Shown here in pieces: positions 1 through 64,000 of a stretch of 64,000 nucleotides of DNA. Origin of the DNA: Hyaloraphidium curvatum SAG 235-1. Lineage: Eukaryota > Fungi > Monoblepharomycota. The notes beneath the pieces were generated by a model. The model saw nothing but the letters and a program-made list of their open reading frames with translations. It had not been told where the DNA came from and did no database searches. Location of the stretch: positions 372,001-436,000 of the forward strand of contig JAIVFI010000022.1 of NCBI GenBank assembly GCA_025558095.1, read 5' to 3'. Within the stretch, counting starts at the first letter, position 1, and each line of letters opens with the position of its first letter. The position numbers were made by a program, and so were the translations under genes.

Positions 1-948
1 GGCCCCGGGCAGACACGGAGGGCGCAGTCAAGGCTAAGATCAAAGCCGTGAATGGCAACAATTCTGAGGCCGCGGAGGAGGGACCCCGGCCGAAGAAACC
101 CCGGAAGGAGCGGGCAACCGGACCACCGGGGCAGCGTCCGAAGAAGCCCACTGGGCGGGAGAGGACGATGAAACCGTTCAAGCCCAGACGAATGGATGGG
201 AAGGACAACGAGAAGAGGGAGAGGGAGCCCGAGAGGAAGAAGAGGCCCCAGAAGGAGGCGAAACCTGAGCAGAAGCGGCCGGAAGCGAAGAGGAAGCCGA
301 CGATCGAGCTCGAGGCCGACCTTTCCACGGCCCACGGCCGGTACCGAGCTGCAATTGCGCGTGCAGCCGATCGCACGCGGAGCAAAATGTCGGTGCTCGA
401 GATCGAAGATCACCTGGTGGAGGGTAAGCAAAGCGGCACTGTGGCTCGCGTCGTCTTCTCATTCCTATCCCTCAGAAACCTCGGCCAGAGACGGCCAGTA
501 CGCCCTGAAGGATCTCGTGGGTCTAATCAAGGAGGCCGTGCCGCGTTGGGAAGAACTGAAGAAAGGCGGCAAGGGCAAGGGGGTCGCAGTCCTCTTCGTT
601 GCGTCTACGACCCGCTGTCTCGAGGCGCAAAAGGTCGCGAAAGCCCAAGGACTCGCGTTGGCGAAGCTCTGGGCCAGGCATATGGACGTGGAGGACCAGG
701 GCGCGTTCCTCGGCAAATCGCGCCACCTGCTGGGCGTGGGAACCCCGGGGAGGCTGGTCCAGCTGGTGGAACAGGGCCTTCTGCCGCTCGACCAGCTGAA
801 GCTGGTTGTGGTCGACGGAGCGCCGGACGTGAAAGGATCCCGGATCCTCGACATCAACTTCGACTCCTGCCTCGCGTTGACCAAGAAGGTCTTCCGATCC
901 GGCACCGGGAGCAAGGCACAGTTCGTGTGGCTCGAGGGTGGCCAGTAG
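1..948 (+). CDS. CMS1: Cms1/CMSS1-like 90S pre-ribosome protein (5' end probably outside window)
   Basis: Lys/Arg-rich N-terminus; GT-AG intron 424-475 joins frames; helicase-like remnant LAKLWARHM...LGVGTPGRLVQL...LKLVVVD without a DEAD box; stop at 948. Confidence 0.7.
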
Positions 949-993
949 CTGCCTCAATAGATGGCTCTAGTCCCGTCGACCGAATTGGCAGCG

Positions 994-1690
994 CTACACG
1001 ACGTTCCGCTTCCACAGCCGCTGCGGCGGCACGTCGAGATTGTTGTAGGCATCCAGCTCCATCTTCTCGCGTTCCACCTGGGCCACGTATTCCCTCAGGT
1101 ACGGCTTGTCCTGCGGGACCTGGTCAGTTGCTAGCGGTAGAGGCGATTCGCGGCAGACCAACCTCGCTGGGCTTCGTCCACTGCTCAGGCTCGAGCTCCG
1201 ACTGCTGAATCGACGCCTGAACAGCGCGCTTGATCCTGTACATGCGGTCGTACGCCTCCCGCTTGGGCAACCGGCGCAGCGCCTCGCCGACGATGGGGTT
1301 CTGCTCCGGGATGAGGTCGTCCGCGACCAGACCTGGTGGGAGCAGAGGGAGATGAGCCTGGCGTCCAAGAAAGCACTCCCGAGGGATGGGCGGCCAACGC
1401 CGCGGCCACCGAGCGGCACCGTGCATGAGGACGTCGGGAGTCGGTGCGCCCCACAGCCCGTCCCGTCCTCCGCCGCCGGCCAGCCCCACATCCCGCCCTG
1501 CCGGCGCCCCAGCCGCGATTCGCGCAGCCAGGCGCGCCTTGGCGCCCGGGATGGCGGGGCCCGCTGTGGCGTCGCGCGCCGTCCGCCCCCCGCGATGCGC
1601 ACCCATCCGGCGGTACGCGGCCGAGTCCGAAAGGAACTCCGCGACCGGGCGCAGCAGCTTGGACGACGCGAGGTTCGTCGTCAGCGACAT
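994..1690 (-). CDS. QCR7: Cytochrome b-c1 complex subunit 7
   Basis: Spliced product AYRRMG|LVADDLIPEQNPIVGEALRRLPKREAYDRMYRIKRA...WTKPSE|DKPYLREYV; introns 1333-1602 and ~1111-1162. Confidence 0.92.
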
Positions 1691-1846
1691 CGTGGTCCTG
1701 GGATGGAGTGGGGTGGACGCGGGGGCGCAAGTACTACGAAAAGCGCTAACGCACGAGGGCGGCCCTCCCCACCACGCAGACCTCGCGAGCAGTCGGTTTC
1801 CTCGGCAAAGGGCGCCGCTGGCGCTCCGCCGGCCGGCCCGTGGGAC

Positions 1847-3681
1847 ATGGCTTCGTACCACTGCCGCGCCTGCGGCCCGACTACCGCGGAAAGCGACGAG
1901 CACCGCGGGCACACCGTGTGCGTACGGTGCGGGCAGGTCCTCGAGGAGAATGCCATCGTCTCGGAGGTCACGTTCTCGGAGAAGGCCAACGGGGCTGCCG
2001 TGGCCGACGGGTTCTTCATCGGGGCCGACAAAGGTGGACTCCAGCGGACCGGAAGCCGTCCCCCGCCTCTACCCTACCTTGTCCGCAGCCCGGGCGACTT
2101 CTCGCCTCAAGGGGGTCAAGGGCATCAGCCAGGATTCGAACGCAGAGTCTCGGGAGCAGACCTTGGCCAACGGTGGGCCCGACCTGTCCTGGGGCCCGAC
2201 GAGACGATGCCAACCTTGCTCGCCCCAACCAGGACGGAGAAGAATTCAGCAGCTCGCGAATGCCCTCAACATGTCCGACAAATACGTGGAAGCTGCTCAG
2301 CGGTTCTTCAACCTGGCCATTGTGAACAACTTCACCCGCGGGAGGAAGACGGCCAATGTCGTCGCCGCGTGCCTCTACATCGTATGCCGGACCGAAAAGA
2401 CCACGCACATGCTCATCGACTTCTCCGACGTGCTTCAGGTGTGTGCCAGATGGTGGTTCGCTGGTCGTCCCCTTCAACCTGCCCGACCTGCAGACGGACG
2501 TCTACGTTCTCGGATCCACGTTCCTTCGTCTCGTCCAGGTGCTGAACCTGCGCCTCCCTCTCGTGGATCCCGCTTTGTACATGACCCGCTTCGCCTCTCG
2601 ACTGGAGTTTGGGGACAAAACGGAGGCTGTGAAGCGGGATGCGCTGCGGCTGGTGTCGCGGATGAACAGGGACTGGATCCAGACGGGCCGCCGCCCCGCG
2701 GGGATATGTGCTGCGTGCCTGCTCATAGCGGCGCGGATGCACAACTTCAAGCGGACGCAGAGGGAAATCGTGCAGGTGGTCAACATCTGCGATGCGACGC
2801 TCCGGAAGCGCCTTGAGGAGTTCAAGAACACGCCGTCGGCGGCGATGTCCGTCAGCGATTTCCAGAACATTTGGCTGGACGAACAGGCGGATCCGCCGTC
2901 TTTCTCGCACAGCAAGAAGCGGAAGGAGCCCGAGCTTCCGCCGATCGCTCCGGAGTCCGGGGGCCAGCGGGCGACCGCGGGGAGGAACCCCCTGCCTTTC
3001 GAGTCGACGGAGGTTCAGGAGGGCGATGTGGAACAGGAGATGCTCAGCGCGCTGCACGGAGAAGACCTGCGGAGGCTCTACCCCAACGGTTCGTCGTTGA
3101 AGGCCGCGTTCTGGTCGCTTGCCAACCTTCTTTCCAGTCGAGGAGCTCGCCGACGACGACCTGACGGCCCTCGATGACGATGAGGAGATCCAAGGCGCTC
3201 TGCTGGAGCAGGACGAGGTCGAGTTCAAAACCATCATCTGGACCAACGAGAACAAAGACTGGCTCGAGGCGCAGGAAGGTGTGTGGCTGTGCAACCCGGG
3301 TCGAACTCAACTGAGTGGAACGGTATTGCAGAGAAGCGGCTTCAAGCGGAAGCAGACCGAGCTGCGGGCATCGAGCCCAAACCTCCGCGCCAGAAGAGGC
3401 GGAAGAAGGCCAACGCGGCGGGCCCAGACGGGCAGGAGGAGAAAGCCGGTGCGCCGGTCGTCGCGCCAACGCCTGCGGAAGCTACCAAGGCAATGCTGGC
3501 TTCGGCATCGAAGAAGAGCTCCAAAAAGATCAACTACGCCGTGTTGGAGAACCTTTTTGAGGTATGCCGGCCATCCCGGGTACCCTTTCGGTTGCTCATT
3601 GTTGCCTAGGTCGACGACGACTTGCTGGAGAGAAAGATGCAGGAGCGGCGTCTCATGCGTGGCGAGACGCCAAGGCCTTAG
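1847..3681 (+). CDS. BRF1: TFIIIB subunit Brf1
   Basis: N-terminal zinc ribbon CRACG...CVRCGQVLEENAIVSEV, cyclin repeats (FTRGRK, VDPALY, WIQTGRRPAGICAACL), C-terminal SKKINY; several short introns. Confidence 0.95.
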
Positions 3682-3748
3682 GAGCGGCGGGGCTTCGGAC
3701 TGGAACATGGTTTCGGATGCGCACGGTTATGGATGTGTTGATTGTTGT

Positions 3749-4599
3749 TCATCTCAATTGTCTGTACATCTCAAAGTCAATCGACGTGAATGGCGGGTAT
3801 TCGTCGGAGGAAGAGCTGTCCGGGCGCTGATTCAGCGAAAGGGCAGGTTGAGAAGGCGCAGCACCCACGTCTGTGTGGAGGAGAAGATCTTAATCGCACG
3901 TACGTGCGTGTCCTTGCCGTTCTGATGGTTGGCCATGATTGCAATTTGCACCAAGTTCGTCCGCAAGGGCCTAACGCGTTGCTGATTAGACACCTAGCCC
4001 GACGGGATGCCGGCGCTACGGCCCACCTGTCATCAGCTTCCCTGAGGGGGAATCGTATCCATCCGCACGGTTCTTCGAGCTCGAAGCTCTGTACTTCCTG
4101 GCGGGGTGCGGAGAATTATGGCGAGGTTGTGCAGGGTGGATTCGCGCGTGCCTGGAGGTCCTGGTAGCAAGTTCCGGCCCGAACCGAGAGTCGTTGAGGC
4201 GTGTATGACTCGTCCTGCTTATAATCGAGGTACATCTTGACCTCCTGCTCTGGAGTTAGAAAACGGGTTGCGGCAAACGTTCGCCCACGCACAGTTACAG
4301 TCATTTTCTTCGGGAACTGAATGCTGATGAGATGTGGCTGCGGCCCATCGGATCTAACACCAGCATAATCGCGGCGCAGGCAGGCTCTGGTCAGCTGAAT
4401 GCAAATCCTCCGGCTCTGGGCGGACCCACTGCCAGTAGGTCTCCAGATTGTCGTCCCGGATCTGCTCGATCCCGAAGTTCGGCTTACACGTCGACAGCGA
4501 CCATACTGCGAGATTGCCGATCTCGCGTCGGTCTCCGTCTTCCGCTGCAGTCGGTGGGACGTGTGGGTTGGTCTCGGGACGGAGCTCCGAAGCGCTCAT
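3749..4599 (-). CDS. APC10: Anaphase-promoting complex subunit 10 (Doc1)
   Basis: [21 protein letters not shown]|[27 protein letters not shown]-terminal LR tail; one GC-AG intron 4098-4151. Confidence 0.95.
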
Positions 4600-4824
4600 G
4601 GAATCGCCCACGGTCGAGGTCGGCCATTCTCCTGTCGGGCCAAAATCGTCATCTGCCCGTTTCCATGACTACGTATGACGTTTGGCGTGGACGCTTGCAG
4701 TGCGCAAGTAGCGGGAAGGTCGGTGGGAAGTCCACATTCTTCTTGACCGTTGGCGCCGCCGTCACAACTCCGACTCCCCGGCAAACACTCGCATCCTTTC
4801 CCGCGCGACGGGCGTACCGCAGCG

Positions 4825-7800
4825 ATGTCCGGCTCGGGCGCAGCTGCGATGCCCGACGCGAAGTATTTCCAGCGTGGAAAGATCCAGGAGCTGCGCGCGG
4901 AGCTGGCCGCCGACAAGCGCGACACGAAGCACGCGAAAAAGCGCGTCGCGCTGAAGAAGGTCGTTGCAAACATGACCATGGGCAACGACATGTCGCCTCT
5001 GTTCTCGGACGTGCTGGGGTGCATGCAGATTCCCATTCTGGAAATCAAGAAGATGGTGTACCTCTACCTCATCCACTACTCGAAGAGCAAACCGGACCTG
5101 GCAGTGCTCGCCATTAACGCCTTCATTCGGGTGCGCTTCATGCCGGGAGAGCGATACGGGGCGGGGCACGGCATTAACCAGCTCCCTCGGGGCTACGTCC
5201 CAGGACTCCATTGACCCGAATCCCCTCATCCGAGCTCTGGCAGTCCGCACGATGAGCTACATTCAAGTGGACCGGATCATTGACAGCCTGACGGACCCGC
5301 TGCGGACGAGTTTGCGGGACTCGGATCCCTACGTCCGGAAAACGGCAGCGATTTGCGTTGCCAAGGTGTTCATGCACAACCCGACCGTCGTAGAGAGGGA
5401 AGGCTTCCTTGATCTGCTGCTAGATCTTCTGAACGACTCCAACGCTACCGTGAGTTTTGGGCGGCGATCCGCTGGGAGAGGGCTAAAGCAAGCAACCGGG
5501 CCGCGCCAGGTTGTCGCAAATGCCGTTGCTGCGCTCACGGAAATCTCGGATCGCTCGGAGGGCTTCGAGTTCACCATTGACATCGCAATGGCAAACAAGC
5601 TCCTCACTGCCATCAACGACTGCTCGGAGTGGGTGCCTCACGTCGCGTCGCCGTGTCACGCTGACCAGGGGGCTGTGGCTAGATGGGGCCAGGTCTACAT
5701 CCTGGAAGGGCTTCTGTTCTACGTCCCGCAAGAAAGCCAGGACGCAGAACTCCTGGCAGAGCGGGTACTCCCCCGGCTTCAGCACGCCAACTCCGCGGTC
5801 GTCTTGTCTGCCGTCCGCGTCATCCTCTACCTCATGAACTACATGTCGCTGGAGGAAAACGTAGACAGTCTCTATCGCAAGATTGGACCCCCGCTGGGTT
5901 TGTGCCTCGCGGCTTGGGTCGTCGTTGTCTCGCACTCAGACCTCGTGCCAGTTACCCTCCTACACAACAGCTCGGAAGTTCAATACGTTGCCCTGCGGAA
6001 CATCCTCCTCATCATCCAGAAGCGGCCGGACTTCCTGAAGAACGAGATGAAGGTCTTTTTTTGCAAGTACAACGACCCGATCTACGTGAAGCTGGCCAAG
6101 CTCGAGATCATGATCCGCCTGGCCAACGATGCCAACGTCGCGCAGGTTCTTTCGGAATTGCGGGAGTGGGTTGCCGGCCACTGCAACGGAATCCGGCGGC
6201 TCTGACTTGCCTGCAGATATGCCTCTGAGGTCGATGTCGAGTTCGTCCGCAAGTCGGTCCGCGCCATAGGCCGCTGCGCGATCAAGATCGACAGCTCCGC
6301 AGACAAGTGCATCCAGACGCTGCTGGATCTCATTCAGACGAAGGTCAACTACGTTGTTCAGGAGGCCATCGTGGTGATCAAGGCACGTGGTGTGCCTCTA
6401 CCAGGCGATCCCGGCTGACGGCCCCCCGCACCAACCAGGACATTTTCCGCAAGTACCCTAACCGCTACGAGAGCATCATCTCTACCCTCTGCGAGAACCT
6501 CGACAGCCTGGACGAGCCGGAAGCCAAGGCTTCGATGATCTGGATCATTGGCCACTACGCCGACCGGATCGAGAATGCCCACGATCTCCTGGCGCAGTTC
6601 CTCGAAACCTTTAGGGAGGATCCCGCTGAAGTGGGGCCTTCCCGTCGCATGGTCAAACACGCGCTAATGTCTCGATTGTGCCGCAGGTCCAACTAACGCT
6701 CTTGACCGCCGTGGTCAAGCTCTTCGTGCGGCGGCCTACAGTGGGACAGGACCTGGTGCCTAAGATGCTGAAATGGGCGACGGAGGATCTCGACAATCCC
6801 GATGTCCGGGATCGGGCCTTTATCTACTGGCGCTTGTTGTCGACGAACCCAGTTGCGGCCAAGGTTTGCTTGCCTCCATTTCCGGGCCGATTTCTTTCTG
6901 ACCGTGATCCCAAGGCCGTTCTCTTTGCTGACATGCCCACCATATCCACCGAGACCGATAACCTGGAGCCAAGCTTCCTGGACGACCTGCTGCTCTACGT
7001 TTCGAGCCTGTCGTCCGTTTACCACAAGCTCCCGACCACATTCATTGGGGGCATCAAGGCGCGAAAGCTGGCGCCATCCAGGGCACTCAACCTCATGTAC
7101 CGAGCTGCTGCGACTCTGCGTTTCGACGGCCCCATTGGCAGGTTGGATTCGAACCTTTTGGCTGCAGTGCTTTGGCTGACCAAACGATATTCCAGCGCGC
7201 CAGCTGCCAGCAGCGCACTTTACGGCGGGGGCAGCACCTCGAACCCGTACCAAACGGATGGGCTTCGGCCATACGGGGGGGACAATGTCGACGAAGGGGA
7301 CGAAGGAGATCAGGACATTGGCGGACAGGACGGAGCCGCCGCGCGGGATCAAACCTACCTGTCGTCCATGATGGGAAGCATGGATCTCGGCTCTCCGGTT
7401 TCGTCGCCCTCGTCTCCGAACCCGATGTATCCGCCTCCTGGATCGGGGAATGCCTCTGCTCCTGGACCCGGCCCGTACGGATCTGGGCTCGATTCGTTGT
7501 CCCGCACGGCGTCTGGATACGGGCTGGCGGCCCAGCATATGTATTCGACCGGCCAAGCGCAGGCTAACAACGGCCTTTCTTCGGACTTGCTTGGCCCAAG
7601 CTCCCGGAGCTCGAGCATGGACTCCTTTGCACAGAGCCGCGGCCCGCAATCGGACCTTTTGGGAGGCCAGCAATCTGGCCAAGGGACCGAATTGCACCCA
7701 GCGTACGAAGGCTTGTCTGCCCTCGCAGCCGCTTCGGGCCTTGGAGACAATGCGTCGACGCGGCCCAACCCACCAGTTGCGGCTCCTGGTGCATTGCCGC

Positions 7801-8777
7801 AGCAGCCTGGGTTTGCGCGACCTGGCCTTGTCCCCCAAGCTTCGGGTGCCGCACCAGCTCGGCAACCATTTGTGCCGCCCAAGGTGTTGCTCTTGAACCC
7901 TCAGGCGGCTAGGGGTCTGGAAATCACGGGCACTGTGCGTGGCTCGTCATGGCTTTATATTTCCGGGAGCTAACCACTGTGAAACAGTTCGCTCGTCGTC
8001 AAGGTCAGATGTTTATGGATCTGGAGTTCGCCAACCGAGGGGTCGAGACCCTCAGGTGTGTGCCCCAGGGGCCCGTGCGGTGCCGTGCCTGATTGTCCCA
8101 TTGCAGCGACTTCGCTATTCAGTTCAACAAGAACTCGTTCGTTCAGTTCGTGGCGTCGCCTGCGTCTTTGTCTGATCTCGCTTCGTTTCAGGTTCGGCGT
8201 AGCTCCTGGGGGCATTCTCGACGTGCAAAGCCCACTCATACCTGGCGCGTCGTCGCGGACATCGCTGCGTTTACGGACAGACGGACCTGTAGCACCTGCC
8301 AACCCCATCAACCTTTTGCAGGTCGCCGTGAAGAGCAATGGCGGCATCTCCTACTTCGCCGTGCAGCTGCCGCTGCACATTCTCTTCGTCGAGGGGCCAA
8401 TTGACCAGGGGACTTGGCTTCGAATGTGGCGGAATGACATCCCTGCCGCGAACGAGTGGCGTTCTCCGCTTTCTGGACTGAGCTTCGTGTCCATTGCCGA
8501 CTTGCGCAATAAGCTGGCGCTGAACAACGTGTTCACCGTTGCGGATCGGCTGATTGATGGCAAGGTAGGCTCTCCGCCTGGGTGGTTGGCACAGAACTCA
8601 ACGTCCATTCAGCATCATGTTTACTCCGGGACGACGCTTGTGAACGGGACTGTTCTCCTTTCCGAGATCACTCTGGACGGGACATTCGCTGGTGGCTTGC
8701 TGGCAGTGAAGACGTTGGCTTCCCCGCAAGTGGTGGACGTGTTTATGAAGGCTTTGGTCGCAGTTCTGTTGAGTTGA
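4825..8777 (+). CDS. APL1: Adaptor complex beta subunit (AP-2 beta-like) with C-terminal appendage domains
   Basis: [67 protein letters not shown]; appendage FAIQFNKN...LQVAVKSN; many introns. The AP-2 versus AP-1 call rests on the N-terminal [14 protein letters not shown] signature. Confidence 0.85.
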
Positions 8778-8792
8778 GAATACAGATTGTAC

Positions 8793-11700
8793 TCAAGGTT
8801 TCCTGCTGGTCTGCTCCTTTTGGGCCTTGGCCCGGATCTCCTCAACTCTCCTCCTCTTGCGCTTCTCCGTCGATACCTCCTCCTCCGCTGCCTTGCGCTT
8901 GAGATACTCTGCCCGCTTCTTTTGGTTCGTTTCTTCCCTCCGCTTGGCCTTCTCGTTCCTAAGCGTGTTCAATTGCTGCAGCAGCGTGTAGACCTTCCTC
9001 TCTTTCGGCTCCAGAACGACCGCCCGCCGCTGGTCCAAGGTCTGCTTCTTTTGCTTCGAAACCTGCTTGGCCTTGGAAGCAAACGGCAGCGAGGACTCCA
9101 GGTTGCGCGGGATGCGGAGAGGGTTGAACTGCTTTGGACGCCTTTCGATACGCTGCAAGCACAGGTTCAGCAACGGACGAAACCTGTATGCGCAGTACTT
9201 ACTCTGTACTCGGAGTCCGCCTTCAGGTCCAAGGGAATTGCACGTTCTCGCCGAAGCTCGCCTGCCAGTTTCATGCCTTGCCACGACTCGTCGGGGGCCA
9301 ACAAAAGATTGGTAACAGGGTTGTAAAGCGGCTTCGGCCGCACCGGGTACCACGCCCGCAAGAAGACGATATCTGCATTATGTCGTCAGGTCCCACGAAC
9401 AGGAGGTGTTCAATGCGCGTACCGCTCATAAGGATCTTGTCCTCAAAAGTAGCGCGGAAACAGCCCTCGGGTTTCTGCGCGGCGTCGTTAGTGCCGTCGT
9501 GGCCAAGCAGAATCCTTGCGAGACACGCACCGGCAGGTGCTTCTTGATCTGACCGCGGATCCCGCTGACGGTGCGCAGGCTGGCACCTTCGAACTTGGCA
9601 ACCTCCAAGGCCGACGTGAACATGTCCTTGACGAAGGCGGTGTTCTTGTACACCTTGTACGGCGTGCCAACCAGCTTCAGCTTCTTGACAACCTCCGTTC
9701 CCTGATCGACGTCCGCGACGGTACCCGTTGCACTGACCCGGAACGACGCCTGCAGCGGGGAATCCAGCACCCTTAAGTCCACGAGGTCTGCGACCGGCCA
9801 ATTCATCTGCACACCTGTGTACCCGAGAGGCTCTTGAAGGCGCAAAAGCCGGTGTTCGGGGGCGCGGTGGGGCCGAAGAACGTGGCAAGGCAGTGCATGT
9901 GCTCCGGGGTGTACTTCAACATGCGGTTCCGTGTGCCGCCGTTGTCGATGATGGAGAACATGGGTATGCTCTGGAAGCGGCGCCAACCGATCGAAAAGAT
10001 GAGAGGATCATTGTTTTTAAGGATCTTGGGGTGCCACCGATGCTTCTTGAGCCGAACCTGACGGGAACGGGAGCTGTCAGACAACCTGCGTCAGCTCCGG
10101 TGCCGCGCGAGTTACCTGGAGAAAGCCGAAGGTATCTTCGTTCGGCAATAGTCCGCCGACAAGCACGGGATGCCTGGGGCTGAAATGCGCCGAAAACTCG
10201 TACGGAACGCCTTCCAGCACAAGTCGGACGTAGGTTCCGGGCGGGAAACCCTCCAGCTGGTGTCGCAGCTCGGGGTCTGCGTCCTCGAACTCCTGGCGAT
10301 TTACTGCCGCCTGACGCTCGAGCTCGGCCTTGCCCTTGTCGAACAAGCTCTCCTCGCCTCCTGCAGCGTCGTCCTCCTCGTCGTACATGTCGTCGAACTT
10401 GCGTTTTAGATCCTCCTTCTTTGCAGCCAAGTCCTGGACATCGTCCGACTCTTTCTCCGTGTCAGCACGGCGAGGGTCGTTCTCCAGGTCCTCGAAATCG
10501 CCGTCCAAATCGCCTTCCGTCTCGGTCGGTCCGCCGTCAACAGGCCCGGTGATGAAACGGGAGCGGAGCGCATCGAGGGCATCCGATCCATGCCAGTGCG
10601 CCAGCGTCTCCGACGGAGTGTTCACGCGACTAGAATCTGCCAAAGCAACCACCGGAAACCCGGTGCCGCGGACGACTTTTCGGAGGAGCTCCCCGTCGTC
10701 GTCGAAAGGCAGAGGGGATGCCTCCGAGGCAGCCAATTCCGAATCGCCGCCGCCGTAAACCGCGGCCATGTAGTCCAAGCGTCCATTTCGCGCATGAGCA
10801 CGGGCGGCTCTTTCGCGCATCTCATCCTTCCAACGCAAAAGTCCGTCGTTTTCCGCATCCGAGACATCTTCTTCGTCCGAGCTTTCCTGATCGTCCAGGC
10901 CGGATGCGTCTGCCGAGTCGTCCTCCGATCCTTCCGAGACACCCAGATTGCCTGGCTGCGGGATCGCACGGCGCTGCCGGGCGTCACGCAAGTGGCCGCG
11001 ACCGGTGCGTGCACCGTTCGCGTCCCCGTCCGCGTCCGACTCGTCGCTCCATCTAGCATCCTCCGCATCAGACTCATCACCCGAGCCGGCGTCGGAAACT
11101 GGCGAATCCTCTCCGTCAAGGTCCGAATCGCCACCGTCGTCGCTGGTAACCTCATCCGTTCCCACGAGGCCGCCCTGCACCAAGTCCGAACCGTCAAAAA
11201 GGCGCAATCCGCTCGCCCGCACTTTCTCGGCGAGCGTCTCTCCGACATCTTGTAACTCCAGCATCATGCTCTCCCCTTCGGTCCGGCCCTCGGCACCTTC
11301 CGCCTTGGAATAGACGCCCGGCACATTTATGTAGACCGCATCCTTGTCGTAGCGCACACCGCCGACGTCCGACATCGGCGCATGGATGACGCGCTGCTTC
11401 TCGCTCAGAGTCTTGCGGACCTTTTCGGGCAGCGGGCACGGATCCGGCAGCTCCGTGATCGCTTTGAGCACCATGTCCCCGCAGCCAGGAATGTGGACCT
11501 TCATGGAAGGCCGCAGGTTCGTCCCGCGGACGTATCCGTAGAGGGTCACTGTCCGGTCCATCTTTGGGTTCTCCTTGACCATGGAAGGGTGCGTCATGTC
11601 TTCCAGCCGGTCGCAGACCACGTAGGGGTGCGTGTTGCGCCACGTCAGGGGCCTGAACTTCATGACCGAAATGAAACGAGACAGGTTCATGATCTCGGTC

Positions 11701-12527
11701 TTCCGGTAGCGGCCGTTCACAGTTCCCGTGAGGTAGAAGAGCTTGGCACCCTGGTAGATCTCCGTCCAGAACCGCTGCTTCAGCTCCTTCTTCCGTTTTC
11801 TCAGCTTCTTGTTGTCCTTGAAGCCGTCAAGGTGCGTGAGCACGCCCATGACCTTCGGGAAGCCGTGGACCTGGAGGACGTTCAAGAACTCGAAGGTTTC
11901 CTGTTGTGCGCAGTTCAGTCACCCGACGCAACTCCAACACGCCGTGAAGGGCCAACCATTTCGAAGCCGAAGCTCGCATCGATGAGCAGAAGGACGAGAT
12001 CTGCCACTTTGGCGACGTCAATCATGCTGTTGAGGTCGTTGGCGCACTCAATGAGGGTGAGACGGCGCTTCTTGCCGGAAACCACTGTGATCGGTCCGAG
12101 CGGCTCCTGCACGTTGTACCGCGTGTATCGCTTGATGAGTGAGCGAATGAGGGTCGTCTTGCCAACCTGCAACGGTAATTGTAGAATGGAAACTGGAACC
12201 AAGGAGCGGACCTACCCCGGGGGGACCGACCACGGCAACGACGACCGGAGGTGCCTCTGAGGGGGTCTTGAGGGGCAAATGGAGCTTCTTCTGATCAAGA
12301 TCGCGCGTCCGCCGCTGCTGCTTCTCCGCACGCCGCCCGCTCTTGAAGGTGAAGGCCTTTGGGTTGTTGGCCGCCGTGCTCTCCGGCCGCTTGCCGGACT
12401 CGGCCCCGTCCCCGCCATCTCCAGGAGCCCGTTTTCGCTCCCGAAGCTGCTTCGCCGCCTTTTTTGCCCGAGCCGAGTTCGGACCCGCCTTGGCGACCCG
12501 GTGGGGCTTGGCGGGCCTCGAGTCCAT
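8793..12527 (-). CDS. BMS1: Ribosome biogenesis GTPase Bms1
   Basis: VVGPPG|[75 protein letters not shown]. Confidence 0.97.
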
Positions 12528-12609
12528 CGATTTGCGTCGATTGTTTGTGTGATTGGAGGCAGACCTGGGGCAGACCTTGGGATCCACGACGGCCCCGGGC
12601 CATTCGGCA

Positions 12610-13070
12610 ATGGCGATCGCGCCGAGCGGCTACGTTCCTCCTCCTTTCCCGTCCCTGACGTTCCCTCTGGCGCCGGCGTCGCCGTCCCAGGCGCTGTACT
12701 ACCGGGACGACGTGCTCTCCTTCACGGTCCTCTGGACGATCATCTGGTTCTCGCTGGCCTACGTCTCTGCCGGTCTGCGTGCCGCGATTTCTCTGCCCGG
12801 GAAGCGGGCTCCCTTGCTGGCCTTCGCCTTCTTTGTCCTGTGGGGCCTGGCCACCGCCTCCGTGTCGGGGGCTGTCGTCGGTGCGTCGTGTCACAGGGGC
12901 CCGTGTGGAAGCTGCGGGCTGACTTCGAGAAACCAGGAATCATGCTCTTTCGCGTCTATGACGCCGGCAACTTTCCCATGGCCACCTGGGTACCCTTCGT
13001 CTGGGGCTTGATACAGCTGCTGGTCGTTCTGTTGTCTTCCTTTACGTCCACCAGCCTGACGCTTTTGTGA
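12610..13070 (+). CDS. TMEM170-family small integral membrane protein
   Basis: PPPFPSL...LYYRDDVLSFTVLWT, three hydrophobic segments, VYDAGNFPMATWVPFVWG; intron ~12881-12936. Confidence 0.75.
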
Positions 13071-13110
13071 CGAGATCAATCAATCAGCACAGCTACAACA
13101 TGGGTATCCT

Positions 13111-16100
13111 CTAGTGCGCCCGCGACAGAGCCTCGACCAGCCTGCGTACCTCGACCACGTCGACGTTCTGGGATTCCATGCCCTCGACGACCGCCTCCTG
13201 CTGCTCGGGGACCAATTCCAGAAACATCTCGACGAGATCACCGTCGATGAAATGGTGCGCGGGGTTTGACCGCTTCTCGTTGGCAAACGATCGCCAGCTG
13301 ACCACCGCGATTCGCTCAGTTCAGCGCACCGACACATTGATCCGTCCCACCTTGCGTGGCCGAATGAGCCCGCGCTGTGAATGCTCTTTGCCAGGCTCGA
13401 TTGGAGGCTCTCGAGGGTATTGTAATGCTCCTTGCTGATGTTGAGTATAGACCCGATGGAGCCGTCGCTCATGGCAAAAAGGAGGTTCGGTCTCGCGACC
13501 GACGAGGTTTCCGCCAAGGTCATTACCAGACTACCTGCGGTCGCACAGTCAGCGCCCCGAGTCGAGCGATAGCCTGCTTGGAGGTTACCTTTCTGAAAGC
13601 GATTCACGTTGCCGCCGACGTGGTACTCTCCAACGAGCTCGAGCCGCCGACGTTCCTCGTCCCTCGTCGCATCGGTGTTCCGCCGGAGTGTAAAGAGATT
13701 GAAGGAGTTGTCGGCGCCGATAAAGACGTCGTCATTCAGCATGCCGGCTGCCGTTATCCAGTTGGTATCCGCGTCCCGTGCAACGAGCTCCAGTTTGCCC
13801 TGCTCGCTCCGGAACATGAGCAGGCTCAGAGACTTCATCAAATCGCCGACGAGGAGATAGGGACCGCGGCTCGCCATGGTGAGTGCGATAACAAGACCGT
13901 GGTGTCCGCAGACCTGGACGAGGCTCGCCGGCCCATCGGCCGGTATCTCTGGGCGGTAGACGTAGATCTGAAAACGCGATCAGCTCTTCGACAAAAGGGG
14001 CAGCAAAAGAGCAGCACCTTGTTGTTGATGCCCGCCGCGAAATGACCGTCCAGAGGCGCGAACGAATAAACGGCTCCCTTGACTTCAGCCTGGGCCACAA
14101 CGCGCAACGATTTGTTGACGACCTCAAGAACAATGATTCTCCCCTTTTGCGGCTCGTCCTCGCTGGGATCGGCAAAAGCCGTGCCGACGACAAAGACGGT
14201 TGCAGCGGGCCTGTCCTGCTCTCCCACGTTGAATTCGTAGGAAGCGATGCTCAGTCCCTGCTCATTCGTCTGCAACCCCAATGAATCCAGGACTAGGAGG
14301 AGCGTGAGTGGCGATCGAGCACGCCCACTGCTGGGAATCACCTTCAAACGTCTGATCGTCGACGATTCTGACGCAGGACGACTCATGCTCGTCCCCAGTG
14401 GCGTCATCCCGGTTCGTCTGCAAGGTCAGGATAGCAAACGTGCGCGACTGCTCTTGGTAGGCGATTCTTCGCGCCATCTCTCGCAGATGGACGGTCCTGA
14501 TGTGCAGCTTCTGGATCTGATCGACGGTCCCGATCTTCAAGCGCTCCTCGGAAACGATGGCCAGGGCGTTCGGGACCTCCTCCGAGCTGAACCCCGACAT
14601 GCTCAGGGCCTCCTGCCCGCGCGAAAGTTGTCAGCGAGAACGCGAAGAGGACTGACACCGCAGCCACCTTGAGGTTCATCTGCGAGTACAGCATCTTCCG
14701 GTTCTGACTGTGAACGACTGTTGGCCGATCGCATCCGACAAAGACATTCTCGTGGCCGTTGGAATCCAGAAACCGAGTGAGCGTGATTGGCTGCGTTCCC
14801 AGGGTGATGACCCTCTTGTCGTAGAGCACAACCGACCCAGCCGGGCCGCCCAAAGTCACGTCGTACAGCCTCCCATCACCTTGACCAACGAGTAGATGGT
14901 GCACACCTTCAAAATTGGTCAACGCGACAGACCGAGGGATGAAGTCGCCGTCAAGCTTCTGCACGGCGACTGTTTCGAACGTGGGCAGTCTGCGTATCGA
15001 GACCGCCTCTTGCGTGTTCCAGACGCCGACAGCGCAGAGCTCAGAAGGGCTTCTTTCCGCAGGCTGCGCGGCGATGTCCAAACAGGAGATCTCCTGTTCG
15101 AACGCATGACTCCTGGTTTTCCTTTTAGCACATGGACTGAAACGCGAAAGAAGCGCAACACACCCCATGTGCCGGAGCTTTCCACCCTCAATCGCAAAGA
15201 GCTCGAGCGTCTTGTCTCCCAAAGCGCAAAGCACTTGCACTTTGTTTGCTGTCGCCACCGTTATCCGTGTTCCTTGCCGCGGAAGCCACTCGTCGCTGAC
15301 GAGCCGCGTCGAAGCGCTCACGAGACGAATACCTTTGGCGGTGATCTGCACGGTGCAGAGGTCATGCTTGAGCAAGGCATGAAACACGTAGTCGCAAACA
15401 GACCTGGAGAAAGTGGTCCCCAGTCATGTTGCCGCAGTGGAGCGTCGGTTCGCTGGGGTCGAAGCCCTCGATTGAGACCTCGTTCAGCTCTCCGCCGGTG
15501 ATCTCGAGTACTTGCGTGCCCTCCACGAACGAAAGGACGAGCAGCTCGTCGTAGCTTTCGCACAGCAATGAGATCCATCTCCGACCAGGGGCGACGAGCT
15601 TACTTGGAAGCCTCATGCGGTCTCAGGGACCATACGTTCTTGAGTCCCGGCATCTCGAAGTCGGCTATCTCGTTGAGACCGACACCGCTCCGGATGATTC
15701 TCAACGTCCCGTCCTTAAAGCCACCACAGCAGGCGACGATCTGGCCCTGGCCCTGCTTGTCCGAATCCATGACCGCAAAATCCAATATCGGAGCCAAGTT
15801 GGTGTACTTGTCGAGTGTTTCTAGCAGTTCTCCGCTGTCGTCCTTCTCATCCAAAAGCCGGACCAGTTGCGAATCGCCGTAGTGAGATCCCACAAATACG
15901 TGGCCGTTGTCTAGGTAAACCAGACACGACGGAGCGGAAGTCTGACAATGCCGCGTTAGAGCACCCAACCCATTGACGGAGACGGTTGCTCACAGTTCCA
16001 AGAGGCTCCAGCTTCAGCTCCGTGACCTCGTTTCCTTGGTTGAAGAGGAGGAGCAGGAAAAGGTTGCCATACCGATCCCCCAGCAGGAACCTGGGCGGTC

Positions 16101-17199
16101 CCATGCCATCATCGATCGAGCCCCAGCAGGTCATGATGGTTATCCTGAAGCTGAGCGAAATGGCCGGTTTCTTCCCATCGCCAAGGTAGGTCACAGACTG
16201 CTCGCCGATGACGAGGATTCCGCGCGACGGAGATGGCACCGGAATGAGCATCGAGGCGCCCGCTTCCAAGTTGCTGTGCCGGAGCGGCCCATCGGTGATG
16301 GTCTTGTCCTTGGCAGAAACGTAGTAGCTTCGCAAATGCCGGTTCTCCCGCACGTCCTGGTAAAGGACGGCCAACAACGGCAACTCCCCGCTGCGGGGAT
16401 GAACAAACGCCATAGCAATCACGCTAAGCTCCTCGATGCTGGCAATCATGTTGCGTTGGTCGGCCGCGCTCCCGCTGTGCCTGAGCGCCCACGCACCTGA
16501 CATTGAAGGGTTCGCCAAGATCGCCGGCTCTGGTTCCAGCGCTCCGCTTCCCCTTCCCTTTGTCGCTTTCGTGCTGCATGAAAAATGCCGCACGGTTGCG
16601 AGATGTCCCTTCAGTCGCCACAGGAACGAGCTGCAGCATGCCCTGGTAAAGGTGGAACGCGAGCATCTGGTTGCCAGGATCCAACACAGCGATCTGTCCG
16701 TTCTCCGCAAATGCAGCGCCTCTTTCCGTCATGTCTCCCACGGCTTCGGTCACGAAAGACTGGGCCTGGCTGTCCCACGAAAGCAAGCACAGTTTGCACC
16801 TCTCGGTGAGCAGCAGGAGCAGCTCCCCACGATCCTGGAGCGAGAGCCCGTTAGCGTCAAAGGAACCAACAGCCGACCTGTGCCCCGCGTTTCTACCTTA
16901 GGCTTGAACGACTTCATGGCCGAAATCCGTCCAAAGACGGGTGTGTCGAGAAGGAGCCTGAGCCCCTGCTCCTCGAAGGAGTAGACCTCGAGCCTCGTCC
17001 CCTTGCTATTCCAATCCGCATCAAACGCGACCGATCGCGATGCCTGAGCCATTGCGGCCCACCTCACTACCAGGTGGCTCCGTCCGGAGGCTCCGAGCCG
17101 GCATTTCAACGCGGCCCCGACGGACGTGGGGCGCTGGGCAGTGACGACATACTGCCACAGAGGCAGGCTGTCCGCCGGCTCCATTTCCACGTCCGCCAT
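13111..17199 (-). CDS. DDB1: DNA damage-binding protein 1 (CRL4 adaptor)
   Basis: YVVTAQRPTSV, LVYLDNGHVFVGSHYGDSQL, NLAPILDF, GFKDGTLRIIRSGVG, IQKLHIRTV, LLVGDLMKS, FIDGDLVEMFLEL. Confidence 0.96.
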
Positions 17200-17290
17200 C
17201 ACGGCATCAGGACGCGTTACGGTGTCGCCGAGGCCGCCTCCGCAACTTCTTAGACCTTGCGTCTCAGAGCAGGAGCAGCAGCAGCTCGGC

Positions 17291-18458
17291 ATGCCGATGG
17301 CGGAGGTGCTGCCCGCCGCTTCGTCGTCCGGAGAGGCAGGGGCCACTGGGACGGCCGCCGCCGTAGCGGACCACTACGACCGGAAACCGGAGCTCGGCCG
17401 GCACGTGCGGGAGGCGTCAAAGATCATCCGCCTGCGTTCCTACAACAACTGGCTGAAGGCGACTCTGCTCCAGGCGTACCTCTTCGAGGGGGCCAGGGTG
17501 CTGGACATTGGCGTCGGAAAGGGCGGCGATCTCACCAAGTACTCGTTGGCGGGCATCGGCGATCTGGTGGCAGCAGGTCCGCTGGCGCTCGCTGTCGCAA
17601 GTGACGATGCCAACTGTCTTCCGGCACGGCGCAGATGTGTCTTCGGTGTCCATCTCGCAGGCGCGGGATCGATATAGTGCTCTCCGAGGGCATAGATACC
17701 CGGCCCGGTTCCACGTTCTGGATTGCTTCAAGGTGCGATCGGCCCGGCGCCTGGTGGATGCTGTGCCGACCGCGTCCCGCTTCCAAGGAATCGCTGGAAC
17801 CTTTCCTGACTCCCGATGACGCTTTCGACGTGGTCACCAGTCAGTTTGTCATTCACTACGCCTTCGAAAGCGAACGAACAGTTAGAATCATGCTGGAGAA
17901 CGTGACGAGGCATTTGAAGCCCGGCGGGCACTTCATTGGGACCGTTCCGAACGCAAACTGGATAGTGTGGGTGTGCTTTTTTGGTCCTTCCCGGACGGCT
18001 CACTCACCGTGGCTGCGCTTGGTCTCACCAGCAAGAAGTTGCGTGCCTCGCCCGGGCTGGAGTTTGGCAACAGCATCTACTCGATTCGCTTCGATCAGAA
18101 GGATGAGTACCCGGTCTTTGGCCACAGGTACTGGTTCCAGCTGGAAGACGCGATCGACGACTGTGCGGAGTACCTGATTCACTTTCCAACATTCGAGCGG
18201 TGCGTCATCGATCGCCCTTGGGAGATCGCGGACTCTGAAAGCGAGCTTTCCCCGTGCAGAATCGCTCTAGAGTATGGACTTGAGCTGCAGTACCTGAAGA
18301 CGTTCCACGACTTCTACCTGGAGCACCTGGAGGACGAGGACTCCAAGCGGTTGATGTACAGGATGAACGTCTTCGACGAGAACGGGCAGGTTCCGGCAGA
18401 GGATTGGGAAACGATAGGGGTCTACAGTGTATTCGTGATGCAAAAGATCGAGGCGTAG
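17291..18458 (+). CDS. ABD1: mRNA cap guanine-N7 methyltransferase
   Basis: SKIIRLRSYNNWLKA, VLDIGVGKGGDL, QFVIHYAFESE, LKPGGHFIGTVPN, FGNSIYSIRF, LEDAIDDCAEYLI. Confidence 0.95.
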
Positions 18459-18677
18459 TTGAACGGATCTGCCACGGCGCGTGTTCTGCGATTCGCGAAA
18501 ACAGGCCGACAGAGCGAGCCTTCGGAGTCCGCAGCGCGACGCGCGGACACGTGTGGCCTGCCTCCTGATTCGCTCGCAACTGGCTGCGGCGGCCTTGTGA
18601 GGGCGTGGAACGCGTGCGGTCTCGCGGACGAACAGCGGCAGCGCCCATTTCTCCCAGCGCGTTGCGCAGTGGCCAGC

Positions 18678-20157
18678 ATGCTGGAGGCGACGATGCTTGT
18701 TGCGGACAACTCCGAGTACATGCGGAACGGGGACTACACGCCGAACCGACTGGACGCGCAGAGCGACGCGGTGACGCTCCTGTTCAACGCCAAGACGCAG
18801 TCCAACCCGGAAAACATGGTCGGGCTCATGACGATGGCAGGCAAAGGGTGGGACGAGGCCATTTGCATGACCCGCGACGGCGCGTCTCACGCGTTGGTTG
18901 TCCGGGACGCGTCCTCCGCCAGGCCCGAAGTCCTCGTGACCCTCACGGCGGACATCGGAAAGATCCTCACGGCGCTGCACCAGGTCAAGATCGGCGGCTC
19001 TGCTGCCGTCAGCACCGCGGTTCAGATTGCACAGGTAGACTCAAGTGCTGCTAAGTGCCCTCGTGCTGGAGATCTAACTCGCCGACATGGCACAGCTCGC
19101 TCTCAAGCACCGACAGAACAAGAACCAGAAGCAGAGGATCATCATCTTTGCCGGGAGCCCCATCGAGGAGGACGAGAAGACGCTCGTGAAGCTCGGAAAG
19201 AAGCTGAAGAAGAACAACGTGGCCGTCGACGTCATCAACTTCGGTGAGGAGGCAGAGAACACGACCAAGCTCGACGCTTTCGTCCAGGCCGTGAACAGCA
19301 ACGACAACAGGTGTGCACCTCGCGGTGGCTGCCAGTTCGGCACCTTACGTTGTACCTCCGTGACCATCTGCAGCCACCTCGTCAACATCCCCCCGGGCCC
19401 GCACATCCTGAGCGACGTCCTGCTCAGTTCGCCCATCTTGGCCGGAGAAGATGGCGTGCTGCCCGGTTTCGCCGGATCTGCGGGCGGTGCCGGCTTTGAG
19501 TTTGGAGTGGACCCCAGCCTTGACCCTGAGCTTGCCCTGGTAGAGTTTCGCGCGTTCTTCCAGCATCGGAGCGCAGTTGACCTCCACGACACCCGATAGG
19601 CGCTCCGCATCTCTTTGGAGGAGGAACGCGCCCGCCAGGAAGCTTCTGCGCGGACGGATGGCGGTGCGGGCCCCTCCCAACCCAGCGGAACCGACGCCGC
19701 ACCGGTTGCGGGAGCGGCTGGGGACGTGGACGATGCGCTGGCTCAGGCACTAGCGATGTCGCAGGGCGCAGTGGGAGAGGTAACCCAAGAGTGGCTTCGC
19801 TCGATGCACCGTTTTTGGATCTCATTCGCTCGCTTTAGGACACGGCCATGGATGATCTCACCGAGGAAGAGCAAATCGCGCGGGCCATCGCGCTTTCGAT
19901 GGGCGCCGGAGGCGACGAAGCTGGGGTGCGTTGCGTTGTCCGGTCAGTTCGAATTCGATCTGACTCCCTGAGCGCGCCAGGCGACTGCCGACGCCCTCAA
20001 CGACGCCGAGTTCCTGACGGAAGTCCTCGAGTCTCTGCCCGGCGTAGACACGAAAGACCCTCGCTTCCAGACCATGCTTCAAGGCGGCAAGGAGGACAAG
20101 GATGGCCAGGGCAGTGATAGCAAAGGGGACAAGAAGGAAGAGGACAAGGACAGTTGA
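18678..20157 (+). CDS. RPN10: 26S proteasome regulatory subunit Rpn10
   Basis: [19 protein letters not shown] (vWA), [18 protein letters not shown], UIMs [13 protein letters not shown]|ALRISLEEE and [13 protein letters not shown]. Confidence 0.96.
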
Positions 20158-20188
20158 TACCTCGGCCTGGGGCATTCTGTATTTCCCC

Positions 20189-21993
20189 TCAATTCACCGA
20201 CTTTGTCCGCATACGTTGCGCCTTTGTCTGTGCTTGCAAATGGCGTGAACCCGACAGAGCGTTGACGCACCGCGACAACTCGAACTCGATGCCTGTCCGT
20301 GCGCGAATCACCGCCAGCAACGGCCACGTGGCCTTCTCTCCCTTTAGGATGTAGCGGCTGATGAGCTGTTTCGAGGGCGAGGAGAAAAAATCCGTCAGAT
20401 CGGACAATTGGAAGGATGGTTGGACGACAATGTGCCCCTTTCAGACAGAGATTGCCGTTGTCAATTCCTCCGCCGGCGGGACAAACCGCGAGGGACCCAC
20501 TTGGTACTGCCGATCGGTGCTCCTGAAAGCGTGCGGTAAAAGGCCGAGGTGGGAGAGCTGCGACAGCCTGAAGCGGATCTCGCTTCGCAGCAGGGAAATC
20601 AACCGCGAGTAACCCTTGTTGGGATCTCCCGGCTGCAGCAGCGCGGTCATGGGGTCCGCGGAGGAAACGATGAAGTGGTTGCAGTTGAACATCTCCTGCA
20701 GCCGGCTCTCGGGGCTCTCCGTCGTTTCGCTGTAAGTGGTGTTGCGGCTGGGGTGGAACACGACAGCGTGCCCTGCAGAGTCCTTGGCCAGCAGAACGCT
20801 CCGTTCAAACAGGCCAGAGTCCACCGCAGAGCAGCACGCGGCGGACCATATGAGAACCGAAGGCGCTGCACGGCAGGGTGTCGGGTTACTAGCTTTGCCA
20901 AAGGCAACAGCACATACCCGTCAGATGGTTTAGGAGCTGGGGCACCTCGTTCGTCCGAGAAGAGCTGACGACAATGTTCAGCGCTCGACCCGTTCTTGCG
21001 AAAGCTTGCTGTCGAGCAGACGAGGCGCGGTAAGTTGGCCGCATCGTGTGACGGGGGACATGCACCTACAGCAAAGGTCATATCTCCGACGTTGGCGCGC
21101 ACAAATTCCTGCCGTACATCCGCCATGAGTGTGACCGCCTTCCAACACGACGTGCGCTCGATCCAAACCTCGAGCACCGACACGTCGAAAAGGTTCCCGG
21201 TCTTTAGGAAACGCGTGAGCCTTCGTCGGGTACTGCCGGTCGAGCGCCGGCCTTCGAAAACCCCAAGATCGATCCCCTCCGCTGTCAGAATGTCGGGGAG
21301 CTCGTCGGTGGTGTGGACTCCCACGAGCGCGGCGATCAGCGCTCCGATGCCGCTTCCGGACACAATGCGCGGCAGCAGATTGTTCCTCGCGAGAGTGCGC
21401 GCCACGCCCAGGTGGAAGGCGCCGAACGTGGTTCCACCAGAGAGAATCAGGGCGGTGTTGCCGAAGCTCTGCCTCGTATCGGTGAAGAACTCCAGGCGCG
21501 ATTGCAGCGGCATCTCCTTGTCATCGGCCACCAGCACGAGCTGCGAGCATACCTCGGCCAAGTAGGCTTCGATGAGATTCTTGGTGCCCAGCAGAGACCT
21601 CCGATAGAGTCGCAGGTCCGCGAGTCCGCCTAGGTTCCGCAAAAGCCCACCGCGCAGGAGGTACATCATGGCAGCAACGTCCCCGGCCGCCTCTCGCAAC
21701 CGGACCAGGCGATGGAACAGCAGCTTATGGTCGTAAATCGGCGACGCCGGGTTTGCCCTCCACGCCTGAGCGCCCGACACCGCGTCAATCTCCTTGGCGA
21801 TGGCGGTCCACTCCTCCTGGCTGGTAGCCTGACCCAAGGCGGCCGTGAGGCGGTCGAGCCGGGAGTTGAACGACGTCCCGATGAGCATGCCCAGCAGCGC
21901 GGCAAGGTTGTCCACAAAGGCAATCGCCAGAGAGACGATGAAATGGAGCACCGAGAACACCGTCGGCTGCAGGGCCGCCTTGAGTGTTTCCAT
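20189..21993 (-). CDS. Patatin-like triacylglycerol lipase, Tgl3/Tgl4 family (catalytic motifs degenerate)
   Basis: LLRNLGG, TRQSFGNTALILSGGTTFG, LLPRIVSGSGIG, RLQEMFNCNHFIVS, GEKATWP. Confidence 0.88.
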
Positions 21994-22121
21994 CACAGAC
22001 AGTGAAGGAGGCTCGAAGACCAAGTCTTGCCGTGAAGTTGGAGGTGTGTCGGCGGACGATCGGCGCGCACGGCTCGATCATCCGGCCCGCGCGTCCAAAC
22101 AAAGGGCCATTGGACCTCGCG

Positions 22122-23387
22122 ATGGCGACGGCACGTGCCGTCGGCCGGGGCGGGCGCCTGCCGGAGAGCTGGGACAACCCGTCCGTCATGCGGACGAGCT
22201 CTCCGGCCCCGCCGGCGCAGTCGGCGGCGATTCGTCACAACTGGCTGCGGAACTTGCTCCTGCGCGCCGTCGAGGCCGAGGTGCCCTGGTTGGTGGCTCT
22301 GCAGCGCTTCCGGACCCCTCTGCTGGACGTCGCCATGACCCGGGCGAGCTTTCTTGGGACGCACACCTTCTTCATGCTGGGATTGCCCCTGCTCTTCTTC
22401 GGCGACTTTTCGAATCTTCCCGGGACGGACGCCGAGCTGGCCGCCCGGAGGGCGCTGGCGGAGCGGATGCGGCTCTTTGGGCGGACAATGGTGTTTCTGT
22501 TGGCCGAGGGCGTCTATTTGACTGGCGCGGTGAAGGACTACTTGATGCTACCGCGCCCACCGAGCCCGCCGATCGTGCGCCTGTCGACCCACAAGCTCGC
22601 CGAGGCGAACCCGGGCAAGCCCGTCGCGTCGATAGACACGACGACCCACCTCGAGTACGGCTTTCCCTCGACGCATTCGGCCGACGCCCTCGCCATCTCC
22701 GCGGCGTCGGTCGTCTTTGTGTACAGCTACTTTGCTCCCTTCCTTGCGCCGCTAGTGAGGGACGCGCTCTGGGTGCTGCTCGTCGGGCAGTACCTTCTGG
22801 TCGCCGTGAGCAGGCTGTACTGCGGCATGCACACGGCCTGCGATGTCCTGGGCGGCACCGCGATCGGCATCGCCATGGTCTTCTCCTGGCTCGGAATGGG
22901 CGGTATGGCGGCATTTGAAAGCCTCCTCGGGACGGAACATTGGCTCGTCCCGCTTGCCATACCGTTGCTCCTCGGCATCCTTCCTCTTTACGTGTTCCCT
23001 CTCAAGGCTACCTGCCCCTGCTTTGACGATTGCGTCTGTTTCAACTTTGCTCTCGTCGGCGTGGCTTTGGGTGGCTTTTTCGGCAGGGGCGTGGGGCTCT
23101 CGGTCGAGGTACAACCGGGGGCGCCATTGACGCTGGGGATACCCGCGGCCGAGCTGGTCCTTCGATTCGTCGCACGGACGGCCCTGGGGCTGGGAAGCAT
23201 CGTGCTTTGGCGGCTGGTCATGAAGTCCGTCGGACACGCGGTGTTTCCTCCCCTACTGGGCAAGCGGTTGGGGACCATCCGGGCGAAAGGAACTCCGGAG
23301 CAGGTCACGCGGAGCTTCGTATACACGGGAATCGGTCTGATCGCGACCTATTTTGCCCCTCGCGTGTTCAATACAGTGGGACTCTAG
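22122..23387 (+). CDS. LCB3: Sphingoid-base/sphingosine-1-phosphate phosphatase (PAP2 family)
   Basis: LGTHTFFM, KDYLMLPRP, EYGFPSTHS, SRLYCGMH..DV, CPCFDD; single uninterrupted ORF. Confidence 0.9.
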   Translation: MATARAVGRGGRLPESWDNPSVMRTSSPAPPAQSAAIRHNWLRNLLLRAVEAEVPWLVALQRFRTPLLDVAMTRASFLGTHTFFMLGLPLLFFGDFSNLPGTDAELAARRALAERMRLFGRTMVFLLAEGVYLTGAVKDYLMLPRPPSPPIVRLSTHKLAEANPGKPVASIDTTTHLEYGFPSTHSADALAISAASVVFVYSYFAPFLAPLVRDALWVLLVGQYLLVAVSRLYCGMHTACDVLGGTAIGIAMVFSWLGMGGMAAFESLLGTEHWLVPLAIPLLLGILPLYVFPLKATCPCFDDCVCFNFALVGVALGGFFGRGVGLSVEVQPGAPLTLGIPAAELVLRFVARTALGLGSIVLWRLVMKSVGHAVFPPLLGKRLGTIRAKGTPEQVTRSFVYTGIGLIATYFAPRVFNTVGL

Positions 23388-23402
23388 TCTTTATTGTGGC
23401 CT

Positions 23403-24881
23403 TCAGGAGGAGAGGAAGAACCTGGCCGGGATGGTCAGCAACGGGTAACGGAAAAGCGCGCTGGCGGCGGGCACCCACCACTTGTCGATGTTCTGGGAGG
23501 GATCGATCGGCGCCGGGGGCGAGTTGGTGGCCTGGTTCCGCGGATCAGTACCCGGTGGTGCGACCGATCCGACAAAGCTACCTTCGGCACCTTCTTCGCC
23601 TCCTCGCTGTCAGGGCCCACAGTGTAGGGGCTGTTGGGCGCGGCCGCGTTCGCCCTGAAGCAGCGTGAGGAAACCGACGCGAAATACAAACGCGTCACCT
23701 ACACTTTGATGTCGTAGGCGTCCGCCTTGGGAGGGATCTTGCCCGTGATGAGGCGCTGCCAAGCCTCCTCGCATTCGTGGATCACTTCCATGGCGTACTT
23801 CTTGTTCTTGGCCTCGCCGCTGAAGGCAAACTGGTTCTCCGGCTTGCCGTCCGGGATCTGCAGGCCCCCGTCAGGATCACATCACAAACAGCCGAAAAAT
23901 GAGAGCATACCTTGTAGATCCTGAACGGGACACGGGCATGAGAATCCGACCGTCATGGCGCGCCAAGCAAGCTAGTCCCACCTGAACCACTCGTTGGTCG
24001 CCCTCAGAAGGCCCGGAAGGTGTTTCTCCACGTCCTCAATGTCTGGACGGCCATCAGAACCGCTGAAGCCACCCAAAAGCAGGCAGCTTCAACGCACCGT
24101 TCAGCTTCGAGGCCAGCGGGTCGTTGACATCGATGGTGATGACCTTCCAGTCCGTCTCCCCCTCGTCAAGAAGAGCCATGGTTCCCAGGACCTTGACCTG
24201 CTTGACCTGCCCAACAGTAGCCACCTTCTCACCAATCTCGAGGATGTCAAGGGGATCATTGTCTCCGCGAGCCTTCGTGTCGGGGTGGATCGAAGTGGGG
24301 TCCTCCCACGTCTGGCACCGACGGCCGCGTTAGCTCCCTCTGCCAAAGGCACTGTTCCTGCCAAACCTGGGGGAAGGCGCCGTCTTCGGAGCGCAGGTCA
24401 GTCGTCGAAAGAAAAAGGTTCCCAACAACACCCACAGTTCCAGATGTAGCCGTGGTGGGGGAAGCAGTTGCGAACGTATCGCAGCTTGCCCTTCTTCACA
24501 TCCTGCTTGATGGGGTTGAAGGCCTCGTCCTTCGAGATCTTTTGCGACCCATCAGCGGTTATCCCAGCAGCAGCAAAACAGCAGACTCGCTTCGAGCTTG
24601 GCATTCGTCCACCTCGGAACTTGGATCACACCGCAAGTTAAGCGAGGCCAGCACATGTTGGTGCCACCCACTTTCGATGACGACATTCAGAATGGTCTTC
24701 TCCGGGTTGGCATAGAGCGGGATGTCGTGGAAGGGAGAGACGACCTTCCCGGTCGAGTCCTCTGCGGCACGCACGCTTCCTTCCAGTCCACCGGGAAATG
24801 CCGACGTCCGCAGGGCCCACCAAAGTAGACACGGTAGTCCGTGGTGTTGGCGGCTCCGACGGGGCGAGTTTTGTATGCCAT
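23403..24881 (-). CDS. IPP1: Family I inorganic pyrophosphatase
   Basis: [18 protein letters not shown]|[56 protein letters not shown]; in-frame upstream ATGs at 25034 and 25067. Confidence 0.96.
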
Positions 24882-25214
24882 CGTGGAATTCAAGCGGGAA
24901 GGAGCGGCCGAGAGCTGGCTGGAAAGACTGGCGAGGCGCGATTGGGCCGACACCGTGGCAGACGGGGCTCGGAGGAAAGCTCTCTCTGTTGAAAGCTGTG
25001 AGGCGGGGGACCTGGGAGCCGGGATAAAATTCATCTCACTTGCTGCCGCGAGTCCAGCACTGTGCATCCCGCGTACCTCAGAGGCCGCGGCAATGATGCA
25101 AGCTGTGGACGCCACGAACAGACCCGACCATTCCCGATCAAAGATCAAAGGGTTTCGTGCAGACTTGTAGTGGCTCTGGCCGTCGCGATGGTGACCTAAA
25201 AAGCGGCCATCGCG

Positions 25215-27653
25215 ATGGTAGACACGGCCACCTTGAAGGACTTGGCCCGTCGGGACCTGGTTGCGGCTCTGGACTCGGTGCGAAACGCGTCCCCACGCGT
25301 GCCGAGTCCCTGACGATCGCCGGGTCTCAGGTCCCAGGCCCGAAAGCGCTGCTGATCGATCCGGAACTGAGCGGACCGCTGTCTCTGATCGCGGAATTCT
25401 CGCTCCTCAAGGCATGTGCGAAATGCTGCGTGGGGCCTTTCGGGTGATCGAACGGTCTTTCGACCCCAGGAGCACGGAGTTCAGAAGATTTACTTCTTGC
25501 AGACCTTGGCTGTCGATGCGGATGCACCTGCCGTGTTTTATCTGTGTCGTCCGAGGATCGACCACACGAGGACTGTGGCTAGTGAGGAGACTGAACCGGG
25601 AGCAGGGCCAGTGTGTTTAGCTTTCGCTTTCTGGGCCAGGTCAAGTTCGCAATACGTCCTCGGGAGGGAGGAAAGCTCAGCACCACCTCTACTTTGTGCC
25701 TCAACGGACCAGCGCCTGCGTCCGCGAGCTCGAGGAGCAGGGGGTGTTCGGCGACGTCGTCATTGGCGACTACAACCTCGACCTCGTCCCTCTGGAGCGC
25801 GATGTGCTTTCGCTCGAGGCCGGCAACAGCTTTCGCGATCTTTATTTGGTTGGTTGCGACGGCGTTGTGGCTTCAGACGGCTCAATCTCTGGTTGCAGGA
25901 CGGCGACACCTCTTGTGTGTATCAGCTTGCTAAGAGCATCCTGAAGCTCGAAGCGATTTACGGCGAGATCCCGCGCGTCCTTGGGAAGGGCGAACATGCC
26001 AGGGTAAGGCACTGGTATCAGGTGGCTGGGACCACGTTGGGACGTGATGCCGGCTTCGCAGGCTCTTGTGGACATCCTGCAGCATTCCCGCGCCGCATTT
26101 GCTGGCAGCCCAGAGGCGGGGTCGGGATCGACAGGACCATCGCCGTTCGATGCCATGCTGGTCTTTGATCGAGGCGTGGATTTGGTCACCCCGCTGAGTA
26201 CACAGCTCACGTACGAGGGGCTCATCGAGGAGACTTTTGGCATCAATGCCAGTGCGTCTTTGACGAAGAGTGCGACCCATCGTTGCTTTGTGTGTAACCC
26301 TGCCTTTCAGCGTTTGTTGAGGTCGATGGAGCTTTGGTGGGGTCATCGGCACCCTCTGGATCGACCCACGCTGCGAAAACCCGCAAAGTGCCGCTCAGCT
26401 CGTCGGATCCGCTGTTCTCCCAGCTGCGTGACATGAACTTCGCCGTCGTGGGTTCAACGCTGAGCCAGATAGCCCGACGGATCCACAACAACTACGAGGA
26501 TCGGCATGCTGCAAAGACCATGTCCGAAGTGCGGGACTTCGTTGGTCGCCTTGGTCCCTTGCAGGCCGAGCACCAGTCGCTTCGCTTGCGTACGTTTGCT
26601 GTGACGTGGCTCGTTCGGTCCATTGCCGTAACGCTACCTGCTTGCAGACACCAGCGTAGCGGAGGAGATAGCAAAGACCACTCGGTCCCCGGATTTCAAT
26701 GGCGCCCTTGAAATCCAACAGAGTGAGATTGCGAAGCCGCCTCTGAAGAAGTGCTGGCGCTCACGATCTCTTGATATCCAGATCTGGTAGCAGGCGTGGT
26801 GGCCACCGAGCAGATCGACTACCTCGAGCAGCTGATAGATCGCGACGCTCCGGTCGAAGGCGTTCTCCGTCTACTGGCCCTGATGTCGCAGGTGCAGAGC
26901 GCGCTGAAGCAAAAGACATACGACCACTTGCGGACGGAGCTGGTTCAGGTGTGCTGTGCCGACAGCCTAGAGTTGGACTTACCGACAACTCGTTTTGCCC
27001 AGACGTACGGTTTCAAGCACATTGTCACCCTGCAAAACATGGAACGCTCGTCTCTGCTTCGCCGGGGAGACGTTCCCGGGCAACCGGCTTACTCGTCAGC
27101 GCTGCGTAAGGCGTTGCGACTCGTCGTTGACGATGTCAACGAACAAACCCCAAACGACATATCGTACGTCTACTCCGGTTTTGCACCCATAATTGTTAGG
27201 CTGGTGGAAAGCGCTTTCCGACAACAAGATACCCCGGGCAGCAAGGGAAGCGCAGCGGCACGCTCAGCTCCCACGTGGCGTGGACTGGACGACACACTGA
27301 AACTCGTCGGCGGTGGAGCACCGTTCGAACGCGATTTCCGGGGAGCAAAGCCGGCTGTATCTGCAGGCTCAGGTGCTTGATTGCCCGGTGCTTCCACGTG
27401 GGCGGCATTCTCATCGATGCTCCGGGCGGAAGCAGATCGCACGCGCGTCGTCCTCGTTGTCTTTGTCGGCGGCTGCACCTACACGGAAATCTCCGCCCTC
27501 CGATTCCTCAGCCAACAGTCTGCTGGTATGTGCTTCCCGACCGTCGCCTCCTGCGCCTGACGCCGGCCACGTGCCCAAGGCGCACGAACCTTCCTCGTCG
27601 TCACAACCGATATCGTTAGCGCACCCCGGCTTCTGCGCTCCATGATGCTGTAG
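25215..27653 (+). CDS. VPS33: Sec1/Munc18-family vacuolar sorting protein Vps33
   Basis: [88 protein letters not shown]. Confidence 0.95.
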
Positions 27654-27672
27654 ATTTGCTATGTACGCCCAT

Positions 27673-28491
27673 TCAAGAGGAGCGTAGAGCATAGAGGACC
27701 AGCATGAATGTCGTGAGGACGCCGGCAAAGTGCACGATTTGCGGCAGCGTGTAGGTCTCGGGAGCAGCAGATGGCGGCTTCTTGGCCGTTCGCGTGCCTC
27801 GTTCCTTCCGCGGCGCCGTGCTATTGGTGTCCGCTTCTCCATAGTGCGACTCGTAGTGTGCTTCGTGGTTGAACCCTCCTGTGGACCGTCCCCTGAAGGA
27901 GCCTCGGTGCCCGATCCTAAGGAAATGTCCGCCGAACCGGCACGTCCAACGTACCCGTGGTATGCCTCGCCTCGTGATTGCGGATCGTGTCATGCTGCCG
28001 GAAGTGCCGCGACGCGGCGGGCCGTCGGGGCCCGTAGCCCGTAGAGCGGGAGCCGGTATGGTGCGACGTGTCGCGGTGTACATGACCATGTGGAAGGCTC
28101 AGATCGTACTCCCTCCTCTTGCGATCGTCTGAGAGGATCTTGGAGCGGGACGTCGATGAGGTCCGCGCTTTCCAGGAGCCTCATTCCAGGGCACCTCGTA
28201 GGCCTCGCTTATCTTCACAAACTCCTTGTGCGCGTCCGCGTTCCCCGGGTTGCGATCCGGATGGTGCTTCTTCGAAAGCTCGTAGAAGGCGTGCTTGATC
28301 TGCCCACGAGAACGTTGGCATGTACTAGGACAGATTCCGGGAGGGCCAGCCTGCACCTCTTTCCGGTCGGCCCTGTGGCCCACTCCGAGCGCATCGTAGT
28401 GCGACCGGTGTCTGGCACGTTGGGGAGCAGAAACAGAGAAGAAACGCTGCAGGTAGAGCCGCGTGAACGCCGCGGAATGTCGACAGGACAT
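27673..28491 (-). CDS. DnaJ-domain protein with presequence-like N-terminus and C-terminal hydrophobic segment
   Basis: SHYDALGV...IKHAFYELSKKHHPDRN...FVKISEAYE (HPD motif); C-terminal IVHFAGVLTTFMLVLY; exon ends approximate. Confidence 0.8.
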
Positions 28492-28651
28492 GAAATCGGG
28501 CTGCGGAGGTCGGCGCGGCGTCCGATCGCGCGCAGCCAACGCGCAGCTCACGCGCAGCTCCGCGGCTCCGCAACGCAGCAGCTCTTGCTTGCTTTGTCCT
28601 GCCCCCAAAGCTGTCGGGGCAAGCCTCCTCTGTTTCCGCCACCATCCGACG

Positions 28652-29267
28652 ATGTACATTCCCGTTCAGTCGCTCTCCGAGGTGAAGAGGTGGCCCTCAT
28701 GCCGGCGTGGGCTGGCTGGCACAGGACTCACTCCCTCGCAGCCTCAAGACCGGGCCGACGGCGCCGAGGAAGTGCCAAAAGTGCCATTCGACGAAGCATT
28801 TCACGTACCAATGCACGCACAAGGCCCCCGTCTACGTGAGCAGGCCGTCGAGGACGCAGCTGCTTTCCAAGGGTCCCGGAAAGAGCGGTGCGACGGCATC
28901 GCCCGTGCCAGAGGCGGTGGACACGCGCGGTCTAGCCGACCAGCTTCTGAAGGAAAAGGAGAGGAAGCGCAAGGCGTCCTCCGAATCGGACTCTTCGGAC
29001 ACGGACTCCAGCTCCACATCGTCGACCAGCTCCAGCTCTTCTAGCACATCAAGCTCCGGGACGTCGTCGACGTCGGACAGTAGCTCGTCCAGCAGTGGAA
29101 GCGACTCGGATACGTCGTCGAGCTCTGGTAGCTCTCGCGCCTCAAAGGGACGGGCACGACGGAGAAGGCGGGACAGTTCCTCGAGCTCGAGCTCCTCCGG
29201 GGACAGGTCTCGCAAGCGGCAACGGAAAAGCCGATCTTCCTCCTCCTCCTCCTCATCCTCGGGATGA
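28652..29267 (+). CDS. ZCCHC10-like zinc-knuckle protein with Ser-rich tail
   Basis: CQKCHSTKHFTYQC...YVSRPSRTQLL followed by poly-Ser and Arg-rich tail; intron 28690-28741. Confidence 0.8.
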
Positions 29268-29318
29268 TGCGGTTCCAGTCTCTACTGTGGCATCAAAGCT
29301 GAAATGTACATGGTGTCC

Positions 29319-30374
<1,056 letters not shown>

Positions 30375-30611
30375 GGTTCCTCAGTGCTGTGGTCCGGCGA
30401 TGCGTTCGCAGCAGGAGTCCACGAGCAGAGGCACGAGCAAAGAGTCCCAAAGTGAGCCGGAAGTCAGCAGTCAATCGACACGGACACCTGCCACGCCGGG
30501 AAGTCTGGTGAGGCGAATGAGTGCTGGAAAGGGCGGACGCAATTTTTGGCAGGGGCTGCCAACCCCAGCCCATTGGCCACACTTGGCACGCGCAACCCCC
30601 CAGACGCCGCG

Positions 30612-31372
30612 ATGGGGGGAAGCAGCGGCGGCGGCGACGCGGACGAGATCATCGACAAGGTGCCGATTGCATCGTGCCGGAGAGGCGTGGACTCTGGGAC
30701 ATCTCGGGCTAACGGGACGCTGCCCTCCGACACTGTCCCCGCTTCGTGACTACCTACGCGATTGGTTCTGCCGCGCTCCCGGACGGCTCGGCTCCATTGC
30801 ATCGCTTGCTCAGACCATCTTCGAGCAAGTGGGTGTGGATGCGGAGCGCGGCGCGGCGCCCTGTCTGACGGAGGCTGCAGCTACTCGAGATGGACGAGGA
30901 TGACGAGGACCGCGAGTTCAGCCGCTCTATCGTCGTCAATTATTTCGAGCAGGCCACGCAGACGTTCGACAAGATGGTCGCGGCACTGTCGGTTGTCGCG
31001 CCGGCGGGCATCCGGGCACCGCCGATCTCACCGTCCCCGTCCAGAGACGAGAAGGACCTGCCGCAACTGTCGAAACTGGGTCATTTCTTGAAGGGGAGCT
31101 CGGCGGCTCTGGGCTTGCAGAAGGTCAAGTCCTCGTGTGAGAAGATCCAGCACTACGGGAACTTGAGGTCGGAGGATGGGAAGGACGAGATATCGGAAGC
31201 GGACGCGGTGGACCTGATCAAGAAACTGCTTGATCAGGCCAAGGGCGAGTACGAGGAGGTCAGTCGGTGCTTGCCCGGGCCTTGGCTCCCTCGCTCACCG
31301 CAGCATGAACCCGGGCAGGCGGAAGTGTGGCTGAAGGACTTTTACCACCTGGATGAGGATGGCGATTCGTAA
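30612..31372 (+). CDS. YPD1: Histidine phosphotransfer (HPt) protein Ypd1
   Basis: IDK|TIFEQ|LLEMDEDDEDREFSRSIV...LGHFLKGSSAALGL..V..SCEKIQHYG; includes a 15-nt microexon 30814-30828. Confidence 0.93.
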
Positions 31373-31811
31373 CGCCTCAGGCATGGGTTGTGGATCGGCT
31401 ACGGCATCCTCGGGGAGCATTCGTCTGTGGCGATATCGTGTGGCGGGATCTTTGGAAGGATACCGCGACCGTTGTAGACCCCGACCATCCGTGTAGTAGA
31501 CGTCTCTTGGTCCTGTCCTGGTAATGATCTCGATGCCTACAGCGCAGACGGGTATGCTGATGCCGATGTTGCGGGGGTGATCACTGAAGCCCGGGCGTCG
31601 GCGCGCCCACCCGCACGCGCCAATCATCCGAGCGACTCCCGAATCTCCAGCGCGCGGACGCCACGCCGATTCCGCGAATCCCGCGGCACTGCGGACCAGT
31701 GCGTTGCACTGGTCCGAGATTCACGTGAAGACGGTCAGCCAGCGGTCGGCGGACGGCGGCGCGACTCGGCAGGGCGACTCGTCCGCGCGGCGGCGGGCAG
31801 CGGATTCGGGG

Positions 31812-33888
31812 ATGCAGACCTCCCTTCGCGCGTTCCTGCCCGTGCAAAAGGGCAGGGCAGCCGCTTCAAAACCGTCGCTAAAGGTACGCGCAGTCATTGT
31901 CCGGCGTATATTGTTCATGCCGACGTGCTGTCGCAGCGGAGCAGGGACTTCGTCGAGAACCAGCTTCACCCCCAGAACGAGGAAAACGACAGTCCGCGGA
32001 GAATCGTGCGTCCTCTTCGAGCTCTCGACTGCTTTGCTCCAGTAACCGACGTGATTGCGTTGGGCAGGCCTCTCCGCGCAAAAGGCCACGGGGCCAAAAG
32101 GACTCTCCCGCGGACGCTCTAGCTCGCAAGGCGCACGACCTCCTAAGGGAGACTGGGAAGCATCCAGCCTTTTTCACAGTCGACGGCGAGGATGTTGAGG
32201 ATTCTGCAGGAACCGCCCCCTTGGCGGGGTCGGAGAGCACGGTGGTTGAGGATCCGAGCCCTCCACTGTTGGTGGGCCCGGGCAGTCCGCCAGCCGCAGA
32301 CCTCCAAGAAGCGACACGTGATGCCATCTTGGAGTCCACAACGGAAGAGCAAGAGCCCATCAATGAACTTCCAAATGGCGGGACGCACTCCATCTCTGTA
32401 CTATCTCGCCCTTTGGACGACACCTCAACGAGCGATACTGTCGGAGAGGATGAATGGAACGAACCGTTTGTGTTGTGGAATGCGGTGCCGATGATTCCCT
32501 GGGATGTGACTGGGCGCTCCTCAGACCACCTCCTTCACCTACGCGGTCCGTCGTTCTTCCTATGGCTTCTGGACATGCTCTTCCCGCCTACCTGCGGCTT
32601 CAGTCCCGGACTACACTTCAGAAGCCGAGAGCACAGGCCTTACCACCCTCCTATGACCTGTTGCTGCGATTCTTCGCCGAGCTGGATCAAGTTGTTCGCC
32701 ACTGGCGATCACGGTCCCAGCCGTGCTTGCTTTCCAAATGCAAGAAGCACATCGAAAGCACCGTACGCCGGTCAGCAAACTCCTGTGGTGGTTTGGAGAA
32801 CGTTTCTGACGGAATCTGGCATCCACAGCACGTTCGAGATATGGCACCTGCAGCAGATTGCACATGTTTTCCCGGAGGCCTACATTTTCACAGCCCTGAA
32901 TCCCAACGGGAATTGGGAACGCGATCTGTCGCTTGTAGTGGCATTTAGGGACGACAGTCTCGATGCCGTGCAGACGGAACCGCTGCAAAACGTCGTCGCC
33001 TTTTTGGAACAGAGGCTTGGAACCTTCCATCAGCGTCTGCGAGCGTTCGCGCGCAGCACGGTACGACAGGCGCATGCGTAGGCTGAGGAGAAGCCAACCT
33101 TTCCCTAGCAGGCCGGTGCTCTTCCTGGTGACGATGCCCGCGACGCGGCGCAAGGCAGCGGTGTTGACGATGGTGCCCCGGAAATCCCACGGGCAACCAT
33201 TCCTTTGGCCAATCATTTCAAGGCCTCGTCGTCCGAACGGTCTCATGCACGGAAGGACCTTGCGCCGGATCCATCAGACGCTCAGGCTGCATTGCTACCT
33301 ATCAGCACACCGGAGGTGCCGGAGAAGCCGAGAGCAACGACATTGCTGGAACGCGTGGGTGTTGCCCAATCCCAAGCTGGGTGCCTGTAGTAATGCCCAA
33401 GACCGTTCACAGATCAGGCTTAAGGAACAGGAGAAGAAGGCCAAGATCCTCGCTTCCCGAGGTCCTGAACAGTCCAACTTGGGTGCCGCGGAGAGGGCAA
33501 TGAACAGCAGGATGCCGGAGGTGGCAAAGGCACTTTCTACGTTGGTGCTTGGTTTTCCTCGTCTGTGCAGTGACTCATTTCGCCTATAGCCTTTTCCACA
33601 TGCAGAAACGCACTGCTATGACCATGGCTGCCATCTCTGAGCACTTGACACGCAGTCTGAAGACACCACTGTCAACCGGTGAGCCAAGCAACGATTTTTT
33701 GCTTCCGCCTCTCATTGGATCACACCCTCTCAGTTGAAGCTTCAAATCATGTGATGCACCTCGCAGCCATGTGTCCCGAGTTTTGCACCATTGTGGATGG
33801 TGCATCGGGGAAACTTGTCAAGCTTCAACCAGGAACCAAACTTTCTCAGGTCATGGATGCTCTTGCCTGTAAAAGTGGAATCACTTAG
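31812..33888 (+). CDS. CDT1: DNA replication licensing factor Cdt1
   Basis: N-terminal PIP-degron-like MQTSLRAFLPVQK; LPPSYDLLLRFFAELD, R|TFEIWHLQQIAHVFPEAY, TLLER|IRLKE, C-terminal LAAMCPEFC. Confidence 0.8.
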
Positions 33889-34109
33889 TCTCTCATTGTA
33901 TGCTCATTCTGTTGCATTGGCCGAATTGATGCGAGTTGGCCTCTGTGCCTCTGGATTGCACCACCAACTTGCCAAGTCTCAGGTCATGGATGCTCTTGCC
34001 TGTAAAAGTGGAATCACTTAGTCTCTCATTGTATGCTCATTCTGTTGCATTGGCCGAATTGATGCGAGTTGGCCTCTGTGCCTCTGGATTGCACCACCAA
34101 CTTGCCAAG
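33844..34109. repeat. Perfect tandem duplication, 2 x 133 bp, covering the CDT1 stop codon and 3' UTR
   Basis: TCTCAGGTCATGG...CTTGCCAAG at 33844-33976 repeated at 33977-34109. Confidence 0.95.
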
Positions 34110-35520
34110 TGCATATATCTTTGTCGTGTGCTCTCTTTGCTCCACAAGGCAATTGCCACAGCAAATGCACGACAGGACAGCATGGAAAACAAAACGTGTG
34201 GAATGGCAAGCGCAGTAAACTGTGTGGCAAACTCACATTGATGGTCTGCAAGCTGGCAAGATTGCTTCTTGCCGCCCTGCTGGCATGCATGCTTCCCCAC
34301 TTGCAACCAGGAAAACGTGTAATACGGCCGAAGCCGCCCACAGATCGGAGAAAAGCAACTGCTGGTACTGAGTCAGGACGAGCAACAGTAGAATAGTATT
34401 GGTGACCCGGACCTGCCCCTGGCTTGGCCGCTGTTACACCATCAGTTTGCTGCTAGTTTGAAGTTTGTCGTCGTGCACCATCAGTTTGCTGCTAGTTTGA
34501 AGTTTGTCGTCGTGCATCTTTTTCATTTTCCCCATTTTCGGTCCTTCATGGACTTTGAGATGAAGCTGGCAATGGAGTTGAGGGCCTTCTCCTTCTGCCG
34601 CCTCACTTTGATCGTGGGCTCGAACTCCTTGATGCTAAGATCGAGAGCCCAGAGCCAGGTCTCCATGTTCGACTCGCGGCCCAGTGCTTACTTCCAGTCT
34701 GGTCTGCAGCTTCTGGCGCTGCTCTGCATTTGCTGAACAGTGGAACAGAAAATGTTGTTCGTCTCCAATGTGCTCAGGGTCATGTTTGCACATCCTCTGC
34801 TGCACCTCAAGTCCTTGGTGCCTGCCTGTCTCCACCTCCAGGTCGTGGGTAGAGCAGAGCAGCTTCTGGACGTCCCTCCGGTGCTTCTCCACCCGGATCA
34901 GGGACGGTGCAATGTGACCAAAGGTCATGTTGCACATCCTCCAGAAGTGCAGCTTGTCGTTGTCCTTGAGCTTTTGGGCTTTGATCTCCCTGAACTTGCC
35001 CTTCACAAGAGTCTCCACAGTCTCCTTGGCCCATGAAAAAGTGTCCTTCTCCCACATCTCCCTCCCCTCCTCTCCACCATAGTGTACAAGTAGTTCCCTC
35101 AGGAAGGCAGCCCAGTTCCAGGACCCCTTCAATGCCTCGATCTTGAGCTCTTTGTAAAGTAGGTACAGCGCAGGATCCGCTGTTTTGATGCGCATGAGGA
35201 ACTTGAGTGCCGACTCGTGGTCATGAACTGCAAGGGGGTACTGGCCAGTGATCGCATACAGACAGGCCAGGGAGGTAGACTTGGGCAGATGAGTGACGGC
35301 ACGAAGAGCCATGCATGTCACTTTGTCCCTGGTGCTTTCCCCGGCAAGGTACTCCTCCTTCGGCAGTACAGGAGCTTCACACGGTGAGGTATCCTCCTGG
35401 CCATCCACTCTGTTTTGCTGACGTTGATCTCCAGCCCGTTGGCACTGGCATATGCAGACAAAAGATCCAGCTGCATCTTGGCATCCTTCACTGTCTTCGA
35501 GATCAAAGTGGTGTTGTCTG

Positions 35521-35665
35521 TGTTGTGACGGACGACTGGTCCGGCCTCTAGCCGGTGTGGACGGAAGGATGCGTGACCCCTGTGTGTGGTGAATTCCGTC
35601 GTGTTGTGATTGGAGTTGGGGCCGCTTCTCTAAGTTGCCGCCAGCCTAACAACCTCGTCACAACA
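35521..35665 (-). repeat. 3' LTR of Copia A
   Basis: TG...CA with 10-bp terminal inverted repeats; matches 44935-45079. Confidence 0.95.
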
Positions 35666-35751
35666 ATGAACTTTGCAATTAGCAGCAAACTCATGGTGTA
35701 ACAGCGGCCAAGCCAGGGGCAGGTCCGGGTCACCAATACTATTCTATCTAC
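35666..35751 (+). mobile_element. 86-bp 3'-end fragment of the same LINE family inserted at the Copia A LTR/PPT junction
   Basis: Matches the LINE 3' end at ~52793-52872; flanked by 7-bp TSD CACAACA (35659-35665 and 35752-35758). Confidence 0.9.
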
Positions 35752-35924
35752 CACAACACTCCCCCCTCGAAGCGGGACCAACTCCTCCCCCCAACCTCCT
35801 TAGAGGTTTGAGCACCAAGCACCAAGCAGCGTGGCAAACCCGACCAAATCCACTGCTGCTGTTGTCTTTGTCCAGAGCGCCGCGGTTTTGCATATCGGGC
35901 ACAACGCTCTGTGGTGCAGTCCGT

Positions 35925-38884
35925 TTATCCCCGTGCATGCTCCCCCTGCGGCAAGAACATGGTGGTATCCAGGACTCCCAGATCTGTTCGTGATGGAATG
36001 AAGCGCTCTTTCGGCTGAGCTTTTGTCATGATGTCCGCAAGTTGTTTTCCGGATTCAATGTCCTGAACCACGATTGTTCCAAGTTCCTGTTGTTGTCGAG
36101 TTAAATGGTACCGAATTGCAATGTGTTTGGTGCGCTCATGGTGAACAGGATTGTAAACCAAGTCCTGTGCCGAAGCATTGTCTTCGTGGATGATGGTGGG
36201 GCCTGGCATTGGAAACCCCAGTTCCGCAAAAAGGGTGCGCAAGTACATCACATCCCTTGTGGCTAATGCCAGGGCAATGTACTCTGCTTCGGTAGTGGAT
36301 TGAGCCACAAGGCTTTGGAGTTTTGACTTGAAGGAAAGCGGGGCTCCACATGCCATGACGACAACGCCTGTGGTGGATCTGGCAGTGTCCAGATCACCTG
36401 CAAAATCCGCATCTGCAAAAGCTTCCAGCACCAATGGTTTGTTGCCATCAAACACGAGTCCAAATGCCCGGGTTTGACTCAAGTAGCGCAGGATTCTCTT
36501 TAGAGCCGCAATGTGCTCCTTTCCATAGTTCTGCAGGTACCTGCTGAGGTAGATGACAGCATATATATGCCATGTCAGGCCTAGTGCAAAGAGCTAGGAA
36601 AAGCAAGGAGCCAATGCATCCAGAGTAGTTGAACGATGCCATGACGTGCGTCCGGATCTGCAATGTCTGGCTTCCTAAATCTCTCGGAAGGGAGCAATGG
36701 TGATGGAGCATCCTTCAAAGAAATGGGAGTGGCAAACTTCTGGTTCTTGTTGAGATCGCCGGCAGCAAATTGCACTGCTTGCGTGGTGTTGGTAATGTAC
36801 TTCTCCAGGATCCTCTCTGCAAAGACTGTTTGCCTCAAGATGATTCTTTTGTTGGGTCTGTCACGGATGACTTCCACACCGCCGTAGAGCTGCACTTCAC
36901 CGAGAAAGCGTGATTCATATCGGTTCTCAATCAATGCAATGCACTCTCTGACGAATTCTGGTGGATGTCCCGTGCCACACACATCGTCCATGGTCACAAG
37001 AAGGATTGCAATCTCTCCTGAGTCGCCCTTGATGCGTGTGTACATGTTGGGGTCCGTTTCGCAGTTGTGAAAGCCGTCCTCTTTCATGTTGCGCTTTAGC
37101 TCACGCTGATACAGGTTGGCTGCCTGTTTGAGGCCATAGACCCCCCGCTTGAGTTTGAGAACGGGGTCCTTGAGAGACAAGTCCCTCCTTTGGTAAGTCT
37201 CGTGCATCTCAACGTAGAGGTCCTCCTCTTCTGCATTGGAATTCAAGAACGCGTTCTTGATGTCAAAATGGTAAAGGGGCCAGTCCATGTGTGCAGCTAT
37301 GGCACACTGTGATCTGAAGGCTGCATGGGTATGGCTGCAAAAGTCTCCCCGTAGGTCCCAGGAGCCTGGCGGTTGCCATCAACCACGTGACGTGCCTTGA
37401 ACCGTTTGGTGAGGTCTGGGTTGAGTTTGAGGTCGAACACGTAGTGGGATTTGAGAATTCGGTCCTCCTTGCCACGGGGCCTTTCAACCTCTTCCCAGAC
37501 TTCTTTGTCATTGAAAGCTCCATCTTCCACTTGAATTGCCTCATTCCATTTTTCCCATTCTGGCAAAAGCTTTGCCTCCGCAATTGATCTTGGGATTCGA
37601 ACCCCATCAATCACGTGCATTGGCATTCCAAAACCTCCTTGGCTCCCAAAGTCCATGTGCACTGGTCCATGGATTCCTGCCATAATTGCAGCTTGCAGGT
37701 GTGGGGCTTTCCACCATTCCCGGGGAGGCTGCTGTGCCCGAGAGGAATGACGCACAGGGCGATGAAAATCGTGCTGTCCATTCTGCTCTTGCTGTTCTTG
37801 TTGCTCATGCTGTGGAAGATTTTGCAGGTCTTGCTGCTGATGAAGATCTAGTGGCTCTTGTTCCTCCTCCCCCTGAGGCACTAGATCATCCGTTTGGATG
37901 AGATCAAGTAGATCCAACGTTGAAAGAGGTGGCGTTGCCGTGCTGTCGACAGCTTCCTTGCCTGGTTTTGAGGAAGTGGGTGCAAGGAAAGGGATAGTGC
38001 GTGCGCTATAGCGCTCATTTGGCACTATGGTTCGGACCGCCATGACTTTTCCTGAATCAATCAAACGAACCATGTGCCCTTTTGTGTTTGGAGCTCTCCC
38101 CAAGTAGATTGCTCGCGCACCACGTGGTGCCAAGGTAGTGAGTTCTCTGTCTCGCACTTGGGCCCAGCATTCCATCCCGAATGTATAGAAGTCTTCGACT
38201 GTTGGAATTTCTCCATTCCACAAAGTCAGAGGAACGGCGTTCCTTTTCCATGATTTGGTGGTTGGCACGCAGTTGAGGACGTGCCCTGCATGGGTGGCGG
38301 CAAAAGACCGCCATTCCTCAGAGGGTCGCTGTTCCCCTAACAGCATTGCACGGATCATTTTCTCAATCTTTTGAACTCCCCGTTCAGCAACCGAATTCAT
38401 TTGGGGATGTCCTGGGATGATGAGTCTGAACTGAGCCCCAATCTTATGGAGGTGTTCCTGGAGTTCCTTCATGTTGGCTTCATTGTCCGCATGGAGGTTG
38501 CCAAGAACGTATCCATATTGATTCCTGGCGTGTTCGCTGAATCTGATGATTGTCGATGACATTTCAGAGCGAAGGGCCAAGTTGAAAGTGGCAAGAAACG
38601 GAGTGTCCTCGTCGAAAATGATGAGAAGATGACGCTTGCCATCTAGGGATCTAGGGAAATTCACGGCCATATCCGTATGTGCAACGTGTAATCGCCTTTT
38701 TGCCGTGCGAATCGGGTGAGGCGGGTATGGTTCTGAAACCATTTTTGCCCGTATGCATGAGTCGCAGTTCTCATGATCTCCTATGGCTCCCAGTTTAAAT
38801 TTGTCAAGACCTTGGATGAGGTTGTGTAGTTTCATGCGTCGGAGCGTGTCAAGTGACACATGGCCGAAGCGGGCATGGATGAGG
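35925..38884 (-). pseudogene. Copia A pol remnant (integrase-RT-RNase H) with frameshifts; protease part continues at 44465-44921
   Basis: HARFGH, MNSVAER, FDIKNAFLN, YGLKQA, TMDD, ADADFAGD, AQSTTEAEY, HERTKHI, QLADIMTK; frame breaks near 37300 and 36570. Confidence 0.9.
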
Positions 38885-39108
38885 TGTTGGAGTGGCTATG
38901 GGGCGTGGGGAAGACGTAGCCCCAGTGGTCTGAACCGGGTCAGAACTCAGATGGACGGGATGGGGAGAGGGACAGTTTCACGTTGACCCGTTGTCCATTC
39001 CCTTGCGATGACAAGTCCCTAGATGACCCCTCCGGTCGTACCCAAGTATCCCCACACGCCAATAGACTCCCTATTGATACAGAATCGTAGCAACGATCCA
39101 TTCCAACA
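38885..39108 (-). repeat. 3' LTR of Copia B
   Basis: TGTTGGA...TCCAACA, matches 44236-44459. Confidence 0.97.
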
Positions 39109-39156
39109 CTCCCCCTCGTTGTAAGATTCCCAAGAAGTGTCCAGAAATCCCCAAAG

Positions 39157-42100
39157 TTAGTCACGAATCTCTACAATTCCCATAAGTGCCCTGAAACGTT
39201 GAAACTTCTCCCTTGGTAGCTGTTTGGTGAGCAGATCCGCAAGCTGGTCCTCTGTGTTGATGTACTCCAGCTGTATCTCTCCACTATCAATTTTCTCCCT
39301 CACAAAATGGTACTGCACTCCAATGTGCTTGGTACGTTCGTGAAAGACAGGATTCTGCGCCAGCTTGATAGCCCCCTCATTGTCCTCCTTGATGACTGTT
39401 GGCCCTTGCTGAGGAAATCCCAATTCCTCCAATAAACTCCTTAGCCACGCAACTTGACGTCCAGCATAAGATAGAGCCATGTACTCGGCCTCTGTTGTAG
39501 AAAGAGCCACCACTGGTTGCAGTTGTGACTTGTAGATGATAAGGCCATTCCCCATCATCACAATAACCCCAGTAGTTGACCTCCCAGTGTCAAGGTCCCC
39601 AGCAAAACTAGCATCTGCATATCCGTGCAATGCTTTGGTCATGTCCAGATTCGGATCCCTCTTGTAGACCAAGCCAAAGTCAGCTGTTCCCTTCAAGTAT
39701 CTGGTTGTCTTCTTGACTTGCTCCACTGCTTCACGAGTAGGTGCCATCCCATGACGGCTCTCCGTGATAATAGGTAAGGCAATGTCCGGCCTGGTGAAGT
39801 TCATGGCATACATCCAGCTTCCCACCATTGATCTGAACGGAAAACGTCCGATTTCCTGCTCCTCAGCAGCAGACAACTCCGTCTTCCGTTTCCTGAGCTT
39901 CACCCCAACGTCCATAGGTACAGAAACTGCATTGCAAGTGTCCATTCCGAAGTCCTCCAAGGCTTTCTTGATGTAGTTGGACTGCTTGATTGTGATTGTT
40001 CCAGCCTTCTCGTCCTGCTTGATTTCCAAAGCCAGGAACTTTTTCATGCGACCCATGTAACGTATCTTAATCTGCTTTCCCAGCTCCTCAAGAAATGCAA
40101 TCGTCCGTTTTTCGTCCGTTGAGCTACATCCAAAGTCGTCCACATGAATAATCATCAAAAGAAACCAATCATCTTGCCGCAGAAAGTAGATGCAGTACTC
40201 CTTTGAGCAACGTATAAGCCCCATCTCCGTGAGTATCTCGTGCAGGTGTCTGTGCCAAGCACGTGCAGCTTGCACAAGTCCATAAACCGCGACTCCAGGT
40301 CGAATTACAGTAGGTCTTCCATCAGTAAACTCAGGTAAATCCATCCCTTGAGCTGGATACAAGTAAACTTCCTCGTTCTCCTGGAGCTTAGCCTGTAGAA
40401 ATGCAGCATTTGCATCAGCCTGATGTACGATCATGTTGTTCTGAGCAGATATCCAAAAGAAAAGCCGTACAGCAGCAGCAGAAGGTACAGGTGCAAAGGA
40501 TTGACCAAAAGAAGATGGATCCTGCCAATCACCCCTTGCCACCCATCGAGCCTTGTAGTTTTCCTCCCCCACAATGCTGCCATCAGCTCCAGGTTTGAGG
40601 TCAAATACAAATTGGCTTCCAACCGCGAATTTTTCCTTGCCCTCAGGCAATCCCATGATGTTGTACGCATCTCTGCTCTTGAAGTTGCCAATCTCACGTT
40701 CCATTGCCTTGGCCCACATCTCACGATCCTCTGAACGCATTGCCTCTGCATAGTTCCGTGGTACACGTGCTCCAGTGCTTGCAGCAAAGATTCCATCCAT
40801 GTGTGCCATGTCCTCCCAAGTTGGTAGGTGTCCCTGCCAGTCCAGGTGGTCCTGGACCTCCTCCATCAGGAAATTGATCGATTCCAGCGTGATCACGTTG
40901 ATCTCCTTCTCGTTGCTCGTGTTGGGGGCTTTCCACCACTCCCCAGGAGGTCTTGGAGCTCTGCTGGATGACCTTGTAGGTAAAGGTATCTTAGAACCCG
41001 TTCCAGCCGCCCCAGCGCCTCCCTGAGCTCCGCTGCTTGATGAAGATGCTCCTCCAGGCTCCCCACGTTGGTCTGTGGCTTCCCTAGCCGCACGATCACC
41101 AGAAAGTTGCGATCCACCAACTGCCTTTCCTCCCCCTGGATCGCCACTTCCACTGTTCCCAGAGCCTCTTCCACGAGCCACCAGCTCGTCCTCACTTTCG
41201 CTCTGAGCTCGTTGATCGCGTGACAGACGTAAATCCGTTCCCTGGCTGCCAGAACTTGAAGATTGATGTTGAGTACCTCCAACTTCCAGTCTTTGACCTC
41301 CTCCCCCGGCCTCCTGGCGCTCAGGTTGACGCTGCACACGGTCTCCCTGTGTCCCACGATGCTCCTGGTTGCCGTCGTCGATAGGATCTGCGGAACGGAC
41401 CCGCCGTGGCGTCTCCGGTGACGCCTCCAATTCCTCAGGCTGCGCCGACTCCTCCACTGCAAGTCGACGGTTCAATACAGCGCTCGGGTCCGCGTCCTCA
41501 GGTAGTTTTTCGACCGAAACTCCGCTTTCCAGAACCCGCATGTAGCTCTTGAGCGTCTTGTTTGACCAGCGTTCCTCGAAAACGACATCACGTGAGTCAA
41601 AAATCCGCCCGGTCTCAAGATTCTGGACCGTAAATGCCTTCGATCGCGAGCTCATTCCCAGGTAGCGGCATTGTACCGCCTTAGCATCCCATTTGCCGCG
41701 CTTATCCTTGTCGACGATCGCGTAACACGTTTCTCCGAAACGTCGGATGTGGCTAATGTTCGCCCGTCTCCCAGTCAGCAGTTGAAACGGCGTAGACCCT
41801 TTCTGCCACGTCTTTGTGTTCGGCAAACGATTCCGTGTGTTGATGTGATGATGCAGTGCGTATCCCCATAACGACTTCGGCGCTTTCGAGTCGATCAGGA
41901 TGGTCCGGATCCCTTCCTCGGCGGTCCGGTTCCGCCGCTCAATTACCCCATTCTGCGCAGGCCGATTCGCCACCGACGATTCCAACTTGATTCCCTCGTT
42001 CTTGCAGTACGCTTCGAGCCGTTTTGACGAGAATTCACCTCCGGGATCGACCCGCATGCATCCGACCTTTAGGCTGAACTGGTTCTTCACCCACTCGGCA

Positions 42101-44061
42101 AAGTGCATCATCCAGTCCTCCGCCTCCGATTTGTGCTTCAATAGGAACGCAAACTCCGCAGAAGTGTACTCGTCGACTGCATGCAATGCCCAGCGTTCTC
42201 CATGCACCGTTGCAACGTCCGATTGTATCAGGTCCCAGTGAGTCAGCTCAAACGGCCGCGAGACTTTCCGCTCCGACTCCGGATAGGGCAACTGATGCAT
42301 CTTCCCCATCACGCACTCCTTACAGAAGTTGTTGAGGTTTCCAGCAAACACGTACTCCTCCAATCCATCCACAATCCCAGCCTGTTGAACCTTCCTGAGT
42401 GCCGCGATCGGGTAGTGCCCGCAGCGCCCATGCGCAATCTCCGCGCTCAAATCCCCTTCCTGAGCACTCAGCATGATCTGTTCGTCATGCTCGTTGAGGA
42501 TTTCCGCGTTGAGATAGTAAACGTGACGATCTATGCGGCAAGTGCCCCGCACGTCGCCGCCCTTGGTGATGGCCCCTCCATCCGGACCCAGAAGCGTGTA
42601 GTATCCCATCTGCCCTAGTCTCCCAATCGAAATGAGCGTTGCAGGAAGATCTTTGATGAAAAGCACATCTTCCAGGGTGACGATGTCGCCAGAATTGGTG
42701 AGCTTGATCTTGAGCTTTCCGACTTCGATCGCACGCGCGATCCCTTTTCCCATTCGAACATCAACTGCATCGCACGGCTTGATGCCGTAGAGCAGTTCCC
42801 TGATTCCCGTCGCGTGCACGGACGCGCCGCTATCCCCCATCAGCCTGCCGCGCATCTCCTGGCCCGTCTTCGCCGCGTGCACGACGTGTTCCGGGGGTTT
42901 TTCGTATCCACCGTCCCCCGTCGTCTCCCCATCGTTTCCCTCGATTCCGCCCTCCATCATGAACAGGAACGCGCCGAATCGATCTTCCAGATCGGGGAGA
43001 TCGCCCAGGGTGAGCGTGTTCTGCTGCTCTCGTGCCGTTTTCCCATCGTCCTTCCTCCAGCACACGGCCTCGAGATGACCGTCCTTTCCGCACTTGTTGC
43101 AGGTTTTGTCACGATGGGTGCAGTCCTTCTTGACGTGTCCACCCTTCCCGCAGCAGAGGCACGTGATTCCCGAGCCGTTTTCGCCCTCCGCCGTGGCCTG
43201 CCGACCCCCGCGATTTCCGAATCCTCGCCCGCGACCCCTTGAACCCCCGCGGTCACCTCCATGGCCACCCCGTGATCCTCCGCGACCCCTGCCACGGTTT
43301 AGAGCGTACATCAACGTGTTTGGAGCGGGATTCACGGTTATGTTGGCTGCCCCAGGTGAGTACGTATCACCATTTTGCTCAGCTCGCTTGATCATAGTCT
43401 CCTCTTCCATCTCCATCCTCTTCTGAAGGTATGCAACGTTCAAGATAGGGTGTTTCTTCACTCCATTTTCAGTCTTCCACTCGTGTTTGGTCTGTGCTCC
43501 CAGCCAAATGCCGTCAATCTCGGCCCGGACTTGATCGAACTCAGGTAGGTCCTTCAGGACTTTCCTCCAGATGCTCATATCATCGTCATCTCCCTTCAGC
43601 TTTCCCAGTGCTTCAACTTCCATCTTTTTCTGCATGAAGCGGGTAAAATTCGGAGCCACCCGGTCGGTAATGATGAACTCAAAGCTGTAGTACTGGACCT
43701 CGGCGTTCCCTTGCTGCGCCACATTTTCCGTCACGAAACGCTTCTCTAGGTAGTCCCAGATGTCCTTAGCAGTGTCCATCCTGCTGCAGATCCTTTTGAG
43801 ACCAATAGAGAGTGATCCTACCAGGATCCCTTGAGCTTTCTGGTCCTTCGTGTTCCAGGCTGACAAATCATCTTCCGTCTTTCCTCCCTGCCCTACCACG
43901 GGCTTTGCCACCTTTCCAGTCACAATTTGCCAGTCACTCTCCCTCTGGAGCTTGGCCTTGATGTCAATTAACCAATCCTGGTAATTGGTTTGTGATCCGG
44001 TTTCCTCGAGCTTGGCCCCCCCAAACAATGCCACACGGGTTCCTCCGACCGAAATCTCCAT
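39157..44061 (-). CDS. Copia B Gag-Pol polyprotein (1634 aa, uninterrupted)
   Basis: Gag with two CCHC knuckles (CLCCGKGGHVKKDC, CNKCGKDGHLEAVC), protease DSGAS, AHGRCGH, integrase (DPGGEF, QNGVIERRNRT), RT (HVDD), RNase H (YADAS, EDN, QLADLLTK), in Copia domain order. Confidence 0.97.
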   Translation of the reverse strand: MEISVGGTRVALFGGAKLEETGSQTNYQDWLIDIKAKLQRESDWQIVTGKVAKPVVGQGGKTEDDLSAWNTKDQKAQGILVGSLSIGLKRICSRMDTAKDIWDYLEKRFVTENVAQQGNAEVQYYSFEFIITDRVAPNFTRFMQKKMEVEALGKLKGDDDDMSIWRKVLKDLPEFDQVRAEIDGIWLGAQTKHEWKTENGVKKHPILNVAYLQKRMEMEEETMIKRAEQNGDTYSPGAANITVNPAPNTLMYALNRGRGRGGSRGGHGGDRGGSRGRGRGFGNRGGRQATAEGENGSGITCLCCGKGGHVKKDCTHRDKTCNKCGKDGHLEAVCWRKDDGKTAREQQNTLTLGDLPDLEDRFGAFLFMMEGGIEGNDGETTGDGGYEKPPEHVVHAAKTGQEMRGRLMGDSGASVHATGIRELLYGIKPCDAVDVRMGKGIARAIEVGKLKIKLTNSGDIVTLEDVLFIKDLPATLISIGRLGQMGYYTLLGPDGGAITKGGDVRGTCRIDRHVYYLNAEILNEHDEQIMLSAQEGDLSAEIAHGRCGHYPIAALRKVQQAGIVDGLEEYVFAGNLNNFCKECVMGKMHQLPYPESERKVSRPFELTHWDLIQSDVATVHGERWALHAVDEYTSAEFAFLLKHKSEAEDWMMHFAEWVKNQFSLKVGCMRVDPGGEFSSKRLEAYCKNEGIKLESSVANRPAQNGVIERRNRTAEEGIRTILIDSKAPKSLWGYALHHHINTRNRLPNTKTWQKGSTPFQLLTGRRANISHIRRFGETCYAIVDKDKRGKWDAKAVQCRYLGMSSRSKAFTVQNLETGRIFDSRDVVFEERWSNKTLKSYMRVLESGVSVEKLPEDADPSAVLNRRLAVEESAQPEELEASPETPRRVRSADPIDDGNQEHRGTQGDRVQRQPERQEAGGGGQRLEVGGTQHQSSSSGSQGTDLRLSRDQRAQSESEDELVARGRGSGNSGSGDPGGGKAVGGSQLSGDRAAREATDQRGEPGGASSSSSGAQGGAGAAGTGSKIPLPTRSSSRAPRPPGEWWKAPNTSNEKEINVITLESINFLMEEVQDHLDWQGHLPTWEDMAHMDGIFAASTGARVPRNYAEAMRSEDREMWAKAMEREIGNFKSRDAYNIMGLPEGKEKFAVGSQFVFDLKPGADGSIVGEENYKARWVARGDWQDPSSFGQSFAPVPSAAAVRLFFWISAQNNMIVHQADANAAFLQAKLQENEEVYLYPAQGMDLPEFTDGRPTVIRPGVAVYGLVQAARAWHRHLHEILTEMGLIRCSKEYCIYFLRQDDWFLLMIIHVDDFGCSSTDEKRTIAFLEELGKQIKIRYMGRMKKFLALEIKQDEKAGTITIKQSNYIKKALEDFGMDTCNAVSVPMDVGVKLRKRKTELSAAEEQEIGRFPFRSMVGSWMYAMNFTRPDIALPIITESRHGMAPTREAVEQVKKTTRYLKGTADFGLVYKRDPNLDMTKALHGYADASFAGDLDTGRSTTGVIVMMGNGLIIYKSQLQPVVALSTTEAEYMALSYAGRQVAWLRSLLEELGFPQQGPTVIKEDNEGAIKLAQNPVFHERTKHIGVQYHFVREKIDSGEIQLEYINTEDQLADLLTKQLPREKFQRFRALMGIVEIRD

Positions 44062-44235
44062 CCCGGCCGCCGCAGCACCTCTAGTGCTTCACGCGCTCTT
44101 TCTAGCGCCCACTGAGTCCACCCAGGCGGTCCTGGAGACCAGACTCAGCTGGATGCGGTCCCCTCGGCTGGTTGCGCCACACGCAACTTCAAAGCCGCGC
44201 AAAAGTGTTCTGGACACCCTTTGGGCTCATAGACC

Positions 44236-44459
44236 TGTTGGAGTGGCTATGGGGCGTGGGGAAGACGTAGCCCCAGTGGTCTGAACCGGGTCAGAACTCA
44301 GATGGACGGGATGGGGAGAGGGACAGTTTCACGTTGACCCGTTGTCCATTCCCTTGCGATGACAAGTCCCTAGATGACCCCTCCGGTCGTACCCAAGTAT
44401 CCCCACACGCCAATAGACTCCCTATTGATACAGAATCGTAGCAACGATCCATTCCAACA
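44236..44459 (-). repeat. 5' LTR of Copia B
   Basis: Followed on the minus strand by PBS GGTCTATGAGCCC. Confidence 0.97.
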
Positions 44460-44934
44460 TGAGGCGCCGTTGATCCTTATCAGTTGCTTGAAGGACCATC
44501 ACCTGTCTGCCATGAGAAGTGTCTCGGACCGTGTTGCTGTTGCCCTGCAGCACGTCTGCATTCAGGATGTAGACGTTGTTCACCACCTGTGCCTTGGCAC
44601 GTGGTTCATTTCCAAATGTCAGGGTTGCAAAGAGTGGTTCATCAGAGGGATCTGTCAGGTTTTGAGGAGGTTTGGCACTGAACTCAAAACCTTTGCGTGC
44701 GTTGGAAATGTGCAAGTGACAGGAGTCGGCAAGCACTGAGGGGCATGAACAGTACGTTTGATACCAGGCATTTCCTCTTCGTATCATTGAAGTGAATCAT
44801 GATTGTCCCCGCGTAGTTGGCTAATAATTTCCCTTGGACTTGGGTGATTTGAACTGGAGGACAAAGAGGCCACATCTCCATAAAATCAGACAGGTCTGGA
44901 GACGAGTTGAATGATGCACATGGGCTCATAACCC

Positions 44935-45079
44935 TGTTGTGACGGACGACTGGTCCGGCCTCTAGCCGGTGTGGACGGAAGGATGCGTGACCCCTGTGTG
45001 TGGGGAATTCCGTAGTGTTGTGATTGAAGTTGGGGCCGCTTCTCTAAGTTGCCGCCAGCCTAACAACCTCGTCACAACA
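44935..45079 (-). repeat. 5' LTR of Copia A
   Basis: Followed on the minus strand by PBS GGTTATGAGCCC. Confidence 0.95.
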
Positions 45080-45838
45080 GTCTGCAAAGAACAGAGCCAG
45101 CAAGCTAGTGGACCATCCTCTCCTGATCCTCTTCCTCCTCAGACACCATGCCCAGATCCATCCCTTTTGCACCATTGGCCTCCATGAAAGCAGTGATGTC
45201 GTTGATGAACAAGATGAAGAACAGTGATGAGAGTGGGTCCCCTTGCTTCACTGCAGTTAGGAACTTGATGAAGTCCGACTTGGTGCCGTCCTCATCCCGG
45301 AGCCTTCCCCACACCCGCCCGAACGCCATCTCAAACATGTCAACAACCTGTTTGGGTACTCCCATCTCCTCCAGCTTCTGCCATAACCTGGGGCGCTCCA
45401 CCGTGTCAAAAGCCTTTTATTTTGCCTCCCTGCCATGCATGTGGTCATTGCTCTCACCGGGTTCTAGCACGGGTTGACGTGAGCTGGTAACTGGTCGGAT
45501 GAAAAGACATGGAGACACCAGTGGTGGACAGTGGCGTGGTGGATGAAGTGGCATGGGCTCCGTTGCATTGCGGAACTATATACAGTATAAATGGGTAAAG
45601 GTCACCATAAGGTCACCTCGAGAATCACCTGGGTCCGCCCGCCAAACCGCGGGGGCCGAAGTGACATTCCAAAGCTCCGAAACAAACCGTTGCCGTTCCC
45701 TCCCCAGGCCCGAACGGCCAGTGCCGCTTGGCACTGACGCTTAGAGAGGACCATAGATCCCCTCCCGGCCCTCGGTCGGGCACGGACTGTTCTGAGCGGC
45801 GAGCTTTTGGGACTCGGAGCCGGACACTTGACAGGACG

Positions 45839-48800
45839 ATGTCGGACAGCCGCACACCGGCTTCCGGGCCCGGATCCCGCCCCGCGGCGAAGGCGCGGGC
45901 TCCGAAGAGTGCGCCCCAGGGAACGCCGGGGGCTGGAGAGGGACGGAGGAGGCCGCGGGCATCGCGGGGTGGTGCGCGGACGCCCACATCGCAGGACGGC
46001 AACACCGGCTCGGGGACGTTGGAGCTGCCCGCGCCGACCCTGCCCGCGCGACGGAAGACCAAGACGAAGGCAGAGACCGGCACTCGGGCCAAGGCGGCGG
46101 TAAGTTTGTGCCGGAAGCCCGTCACGGGAACTCGACGCTGACCTGTTCTTGGCCCTCGGCCACGTGCAGGTCGTCTCCCCTACGGCGCCGTCTGGAAGTG
46201 CTTCGGAAGCTCCAAATCCGAAACGAAGGAAGACGGCAGACGGGGCAGCTCTGCCTGTTGCCGGACAGCCCTCCCCGCTTCGGCCTTCGACGGCAGCACC
46301 TTCCACCTCCCTCAACGACCCCAACGCGCCCGCTACCTCAGCCGGAGACCCTCCTGGGGACGAATCCGAGATTATTCTCCCCCCTGCCGGCCTGCAACTT
46401 GTTCTAGGCGGGCTTCGCTTGCAGATTCAGAACGCCGTACCTATCCCGTCGGAACTCTCGCGCCGGGCCCTCGAACAGCTCGATAGGCTGCGGCAGGACC
46501 AAACGACGACCACGAGCTCTCTTTACCGGCCGCAGATGACTGAGTACCTGCAGTTTTGCAAGACGGAGAAGCTCCCGGCATGGCCTATTCGGGGGGACAC
46601 AGTGGCCCTCTTCGTGGAGTACCTGTCACGGAGGCCGAAGAAGACGAGCGGCAAGAAGCGATCGAGGGACGAGATGGAGGAGACCGAGGAGGAGCGGGAA
46701 CGCCGGGAACAGCAGGCCAACGAGGAGCAGGAGCTCGGTCTTGGCAATCAGCACGGCGGACAACCGCTTTCCGAACAGCCGTTCGCGACCAAGACCGAGA
46801 CCCCGGGCGTGAGCACCGTGATTTTGGCCATCACTGCGCTCGAGTGGTTCCGCCTGCGGACGCAGGACTACTTTCCGCAGACCACTTACCCCGAGGCGCA
46901 CGTCAAGCTCCGGGATTGCTACGCTGTGAAGGAGCTGGAGAAGCTGCTTAAGGTGCTCGAAGTGGACAAGAAGAACTCCATCGACAGAATCAAAGCGCCG
47001 GGCGTTTTATCTGATACCTACTCGGACTCTGAGTTTCTGGCCGTCGCACAGTACCATCTGACAAGGGGCCGGATCTACCGCAACAAGAGGGTGCGCATGA
47101 CACCATTTCAGGAGATCCTGAACCTGCGTGCACGCACACTCCACCTCATCAACGGACTTGTCGGGTTCCGCTCCAGCAACGGGCGGGCGATCGAATTCTC
47201 GGACCTCTTTGTGAAAGTCGTCCAGCTCGGTCACGGAGAAGACCCGGTGACAGCCAAGGTAATGTACGGCTTGCCTCGCCGCACGAGAAAGCTGACGTTC
47301 CTTCCCCGCTTCCGGCACAGGCGTACTGCATCCTCGCGGACAACGGCAAAACGAATCGGCACGGCGGGGTCGACATTTTCGGCATGCTCCGCAACTACGA
47401 CGTGCGCCTGTGCGCCGTCGCCAGCCTCGCCATGCAAATGTACGCGCTAGATCGACTGCAAGACTTCCAGTGGCCAGATTGCGCCCCGGTCTTCGATTCC
47501 CTCACGACCAAGGTCGGTCGCCGCCCGTGGGTGAGGCTCAAGGTCTTTCCCCGAGCCAGCAACCCCTACGAGGAAATGTCCTACAACAGTGAACCGTGCT
47601 TTGCTCGGTCGAGGTGAAGATTTGGCGCCTGATGAATCCTTCGACGCAGCGCACTACCAGCAGGTCAAGAACGCGCACGACGACTTGGCCATCGGCATCA
47701 CCAAGGCCACGCACGCATGCAGGCAATACTCGGCCACAACATCCGTAGCGCGCGGCGCCAACAAAGCGGATGTCAAGGACCAGCATGGCTGGGACAAGAG
47801 CATGCTCAACCTCTACGACACCGGCTCGCTCCCCCTCACGCACCTTGTCGCTGTCGCCGGCGGGAACCCTCACAATTTGGCGTCCTATTTTCTTCCTCGC
47901 GCCGAGCTCGGTGGGTACCTTCGGCCAGCGCATGGAGCTGCTGGATGCTGACTGTCCTCTGATGCAGTGCCCCCGGCATCTCTTGTGGCCGAGACCTTCC
48001 AATTCGCAACGCGGGAGCTCGCGAACTACGCGAGCCGACTGCAGCAGGACCAGAGCAAGTTCCTCGACCCAACGTGCAAGGGCTTCCACGAGCTTGCGCG
48101 GGACTTGGCCACGGCGAGCATGCCCATCTCGAGACGCACACTTGCGCATGTACTTACTTCGGTCCCCCGCCAGGTCTTCTTCCAAGACGCGCCAAGCATG
48201 ATCGATCTCTTGTCTGGAGGGCGTTTCGGCAATGCCGAGGTGCCGAGGGAGCTCTGGTACGCGGGACTCCCGCTGATCTACCAGACGGAGCACTTCAAGT
48301 CGGAGGTCTACATCCACTATCACAACCAGGCGCTTGCGCAGCTCGAGGCCATCAAGGTCTCCCGCGCCAACACGCTCGCGCCCAAAGACTACGTCGACGC
48401 CATGGTCCCGCGGTTCCAGCAGCTGCAGTCGCAGCACGCGCAGCTGGAGAACCACGTCGTCACCGAGATCTCGGGCGTAAAGGAGCTCGTCAACGAGCGG
48501 TTCGACGAGATCAAGGAGCTCTTCCTCTCGCAGCGTGGTGAGCTGCCGTCGTCGGCCCGCCCGGTGAACGCCCGCTCGGTGAACCCGTCGGCGATCGTGG
48601 AGAACCCGACCCCCTCGGCGCCAGAGCGGAGGGCGAAGCCGCGGCTGCGTCATCGTCTGCGGCTGCGGCTGCAGCCGCCGCTGAAGCAGCCGCCGCGCAG
48701 AGGCGCCGCGAAGCCGAGGATCGCGCACGGAGGGAGAAGGAGGAGGCGGAGAAGCGAGTGGCGAAGGCCGAGCTCCTGCAGGAGCACGGTGCTCGCCTCG

Positions 48801-49201
48801 GGGCCCTGGAGCTCGTCTAGTACGAGCAGGGTCGGCGCTGGGTGCCCGCGTACCCCTTCCCTTGGGTCGTTAACCCGCGGGACATCTGGGACGAGTACAC
48901 GATCGGGGCCAAGCCGGATCCCGGGCGCCCTCGCCTGATCTCCATCCGGGAGCTCAACACCATCTTTGGCGGATCATGGACCCGCAACATTCCGACACTG
49001 AAGCAGCAGAAGAAGCGGAGGAAGCTGGTGTGCGACGAGGTGCAGCGCCTCCAGAAGGTGAACCATTGGTCCGAGGAACAGGCTCTCCAAAGCCTGTGCA
49101 ATTGCTTCCATCGCAATGGGAAGTGGACGGCAATTACCAACGTGTACAAAATCTTGACCGAGGAGCGCAAGGCACGCGGAGAAGCTGAAGCAGCGGAGTA
49201 G
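45839..49201 (+). CDS. CryptonF-type tyrosine recombinase (Ndc10 domain II-like) with C-terminal GCR1_C-like domain; in-frame TAG at 48818 before the last domain
   Basis: Introns 46100-46169, 47259-47320, 47589-47649, 47911-47967 and probably 48538-48602. Catalytic set GFRSSN (R), NGKTNRHG (K), KATHACR (HxxR), HGW (W), MLNLY (Y); LRNYDVRLCAVASLA; C-terminal DIWDEYTIG...SIRELNTIFGGSW...KRRKLV. Confidence 0.85.
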
Positions 49202-49613
49202 GGGAGCTGGCATGGTGCGGCGGACGGCTTCGGGCGGGATTCTTGGCCACGGCCTCTTGACAATCTTAAAGATCGTTGATGTATTCTTCGTTTTGCAATC
49301 TTCGTTGGTCCCTCAATGTCGAAGCTTGGTCTGGGGAAGCCGAAAACGTCCTTTTCGTAGTCGTTTTGTCGCGCCTTAGCGATCAACCCTTTGGTTGCTC
49401 GGGTGACAGTTACACAAACTCGGCCAATTCTCTCACTCGCGACCTCGTGACGGCCAGCTAGAGGCCTTAACGCGGCTCTCCTGAGCCGTCGCCATCGCCT
49501 CGTGGGGCACTGGGACCGTGGGACTCTCCGCGGGGCAGCTGCCGGCGGAAAAGTCACGTCGGGACCACTCCGCTCCGAGCACGAATCACTTGCCATTGGA
49601 GGGGCTGCCGGTC

Positions 49614-50692
49614 ATGGCCGCCCGGGAAAAGCCGGCGCTGAAGGCAGTTGAAGAGGCGCTGGAGTCCTTGGTGGCCCTCGCAAATCCTCGGCCGAGGGAT
49701 GGGCGCTGGATTGCATACGTGCGCAAGTCGAAGGACGACAATGCGAACAACATCTCGCTGCAGGACCAGGAGGGACTGGTGCGGCGCTGGGCGGCGGACA
49801 ACAAGAGGGAGATAGTCGCTGTCTGTAGCGACGTCCTCAGCGGCACCTACCCGCGTGGTGACGGGAGGAAGCAGCGGCCCGGACTTGAGGAAGCATTCGG
49901 GAGGCTCTCTCGCGACGCAACGATCGTGGGCCTGGCCGTTGCCCGCGTGGATAGGCTCGGCAGGAACGCTGCTTTCATCCTGGCGGACGTGGAGGAGCTG
50001 AATCGCATGGGCAAGAACTTTGCCAGCGTCGAGTTTCAAGGACTTGTGCACGGGCCCTTGAATCCAACTTCCAACATGGCGTACATGTTTCTCGTACTAG
50101 GGGCCCTAACGGCGCACACTGAGCGCTCCTCTGTGAGTGCTCCGCGGGGCGACAGCAGCGTCAGCGCAGTCTCTGACCTCGCAGGCACCCACCTCTGCCT
50201 CGCAAGATTGCTGCGCGCACCGCCGACTCGGCGAAGCAGAGATCAACGCGCAACATCGGTCAGTCCAGGTTCTCACCCTTCGGGACCCGCTTCCGAGCTC
50301 GGTTCCCTGGAGGAGAGGTTCGCGAGGCGGTGGAGTCGGGTGAGCTCGCTGGCCGGGAGTACCACGGAACGAAGCGCGCACCGCTCGAGCTTGTGATCCA
50401 CGAGCCCGAGGCCGAGCAAGCTGCGATTCTTGCGCCTTACCTGACCAAGCTTGACGGGGAGCAAGACCCTCAGGAAGTGCGTCATGGGTCGTCGCCGGCA
50501 TTCTTGCTCGGTGTCCTACGGGAGCGAGGAAAGGACGTGGATCATCGCGCCAAAGGGGTTCAGCGAGGGTACCTGGATGCCTCCTCGCTTGCTCGCAATG
50601 TTGCAAAGGCCGTCAAGTACCTGACTGAGCGGGAGGGGAAGGAGAGGTTCGCGGAGCGCGTGCTGGCGGCGTGGAAGGGGCCGGGCATGTAG
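49614..50692 (+). CDS. Serine recombinase (resolvase/large serine recombinase-like), ~334 aa, one spliceosomal intron
   Basis: IAYVRKS (nucleophile Ser at 49728-49730), SLQDQ, DVLSG, RPGL, ARVDRLGRN. Removing intron 50133-50206 (GTGAGT...AAG, phase 0) restores ERSS|IAARTA...SPFG...LVIHEPEAE. Confidence 0.88.
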
Positions 50693-51579
50693 GAAGCGTC
50701 CAACGGAACGCAATTCGTTCTATTCTCCATCTTCAAATACCCATATCCCGGCCCTGTAACCCCGGCAGCCGCGTTCTGGCAGATGCAAAGAAGCTGATAC
50801 GCGCCCGTGCGGGTTCCCCCGTACGCAACAGGGTTGCGGCCTGTAGGACCTCTGGCAAACAAGAGGGCAATGCTTCTTTTGATTGCCGAACTTTCTCAAC
50901 GGTCCAATCTTGGCTTGTCGGAGGTAACGGCCAGGGGTGAGGGAGCAACGCGTCCGAAACAACGAAAGTGCCCCAGCTGTCGCCAGGAACCTCGGAGCCG
51001 CGATCCTTCTAGCCAACGGCATTGGCCAGCACCATGAAGGTCTGCTACCCCTGATTCCCTGGCCAGTCCTCCCCCAGCGGAGAGCGTGGGGGCCGACATC
51101 CAGCGCCGCGGCGGGGACCGGCAGCGAACCCCGTACAGCGGCCTCCAAGGGCGGATCCAGCCGCGCAATCCTAGAGAATATGTTCCTCGAGAGATGCTTG
51201 CGGCGCCGCCTGCCTCCAAATAGGCATGCGAAGCCGAGGAAGTGCCTCGGACTCGCCGCCACCGCGAAGGTCCACGGCCCGGCTCCACAAACAGCTCCAG
51301 GAAACAATGGGCCCGGCATCCCCGTAGAAAACAGCGTAGCCAAAGTTGCCGCCGAGCCAGCCGAGCTCGGCGAGGGGCATTCCACGAGGAACACCGCAGG
51401 GCCCCTCGAGGCCCGGGGTGCCGCTCACACACAAGGTCCCCGGCCGAGCGCGTCCGCCGCGCCCACCGGCACGTGCGGCGGTACTTGTTGCGACGCTGCG
51501 CGGGCCGGCGCGCGGCCGGGCGGAGAGTGGGACGCGCACGGGGTCGCCGACCTTGTCGGCCTATGAGGTGAACTGCCGC

Positions 51580-51655
51580 GTGACTTTTCGGAGCTATACG
51601 GTATAGCTCCAGAAAGTCACCTCTGCCAGCCGGCAGTATAGTTTTGAAAAGTCAC
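51580..51655. other. 41-bp palindrome plus an extra half-site, candidate recombination site
   Basis: GTGACTTTTCGGAGCTATAC-G-GTATAGCTCCAGAAAGTCAC (51580-51620, 18 of 20 arm positions pair); third half-site GTATAGTTTTGAAAAGTCAC at 51636-51655. Confidence 0.75.
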
Positions 51656-51746
51656 CCGTATTTTTGATAGCCGGGTTAGGCGCGCGCGCGGGGTGACCTG
51701 GGTGATCTAACGTGACATTTAAAACACACATATGTATGGGCAACAG

Positions 51747-52961
51747 GGTCGGCAGCTTCAAGCTTCTGGGGTACCAGCTCACGTCAACTGGGCGGAGCAA
51801 GGACCATGTGCATGGCAGGGAGTATAAGATGAACGCTGCTTATGGGCTCTGGCTCCGCGACATCAGGGAGCAGCCTGGGATGAGTCCTGACCTCCAGCTC
51901 AAGCTCTACAGCACAAAGGTCAAGGCAGTGGGCCAATATGGGAACCCGTTCATTGTTGAGATGCCGAAGGAGGAGTACCTTGCCGGGGAAAGCACCAGGG
52001 ACAAAGTGACATGCATGGCTCTTCGTGCCGTCACTCATCTGCCCAAGTCTACCTCCCTGGCCTGTCTGTATGCGATCACTGGCCAGTACCCCCTTGCAGT
52101 TCATGACCACGAGTCGGCACTCAAGTTCCTCATGCGCATCAAAACAGCGGATCCTGCACTGTGCCTACTTTACAAAGAGCTCAAGATCGAGGCACTGAAG
52201 GGGTCCTGGAACTGGGCTGCCTTCCTGAGGGAACTACTTGTATACTATGGCGGCGAAGATGGGAGGGAGCTGTGGGAGAAGGACACTTTCTCATGGCCCA
52301 AGGAGACTGTGGAGACTCTTGTGAAGGGCAAGTTCAGGGAGATCAATGCCCAGAGGCTCAAGGACAACGACAAACTGCACTTTTGGAGGATGTGTGACAT
52401 GATCTTGATCCGGGTGGAGAAGCACCGGAGGGATGTCCAAAAGTTGCTGTGCTCTACCCACGACCTGGAGGTGGAGACAGGCAGGCACCAAGGACTTGAG
52501 GTGCAGCAGAGAACGTGCAAGCATGACCCTGAGCACATTGGAGACGAACAACACTTTCTGTTTCACTGTTCAGCAAATGCGGAGCGGCGCCAGAAGCTGC
52601 AGACTAGATTGGAAGCACTAGGCCGCGAGTGGAACATGGAGACCTGGCTCTGGGCTCTTAGCATCAAGGAGTTCGAGCCCACGATCAAAGCAAGGCGGCA
52701 GAAGGAGAAGGCCCTCAACTCCATTGCCAGCTTCATCTCAAAGTCCATGAAGGACAGGAAAACTGGGAAAATGAAAAAGACACAAGACGACGATGAACTT
52801 TGCAATTAGCAGCAAACTCATGGTGTAACAGCGGCCAAGCCAGGGGCAGGTCCGGGTCACCAATACTATTCTTGAGGTCCGGGTCACCAATACTACTATT
52901 CTTGTAACAGCGGCCAAGCCAGGGGCAGGTCCGTCCGGGTCACCAATACTATTCTACTATT
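51747..52961 (+). mobile_element. 5'-truncated LINE, copy 2 of the same family, with a reiterated 3' end
   Basis: RVGSFKLLG (RT thumb) to HDLEVETGR...GDEQHFLFHC, stop 52809; near-identical to copy 1; possible TSD CAACAG at 51741-51746 and 52962-52967. Confidence 0.9.
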
Positions 52962-53009
52962 CAACAGCTTGACAGAGGAGGTATCCAAGGAATCATCAAC
53001 AGCACAGGA

Positions 53010-56000
53010 TCATCCTGCAGTGGCTTTAGCAACTGCCTCCTGTAGCTGCTTTGCTTGGTTGGAATCCAACGATGCTGTTAGTGCCTGAAACAGTTGCTGA
53101 TCCCTGTTTGAGAGATCTAGAGTGCCATCAGCGAACGTAACAGTAAGCAAGGATTTAGAACCCTCACCTAGGATCACGGTCGAGAAGACGTGGTAGGGAT
53201 CGACAGTATCCAACGGCGTCTCAAAGTAAACATCCTCCTCAAGTTCAGCATCATCCCAATCATAGTCATCAGCGTCTCCATCCTCCTCTGCTTGCTCCTC
53301 CTGTTTAGGCGGAAGACGAGGGAATCAGCAAGAGCAAAACACGACAGCGACCCCAACCACCTTGGAAGCCAGAAAATCAAGATACTCGTCTCCTTCATCC
53401 GCCACATCATCGTCTGAAAGGAACGGCATCAGTCACGGAATAGCCAAAATCAGGAGCAACCATACCGGATCCGGCGTCCACTTCCTCAACCTCATCCTCG
53501 TCATCTTCAGGCTCACTTTCAACCTCCCCATCTTCCTCGTCAGCATCCGATCCCTCCTCGTGGAGCTTCTTCAGGTGCTCACGCGCTACAGAACGGGTTA
53601 TCTCACGCGGAAGGGATCGCCAATACGGCCGTGTCTAACCTTCAACGGCGGCTGGCCACGTCTCGAAAAGCTTGGCAAAGGCGACGCCAAGTTGCGACCA
53701 TCCAGCCTTCAACACTGCTGGGATCTGCTCGACCGGACACGACAAGATGGCACAGAGTCCCAGTATGCAGAGGCGCTTGTCATGGACACTGTGTCAAGAA
53801 ATGAGCTTCCAAGTACTGGACATGCCCACGCCGAACCACCCACCGAACAAACTTGTCCAGGTTCTGGAGCCAAAGTGTGAAGAATGCTCCGGTCTGGCCT
53901 TGCTGCTCCAGCAAGTGTAGGGCAAGCGATGGGTTGTACAGCAGGCAGTTCACAACGACCTCGAGCAGGTGTACGAGGTAAGCATCCGACTTCGGCTCCC
54001 CATCGTTGAGGTAATTGCCGGCATAAGCAAGGAAGGTCTCAATCACCTGACCACGATGTGGTCAGTTCTGCGGGTAGGCCATCCTCATGGTCTCGTGCTC
54101 ACGTCATCGAGGTGCTGCTTTCCATGCAGCATCAGCGACTCCATAAGCTGGCAACCGCAGATGCGGTCTCCATCCGACAAGTGCTCCTCCGTCATAATCT
54201 AGGAGAGGAATCAGCAAAGACCAGGGAATCGTCGAGTGCACATCCCGCACCACATTGATAATCTCGAGCATCATTTTACGCAGTTCATGAGAGCCGAACA
54301 GGGTAGTGCTTCCGTGGGCGATAATGTTGTCGAGTACCGGGAGCACCTCTGGGAAGCGAGTGAGATTCCTTCCCATAGGCCACCCGCATAAGCCCACCTT
54401 CGATGTAATCGATTGAACTGTCTCGGATTGCCTGGAAAATGAGTTCGAATACTTGCCAAACGCCTTGGCTAACTGTTTTGGTGCAATGCGTGAGAGTGTC
54501 CACAATCTCGAAAGCATCATCGAAGTGATCTGGGTTCCACGGTCAGTCACTGCAGGTCCAAGTTGCATTCTCGAGGCATCAAGTACGAACCAACGAGCCG
54601 CTGCGATAGGATGTGGCTGACGAGAGGAACCACAACATGCTCGATCCGCGCAAGCACCTACGGAGGAAGAACGTTAGGAATGAACACCAGCAAAGGGTCC
54701 AAATGCCCACATCCTTGGAACTCTCTACGGAAACAATGAGGGTGGATATCGTCTTGAGGACACCCATAGCTGCCATGGTCTTCTCGTTGGCTTCGCTAAA
54801 GGCGTCATCGTCGTCGTTTTCGTCCAGGGCACGCGTGTCGGCCATGATGCGAAGGAACGTATCTCTCTGCCGGGGACGGGGTCAGATCGGAATGGGCAGC
54901 CAGACGCCTGAACGCACCAGCGACGTGCATAGTTCAACAGCAAACGGGGTAAGCTGTTCCGAGAACAGCTCGACCAGAGATTCCATCACCGAAATCAGCG
55001 TATCCATGTCGATTTCGTTCGTCAGCTTCAAGAGCTCTGTGCTGCCCGTCAGCGCGGTCCTCTTCTGGATTCGATTGCGGCAACATACCGTTCATGACGA
55101 GGGCGGCGTCGGGCGCCATAGCTGTTTGCACTGCAGGACACATGGCTAGTCTGCAGGTCATGCACGAAAGAGTGGTGGAAGCACGACTCACCGTCCTCGT
55201 GCTGAAGAAGCTGGGGCAGCGTCAAAGCTGCCGCCACCCGAACTGGGAGGTTCGCATCCTTGAGGCAACCAATGATGCCACGGTAAACGGCCATCACACC
55301 CTAGGAGTCGATGCGGATCAGGGCAATTAACAAAAGCAACAGTGCGAACGTCAGACCTCCCGGTTCTCAAACTCGTAGTCCCCGAGCTTCACAAAGATCT
55401 CACAGGCCTTGATGCACCAGGCGATTGTAGTTAGAGCACTGGTATCACAAACTGGTGACAAGACATACCCTCGATCTGAGGAAGGCGTGCGGGCTCTGGA
55501 GCTCCGGCAGCACGTGGTTGAAGGCAAACTCTTCGATGCTAAACTGCTGCTTCAATTCCTGCAGATGCGACGTCAGCAACTTGCCATGTCACGCAGGGGA
55601 CGAACGTACCTCATCCGCGAGGACGACATCCAAGACCGTTCCAACCATGTTCAGGGCCCCGTCCTTCCGACGAGCCATTTCTTCCGTCGGAGTTTGTGCG
55701 TAGCTGCGACTAGCACGTCAGATTCACTTCCCCCCACATCGCGCCGGACGTTACCTCTGAAGCACACCAGAAACAACCTCGAACATCTGCGCCAGCGTCG
55801 ACTTCCGATCGCGCACTAGCGTGACTAGCAAATTGGCAGCTGCATGTTCTGGGCTCTTGAAGTCCTCCATAGGATCTGCGAAGGCATAAGGATCGAAGAT
55901 ACGGAAGCGAGCCAAAAACCAACCAAGTTTCTTCCTGACAAACTCCACCGGGTTATCCTCCCAGAGCTCGGCATCCTCGCTGGAAAAGCAGAGCATCGGG

Positions 56001-57422
56001 AAAATGAAGTACGCAATAATGCTGGGAACCTCGGGCTTCATGAGCTTCCACGTCGACTTCAACTTGACGCTGGGTTCATTCCGGCTTTAGGCTTGCGCAA
56101 TCGGTCCCCGCAGCCAGGCGAGCCCCAACCTATCGGCATAGAACGTGGCGATGGAGTGCATTGCCCATTTCGAAAGCCAGATTTGCCCCGAGACGAGCGA
56201 GGCCGTTTGGCTCATGTACGTCCTCAGAATCAAGGGCGCAAAGTTCTCCACAAAGTTCTTGGCGAAGGCACCGTACTTCTTCTTGGTGTTCTCCAGGGTT
56301 GGGTTCCCGTAGCGGCTGAAGAGCCTGTTGAGGCAACGGTAGGCCCACTTCTTGGCCTTCCACAAAGGCGCCTTCTCCCGTTCGTCCAGATCCTCGGGCA
56401 TAGCGCTCGCCGGCGGCGGCAAAAGGATGGTCTTGATGAAAAGGTTGCCCCACGAAACCAGCCACGAACGGTCCTGCTGAGTCTTCGACAGCTCCGCCTA
56501 TTGGTAGAGTTTAGCGATGGCGGACGCCGGGAGGGAGCAGCGAGCAGGAACCTGGATGGATTGGAAGTAAGTCTTGATGACCAGCTTCAGCATTTCATGT
56601 GCATCTCTGGATTCCTCTTCGAGCAATTTGCTCCCGATCTTCTCCAGTTGTGGGAAGGTCGCCTTGATGATTTGGTTCAGGGGACCCCGCTTGCCTTCAG
56701 TCTTCCACCTGTCCCACGATCGACCCCGCGATGTCAATGGCCGCTTTGCTTCATGCCTGTCAGGAAGACACAGACCGATAAACGCTGACGACCCGCAGGG
56801 TGGCCAGCAGACCCATCCGGATTTGCTCAACACTTGTGCCCGCCAGACCCTCCCGCACGGCATCCATGAAGCCCGGCCAGCGGTCCGGAAAGTCGTTGTT
56901 GAGCATGCTCCCCACACACTCCGTGAGCTGCACCCTGAAAACCGGGCCCGTCATGGAGGGATCAAACGGAAGCCCAGACGTCCCACATCGCCGATCGGGG
57001 CGCCTTGGCCAGGACGGAAAGGATGTTCGCTCGCAAAATCTCCTTGTCATGATCAGCGATGACGTTGCTGGCGTCGTCTCTCCAGCACCGCGTAACCTTG
57101 TTCTTCAGGTAGATCGCCGCTGATCCGCTCGTCAACCGCCTGTCCACACTTCCGCCGGATCGCTGCCGACCGGACCTGCCTGCTTCACGGAAGGTTCCAC
57201 AGATGTCTCGGCGATGAGATGCAAAAGGACAGAAGGGAAGCCCGCGACGTTCTCGAGCTGGAAGGTGGTGGGCACTCTGAACCGTCAAAAGAACCTGCGT
57301 CCACGCACTTCCTTCAGATGCTGCTCCGCCGCGCTCCTAGCAGCCGGGTCGCCAAGATAAGTCGTTGCCAGGATTGCATGCACCTGGTGCGGATCCGGGG
57401 CGGCCGAAGCCGGGACCGCCAT
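53010..57422 (-). CDS. NMD5: Importin-7/8 family karyopherin (Nmd5/Sxm1-like)
   Basis: [74 protein letters not shown], acidic C-terminal loop; many introns. Confidence 0.9.
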
Positions 57423-57521
57423 TTTTGCGATTGTATGTTTGGCCTGCAGCGTCGCGGCGCGGCGGGCCTTTCGCAGATCTCGGCGGGCCCCGCGCCAGTC
57501 TTCCCAACCCGATACCCCAAG

Positions 57522-58704
57522 ATGTCGCGAGGATCTTCCGGTTCGCGTCTTCCTCCCTTTCTTCGCTGGCGCACATGCAGTTTCGCTCACCGCGCCGCGC
57601 ACCCTGGGCGTTCCTGTCGCGATCCGACGCGTCGATCCCAGCTGGTGGGTGTCTTGCGCGGCGTCTCATCGGAGCGCACACTGACGGGATCGCCCCGGGA
57701 ACGCGCAGGCTATGACCGACACATTACCATTTTCTCTCCCGAGGGCCGGTTGTACCAAGTCGGTGCGTGCTCGAGGGCCGGGGAGGGTGCCTCCGCCGGA
57801 AGCCAACCTACCCATCTAGAGTACGCGTTTAAGGCGATCTCCAGCGCGGGCATTACGTCCGTGGGAGTCAGGGGCCAGGACTGCGCGGTCGTGGTGACGC
57901 AAAAGAAAGTCCCCGTAGGCGCACGGACCGGCCGAACTCTCCCTTCGTACCTGAGCGCTTCGCGTTCTAGGACAAGCTCCTGGATCCCAGCTCTGTGACC
58001 CAGATCTTCCAGATCACTCCGTTTGTGGGCTGTGTCATGACTGGCATGATTGGTGGGCGCCGGACCGGAAAGCGCGCGGCTGGCTCTGGAGTGACGACGT
58101 TGGTCGCCCAGCCGACGGCCGCTCTCAAGTTACCCGCGCACGAATGGAGGCCGCCGAATGGCGCTATAAGTTCGGCTACGAGATCCCCACGGACATGCTT
58201 GCGAAGCGAATCGCCAATATCAACCAGGTGTACACCCAGCAGGCAGCGATGCGGCCACTCGGCGTCTGTGGGTTTGGCAGGCGGACCACCACGGATTCCG
58301 ATTCACCTGCCGCCTTCAGCCATGATACTGATTGGCCACGACGAGGAACGAGGGCCGCAGCTCTTCAAGTGCGACCCGGCGGGCTACTATGTCGGATACA
58401 AGGCGACCGCGGCTGGTGCGAAACAACAGGAGGCGCTGAATCACTTGGAGAAGAAGCTGAAGAAGGAGCCGTCGTTGAGCGAAGAGGAGGCCGTCGAGGT
58501 GCGGACTCGACCTTCCGATGCCTTTCGCGCCGCTCACGAACAGAACCCCAGCTTGCCATCACCACGTTGTCCACCATCCTTTCGATCGATTTCAAGCCGG
58601 GCGAACTGGAAGTGGGGCTGGTAACGAAGCAAGATTCGAAGTTCCGGACGCTTTCGACGGAGGAGATCGACGTGTACCTCGCCCGCATAAGCGAACGCGA
58701 CTGA
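57522..58704 (+). CDS. SCL1: 20S proteasome subunit alpha-1 (PSMA6)
   Basis: MSRGSS|[18 protein letters not shown]|EYAFKA, TQKKVP|[42 protein letters not shown]. Confidence 0.97.
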
Positions 58705-59756
58705 TCTCTATTAGAGGTCGCCCCTTCAACCAGCAGTCCACCAGGCACTACAGCAGTTTGATCCACAATCTGGACGGACCTTTTCAAAACCAAAGACCTC
58801 TAACACTTGCAAAGCGCTTCATTGCAGAACATCAACTGATCTGGCTTCGGAATACGGGAGGAAAAGATTGAGCACTCCTTGCTGCTACTGACACTCCTTG
58901 CCCAGCTTAAAACACAAGTAGGACAACAGCAACCAGTGGATAAATGTGTGCACAATTCCTGTCAGCTGCAGAGCATGCAAATGCGTCTGATGCACTTTGC
59001 ACAGAGAGATAGAACGAGCAATCGTGTTTTCACAGGCCTAACTGACGGCAAGAATGAAGAACTGACTAATATACTATCCGCCACTGCAGGGGTTTTGACT
59101 GCCGTTGCATGCAGATTACATTGTGTCTAAAGGCAAGTTAGCCGCAGAGCTCTACATCTAGATCCACATCTTCATTCATTTAGATACGTTTGGGTGGAAA
59201 TTAAAGCTTTCCGTCCTCCATCGTGCCTACGCCGCCGCCGATTTTCTGGCCCTGCCGCAGTAGGTAGGGAGGGCGGGGTGAGCTACAGCCGAGGGGTGCC
59301 GCCGGTGCCGCCGACCTCCCACCCCTCCCGGCACGTCTCCCGCGCCCGCCCCGCCCGCGCAGCGCAATGGAGCGCGTCCTCCGAGCCACGTCGGGGGTCT
59401 GCGTGCCTCGGACGCGGTCGGTCTGGGGGGGCTGCCCCTCGGGGTTTTGGGCGTGCGCACCGCCCTCCTCCACACGCCCGCAACGCTCCCCGGCCACCAC
59501 AACGGGCAGTGGGTATTTTTGAAATCTGACACCACTTTTGGCGTGGAACCGACCCCCTGCGGTCACGTTCCGGGGTCGTCCGGGCCCGTACGATGCGTTG
59601 CGGCCGAGAAATGGGCGATGTCCGAAACCCCGAGCTACCATGGACACGGTTGGAATCGCAGCGACGGGGACGCACCACCGTTTCGCCGGCACAAGTTAGA
59701 GTCAGTGTCCGTTCGCGCACCAATGTAGAGTCACAGCGGTGCCAGCTAGGACCATT

Positions 59757-61125
59757 CTACTCAAAAGCGAGCGAAAGCCCAAGCTTGTGCACTGTCCGTC
59801 GGAAGGCGATGAGGATACGCGGCAACGGCGCCCAGCTCTTCCAACTCACCGTTCTCCTGAAGCCTGGTGGTGTCGAAGCTACCGGCGAGGGTGACCTTGA
59901 CGCCGGGGCGAAGAATCTGCGAGTAGCTAAGCCCAAGGATGCCTGCGTTGTTGATCTTGGCCTGGCCGTGTCATCGGGACAGTGAGCAGCTGCCATTTTC
60001 CGGTCGTTCATCTGTACGCACCCTGACGGCGGTGTCGCGGTCGAGGACGTAGCGGGTGCCGACTTCGATGGCCACTGGGCCTTCGCTCTTCTTGTCCCAG
60101 ACGGCCCTGGCGCCGGCCTCGACATCGGGGGCAACCCGGTGGAAGTACGAGGCAGTGAATACGTTCAGCGCGTTGTTGCTGGTTGGTGAAGCTTCATGAG
60201 CCGCGACTCCGGGCACCGGAGGGGGCCATAACATCTCACGCGGCAAGCGATACGGCGTAGTCCTTGGCGGTGTAGCCGACGGCGGCGTTGTACTTGGTCA
60301 CCTTGGCCTCCTGCACATCGTAGGCCACCTCGCCCCCAAGGAGGAACCCGTCCGAGCTGCAACAGCCCACAGCACGTGAGGCGCAGACACATGGCTGCAC
60401 GGCGATCCACGAACCCGATCACGGCGTCCGACTGCAGGGTGGGGCCGCGGAAGAGATCGACGCTCGAACGGGCGTACACGTAGTCCTGCTTGTACTCGGC
60501 GGTGGCCTTCGCGTTCCGTTGGCTGCCCGATGTTAAGCGTACTCTCTACCATTCGCAAGGAACGCACTAACCCGACGGCGGGCAGAAGCGAGGCGTCAAG
60601 GGCGAGCTTCAGCCCCTTGGCCACAGTGTTCTCGAGCTCGACGGTGCCGGAGAGCACGTTGCTGGTGCTCCAGCTCTCCGTGATGGTCAATCCTGGACAA
60701 CCAAGGGGTGAGGTCGGCCACGAGGATGATCCGAGACCTTGGCGTACCGCGGGCCTTGTTCGACCACCTTCGAGCAGCCTCAACGTCAACCGCGGACGGC
60801 AAAAGCGGACAGAGCCACCCACTTCGTCTTCAAATCACCGGCGATCGCGCCGCTCTTGTTGTCCTTCGCACCGGTAACGGTGAAGCTCTTCAATCGTAGC
60901 GCGAGCAAGGTCAGCGGATCGGCGCCACACCGGAAGTTGGGGCACGACGCACCACGCCGTTCGAGGCCACGGTCTTGACCTCGAGCTTGACATTTCCGGC
61001 CGGGTAATCCTTCCCAAGGAGGTCGTTGAGGCCCTTGCCAACGTCAGAGTAAGGGATGGCCCTGTTCCCGGTACGGAGAGCCGGTGCGAGAGGGAGGCAA
61101 CCGCGCCCGACAGGCACATGAACAT
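59757..61125 (-). CDS. POR1: Mitochondrial porin (VDAC)
   Basis: PYSDVGKGLNDLLGKDYP, GLKLALD, VDLFRGP, GGEVAYDV, AKINNAGILGLSYSQILRPGVKVTL, HKLGLSLAFE. Confidence 0.95.
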
Positions 61126-61361
61126 CGTCCGCCGAATCCAAAGCGTGTGAATACCAACGACATGATGAATCCGGTGGCAGACAAGCGGAGGACGCAGGGA
61201 CGGACGACGCAGAAGATGTGCCGGTATCGTCGGACGTCAACAGGCCGCGCGCGAAGCCGGAGCCATCAGCGCAAACGCGTCGCGCCCCCAATGCGACCTG
61301 GAGTCCCACCAACCCCCGGCTCGGGCCGCTCTCATGCCGGGTGACAGTAGAAGGAACCCAC

Positions 61362-64000
61362 ATGGACAAATCGGACCAGGAGCGGGCACTGGTCGCCCTT
61401 GGATTGAGCACCAGCTCGTCGCCCGAGGTTGGCTCCCCACACCGCGATCGTGCAACGCGTTCCAAACCTAGTGACCAGGAGGAGGACGATGTCGACAACC
61501 GATTGACGGAAGGACTGATAGACGGGGCTGACTGGGACGAGCGGAAACTGTCGGAGCTCGATCAAGGCGGGGTGAAGGATGCCGTGCTCAGGGTGCTGTT
61601 CCCACCGGAAGAACGCGGAAGCTTCGGCTCATTCGGATGCCCAGGGAGTCGATCTTCGGCTCTACGCCAAGCAGGTCGAAGAGGAGCTCCAGACCGTGGA
61701 AGACCTTCACATTGTGGACTGTCGGTAATCCAACGGCACGCCCCGGAGCCCTCCTGACGTGACCTGGGACGGGCAGATATCAAGAACAGCCAACTGTTTG
61801 CGGATTTGCACTCCGAGATCCAAGTGGGTCGCCTGGTTCGTGCCGTTGGACTCGAACCGAACTCCGGATCCGCCAGGGTTGCGACACTATTCTAGCTCGG
61901 ATGGAAGCGCTACTCAGCGGATTCCACGCCGAGCTTGGGGCTATAGGCACAGAGATACAGGCGCTCCAAGAGCAGTCTGATTCCTGGAGCACGCGCCATA
62001 AGAACCGAGCTGTACGTGAAACTGCCTTTTGCCGCACCGCGACGCTGACGTAGCAGGCGCCAGGTGGTGCAACAGCAGCTGAACAATGTGCTTGAAGGCC
62101 TCGTCGTAAGCCCGGAGCTCATAAGGTGCCTGCCTGCGTCGTGGTTTCGTGCATACTTAGAAGTTGACGCCGTACCACGCATCGGCAGGAGAATCGCGGA
62201 CGGCGAGGTTGGGGAAGTCTACGTGCAGGCCGTGGCCGAGCTGGACAAGAAGATCGCGTACGTCAAGTCGCAGCAGGGGAAGCCTTTGAGGGCCTTTAGG
62301 GACGTTGGCCCGGAACTGGAGCGTTTAAGATTGAAAGCGAGTGGTCTGGACTCTGCGCTTGACTGGAGCTGGAAAGTCTGACGAAATGTACAGGCAGCGG
62401 ACAAGATACGGACCTTCTTTGCCGAGCGTATGAAGGCGCTGCGGAGCCACAATGCCAACCTGTCAATAGTCCAGCAGAGCTCGTTGCTCAAGTTCAAAGA
62501 GCTGTTCTGGTTCCTCGTCGACCGGCACCAGGATGCGGCGTCAGATTTGCGGCAAAGCTACATGAACACGGTTGAGGCATATTACTATTCGCACTTCGAG
62601 AAGTACATAAAGACGCTCGCAAAGCTACAGGTAGAGCCGCATCGTCGGAGCCCCCGCCACGTACCCTGACCCTCGTTCGCAGATCCCCCCGGGCAAATCT
62701 GAGTTTCTGGGTCAGGATGAGGCGAAGAAGGGTGCGTTCTCATGCCCTTCGGCGAACGATTGATTCTTATGGCGATGGCGCCACAGGCCTGTTTGCCGCC
62801 TCGAAGCCAGCTGTCCGCGACCGAGGGAACGTCTACTCTCTGGGAGACCGCATACAGGTCCTTTCCAACCCGGACCCCGGAATCATTGTCACGCACGTTG
62901 CAGAGGCGAGCAACCAGGTTGGGCGCCTGCAAGTTCCTGTCGCGACCCTTGCTGATCCAGCGCAGCACTTTCCGTACGAGGTCATCTTCAAGAGCTTCAA
63001 TCGGTTGCTCCTTGACAATGCTGCATCCGAGTACGTGTTCATATCGGAGTTCTTCCAGTCTCCACGCCTCCGGCATTCTTTGTCCAAATCTGCCAATGGA
63101 GCCATCCTCGCTGCCGTGACGTTCGTCAGCGTGTTTGGCTCCACGTTGGAGCTCCTGCTGGTGAGCAAGGTCGCCGTCAGATGGACTGCCATTCGCTGAC
63201 CAATCTCCACAACCACCCAGGCGTCCATCAAGAGCTTTGTGGAGGCTACAACAGATGCGATCGCGGTTCTGCTCGCCATACGAATGAACCAACAGCATCA
63301 GTTCATAATGCAGCGCCGCCAGGTTCCTTGTTTGGAGAGCTACTTCAACGCGATCAACATGCTTCTTTGGCCGCGTTTCCAGATGATCATGGACATGCAC
63401 GTGGAAAGCGTTCGCCGGAGTGGCACGGCGCACTTGGTGGGAAACAACAAGGAAGTTCATCCGCACTACGTGAGTGCAAATGCGCTCTGCCTTGGCGCGG
63501 CTGACAGGCGGGGGCCAAAGATTACAAGGCGGTATGCCGAGTTTGCCTCGTCAATCCTCTCGCTGAATCAGGGCTACGAAGATCCTCTCGTTCTGGCTAG
63601 GTTGTGGCTTTTTGGCATCGCGTCCTACTCGAGAGTAACATTTGTCTCGTAGTCTTGCGCGCTTGCGCGGTGAAGTGGATGCACTCCTGTTAAAGATGTC
63701 AGGCGAGATCGCGGACAAGAAAAGCCGTCTCATTTTCATGATCAACAACTACGATTTGGTTCTGCTCATCTTGAATGTAAGTTCCGGACGTCTTCGCCGA
63801 CGCAGTAACCACAAGACCGGTTCAGGAACATTCCGAATCGGCGTTCGACGGCGAAAAGTCGACCTTTCAGGACGCATTGGGGAGCAAGACAGCCGAATAC
63901 GTCGAGGAAGAGCTACGTCCGCACTTTTCTTCCCTCATCGCCTTTGTCACCAAGTTTGAGAGCGTTCTGACCTCGCCCGATACGGCGAAGGAGGAAGAAC
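61362..64000 (+). CDS. VPS52: GARP complex subunit Vps52 (3' end outside window)
   Basis: GVDLRLYAKQVEEEL, DVGPELERLRLK|AADKIR, FPYEVIFKSFNRLLLDNAASEY, LLWPRFQMIMDMH, PHY|ITRRYAEF, FMINNYDLV. Confidence 0.93.

Follow-up and report, generated by a model that had tools for sequence, protein, structure and literature searches.

The locus described here raises the question why a fungal DNA transposon should contain two different recombinases between a single pair of ends, and what the second one may do. Within the window (the whole stretch of 64 kb from Hyaloraphidium curvatum that was analysed) positions 45578-51733 comprise a CryptonF-type element with a tyrosine recombinase gene (YR) and a serine recombinase gene (SR). 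An earlier note on this DNA had proposed an undescribed class of element in which both enzymes divide the labour in a Tn3-like manner. As judged from sequence, the unit is probably a CryptonF-type DNA transposon that captured a module of res-site and serine resolvase, and SR would probably be an accessory resolvase for cointegrates or circle multimers.

Two recombinase genes between Crypton ends

The YR gene (45839-49201, plus strand) was modelled by hand with six exons (45839-46099, 46170-47258, 47321-47588, 47650-47910, 47968-48113 and 48174-49201) and is supported by Pfam, motifs and homology to Crypton-B, a recombinase-only Crypton of the same genome. In this model the five introns have 57-70 nt, four with GT-AG and one with GC-AG borders. 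The catalytic R, K, H-x-x-R, H-G-W and Y motifs span 47163-47816 and are intact, with the R-H-R-Y residues in motifs at 47163, 47712, 47784 and 47808. Homology to Crypton-B extends exon by exon, and H-x-x-R and Y are aligned in both. YR was used as query one exon at a time, and the other spliced models either in this way or in the form of NCBI proteins. From the domains expected in the earlier note the DNA-binding GCR1_C (PF12550; 48878-49096, plus strand) was found above cut-off (39 bits, E 8e-10), and NDC10_II gave a weak match in one exon (E 0.06) that is above cut-off in the homologous Crypton-B; a homologue search using the exon 2 region yielded no match. Compared with the copy on contig C2 the C-terminal part of YR is broken: 10 bp are missing near 48625, which shifts the frame, and a TAG stop interrupts the gene at 48819-48821; GCR1_C is out of frame here. 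The copy is thus not intact, CpG richness (o/e of 1.05) equals the genomic background and was discarded as a sign of youth, and the former impression of a young and little-decayed copy was not confirmed.

The SR gene follows in the same orientation (49614-50692, plus strand; 334 codons; exons 49614-50132 and 50207-50692) and was recognized by Pfam (Resolvase PF00239, E 1e-14, as had been expected), motifs and fold searches. Its intron (50133-50206) agrees with the NCBI model and with a joint in an RNA-like run, and splicing was demonstrated in sister copies; an out-of-frame CAG acceptor at 50182-50184, private to the window copy, competes with the intron acceptor. Two co-oriented, intron-containing recombinase genes are present as originally described. 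The catalytic domain of SR is followed by a domain that resembles the DNA-binding recombinase domain of large serine recombinases (LSRs): in a structure search with this C-terminal domain the top six matches (Z 4.2-5.3) were all LSRs. The Recombinase family PF07508, considered in the earlier note, was not matched by SR, Foldseek with the C-terminal domain was negative and the PDB sequences contained no match to it. An N-terminal HTH is absent, with about 30 variable residues before the catalytic strand, and so are zinc ribbon and coiled coil, as SR ends at about 334 residues (family members 290-370).

The element is bounded by a 4-bp direct repeat, ATAT (refined ends 45578-45581 and 51730-51733). 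The left terminus (45578-45670, plus strand) consists of this repeat and a subterminal GTCAC/ATCAC/GTGAC array, the right terminus (51693-51733, plus strand) of a GTGAC array, an ACACAC end and ATAT. In these terminal arrays, which the first description had already noticed, GTCAC/GTGAC reaches about 29-30 per kb versus 1.6 per kb over the 64-kb window, where no other stretch of 170 bp is as dense as the right end. The sequence of both ends contains no terminal inverted repeat (TIR), and short terminal direct repeats without TIR or target site duplication (TSD) are the CryptonF type of end. Among the genomic copies compared the flanks are unrelated at five right ends and at two left ends, the second of the latter on contig C10, and a 2-bp core, AT or GT, is common to every right and left end (AT in other copies). 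No empty site was found, the 160 bp left of the element being unique in the genome, and public contigs have loose ends at 51729 and 51733. Outside the element, the left flank (45080-45577, minus strand) is a rearranged LINE reverse-transcriptase fragment with a weak RVT_1 match that aligns to LINE copies, and the right flank (51745-52809, plus strand) represents the 3' portion of a LINE from this family, which runs in the direction opposite to that of the left fragment.

The ends are homologous to those of the SR-less Crypton-B, with an in-register match of 14/21 between the left end and a Crypton-B junction. This means that SR lies inside Crypton ends and is accessory, and SR as owner of the termini is ruled out. 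The YR-SR junction is found again on contig C2 with 87-93% identity, and the linkage recurs in the metagenomic element L059 from MUNK22, whose SR is about 40% identical and has the same intron, so that it persists across about 60% protein divergence; further copies that keep both genes, as anticipated, do exist. A subterminal palindrome (51580-51656, unstranded) has a CTATAC-G-GTATAG core, 20-bp arms and a third half-site. Its core occurs once each in the window element, Crypton-B and L059, at a distance of 105-145 bp inward from the right end, and judged from these copies it is a Crypton feature and not SR-specific. As a res site this palindrome was discarded, being present in SR-less Crypton-B as well.

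The serine recombinase family and its candidate site

The SR family resides in eukaryotes, namely in chytrids and an aphelid, and all named relatives are fungal or aphelid. Across the family the catalytic Ser and Arg (Y-x-R-x-S and DR-x-x-R) are invariant, the intron position is conserved among three divergent SRs, and dN/dS values of 0.15-0.23 between SR copies demonstrate purifying selection. A pattern scan of GTDB revealed no relative, metagenome pattern scans confirmed nothing and a viral scan returned only distant generic SRs. The SR module recurs in many chytrid transposons: outside Crypton its members mostly adjoin DUF6729/Mutator-like DDE genes, and one was seen beside an IS630/Tc1-like gene. 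The distance between SR and its partner is short throughout, the relative orientation is variable, and TIRs around the DDE+SR loci are weak single-copy candidates only. For the SR-B copies of this genome no partner gene was detected by Crypton, integrase, DUF6729, KDZ and DDE-alignment queries. According to these sequences SR is a family module and not Crypton-specific, and it appears to have been captured by the Crypton, since the usual neighbours of the family are unrelated DDE transposase genes. As the transposases next to it are of unrelated types, SR is not bound to a particular end chemistry. From the proposed class of Cryptons with SR the Crypton ends and the linkage in a second organism were borne out, but SR is accessory and mostly located beside DDE genes. 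In Rhizophydiales catalytically empty two-domain derivatives of SR are conserved as host genes.

Between the YR and SR genes lies a single palindrome, CAACCC-TT-TGGTTG (49384-49397, unstranded), which represents the candidate resolvase crossover (res) site. It is the sole match in the window (0.05 expected), and the 14-mer is identical between the copy on C2 and the metagenomic element. The family pattern is CAAGGG-NN-CCCTTG, with CAACCS-NN-KGGTTG in Crypton-borne copies; it was defined after two loci had been seen and occurs just upstream of the SR gene, once per element, in nine of 12 element types tested. Within 750 bp upstream of SR the site is exact at L032, L050, L051, L052 and L054, has one mismatch in L059 and the window and two in L057 and L064; it was not found at L056, L058 and L065, the last of which served as blind test. 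For the three loci that were found once the pattern was fixed, the chance of an exact match is 4e-6 to 3e-5 per locus. Each of the four SR-B copies has exactly one site (seven matches genome-wide, three in the control), and among 64 loci scanned all ten that match the palindrome are SR loci. The centres (AG, AT, GT, GA, TT) vary and the arms are constant, as central bases vary and arms are fixed in crossover sites of serine recombinases. Conserved accessory subsites (as res II and III of Tn3) were not found near the palindrome. An internal cluster of the terminal-type motif GTGAC/GTCAC (49403-49557, unstranded; three motifs in 186 bp) is located upstream of the SR start, and on contig C9 a head-to-head element begins 5 bp to the right of the centre of the site. 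By its conservation the palindrome can be considered as candidate site for SR.

Probable resolution and the competing readings

According to the established Crypton model YR would recognise the terminal motif arrays and excise and integrate the element at its short direct-repeat ends. SR would bind the one palindrome that precedes its gene and recombine two directly oriented palindromes once two element copies share one molecule. Its substrates would be cointegrates and translocations that arise when transposition raises the copy number, or else dimeric circles and tandem arrays. The mostly asymmetric and family-variable central 2 bp would make deletion more likely than inversion and restrict cross-talk. 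Both the cutting of the palindrome by SR and resolution as its outcome are what we infer. Active CryptonF elements of Chlamydomonas rise in copy number and cause reciprocal translocations in which every breakpoint carries insertions (PMC9977147); products of this kind are undone by a resolvase and support the resolvase reading. The head-to-tail arrays formed by SR-less Crypton-B, the purifying selection on SR copies and the start of the C9 element close to the site centre count in its favour as well. The proposed Tn3-like division of labour, with predicted activities, gains strength from the Crypton ends, the recurrence and the single candidate res site.

Some observations point away from a resolvase. 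The C-terminal domain resembles that of integrase-type LSRs, with Z values of only 4.2-5.3, and not a resolvase HTH; Crypton-B thrives without SR; no cointegrate was seen and accessory subsites were not found. In the SR-bearing L059 the right end is joined to left-end-like sequence and a gene start, which may be an unresolved head-to-tail junction (weak, 13/21); none was seen for the family of the window element.

It is unlikely, though conceivable, that the SR cassette moves on its own, as a hitchhiker that enters transposons via the palindrome without benefit to them, with Fanzor-like promiscuity and a res-hunter-like logic. The variety of its partners (Crypton, Mutator-like DDE, a neighbouring IS630/Tc1-like gene), the integrase-like domain and the four SR-B copies without partner for the queries used would fit, and purifying selection is equally compatible. 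However, such a cassette predicts hybrid half-sites at both of its borders, and what the elements show is a single intact palindrome each; moreover, the SR-partner distance stays short, even if orientation varies, and Crypton linkage was kept across the divergence of L059.

We regard it as improbable that SR is a second integrase which inserts excised circles at chromosomal look-alike sites (giving permuted copies), or even the true transposase acting at the 2-bp AT core in an IS607-like manner. The AT or GT core of all ends, the L059 junction and the LSR-like domain would agree with this role, but the ends match those of SR-less Crypton-B, the protein is devoid of N-terminal HTH, zinc ribbon and coiled coil, the element lacks TnpB/Fanzor, and in the window, C2 and L059 the palindrome is unbroken and lies between stretches of element sequence.

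Still less probable is a palindrome that serves as operator only, where SR would mainly regulate the element by binding DNA, or else act as an invertase. Its position in the SR promoter region and the empty Rhizophydiales derivatives are in line with an operator, in contrast with the invariant catalytic residues and with variable central bases between fixed arms, which fit a crossover; inversion of a segment is impossible with one site per element. Contamination by bacterial DNA, an assembly error or a nested insertion that occurred by chance at a single locus, suggested by the lack of a public contig spanning the whole unit, is already refuted by the shared spliced intron, the recurrent YR-SR junction, the fungal and aphelid relatives and the negative GTDB scan.

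Returning to the resolvase, we consider it slightly more plausible than its opposite that SR and its cognate site form an undescribed, portable and eukaryote-resident resolution module of early-diverging fungi and aphelids, common to Crypton and Mutator-like DDE elements. This would imply that eukaryotes have bacterial-style replicative transposition, and the DNA-binding domain would later have been domesticated as a host gene in Rhizophydiales.

Significance and relation to known systems

In the literature searched no eukaryotic description of a module of res-site and serine resolvase was found, and no CryptonF with SR and a dedicated internal site, which supports that the arrangement is undescribed. 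With its introns, wide chytrid and aphelid range and predicted 14-bp core site, the SR family is a second eukaryotic lineage of transposon-borne serine recombinases, unrelated to IS607EU. Copy gain of Cryptons is an open question (PMC9977147), and a resolvase within a Crypton would make a pathway via cointegrates or multimers directly testable. As a eukaryote-adapted recombinase of 330 residues whose site is short, SR is also a candidate tool for genome engineering, and the Rhizophydiales host genes with two domains would add a new case of domestication.

With CryptonF elements of fungi, oomycetes and Chlamydomonas (PMC3212892) the window element shares YR and GCR1_C in one protein, short terminal direct repeats and the absence of TIRs. 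Additional genes (C48 peptidase, Fanzor) are known from such elements, as is a fusion with Mariner, MarCry-1_FO (Kojima and Jurka 2011, PMC3212892), whereas here SR and a dedicated internal site are added. IS607EU (Fanzor2), named in a 2026 review as the only known eukaryotic DNA transposon that encodes a serine recombinase for transposition (PMC13565253), resembles it in having such an enzyme inside a eukaryotic mobile element. In contrast with IS607 and IS607EU, SR lacks the N-terminal HTH and does not define the ends, which are AT and not GG, and for TnpB/Fanzor2 there is neither room nor ORF. In large serine recombinases (Bxb1, phiC31, A118) the catalytic domain is likewise followed by a recombinase domain, to which the C-terminal domain of SR shows structural resemblance; SR differs in its size of about 330 residues, in not matching PF07508 and in the lack of zinc ribbon and coiled coil, which set att-site directionality. 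In Euplotes Tec1 and Tec2 a second site-specific recombinase of a eukaryotic transposon is thought to resolve intermediates (PMC3212892), but there a DDE transposase is combined with a tyrosine recombinase and here a tyrosine with a serine recombinase. The order of transposase gene, single palindrome and SR gene, with the candidate site adjoining the recombinase promoter, is that of the Tn3 family (tnpA-res-tnpR). In contrast with Tn3, no three-subsite res was found, TIR and 5-bp TSD are absent, and the C-terminal domain is LSR-like instead of HTH; the module is eukaryotic and spliced, and its partner is YR, as in this element, or a Mutator-like DDE transposase.

The Crypton unit and its surroundings

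Inside window 45578-51733 two co-oriented genes are found, a tyrosine recombinase (YR) followed by a serine recombinase (SR), and both contain introns as the earlier note had claimed. Searches for the spliced gene models were performed exon by exon or with deposited proteins, and the genome searched was the 31.9-Mb eukaryotic assembly. Of the expected Pfam domains GCR1_C in YR (E 8e-10) and Resolvase in SR (E 1e-14) were recovered, while NDC10_II gave only a weak match. The hand-built YR model has five short introns and the catalytic motifs R, K, HxxR, HGW and Y. The single SR intron (74 nt) is the same in the NCBI gene model, and its GT-AG joint (50132 to 50207) occurs in one RNA-like sequencing run and is absent from two DNA runs; the contig showing it bears the letters of sister copies, and in the window copy a private upstream CAG could compete as acceptor.

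Five right ends of this family stop at ACACAC with unrelated flanks and two left ends start at ACAG. The ends have an AT core in common (GT in one), and the window copy is bordered by an ATAT direct repeat; short terminal direct repeats were described for Cryptons (PMC3212892). A second Crypton family of the same genome, Crypton-B (5.4 kb), lacks SR, and its head-to-tail arrays expose the end junction. The junction predicted for the window element agrees with it in 14 of 21 positions, the top score in that locus. Both families possess terminal arrays of family-specific 5-6-bp motifs, noticed earlier in the window element, and each carries, 105-145 bp in from its right end, a single subterminal palindrome whose core they share. 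SR therefore sits within Crypton termini and is accessory. By the criteria tested the window element is a CryptonF.

Near-identical Crypton-B copies are located at C21:157470-172800, C49:8500-18500, C22:613000-617500 and C2:568463-573846 (L038-L044), the arrays being a head-to-tail trimer and dimer. As the arrays on C21 and C49 have their right flank in common, they may represent one locus assembled twice or duplicated; the arrays probably derive from one event.

The window element is flanked by LINE pieces (45080-45577 and 51745-52809) that point in opposite, outward directions. The left piece contains a diverged duplicate of the right piece's start as well as a template jump, an arrangement resembling a 5'-inverted LINE. 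A Ty1/copia retrotransposon (38885-44459, minus strand) has an intact 1634-aa ORF and a 224-bp LTR match at 100% identity, which makes its insertion recent. CpG is depleted (o/e 0.44-0.65) in the retroelement stretches 33000-42000, 44400-45578 and 51738-54000, whereas genes and the Crypton show no depletion; this hints that methylation-driven decay affects only some repeats.

Recurrence and decay of the two-gene element

The copy on contig C2 keeps YR 3' end, spacer and SR contiguous at 87-93% identity to the window. In L059, a metagenomic contig, an SR 40-44% identical with an intron at the same codon is preceded in the same orientation by a GCR1_C-like frame end (34% over 65 aa, E 5e-7 pairwise, no match by Pfam alone). 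Downstream follow the subterminal palindrome core of the window element and a possible right-end/left-end junction, a weak match. Recurring in these two loci, the YR-SR linkage is no one-off. Contigs ~96% identical to SR exon 2 (window 50222-50725) occur in the 2025 run X4 of another study, so close kin of this family exist in another sample.

A CpG-rich, little-decayed and young copy, as formerly proposed, is not what we found. CpG content of the element equals background, and comparison with the C2 copy reveals two lesions in the window YR, a 10-bp deletion near 48625 and a TAG at 48819-48821, so that GCR1_C is out of frame. The C2 copy is missing the YR catalytic core, the assembly yielded no intact YR of this family, and the SR frame is intact in one of four copies only, that of the window. 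Therefore the family is decaying, not pristine. Values of dN/dS between copies (SR 0.15-0.23, p below 0.001; YR 0.33) indicate that both genes were functional while it spread.

Relatives and partners of the serine recombinase

When 1.8 billion representatives were searched with a profile, a distinct group of SR relatives came out on top, with named members from Chytridium, Obelidium, Rhizoclosmatium, Phlyctochytrium, Quaeritorhiza, Chytriomyces and the aphelid Amoeboaphelidium. In a quick tree they make up a single group (SH-aLRT 93), the window SR, SR-B (a second Hyaloraphidium family) and L059 falling together (support 90), but this support is not independent because the rows were picked by the same profile. 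SR-B comprises four copies (L031-L034; C4:373085, C9:539598, C34:542991, C46:168839), all of them intact and 98-100% alike across 3.4 kb or more. The motifs Y-x-R-x-S and DR-x-x-R are invariant across the SR family, and in a fold search SR matches serine recombinases. No N-terminal HTH was found in SR. In structural comparisons of its C-terminal domain (predicted with pLDDT 87) the six best matches are all large serine recombinases, with Z a modest 4.2-5.3; in contrast with these, SR has neither zinc ribbon nor coiled coil. Conserved Rhizophydiales proteins of 430-1150 aa from Batrachochytrium, Homolaphlyctis, Boothiomyces, Gorgonomyces and Polyrhizophydium (P0016, P0018-P0020, P0022-P0030, P0038, P0118) contain one or mostly two copies of this domain without the catalytic domain; they have no Pfam name and resemble a DNA-binding protein that has been domesticated.

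Among the longer non-Hyaloraphidium loci are eight in which SR adjoins another gene or, in the gene model, forms a fusion with it. This neighbour has a cysteine cluster together with the motif order D-x-TFK, D-x-x-H, GT-x-x-x-E-x-x-H, typical of Mutator-like DDE enzymes. Four of these genes were tied by profile search and four by motif order only; one has a DUF6729 match over cut-off. One such locus carries an IS630/Tc1-like gene on the other side of SR. Given this neighbourhood, SR seems usually to be hosted by DDE transposons, and the module to have been captured by a Crypton. In L051 (Chytridium lagenaria, 3640-19283) the unit of DDE gene and SR is tandem with a period of ~8.5 kb, reaching the contig end.

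A candidate res site and the putative role of SR

Palindromes with a free 2-bp centre were searched upstream of each SR. CAAGGG-NN-CCCTTG is found in SR-B (14/14 palindromic in each copy), two Chytridium and two metagenomic loci, with the centres AG, AT, GT, GA and TT. The pattern was first noticed in two loci, and for the three found afterwards chance is 4e-6 to 3e-5 per locus. It matches in 10 of 64 loci, all ten being SR loci, and seven times genome-wide (control: three), four of these being one at each SR-B copy. Crypton-borne SRs show the variant CAACCS-NN-KGGTTG, with an identical 14-mer in the C2 copy and L059; the window site (49384-49397) is the sole match in 64 kb (0.05 expected). 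Two more SR loci have 2-mismatch versions. The site was not found at three SR loci, one of them a blind test, and is absent from the examined parts of Crypton-B. Compared with the C2 site (L017:7731-7744) the inner bases of the window site differ at four adjacent positions; as its core is the inverted C2 core with two C-to-T changes, crossover specificity may vary between subfamilies. On a contig from a viral collection, a 2-mismatch version of the site lies ~420 bp upstream of a distant, bacterial-type SR (L061:5577-5590), maybe by chance.

On contig C9 two right halves are joined head to head in a palindrome of 4.66 kb (336632-341290; L019, L020), and both of its SR genes are broken. It starts 5 bp right of the centre of the candidate res site, which suggests a break there and then fold-back, though with arms that are 96.5% alike and patchy this reading stays suggestive. 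Since the palindrome has a right terminus at either outer end, each with an unrelated flank, it may have moved as a unit.

YR would move the element via its ends. In Chlamydomonas, active CryptonF shows clean excision, yet it also gains copies and produces reciprocal translocations whose breakpoints each carry an insertion (PMC9977147). By recombining two internal sites in direct repeat, SR would reverse fusions of this kind and would convert circle dimers or tandem arrays into monomers; SR-less Crypton-B does form arrays, probably from one event. We moderately favour SR as an accessory resolvase of these products, although the lack of extra subsites beside the candidate res site and the integrase-like DNA-binding domain count against it. 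Self-mobility of the SR cassette is a doubtful alternative, a second integrase an improbable one, and a regulatory role is slightly less probable again. An artefact is very hard to credit.

In the literature neither a Crypton with a serine recombinase nor a chytrid resolvase family was found, in line with the earlier note; since the papers searched included few subscription journals and no Repbase, an entry in Repbase may exist that was never published. According to a 2026 review, IS607EU is the sole case in eukaryotes (PMC13565253). SR fails the tests for IS607, and Tec elements are the nearest precedent in logic. The chances are better than even that we deal with a new eukaryotic resolution module. 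In Tn3 the layout is tnpA-res-tnpR; similarly, the candidate site, with fixed arms around a dinucleotide that varies, occurs singly in each element and lies between transposase and recombinase genes. SR differs from Tn3 resolvase in domain structure but likely works like it.

Follow-up and report, generated by a model that had tools for sequence, protein, structure and literature searches.

A compact, intron-bearing serine recombinase gene carried by transposons in the fungus Hyaloraphidium curvatum

The serine recombinases described in eukaryotes to date are of the IS607 type (PMC3627910, PMC2715888), and a review of September 2026 presents IS607EU as the only known eukaryotic transposon with a serine recombinase (PMC13565253). 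In the IS607 TnpA protein, a MerR-like HTH precedes the catalytic domain, and helix E is followed by nothing further (PMC6188088, PMC2715888). The gene described here is located in a 64-kb window (the whole stretch of DNA that was analyzed, positions 372001–436000 of contig C22) of the genome of Hyaloraphidium curvatum, a monoblepharid chytrid. Like IS607 TnpA and IS607EU (S. kluyveri and the giant-virus copies), its product is a serine recombinase of eukaryotic mobile DNA, and in both cases there are repeated motifs near the ends of the element, without long terminal inverted repeats. In contrast with TnpA, the fungal enzyme has the catalytic domain first, followed by a domain of 150 residues. 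Given that the DNA-binding domain of IS607 TnpA is N-terminal (PMC6188088), the fungal enzyme does not belong to this type. The core is preceded by 32 residues with no match to an HTH profile, in agreement with the original prediction, which described an N-terminus of some 30 residues without a MerR-like HTH, and an enzyme that is not of the IS607 type.

Judged from structural models, the order of the domains is the same as that of the large serine recombinases, such as Bxb1, PhiC31, TP901-1, and the Listeria LI/A118 integrase, which have an N-terminal catalytic domain, a long helix E, and a recombinase-type domain. The P-[FY]-G turn that opens the DNA-binding domain, followed by L-x-L/V-x-x-x-x-E, is also shared with these enzymes. 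The large serine recombinases are, however, 450–700 residues long, as against approximately 334 in the fungal enzyme, and they have a zinc ribbon and a coiled coil, both of which are absent here. They are also found on phages and ICEs, whereas the fungal enzyme is encoded by an intron-bearing nuclear gene on eukaryotic transposons. The small resolvases and invertases (gamma-delta and Tn3 resolvase, Sin, Hin, and Gin) share the catalytic core and helix E, with Z scores of 13–15, but have an HTH_7 C-terminus of approximately 45 residues, and exon 2 of the fungal gene has no match to PF02796.

The Tn3 arrangement, in which a transposon encodes, alongside its transposase, a resolvase with its target site within the transposon, provides a functional analogy, although the fungal carriers are a Crypton and a MULE-like element. 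Neither Cryptons nor MULE-like elements are known to us to form cointegrates. The upstream half of the element in the window has the architecture of the CryptonF type (a tyrosine recombinase and GCR1_C), and we know of no described Crypton that encodes a serine recombinase.

A search of a library of papers recovered none that mentions both a serine recombinase and a chytrid. The proteins of the family are already held in GenBank and UniRef under automatic “Resolvase” names, so the sequences themselves are not new; no published description was found of the nature of the family, its intron, its distribution, or its transposon context. The family is apparently a second kind of serine recombinase in eukaryotic mobile DNA, found in the zoosporic fungi and not described previously.

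Gene structure and splicing

Exon 1 (49614–50132, forward strand) starts with an ATG and contains 173 codons, which encode a leader of 32 residues and the catalytic domain as far as the first half of helix E. Exon 2 (50207–50692, forward strand) contains 161 codons and a TAG stop, and encodes the rest of helix E and a C-terminal domain of approximately 150 residues, giving a spliced gene of 334 codons. Both exons are open reading frames without interruption. The motifs YVRKS, SLQDQ, SG, RPGL, VDRLGR, and TERSS can be read from the open frame of exon 1, while exon 2 reads IAARTADSAKQRS...GQSRFSPFGTRF (SPFGTRF)...LELVIHEPEAE, and also contains VDHR. The two exons were searched and folded separately, and a natural full-length paralogue, P0004, was used as a stand-in for the whole protein.

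The match of exon 1 to the Pfam Resolvase profile (PF00239) covers residues 33–171, with an E value of 1.3e-14 and 54.9 bits, against a curated cut-off of 23.3 bits. In an alignment of 49 sequences, R37, S39, Q52, S76-G77, R88, D113, R114, R117, and E170-R171 fall on near-invariant columns. These include the nucleophilic serine (S39) and R37, both in YVRKS, and D113, R114, and R117, in VDRLGR. All the catalytic residues are present, as expected from the original prediction of a complete catalytic domain, and the absence of a match to the Ser_recombinase profile, which would have refuted that prediction, was not observed, the score being far above the cut-off. A chance origin is excluded by this score, together with the four further genomic copies and the family of homologues.

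Two recombinase families were found in the genome, family 1, which includes the window gene, and family 2, which is 38% identical to it, and no PF00239 gene was found outside these two families in the 31.9 Mb (55 contigs) of the H. curvatum assembly. In comparisons of the window gene with the other family-1 copies, the dN/dS is 0.10–0.12 in exon 1 and 0.18–0.34 in exon 2. These low values imply that the coding sequence mattered during the diversification of the family.

The exons are separated by a spliceosomal intron of 74 nt (50133–50206, forward strand; GTGAGT...AAG, with GT..AG ends), which is in phase 0 and lies inside helix E. In the multiple alignment, the exons abut without an extra or absent residue in comparison with the full-length homologues, and the splice junction reads ER-SS|IAA-RT opposite ER-YN-ARI-RT. 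For two of the aligned homologues, both from metagenome contigs, the ORF runs without a break (L035:245-1321 and L037:142-1173). In the family-2 paralogue, a GC..AG intron of 55 nt (L007:1942-1996) lies at exactly the same codon, and the GenBank protein P0004 (332 aa) follows the predicted family-2 splice exactly. The metagenomic relative L039 also has an intron at this codon (68 nt, GTAAGC...CTACAG), which means that the position is common to three lineages, that is, family 1, family 2, and L039. In the Chytridium lagenaria homologue, an intron is located three codons downstream of the position found in the window.

The intron is kept in every family-1 genomic copy, with the GT and AG conserved, and no genomic copy without it was found in H. 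curvatum. The intron copies have accumulated indels and approximately 16% substitutions, more than are found in the flanking exons. The first 34 nt of exon 2 have five differences among the family-1 copies, all of which are synonymous.

In a contig from a public run, 50132 is followed directly by 50207. The joint has GT..AG ends, the shorter of its two sides measures 101 nt, and the depth is 906. The run is the only public one found to contain this sequence, and its designation as RNA is a guess. Coverage in this run is zero at 46000–46590 and 47182–48166. Given these gaps, and the absence of an intronless genomic copy, the joint is read as a spliced transcript, which we consider highly probable. 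The GenBank model P0001, of the contig-9 copy, takes a later acceptor, which deletes half of helix E, and this alternative joint is absent from the same run.

The splicing of 50133–50206, which had been predicted from the sequence alone, is thus supported by the colinearity of the exons, the intron position in three lineages, and a contig that skips exactly that stretch. Expression in a eukaryotic nucleus, which had also been inferred, is apparent from the same contig, subject to the guessed RNA label. It had been recognized at the outset that a lack of splicing would leave a frameshifted bacterial remnant, and the colinear join, the spliced contig, and the shared intron position do not point to such a remnant. 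The broader version of this idea, in which the gene would be a decaying relic of a transfer from a bacterium or phage, with no present function and an “intron” that is no more than a neutral indel or frameshift, does find some support in the degeneration of the family, given that three of the four family-1 loci carry frameshifts, stops, or truncations, and that the surroundings are a nest of dead transposons. It is contradicted, however, by the open state of both of the window exons, the low dN/dS among the family-1 copies (0.10–0.25), the exact colinearity produced by the splice, the existence of the spliced contig, the identical intron position in the three lineages, and the intact state of the four annotated family-2 genes. 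The idea of a relic is largely refuted, and we consider it very unlikely. The reading of the window gene as a functional gene of the nucleus, which encodes a compact site-specific recombinase of the serine type, is well supported, and we hold it with high confidence, with the proviso that its activity is inferred, in the absence of assay data.

Relatives and protein architecture

A HMMER search with exon 1 against 1.84 billion representative sequences recovered 87 proteins at E <= 1e-3, nine of them at E <= 1e-10. The close relatives form two groups, one of named zoosporic fungi and the other of unnamed metagenome contigs. The named species are Quaeritorhiza haematococci, Amoeboaphelidium occidentale, Phlyctochytrium bullatum, and Chytridium lagenaria (two genes), together with Obelidium mucronatum (two copies) and Rhizoclosmatium globosum / sp. 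JEL0117. As far as it has been sampled, the family is restricted to the zoosporic fungi (Chytridiomycota and Aphelida) and related metagenomic sequences. Its members have 310–370 residues, and common C-terminal motifs, G-Q-S-x-x-S-P-[FYH]-G, L-x-L-V-x-H-x-x-E, and H-R-N.

A phylogeny had been proposed as a check, and in the catalytic-domain tree, the 14 sequences of the family, metagenomic ones included, form a single group, separate from the 58 other matches (SH-aLRT 88), in which Hyaloraphidium is found with Chytridium, Obelidium, Rhizoclosmatium, Phlyctochytrium, Quaeritorhiza, and Amoeboaphelidium, although the tree was built on just 139 columns and the support is moderate. The gain of a spliceosomal intron that is common to three diverged lineages indicates a long residence in eukaryotic nuclei, and the clade formed by the chytrid and aphelid proteins is consistent with this part of the original prediction. 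The horizontal acquisition that was also proposed can be sustained only in part, in that an origin from a bacterium or a phage is plausible, with no donor identified.

The Amoeboaphelidium homologue adjoins ordinary host genes, and some of the metagenomic homologues are intronless, which might suggest that the gene has been domesticated by the host, or comes from contaminating bacteria or an inserted giant virus, and is not a transposon gene. This is extremely unlikely in the case of the window gene, which is present in multiple copies, some of them degenerate, flanked by transposons, on contigs of hundreds of kb, with a GC content equal to that of its surroundings (approximately 60% in the window) and a spliceosomal intron. 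No viral relative was found when IMG/VR was scanned with P0016, a method that sees only close relatives. We regard contamination at the window locus as excluded.

The original prediction also recognized, after helix E, the start of a DNA-binding domain like that of the large serine recombinases. This likeness is supported by structure (the Bxb1, PhiC31, and LI integrases), while the sequence profiles are blind to it. The AlphaFold model of P0004 has a pLDDT of 90 and a pTM of 0.74, with the leader as a low-confidence helix. The best PDB matches of this model in Foldseek are Bxb1 (9iu2) and the serine integrases 9dxd and 9dxf. Using VIA-align, 246 residues of P0004 were aligned onto residues 1–278 of Bxb1 9iu2, with a Z score of 15.7, and 251 residues onto 9dxd, with a Z score of 14.4. 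Both alignments extend from the catalytic domain across helix E and the recombinase domain, so the comparison with an AlphaFold model, which had been suggested at the outset, extends over both the catalytic and the recombinase domains of Bxb1.

Exon 2 of the window gene was folded alone by AF2 with a pLDDT of 76, and contains strands as well as helices. In an exhaustive alignment of this model with 48,161 chains, the top six matches were recombinase domains, from PhiC31, Bxb1, 9dxd, and the LI integrase, with Z scores of 4.1–5.0. The range of these scores for the predicted structure is modest, but its specificity is striking. A Foldseek search with the exon-2 model alone found no significant match.

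At the level of sequence, Pfam recovered no match for exon 2, including PF07508, PF02796, and PF13408, and no match to PF13408 was found in P0004 either. When the profile of the fungal C-terminal domain was compared with the prokaryotic recombinase domains using hhalign, the result was not significant (E 0.025, probability 2%), although this weak alignment covers the expected L-x-LV-x-H-x-x-E segment, and the search of the C-terminal profile against the PDB sequences found nothing meaningful. Exon 2 has zero cysteines, and the protein ends approximately 150 residues past helix E, which leaves no zinc ribbon or coiled coil. Among the 49 nearest prokaryotic matches, PF07508 was found in 15, HTH_7 in one, and MerR in one; in those that were checked closely, PF07508 was present in nine of 10. 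Several of the checked prokaryotic matches are short forms, with half of the recombinase domain and no zinc ribbon. The classification of the fungal enzyme as a minimal recombinase of the large-serine-recombinase type is well supported, with helix E joining the catalytic domain to a presumed DNA-binding domain that resembles a recombinase domain in structure, though not in its sequence profile. The binding of DNA is inferred.

Carriers and candidate recombination sites

The gene was treated as solitary in the original prediction, and this proved to be incorrect. It is multi-copy and transposon-borne, which changes the view of what the gene is for. Family 1 occupies four loci. One is in the window, contig 9 has two copies arranged head to head, contig 2 has a further copy, and contig 14 has a 3' fragment. 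It is only in the window copy that both exons are intact. Four family-1 copies stop at the same base, 51731 (...TTTAAAACACACAT), and the flanks are all different; in the window, the 3' flank is an abundant LINE-like repeat, which begins at 51742. The recombinase-bearing unit (49396–51731, forward strand) is common to the two head-to-head copies of contig 9, which are found without the Crypton. The arms of this pair begin at different positions (49396 and 49429), so the pair has the appearance of a rearrangement, and not of a defined 5' end.

The Crypton-like element lies upstream of the recombinase gene in the window, and includes a GCR1_C DNA-binding ORF (48842–49201, forward strand; PF12550, E 7e-10 on 48842–49198) and tyrosine-recombinase ORFs (46149–47951, forward strand) with a broken frame (46149–47450 and 47589–47951). 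The tyrosine-recombinase ORFs had no profile match, and no homologue in a word-indexed search, and the second of these ORFs had no match among the PDB sequences. Their identity to a multi-copy element of the same genome is 32%, and the ORFs of that element match NDC10_II (E 4e-7) and GCR1_C, the CryptonF architecture. The Crypton–recombinase junction is common to the window copy (C22) and the C2 copy, and is probably also present in L039, which has a weakly similar GCR1_C-like ORF at an equal distance upstream (E 1.8e-4).

The composite in the window is interpreted as a Crypton-type element of approximately 6.15 kb (about 45579–51731), which combines a putative tyrosine recombinase with GCR1_C and the serine recombinase, and the left end of which rests on a single copy. 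This element may be immobile at present, given the broken frame of the neighboring tyrosine recombinase and the fact that the other copies are not intact. Other Crypton families in the H. curvatum genome spread without a serine recombinase, which leaves the benefit of this enzyme to its carrier unexplained. The region of the window as a whole is a nest of dead transposons.

No match to TnpB/Fanzor was found in the larger ORFs scanned at 45.4–51.8 kb, a scan that did not include every frame, and Rfam recovered nothing in the 64-kb window. Pfam searches of the neighboring ORFs of both families returned only Resolvase, GCR1_C, and a weak RT. The tblastx and blastp searches across species for a conserved partner gene found only the recombinase and the weak GCR1_C-like match in L039.

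The family-2 recombinase lies near the right end of an element of 8.2 kb, outside which it is never found in this genome. The element is present in three or four near-identical copies (C4, C34, C9b, and C46). C4 and C34 are approximately 100% identical, except for one indel, while C9b differs by 1–5%. The C46 copy matches C9b at 100% up to about element position 1100–1600, and C34 at 100% beyond it, and is therefore a chimera, which is either an artefact of the assembly or the product of a very recent ectopic exchange. The swapped flanks might have come from recombination at the palindrome of family 2, an idea that was rejected on the basis of the position of the C46 switch. Direct repeats of 8 bp flank C9b (identical at all eight positions) and C4 (seven of the eight), but not C34, and these repeats at the outer ends are interpreted as target duplications at two of the three loci.

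The large ORFs of family 2 had no Pfam match, and no sequence homologue in the word-indexed search. Language-model features of the family-2 partner point to MULE/Mutator and DUF6729, and those of the neighbor of the intronless recombinase in L037 to DUF6729 and the KDZ-associated cysteine clusters. The identification of the partner as a MULE/KDZ-like transposase is no more than a lead, as it rests on language-model features alone. No full copy of the partner ORF without the recombinase was found in the genome. The idea of a GCR1_C remnant in family 2 was also considered, and was abandoned in view of the many stops in the frame.

A dimer of a serine recombinase uses a dyad-symmetric site with a 2-bp center. 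In the 64-kb window, the GAAAAGTCAC 10-mer occurs exactly three times, at 49548, 51580 (minus strand), and 51646, and all three exact copies are inside the recombinase-bearing unit, on both sides of the gene. The first of these motifs (49548–49557, forward strand), 57 nt 5' of the ATG, is a candidate recombinase-binding or regulatory half-site. A 41-bp palindrome (51580–51620), with 20-nt arms that are 90% complementary and have a GTCAC in each arm, is a candidate crossover or binding site, and there are no binding data for either of these features. The palindrome is kept in every family-1 copy, and in an additional 138-bp fragment (C21:699261), and is otherwise absent from the genome. A third half-site (51636–51655, forward strand) repeats the right arm of the palindrome in direct orientation.

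The shorter A[AG]GTCACC motif occurs seven times in the 64 kb, with five of the seven in two clusters, at 45599–45617 and 51614–51699. The left-hand cluster consists of two AGGTCACC repeats (forward strand) at the proposed left end of the composite, and a single copy holds this end. The right-hand cluster has three copies, which echo the AGGTCACC pair. The family-2 site is a perfect 15+2+15 palindrome (32 bp), kept in every copy, to which C4 adds two right half-sites, and this palindrome was not found elsewhere in the genome. The palindromes are placed differently in relation to the gene in the two families. These family-specific sequences fit a co-evolution with the recombinase protein, although binding has not been shown.

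Proposed role and significance

We lean, with considerable reservation, toward the interpretation that the enzyme, which is carried by composite transposons, always near one end of the element, is an accessory site-specific recombinase; its activity, binding, and accessory role are all inferred. In this process, the primary mobility would be supplied by the transposase of the carrier, and recombinase dimers would bind the family-specific palindrome of their own element and its repeated half-sites (GAAAAGTCAC and A[AG]GTCACC in the window, and the 15+2+15 palindrome in family 2). Two such sites would then be recombined through a staggered cleavage of 2 bp by S39, and this recombination may either integrate or resolve circular or multimeric forms of the carrier.

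In the main alternative, the recombinase would itself act as the transposase for a small autonomous element (approximately 2.3–2.9 kb, comprising the gene and its flanking sites), nested in other transposons (the Crypton in the window, and the MULE-like element in family 2), with an IS607-like circle and a 2-bp crossover. The recombinase is the sole component that is conserved across the lineages, and its part of the family-2 element is approximately 99% conserved between copies, in comparison with approximately 97% elsewhere in the element. The contig-9 copies that carry the 49396–51731 unit without the Crypton, the sharp 3' end of the four family-1 copies, and the GAAAAGTCAC motifs on both sides of the gene may also be understood in this way. 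The repeated subterminal motifs at both ends recall the ends of IS607 (PMC6188088). The genome search, however, found no recombinase-only insertion with two defined ends, and no such copy has a defined 5' end, the contig-9 arms starting at 49396 in one case and 49429 in the other. Family 2 is confined to the 8.2-kb element, and always moves as the whole element, with the 8-bp duplications at its outer ends. The Crypton–recombinase junction, common to C22 and C2, and probably to L039, has been inherited, and it is at the outer ends of the composite, and not at its inner boundary, that the A[AG]GTCACC clusters are found. These are the observations that favor the accessory role, and they make an autonomous element less likely.

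A further possibility is that the family represents a second class of eukaryotic mobile element that depends on a serine recombinase, in the zoosporic fungi, derived from the large serine recombinases and independent of IS607. The enzyme of approximately 330 residues would then be a transposase or co-transposase that synapses the A[AG]GTCACC ends or the palindromes. We put this forward only tentatively.

If this further possibility is correct, the enzyme would be a serine integrase that is naturally adapted to the eukaryotic nucleus. A small serine recombinase that is inferred to fold, enter, and act in a eukaryotic nucleus, with short palindromic candidate sites, is also a candidate for tests in genome engineering, an interest that the original prediction had already noted. 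The opposite order of the domains, the intron, the purifying selection, the apparent expression, and the spread through the chytrids and an aphelid would add a second lineage to the classification of the eukaryotic serine recombinases. The question is then raised of what a Crypton or a MULE-like element gains from a resolvase-like enzyme. The family would also be evidence that a serine recombinase is able to survive over long times in the nuclei of eukaryotes, and the presence of the recombinase in two unrelated transposon backbones suggests an accessory enzyme that is traded between elements, as in the case of Fanzor.

Gene models of the family-1 recombinase

The contig-9 copy of the family-1 serine recombinase is represented by a model deposited in GenBank (KAI9026854.1; P0001) with a later acceptor, equivalent to approximately position 50360 of the window, and a second skip, which together delete the SPFG motif as well as half of helix E. 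This model is probably wrong, because both homology and X1, a public run for which the RNA label was guessed, favor the acceptor at 50207. In the same run, a weak joint at 50305-50381 skips 75 nt, with its shorter side covering only 28 nt, and has CT..AC ends, equivalent to GT..AG on the minus strand. This joint may come from splicing of an antisense transcript, or it may be artefactual.

The homologue of Chytridium lagenaria contains an 83-nt GT..AG intron (L033:11531-11613), located three codons downstream of the Hyaloraphidium intron position, and additional interruptions are found upstream of this intron. The offset could reflect either intron sliding or an independent gain.

Apparently rearranged copies and the surroundings of the composite element

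The flanks of the composite element, which unites a Crypton-like part with the family-1 recombinase, lie at 45426-45489 and 51772-51822 of the window and are mutual reverse complements (17 nt exact; 28 nt at 89%). Both form part of an abundant LINE-like repeat, and the flanks are therefore inverted rather than colinear. A Crypton family distinct from the composite element, bearing NDC10_II-like and GCR1_C ORFs, is found on contig 21 (G000:C21:155500-161500; L041), with more copies on contig 21, contig 22 (at 613 kb), contig 49, and contig 2. At least five copies have identical scores, and none of these contains a serine recombinase.

Contig 21 also harbors a fragment, 138 bp long, from the 3' region of family 1 (G000:C21:699160-699297; L042:2661-2798), which corresponds to 51489-51626 of the window and includes the palindrome. 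This fragment and the contig-2 copy end at the same base and continue into the same foreign sequence, with the junction located 6 bp beyond the palindrome. The likely explanation is therefore a secondary event common to both, or else capture by a different repeat. On contig 9 (G000:C9:337466-340455), the recombinase unit is present twice in head-to-head orientation, with 2 bp separating the copies, in a structure of unexplained origin whose arms begin at the equivalents of positions 49429 and 49396.

The element of the second recombinase family

The family-2 recombinase resides in an 8.2-kb element on contig 4 (G000:C4:366968-375135, spanning L019:3899-10000 and L026:1-2066), with further copies on contigs 34, 9 (~539-548 kb), and 46. 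The element has the terminal sequences GCGTGATAT...AAAATCGCC, and two of the three loci show 8-bp direct repeats on either side. The large ORFs of the element lack Pfam matches and sequence homologues, and look like MULE/DUF6729 on the basis of language-model features alone.

Every family-2 copy contains a perfect 15+2+15 palindrome, GAGTCTATCCAAGGG AG CCCTTGGATAGACTC, which occurs nowhere else in the genome (G000:C4:372339-372399; element position 5372-5432). The contig-4 copy has two additional right half-sites, and a 278-bp deletion immediately upstream.

A short C-x-x-C-G... cysteine-knuckle motif is found near the recombinase gene in four lineages (L019:7937-8329; protein P0007, residues ~140-170; and, on the minus strand of two metagenome contigs, L035:1373-2419 and L037:1944-2924), and is fused to the recombinase in one annotation. 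The motif may be a conserved partner domain.

The contig-46 copy and its flanks (G000:C46:~158-179 kb) are 100% identical to the contig-9 copy (C9b) on the left and to the contig-34 copy on the right, with the switch located within the element, at position ~1100-1600. The pattern reflects either chimeric assembly or an ectopic exchange that took place very recently. Two copies of the 8.2-kb element are ~100% identical, and this near-identity suggests that the element was recently active.
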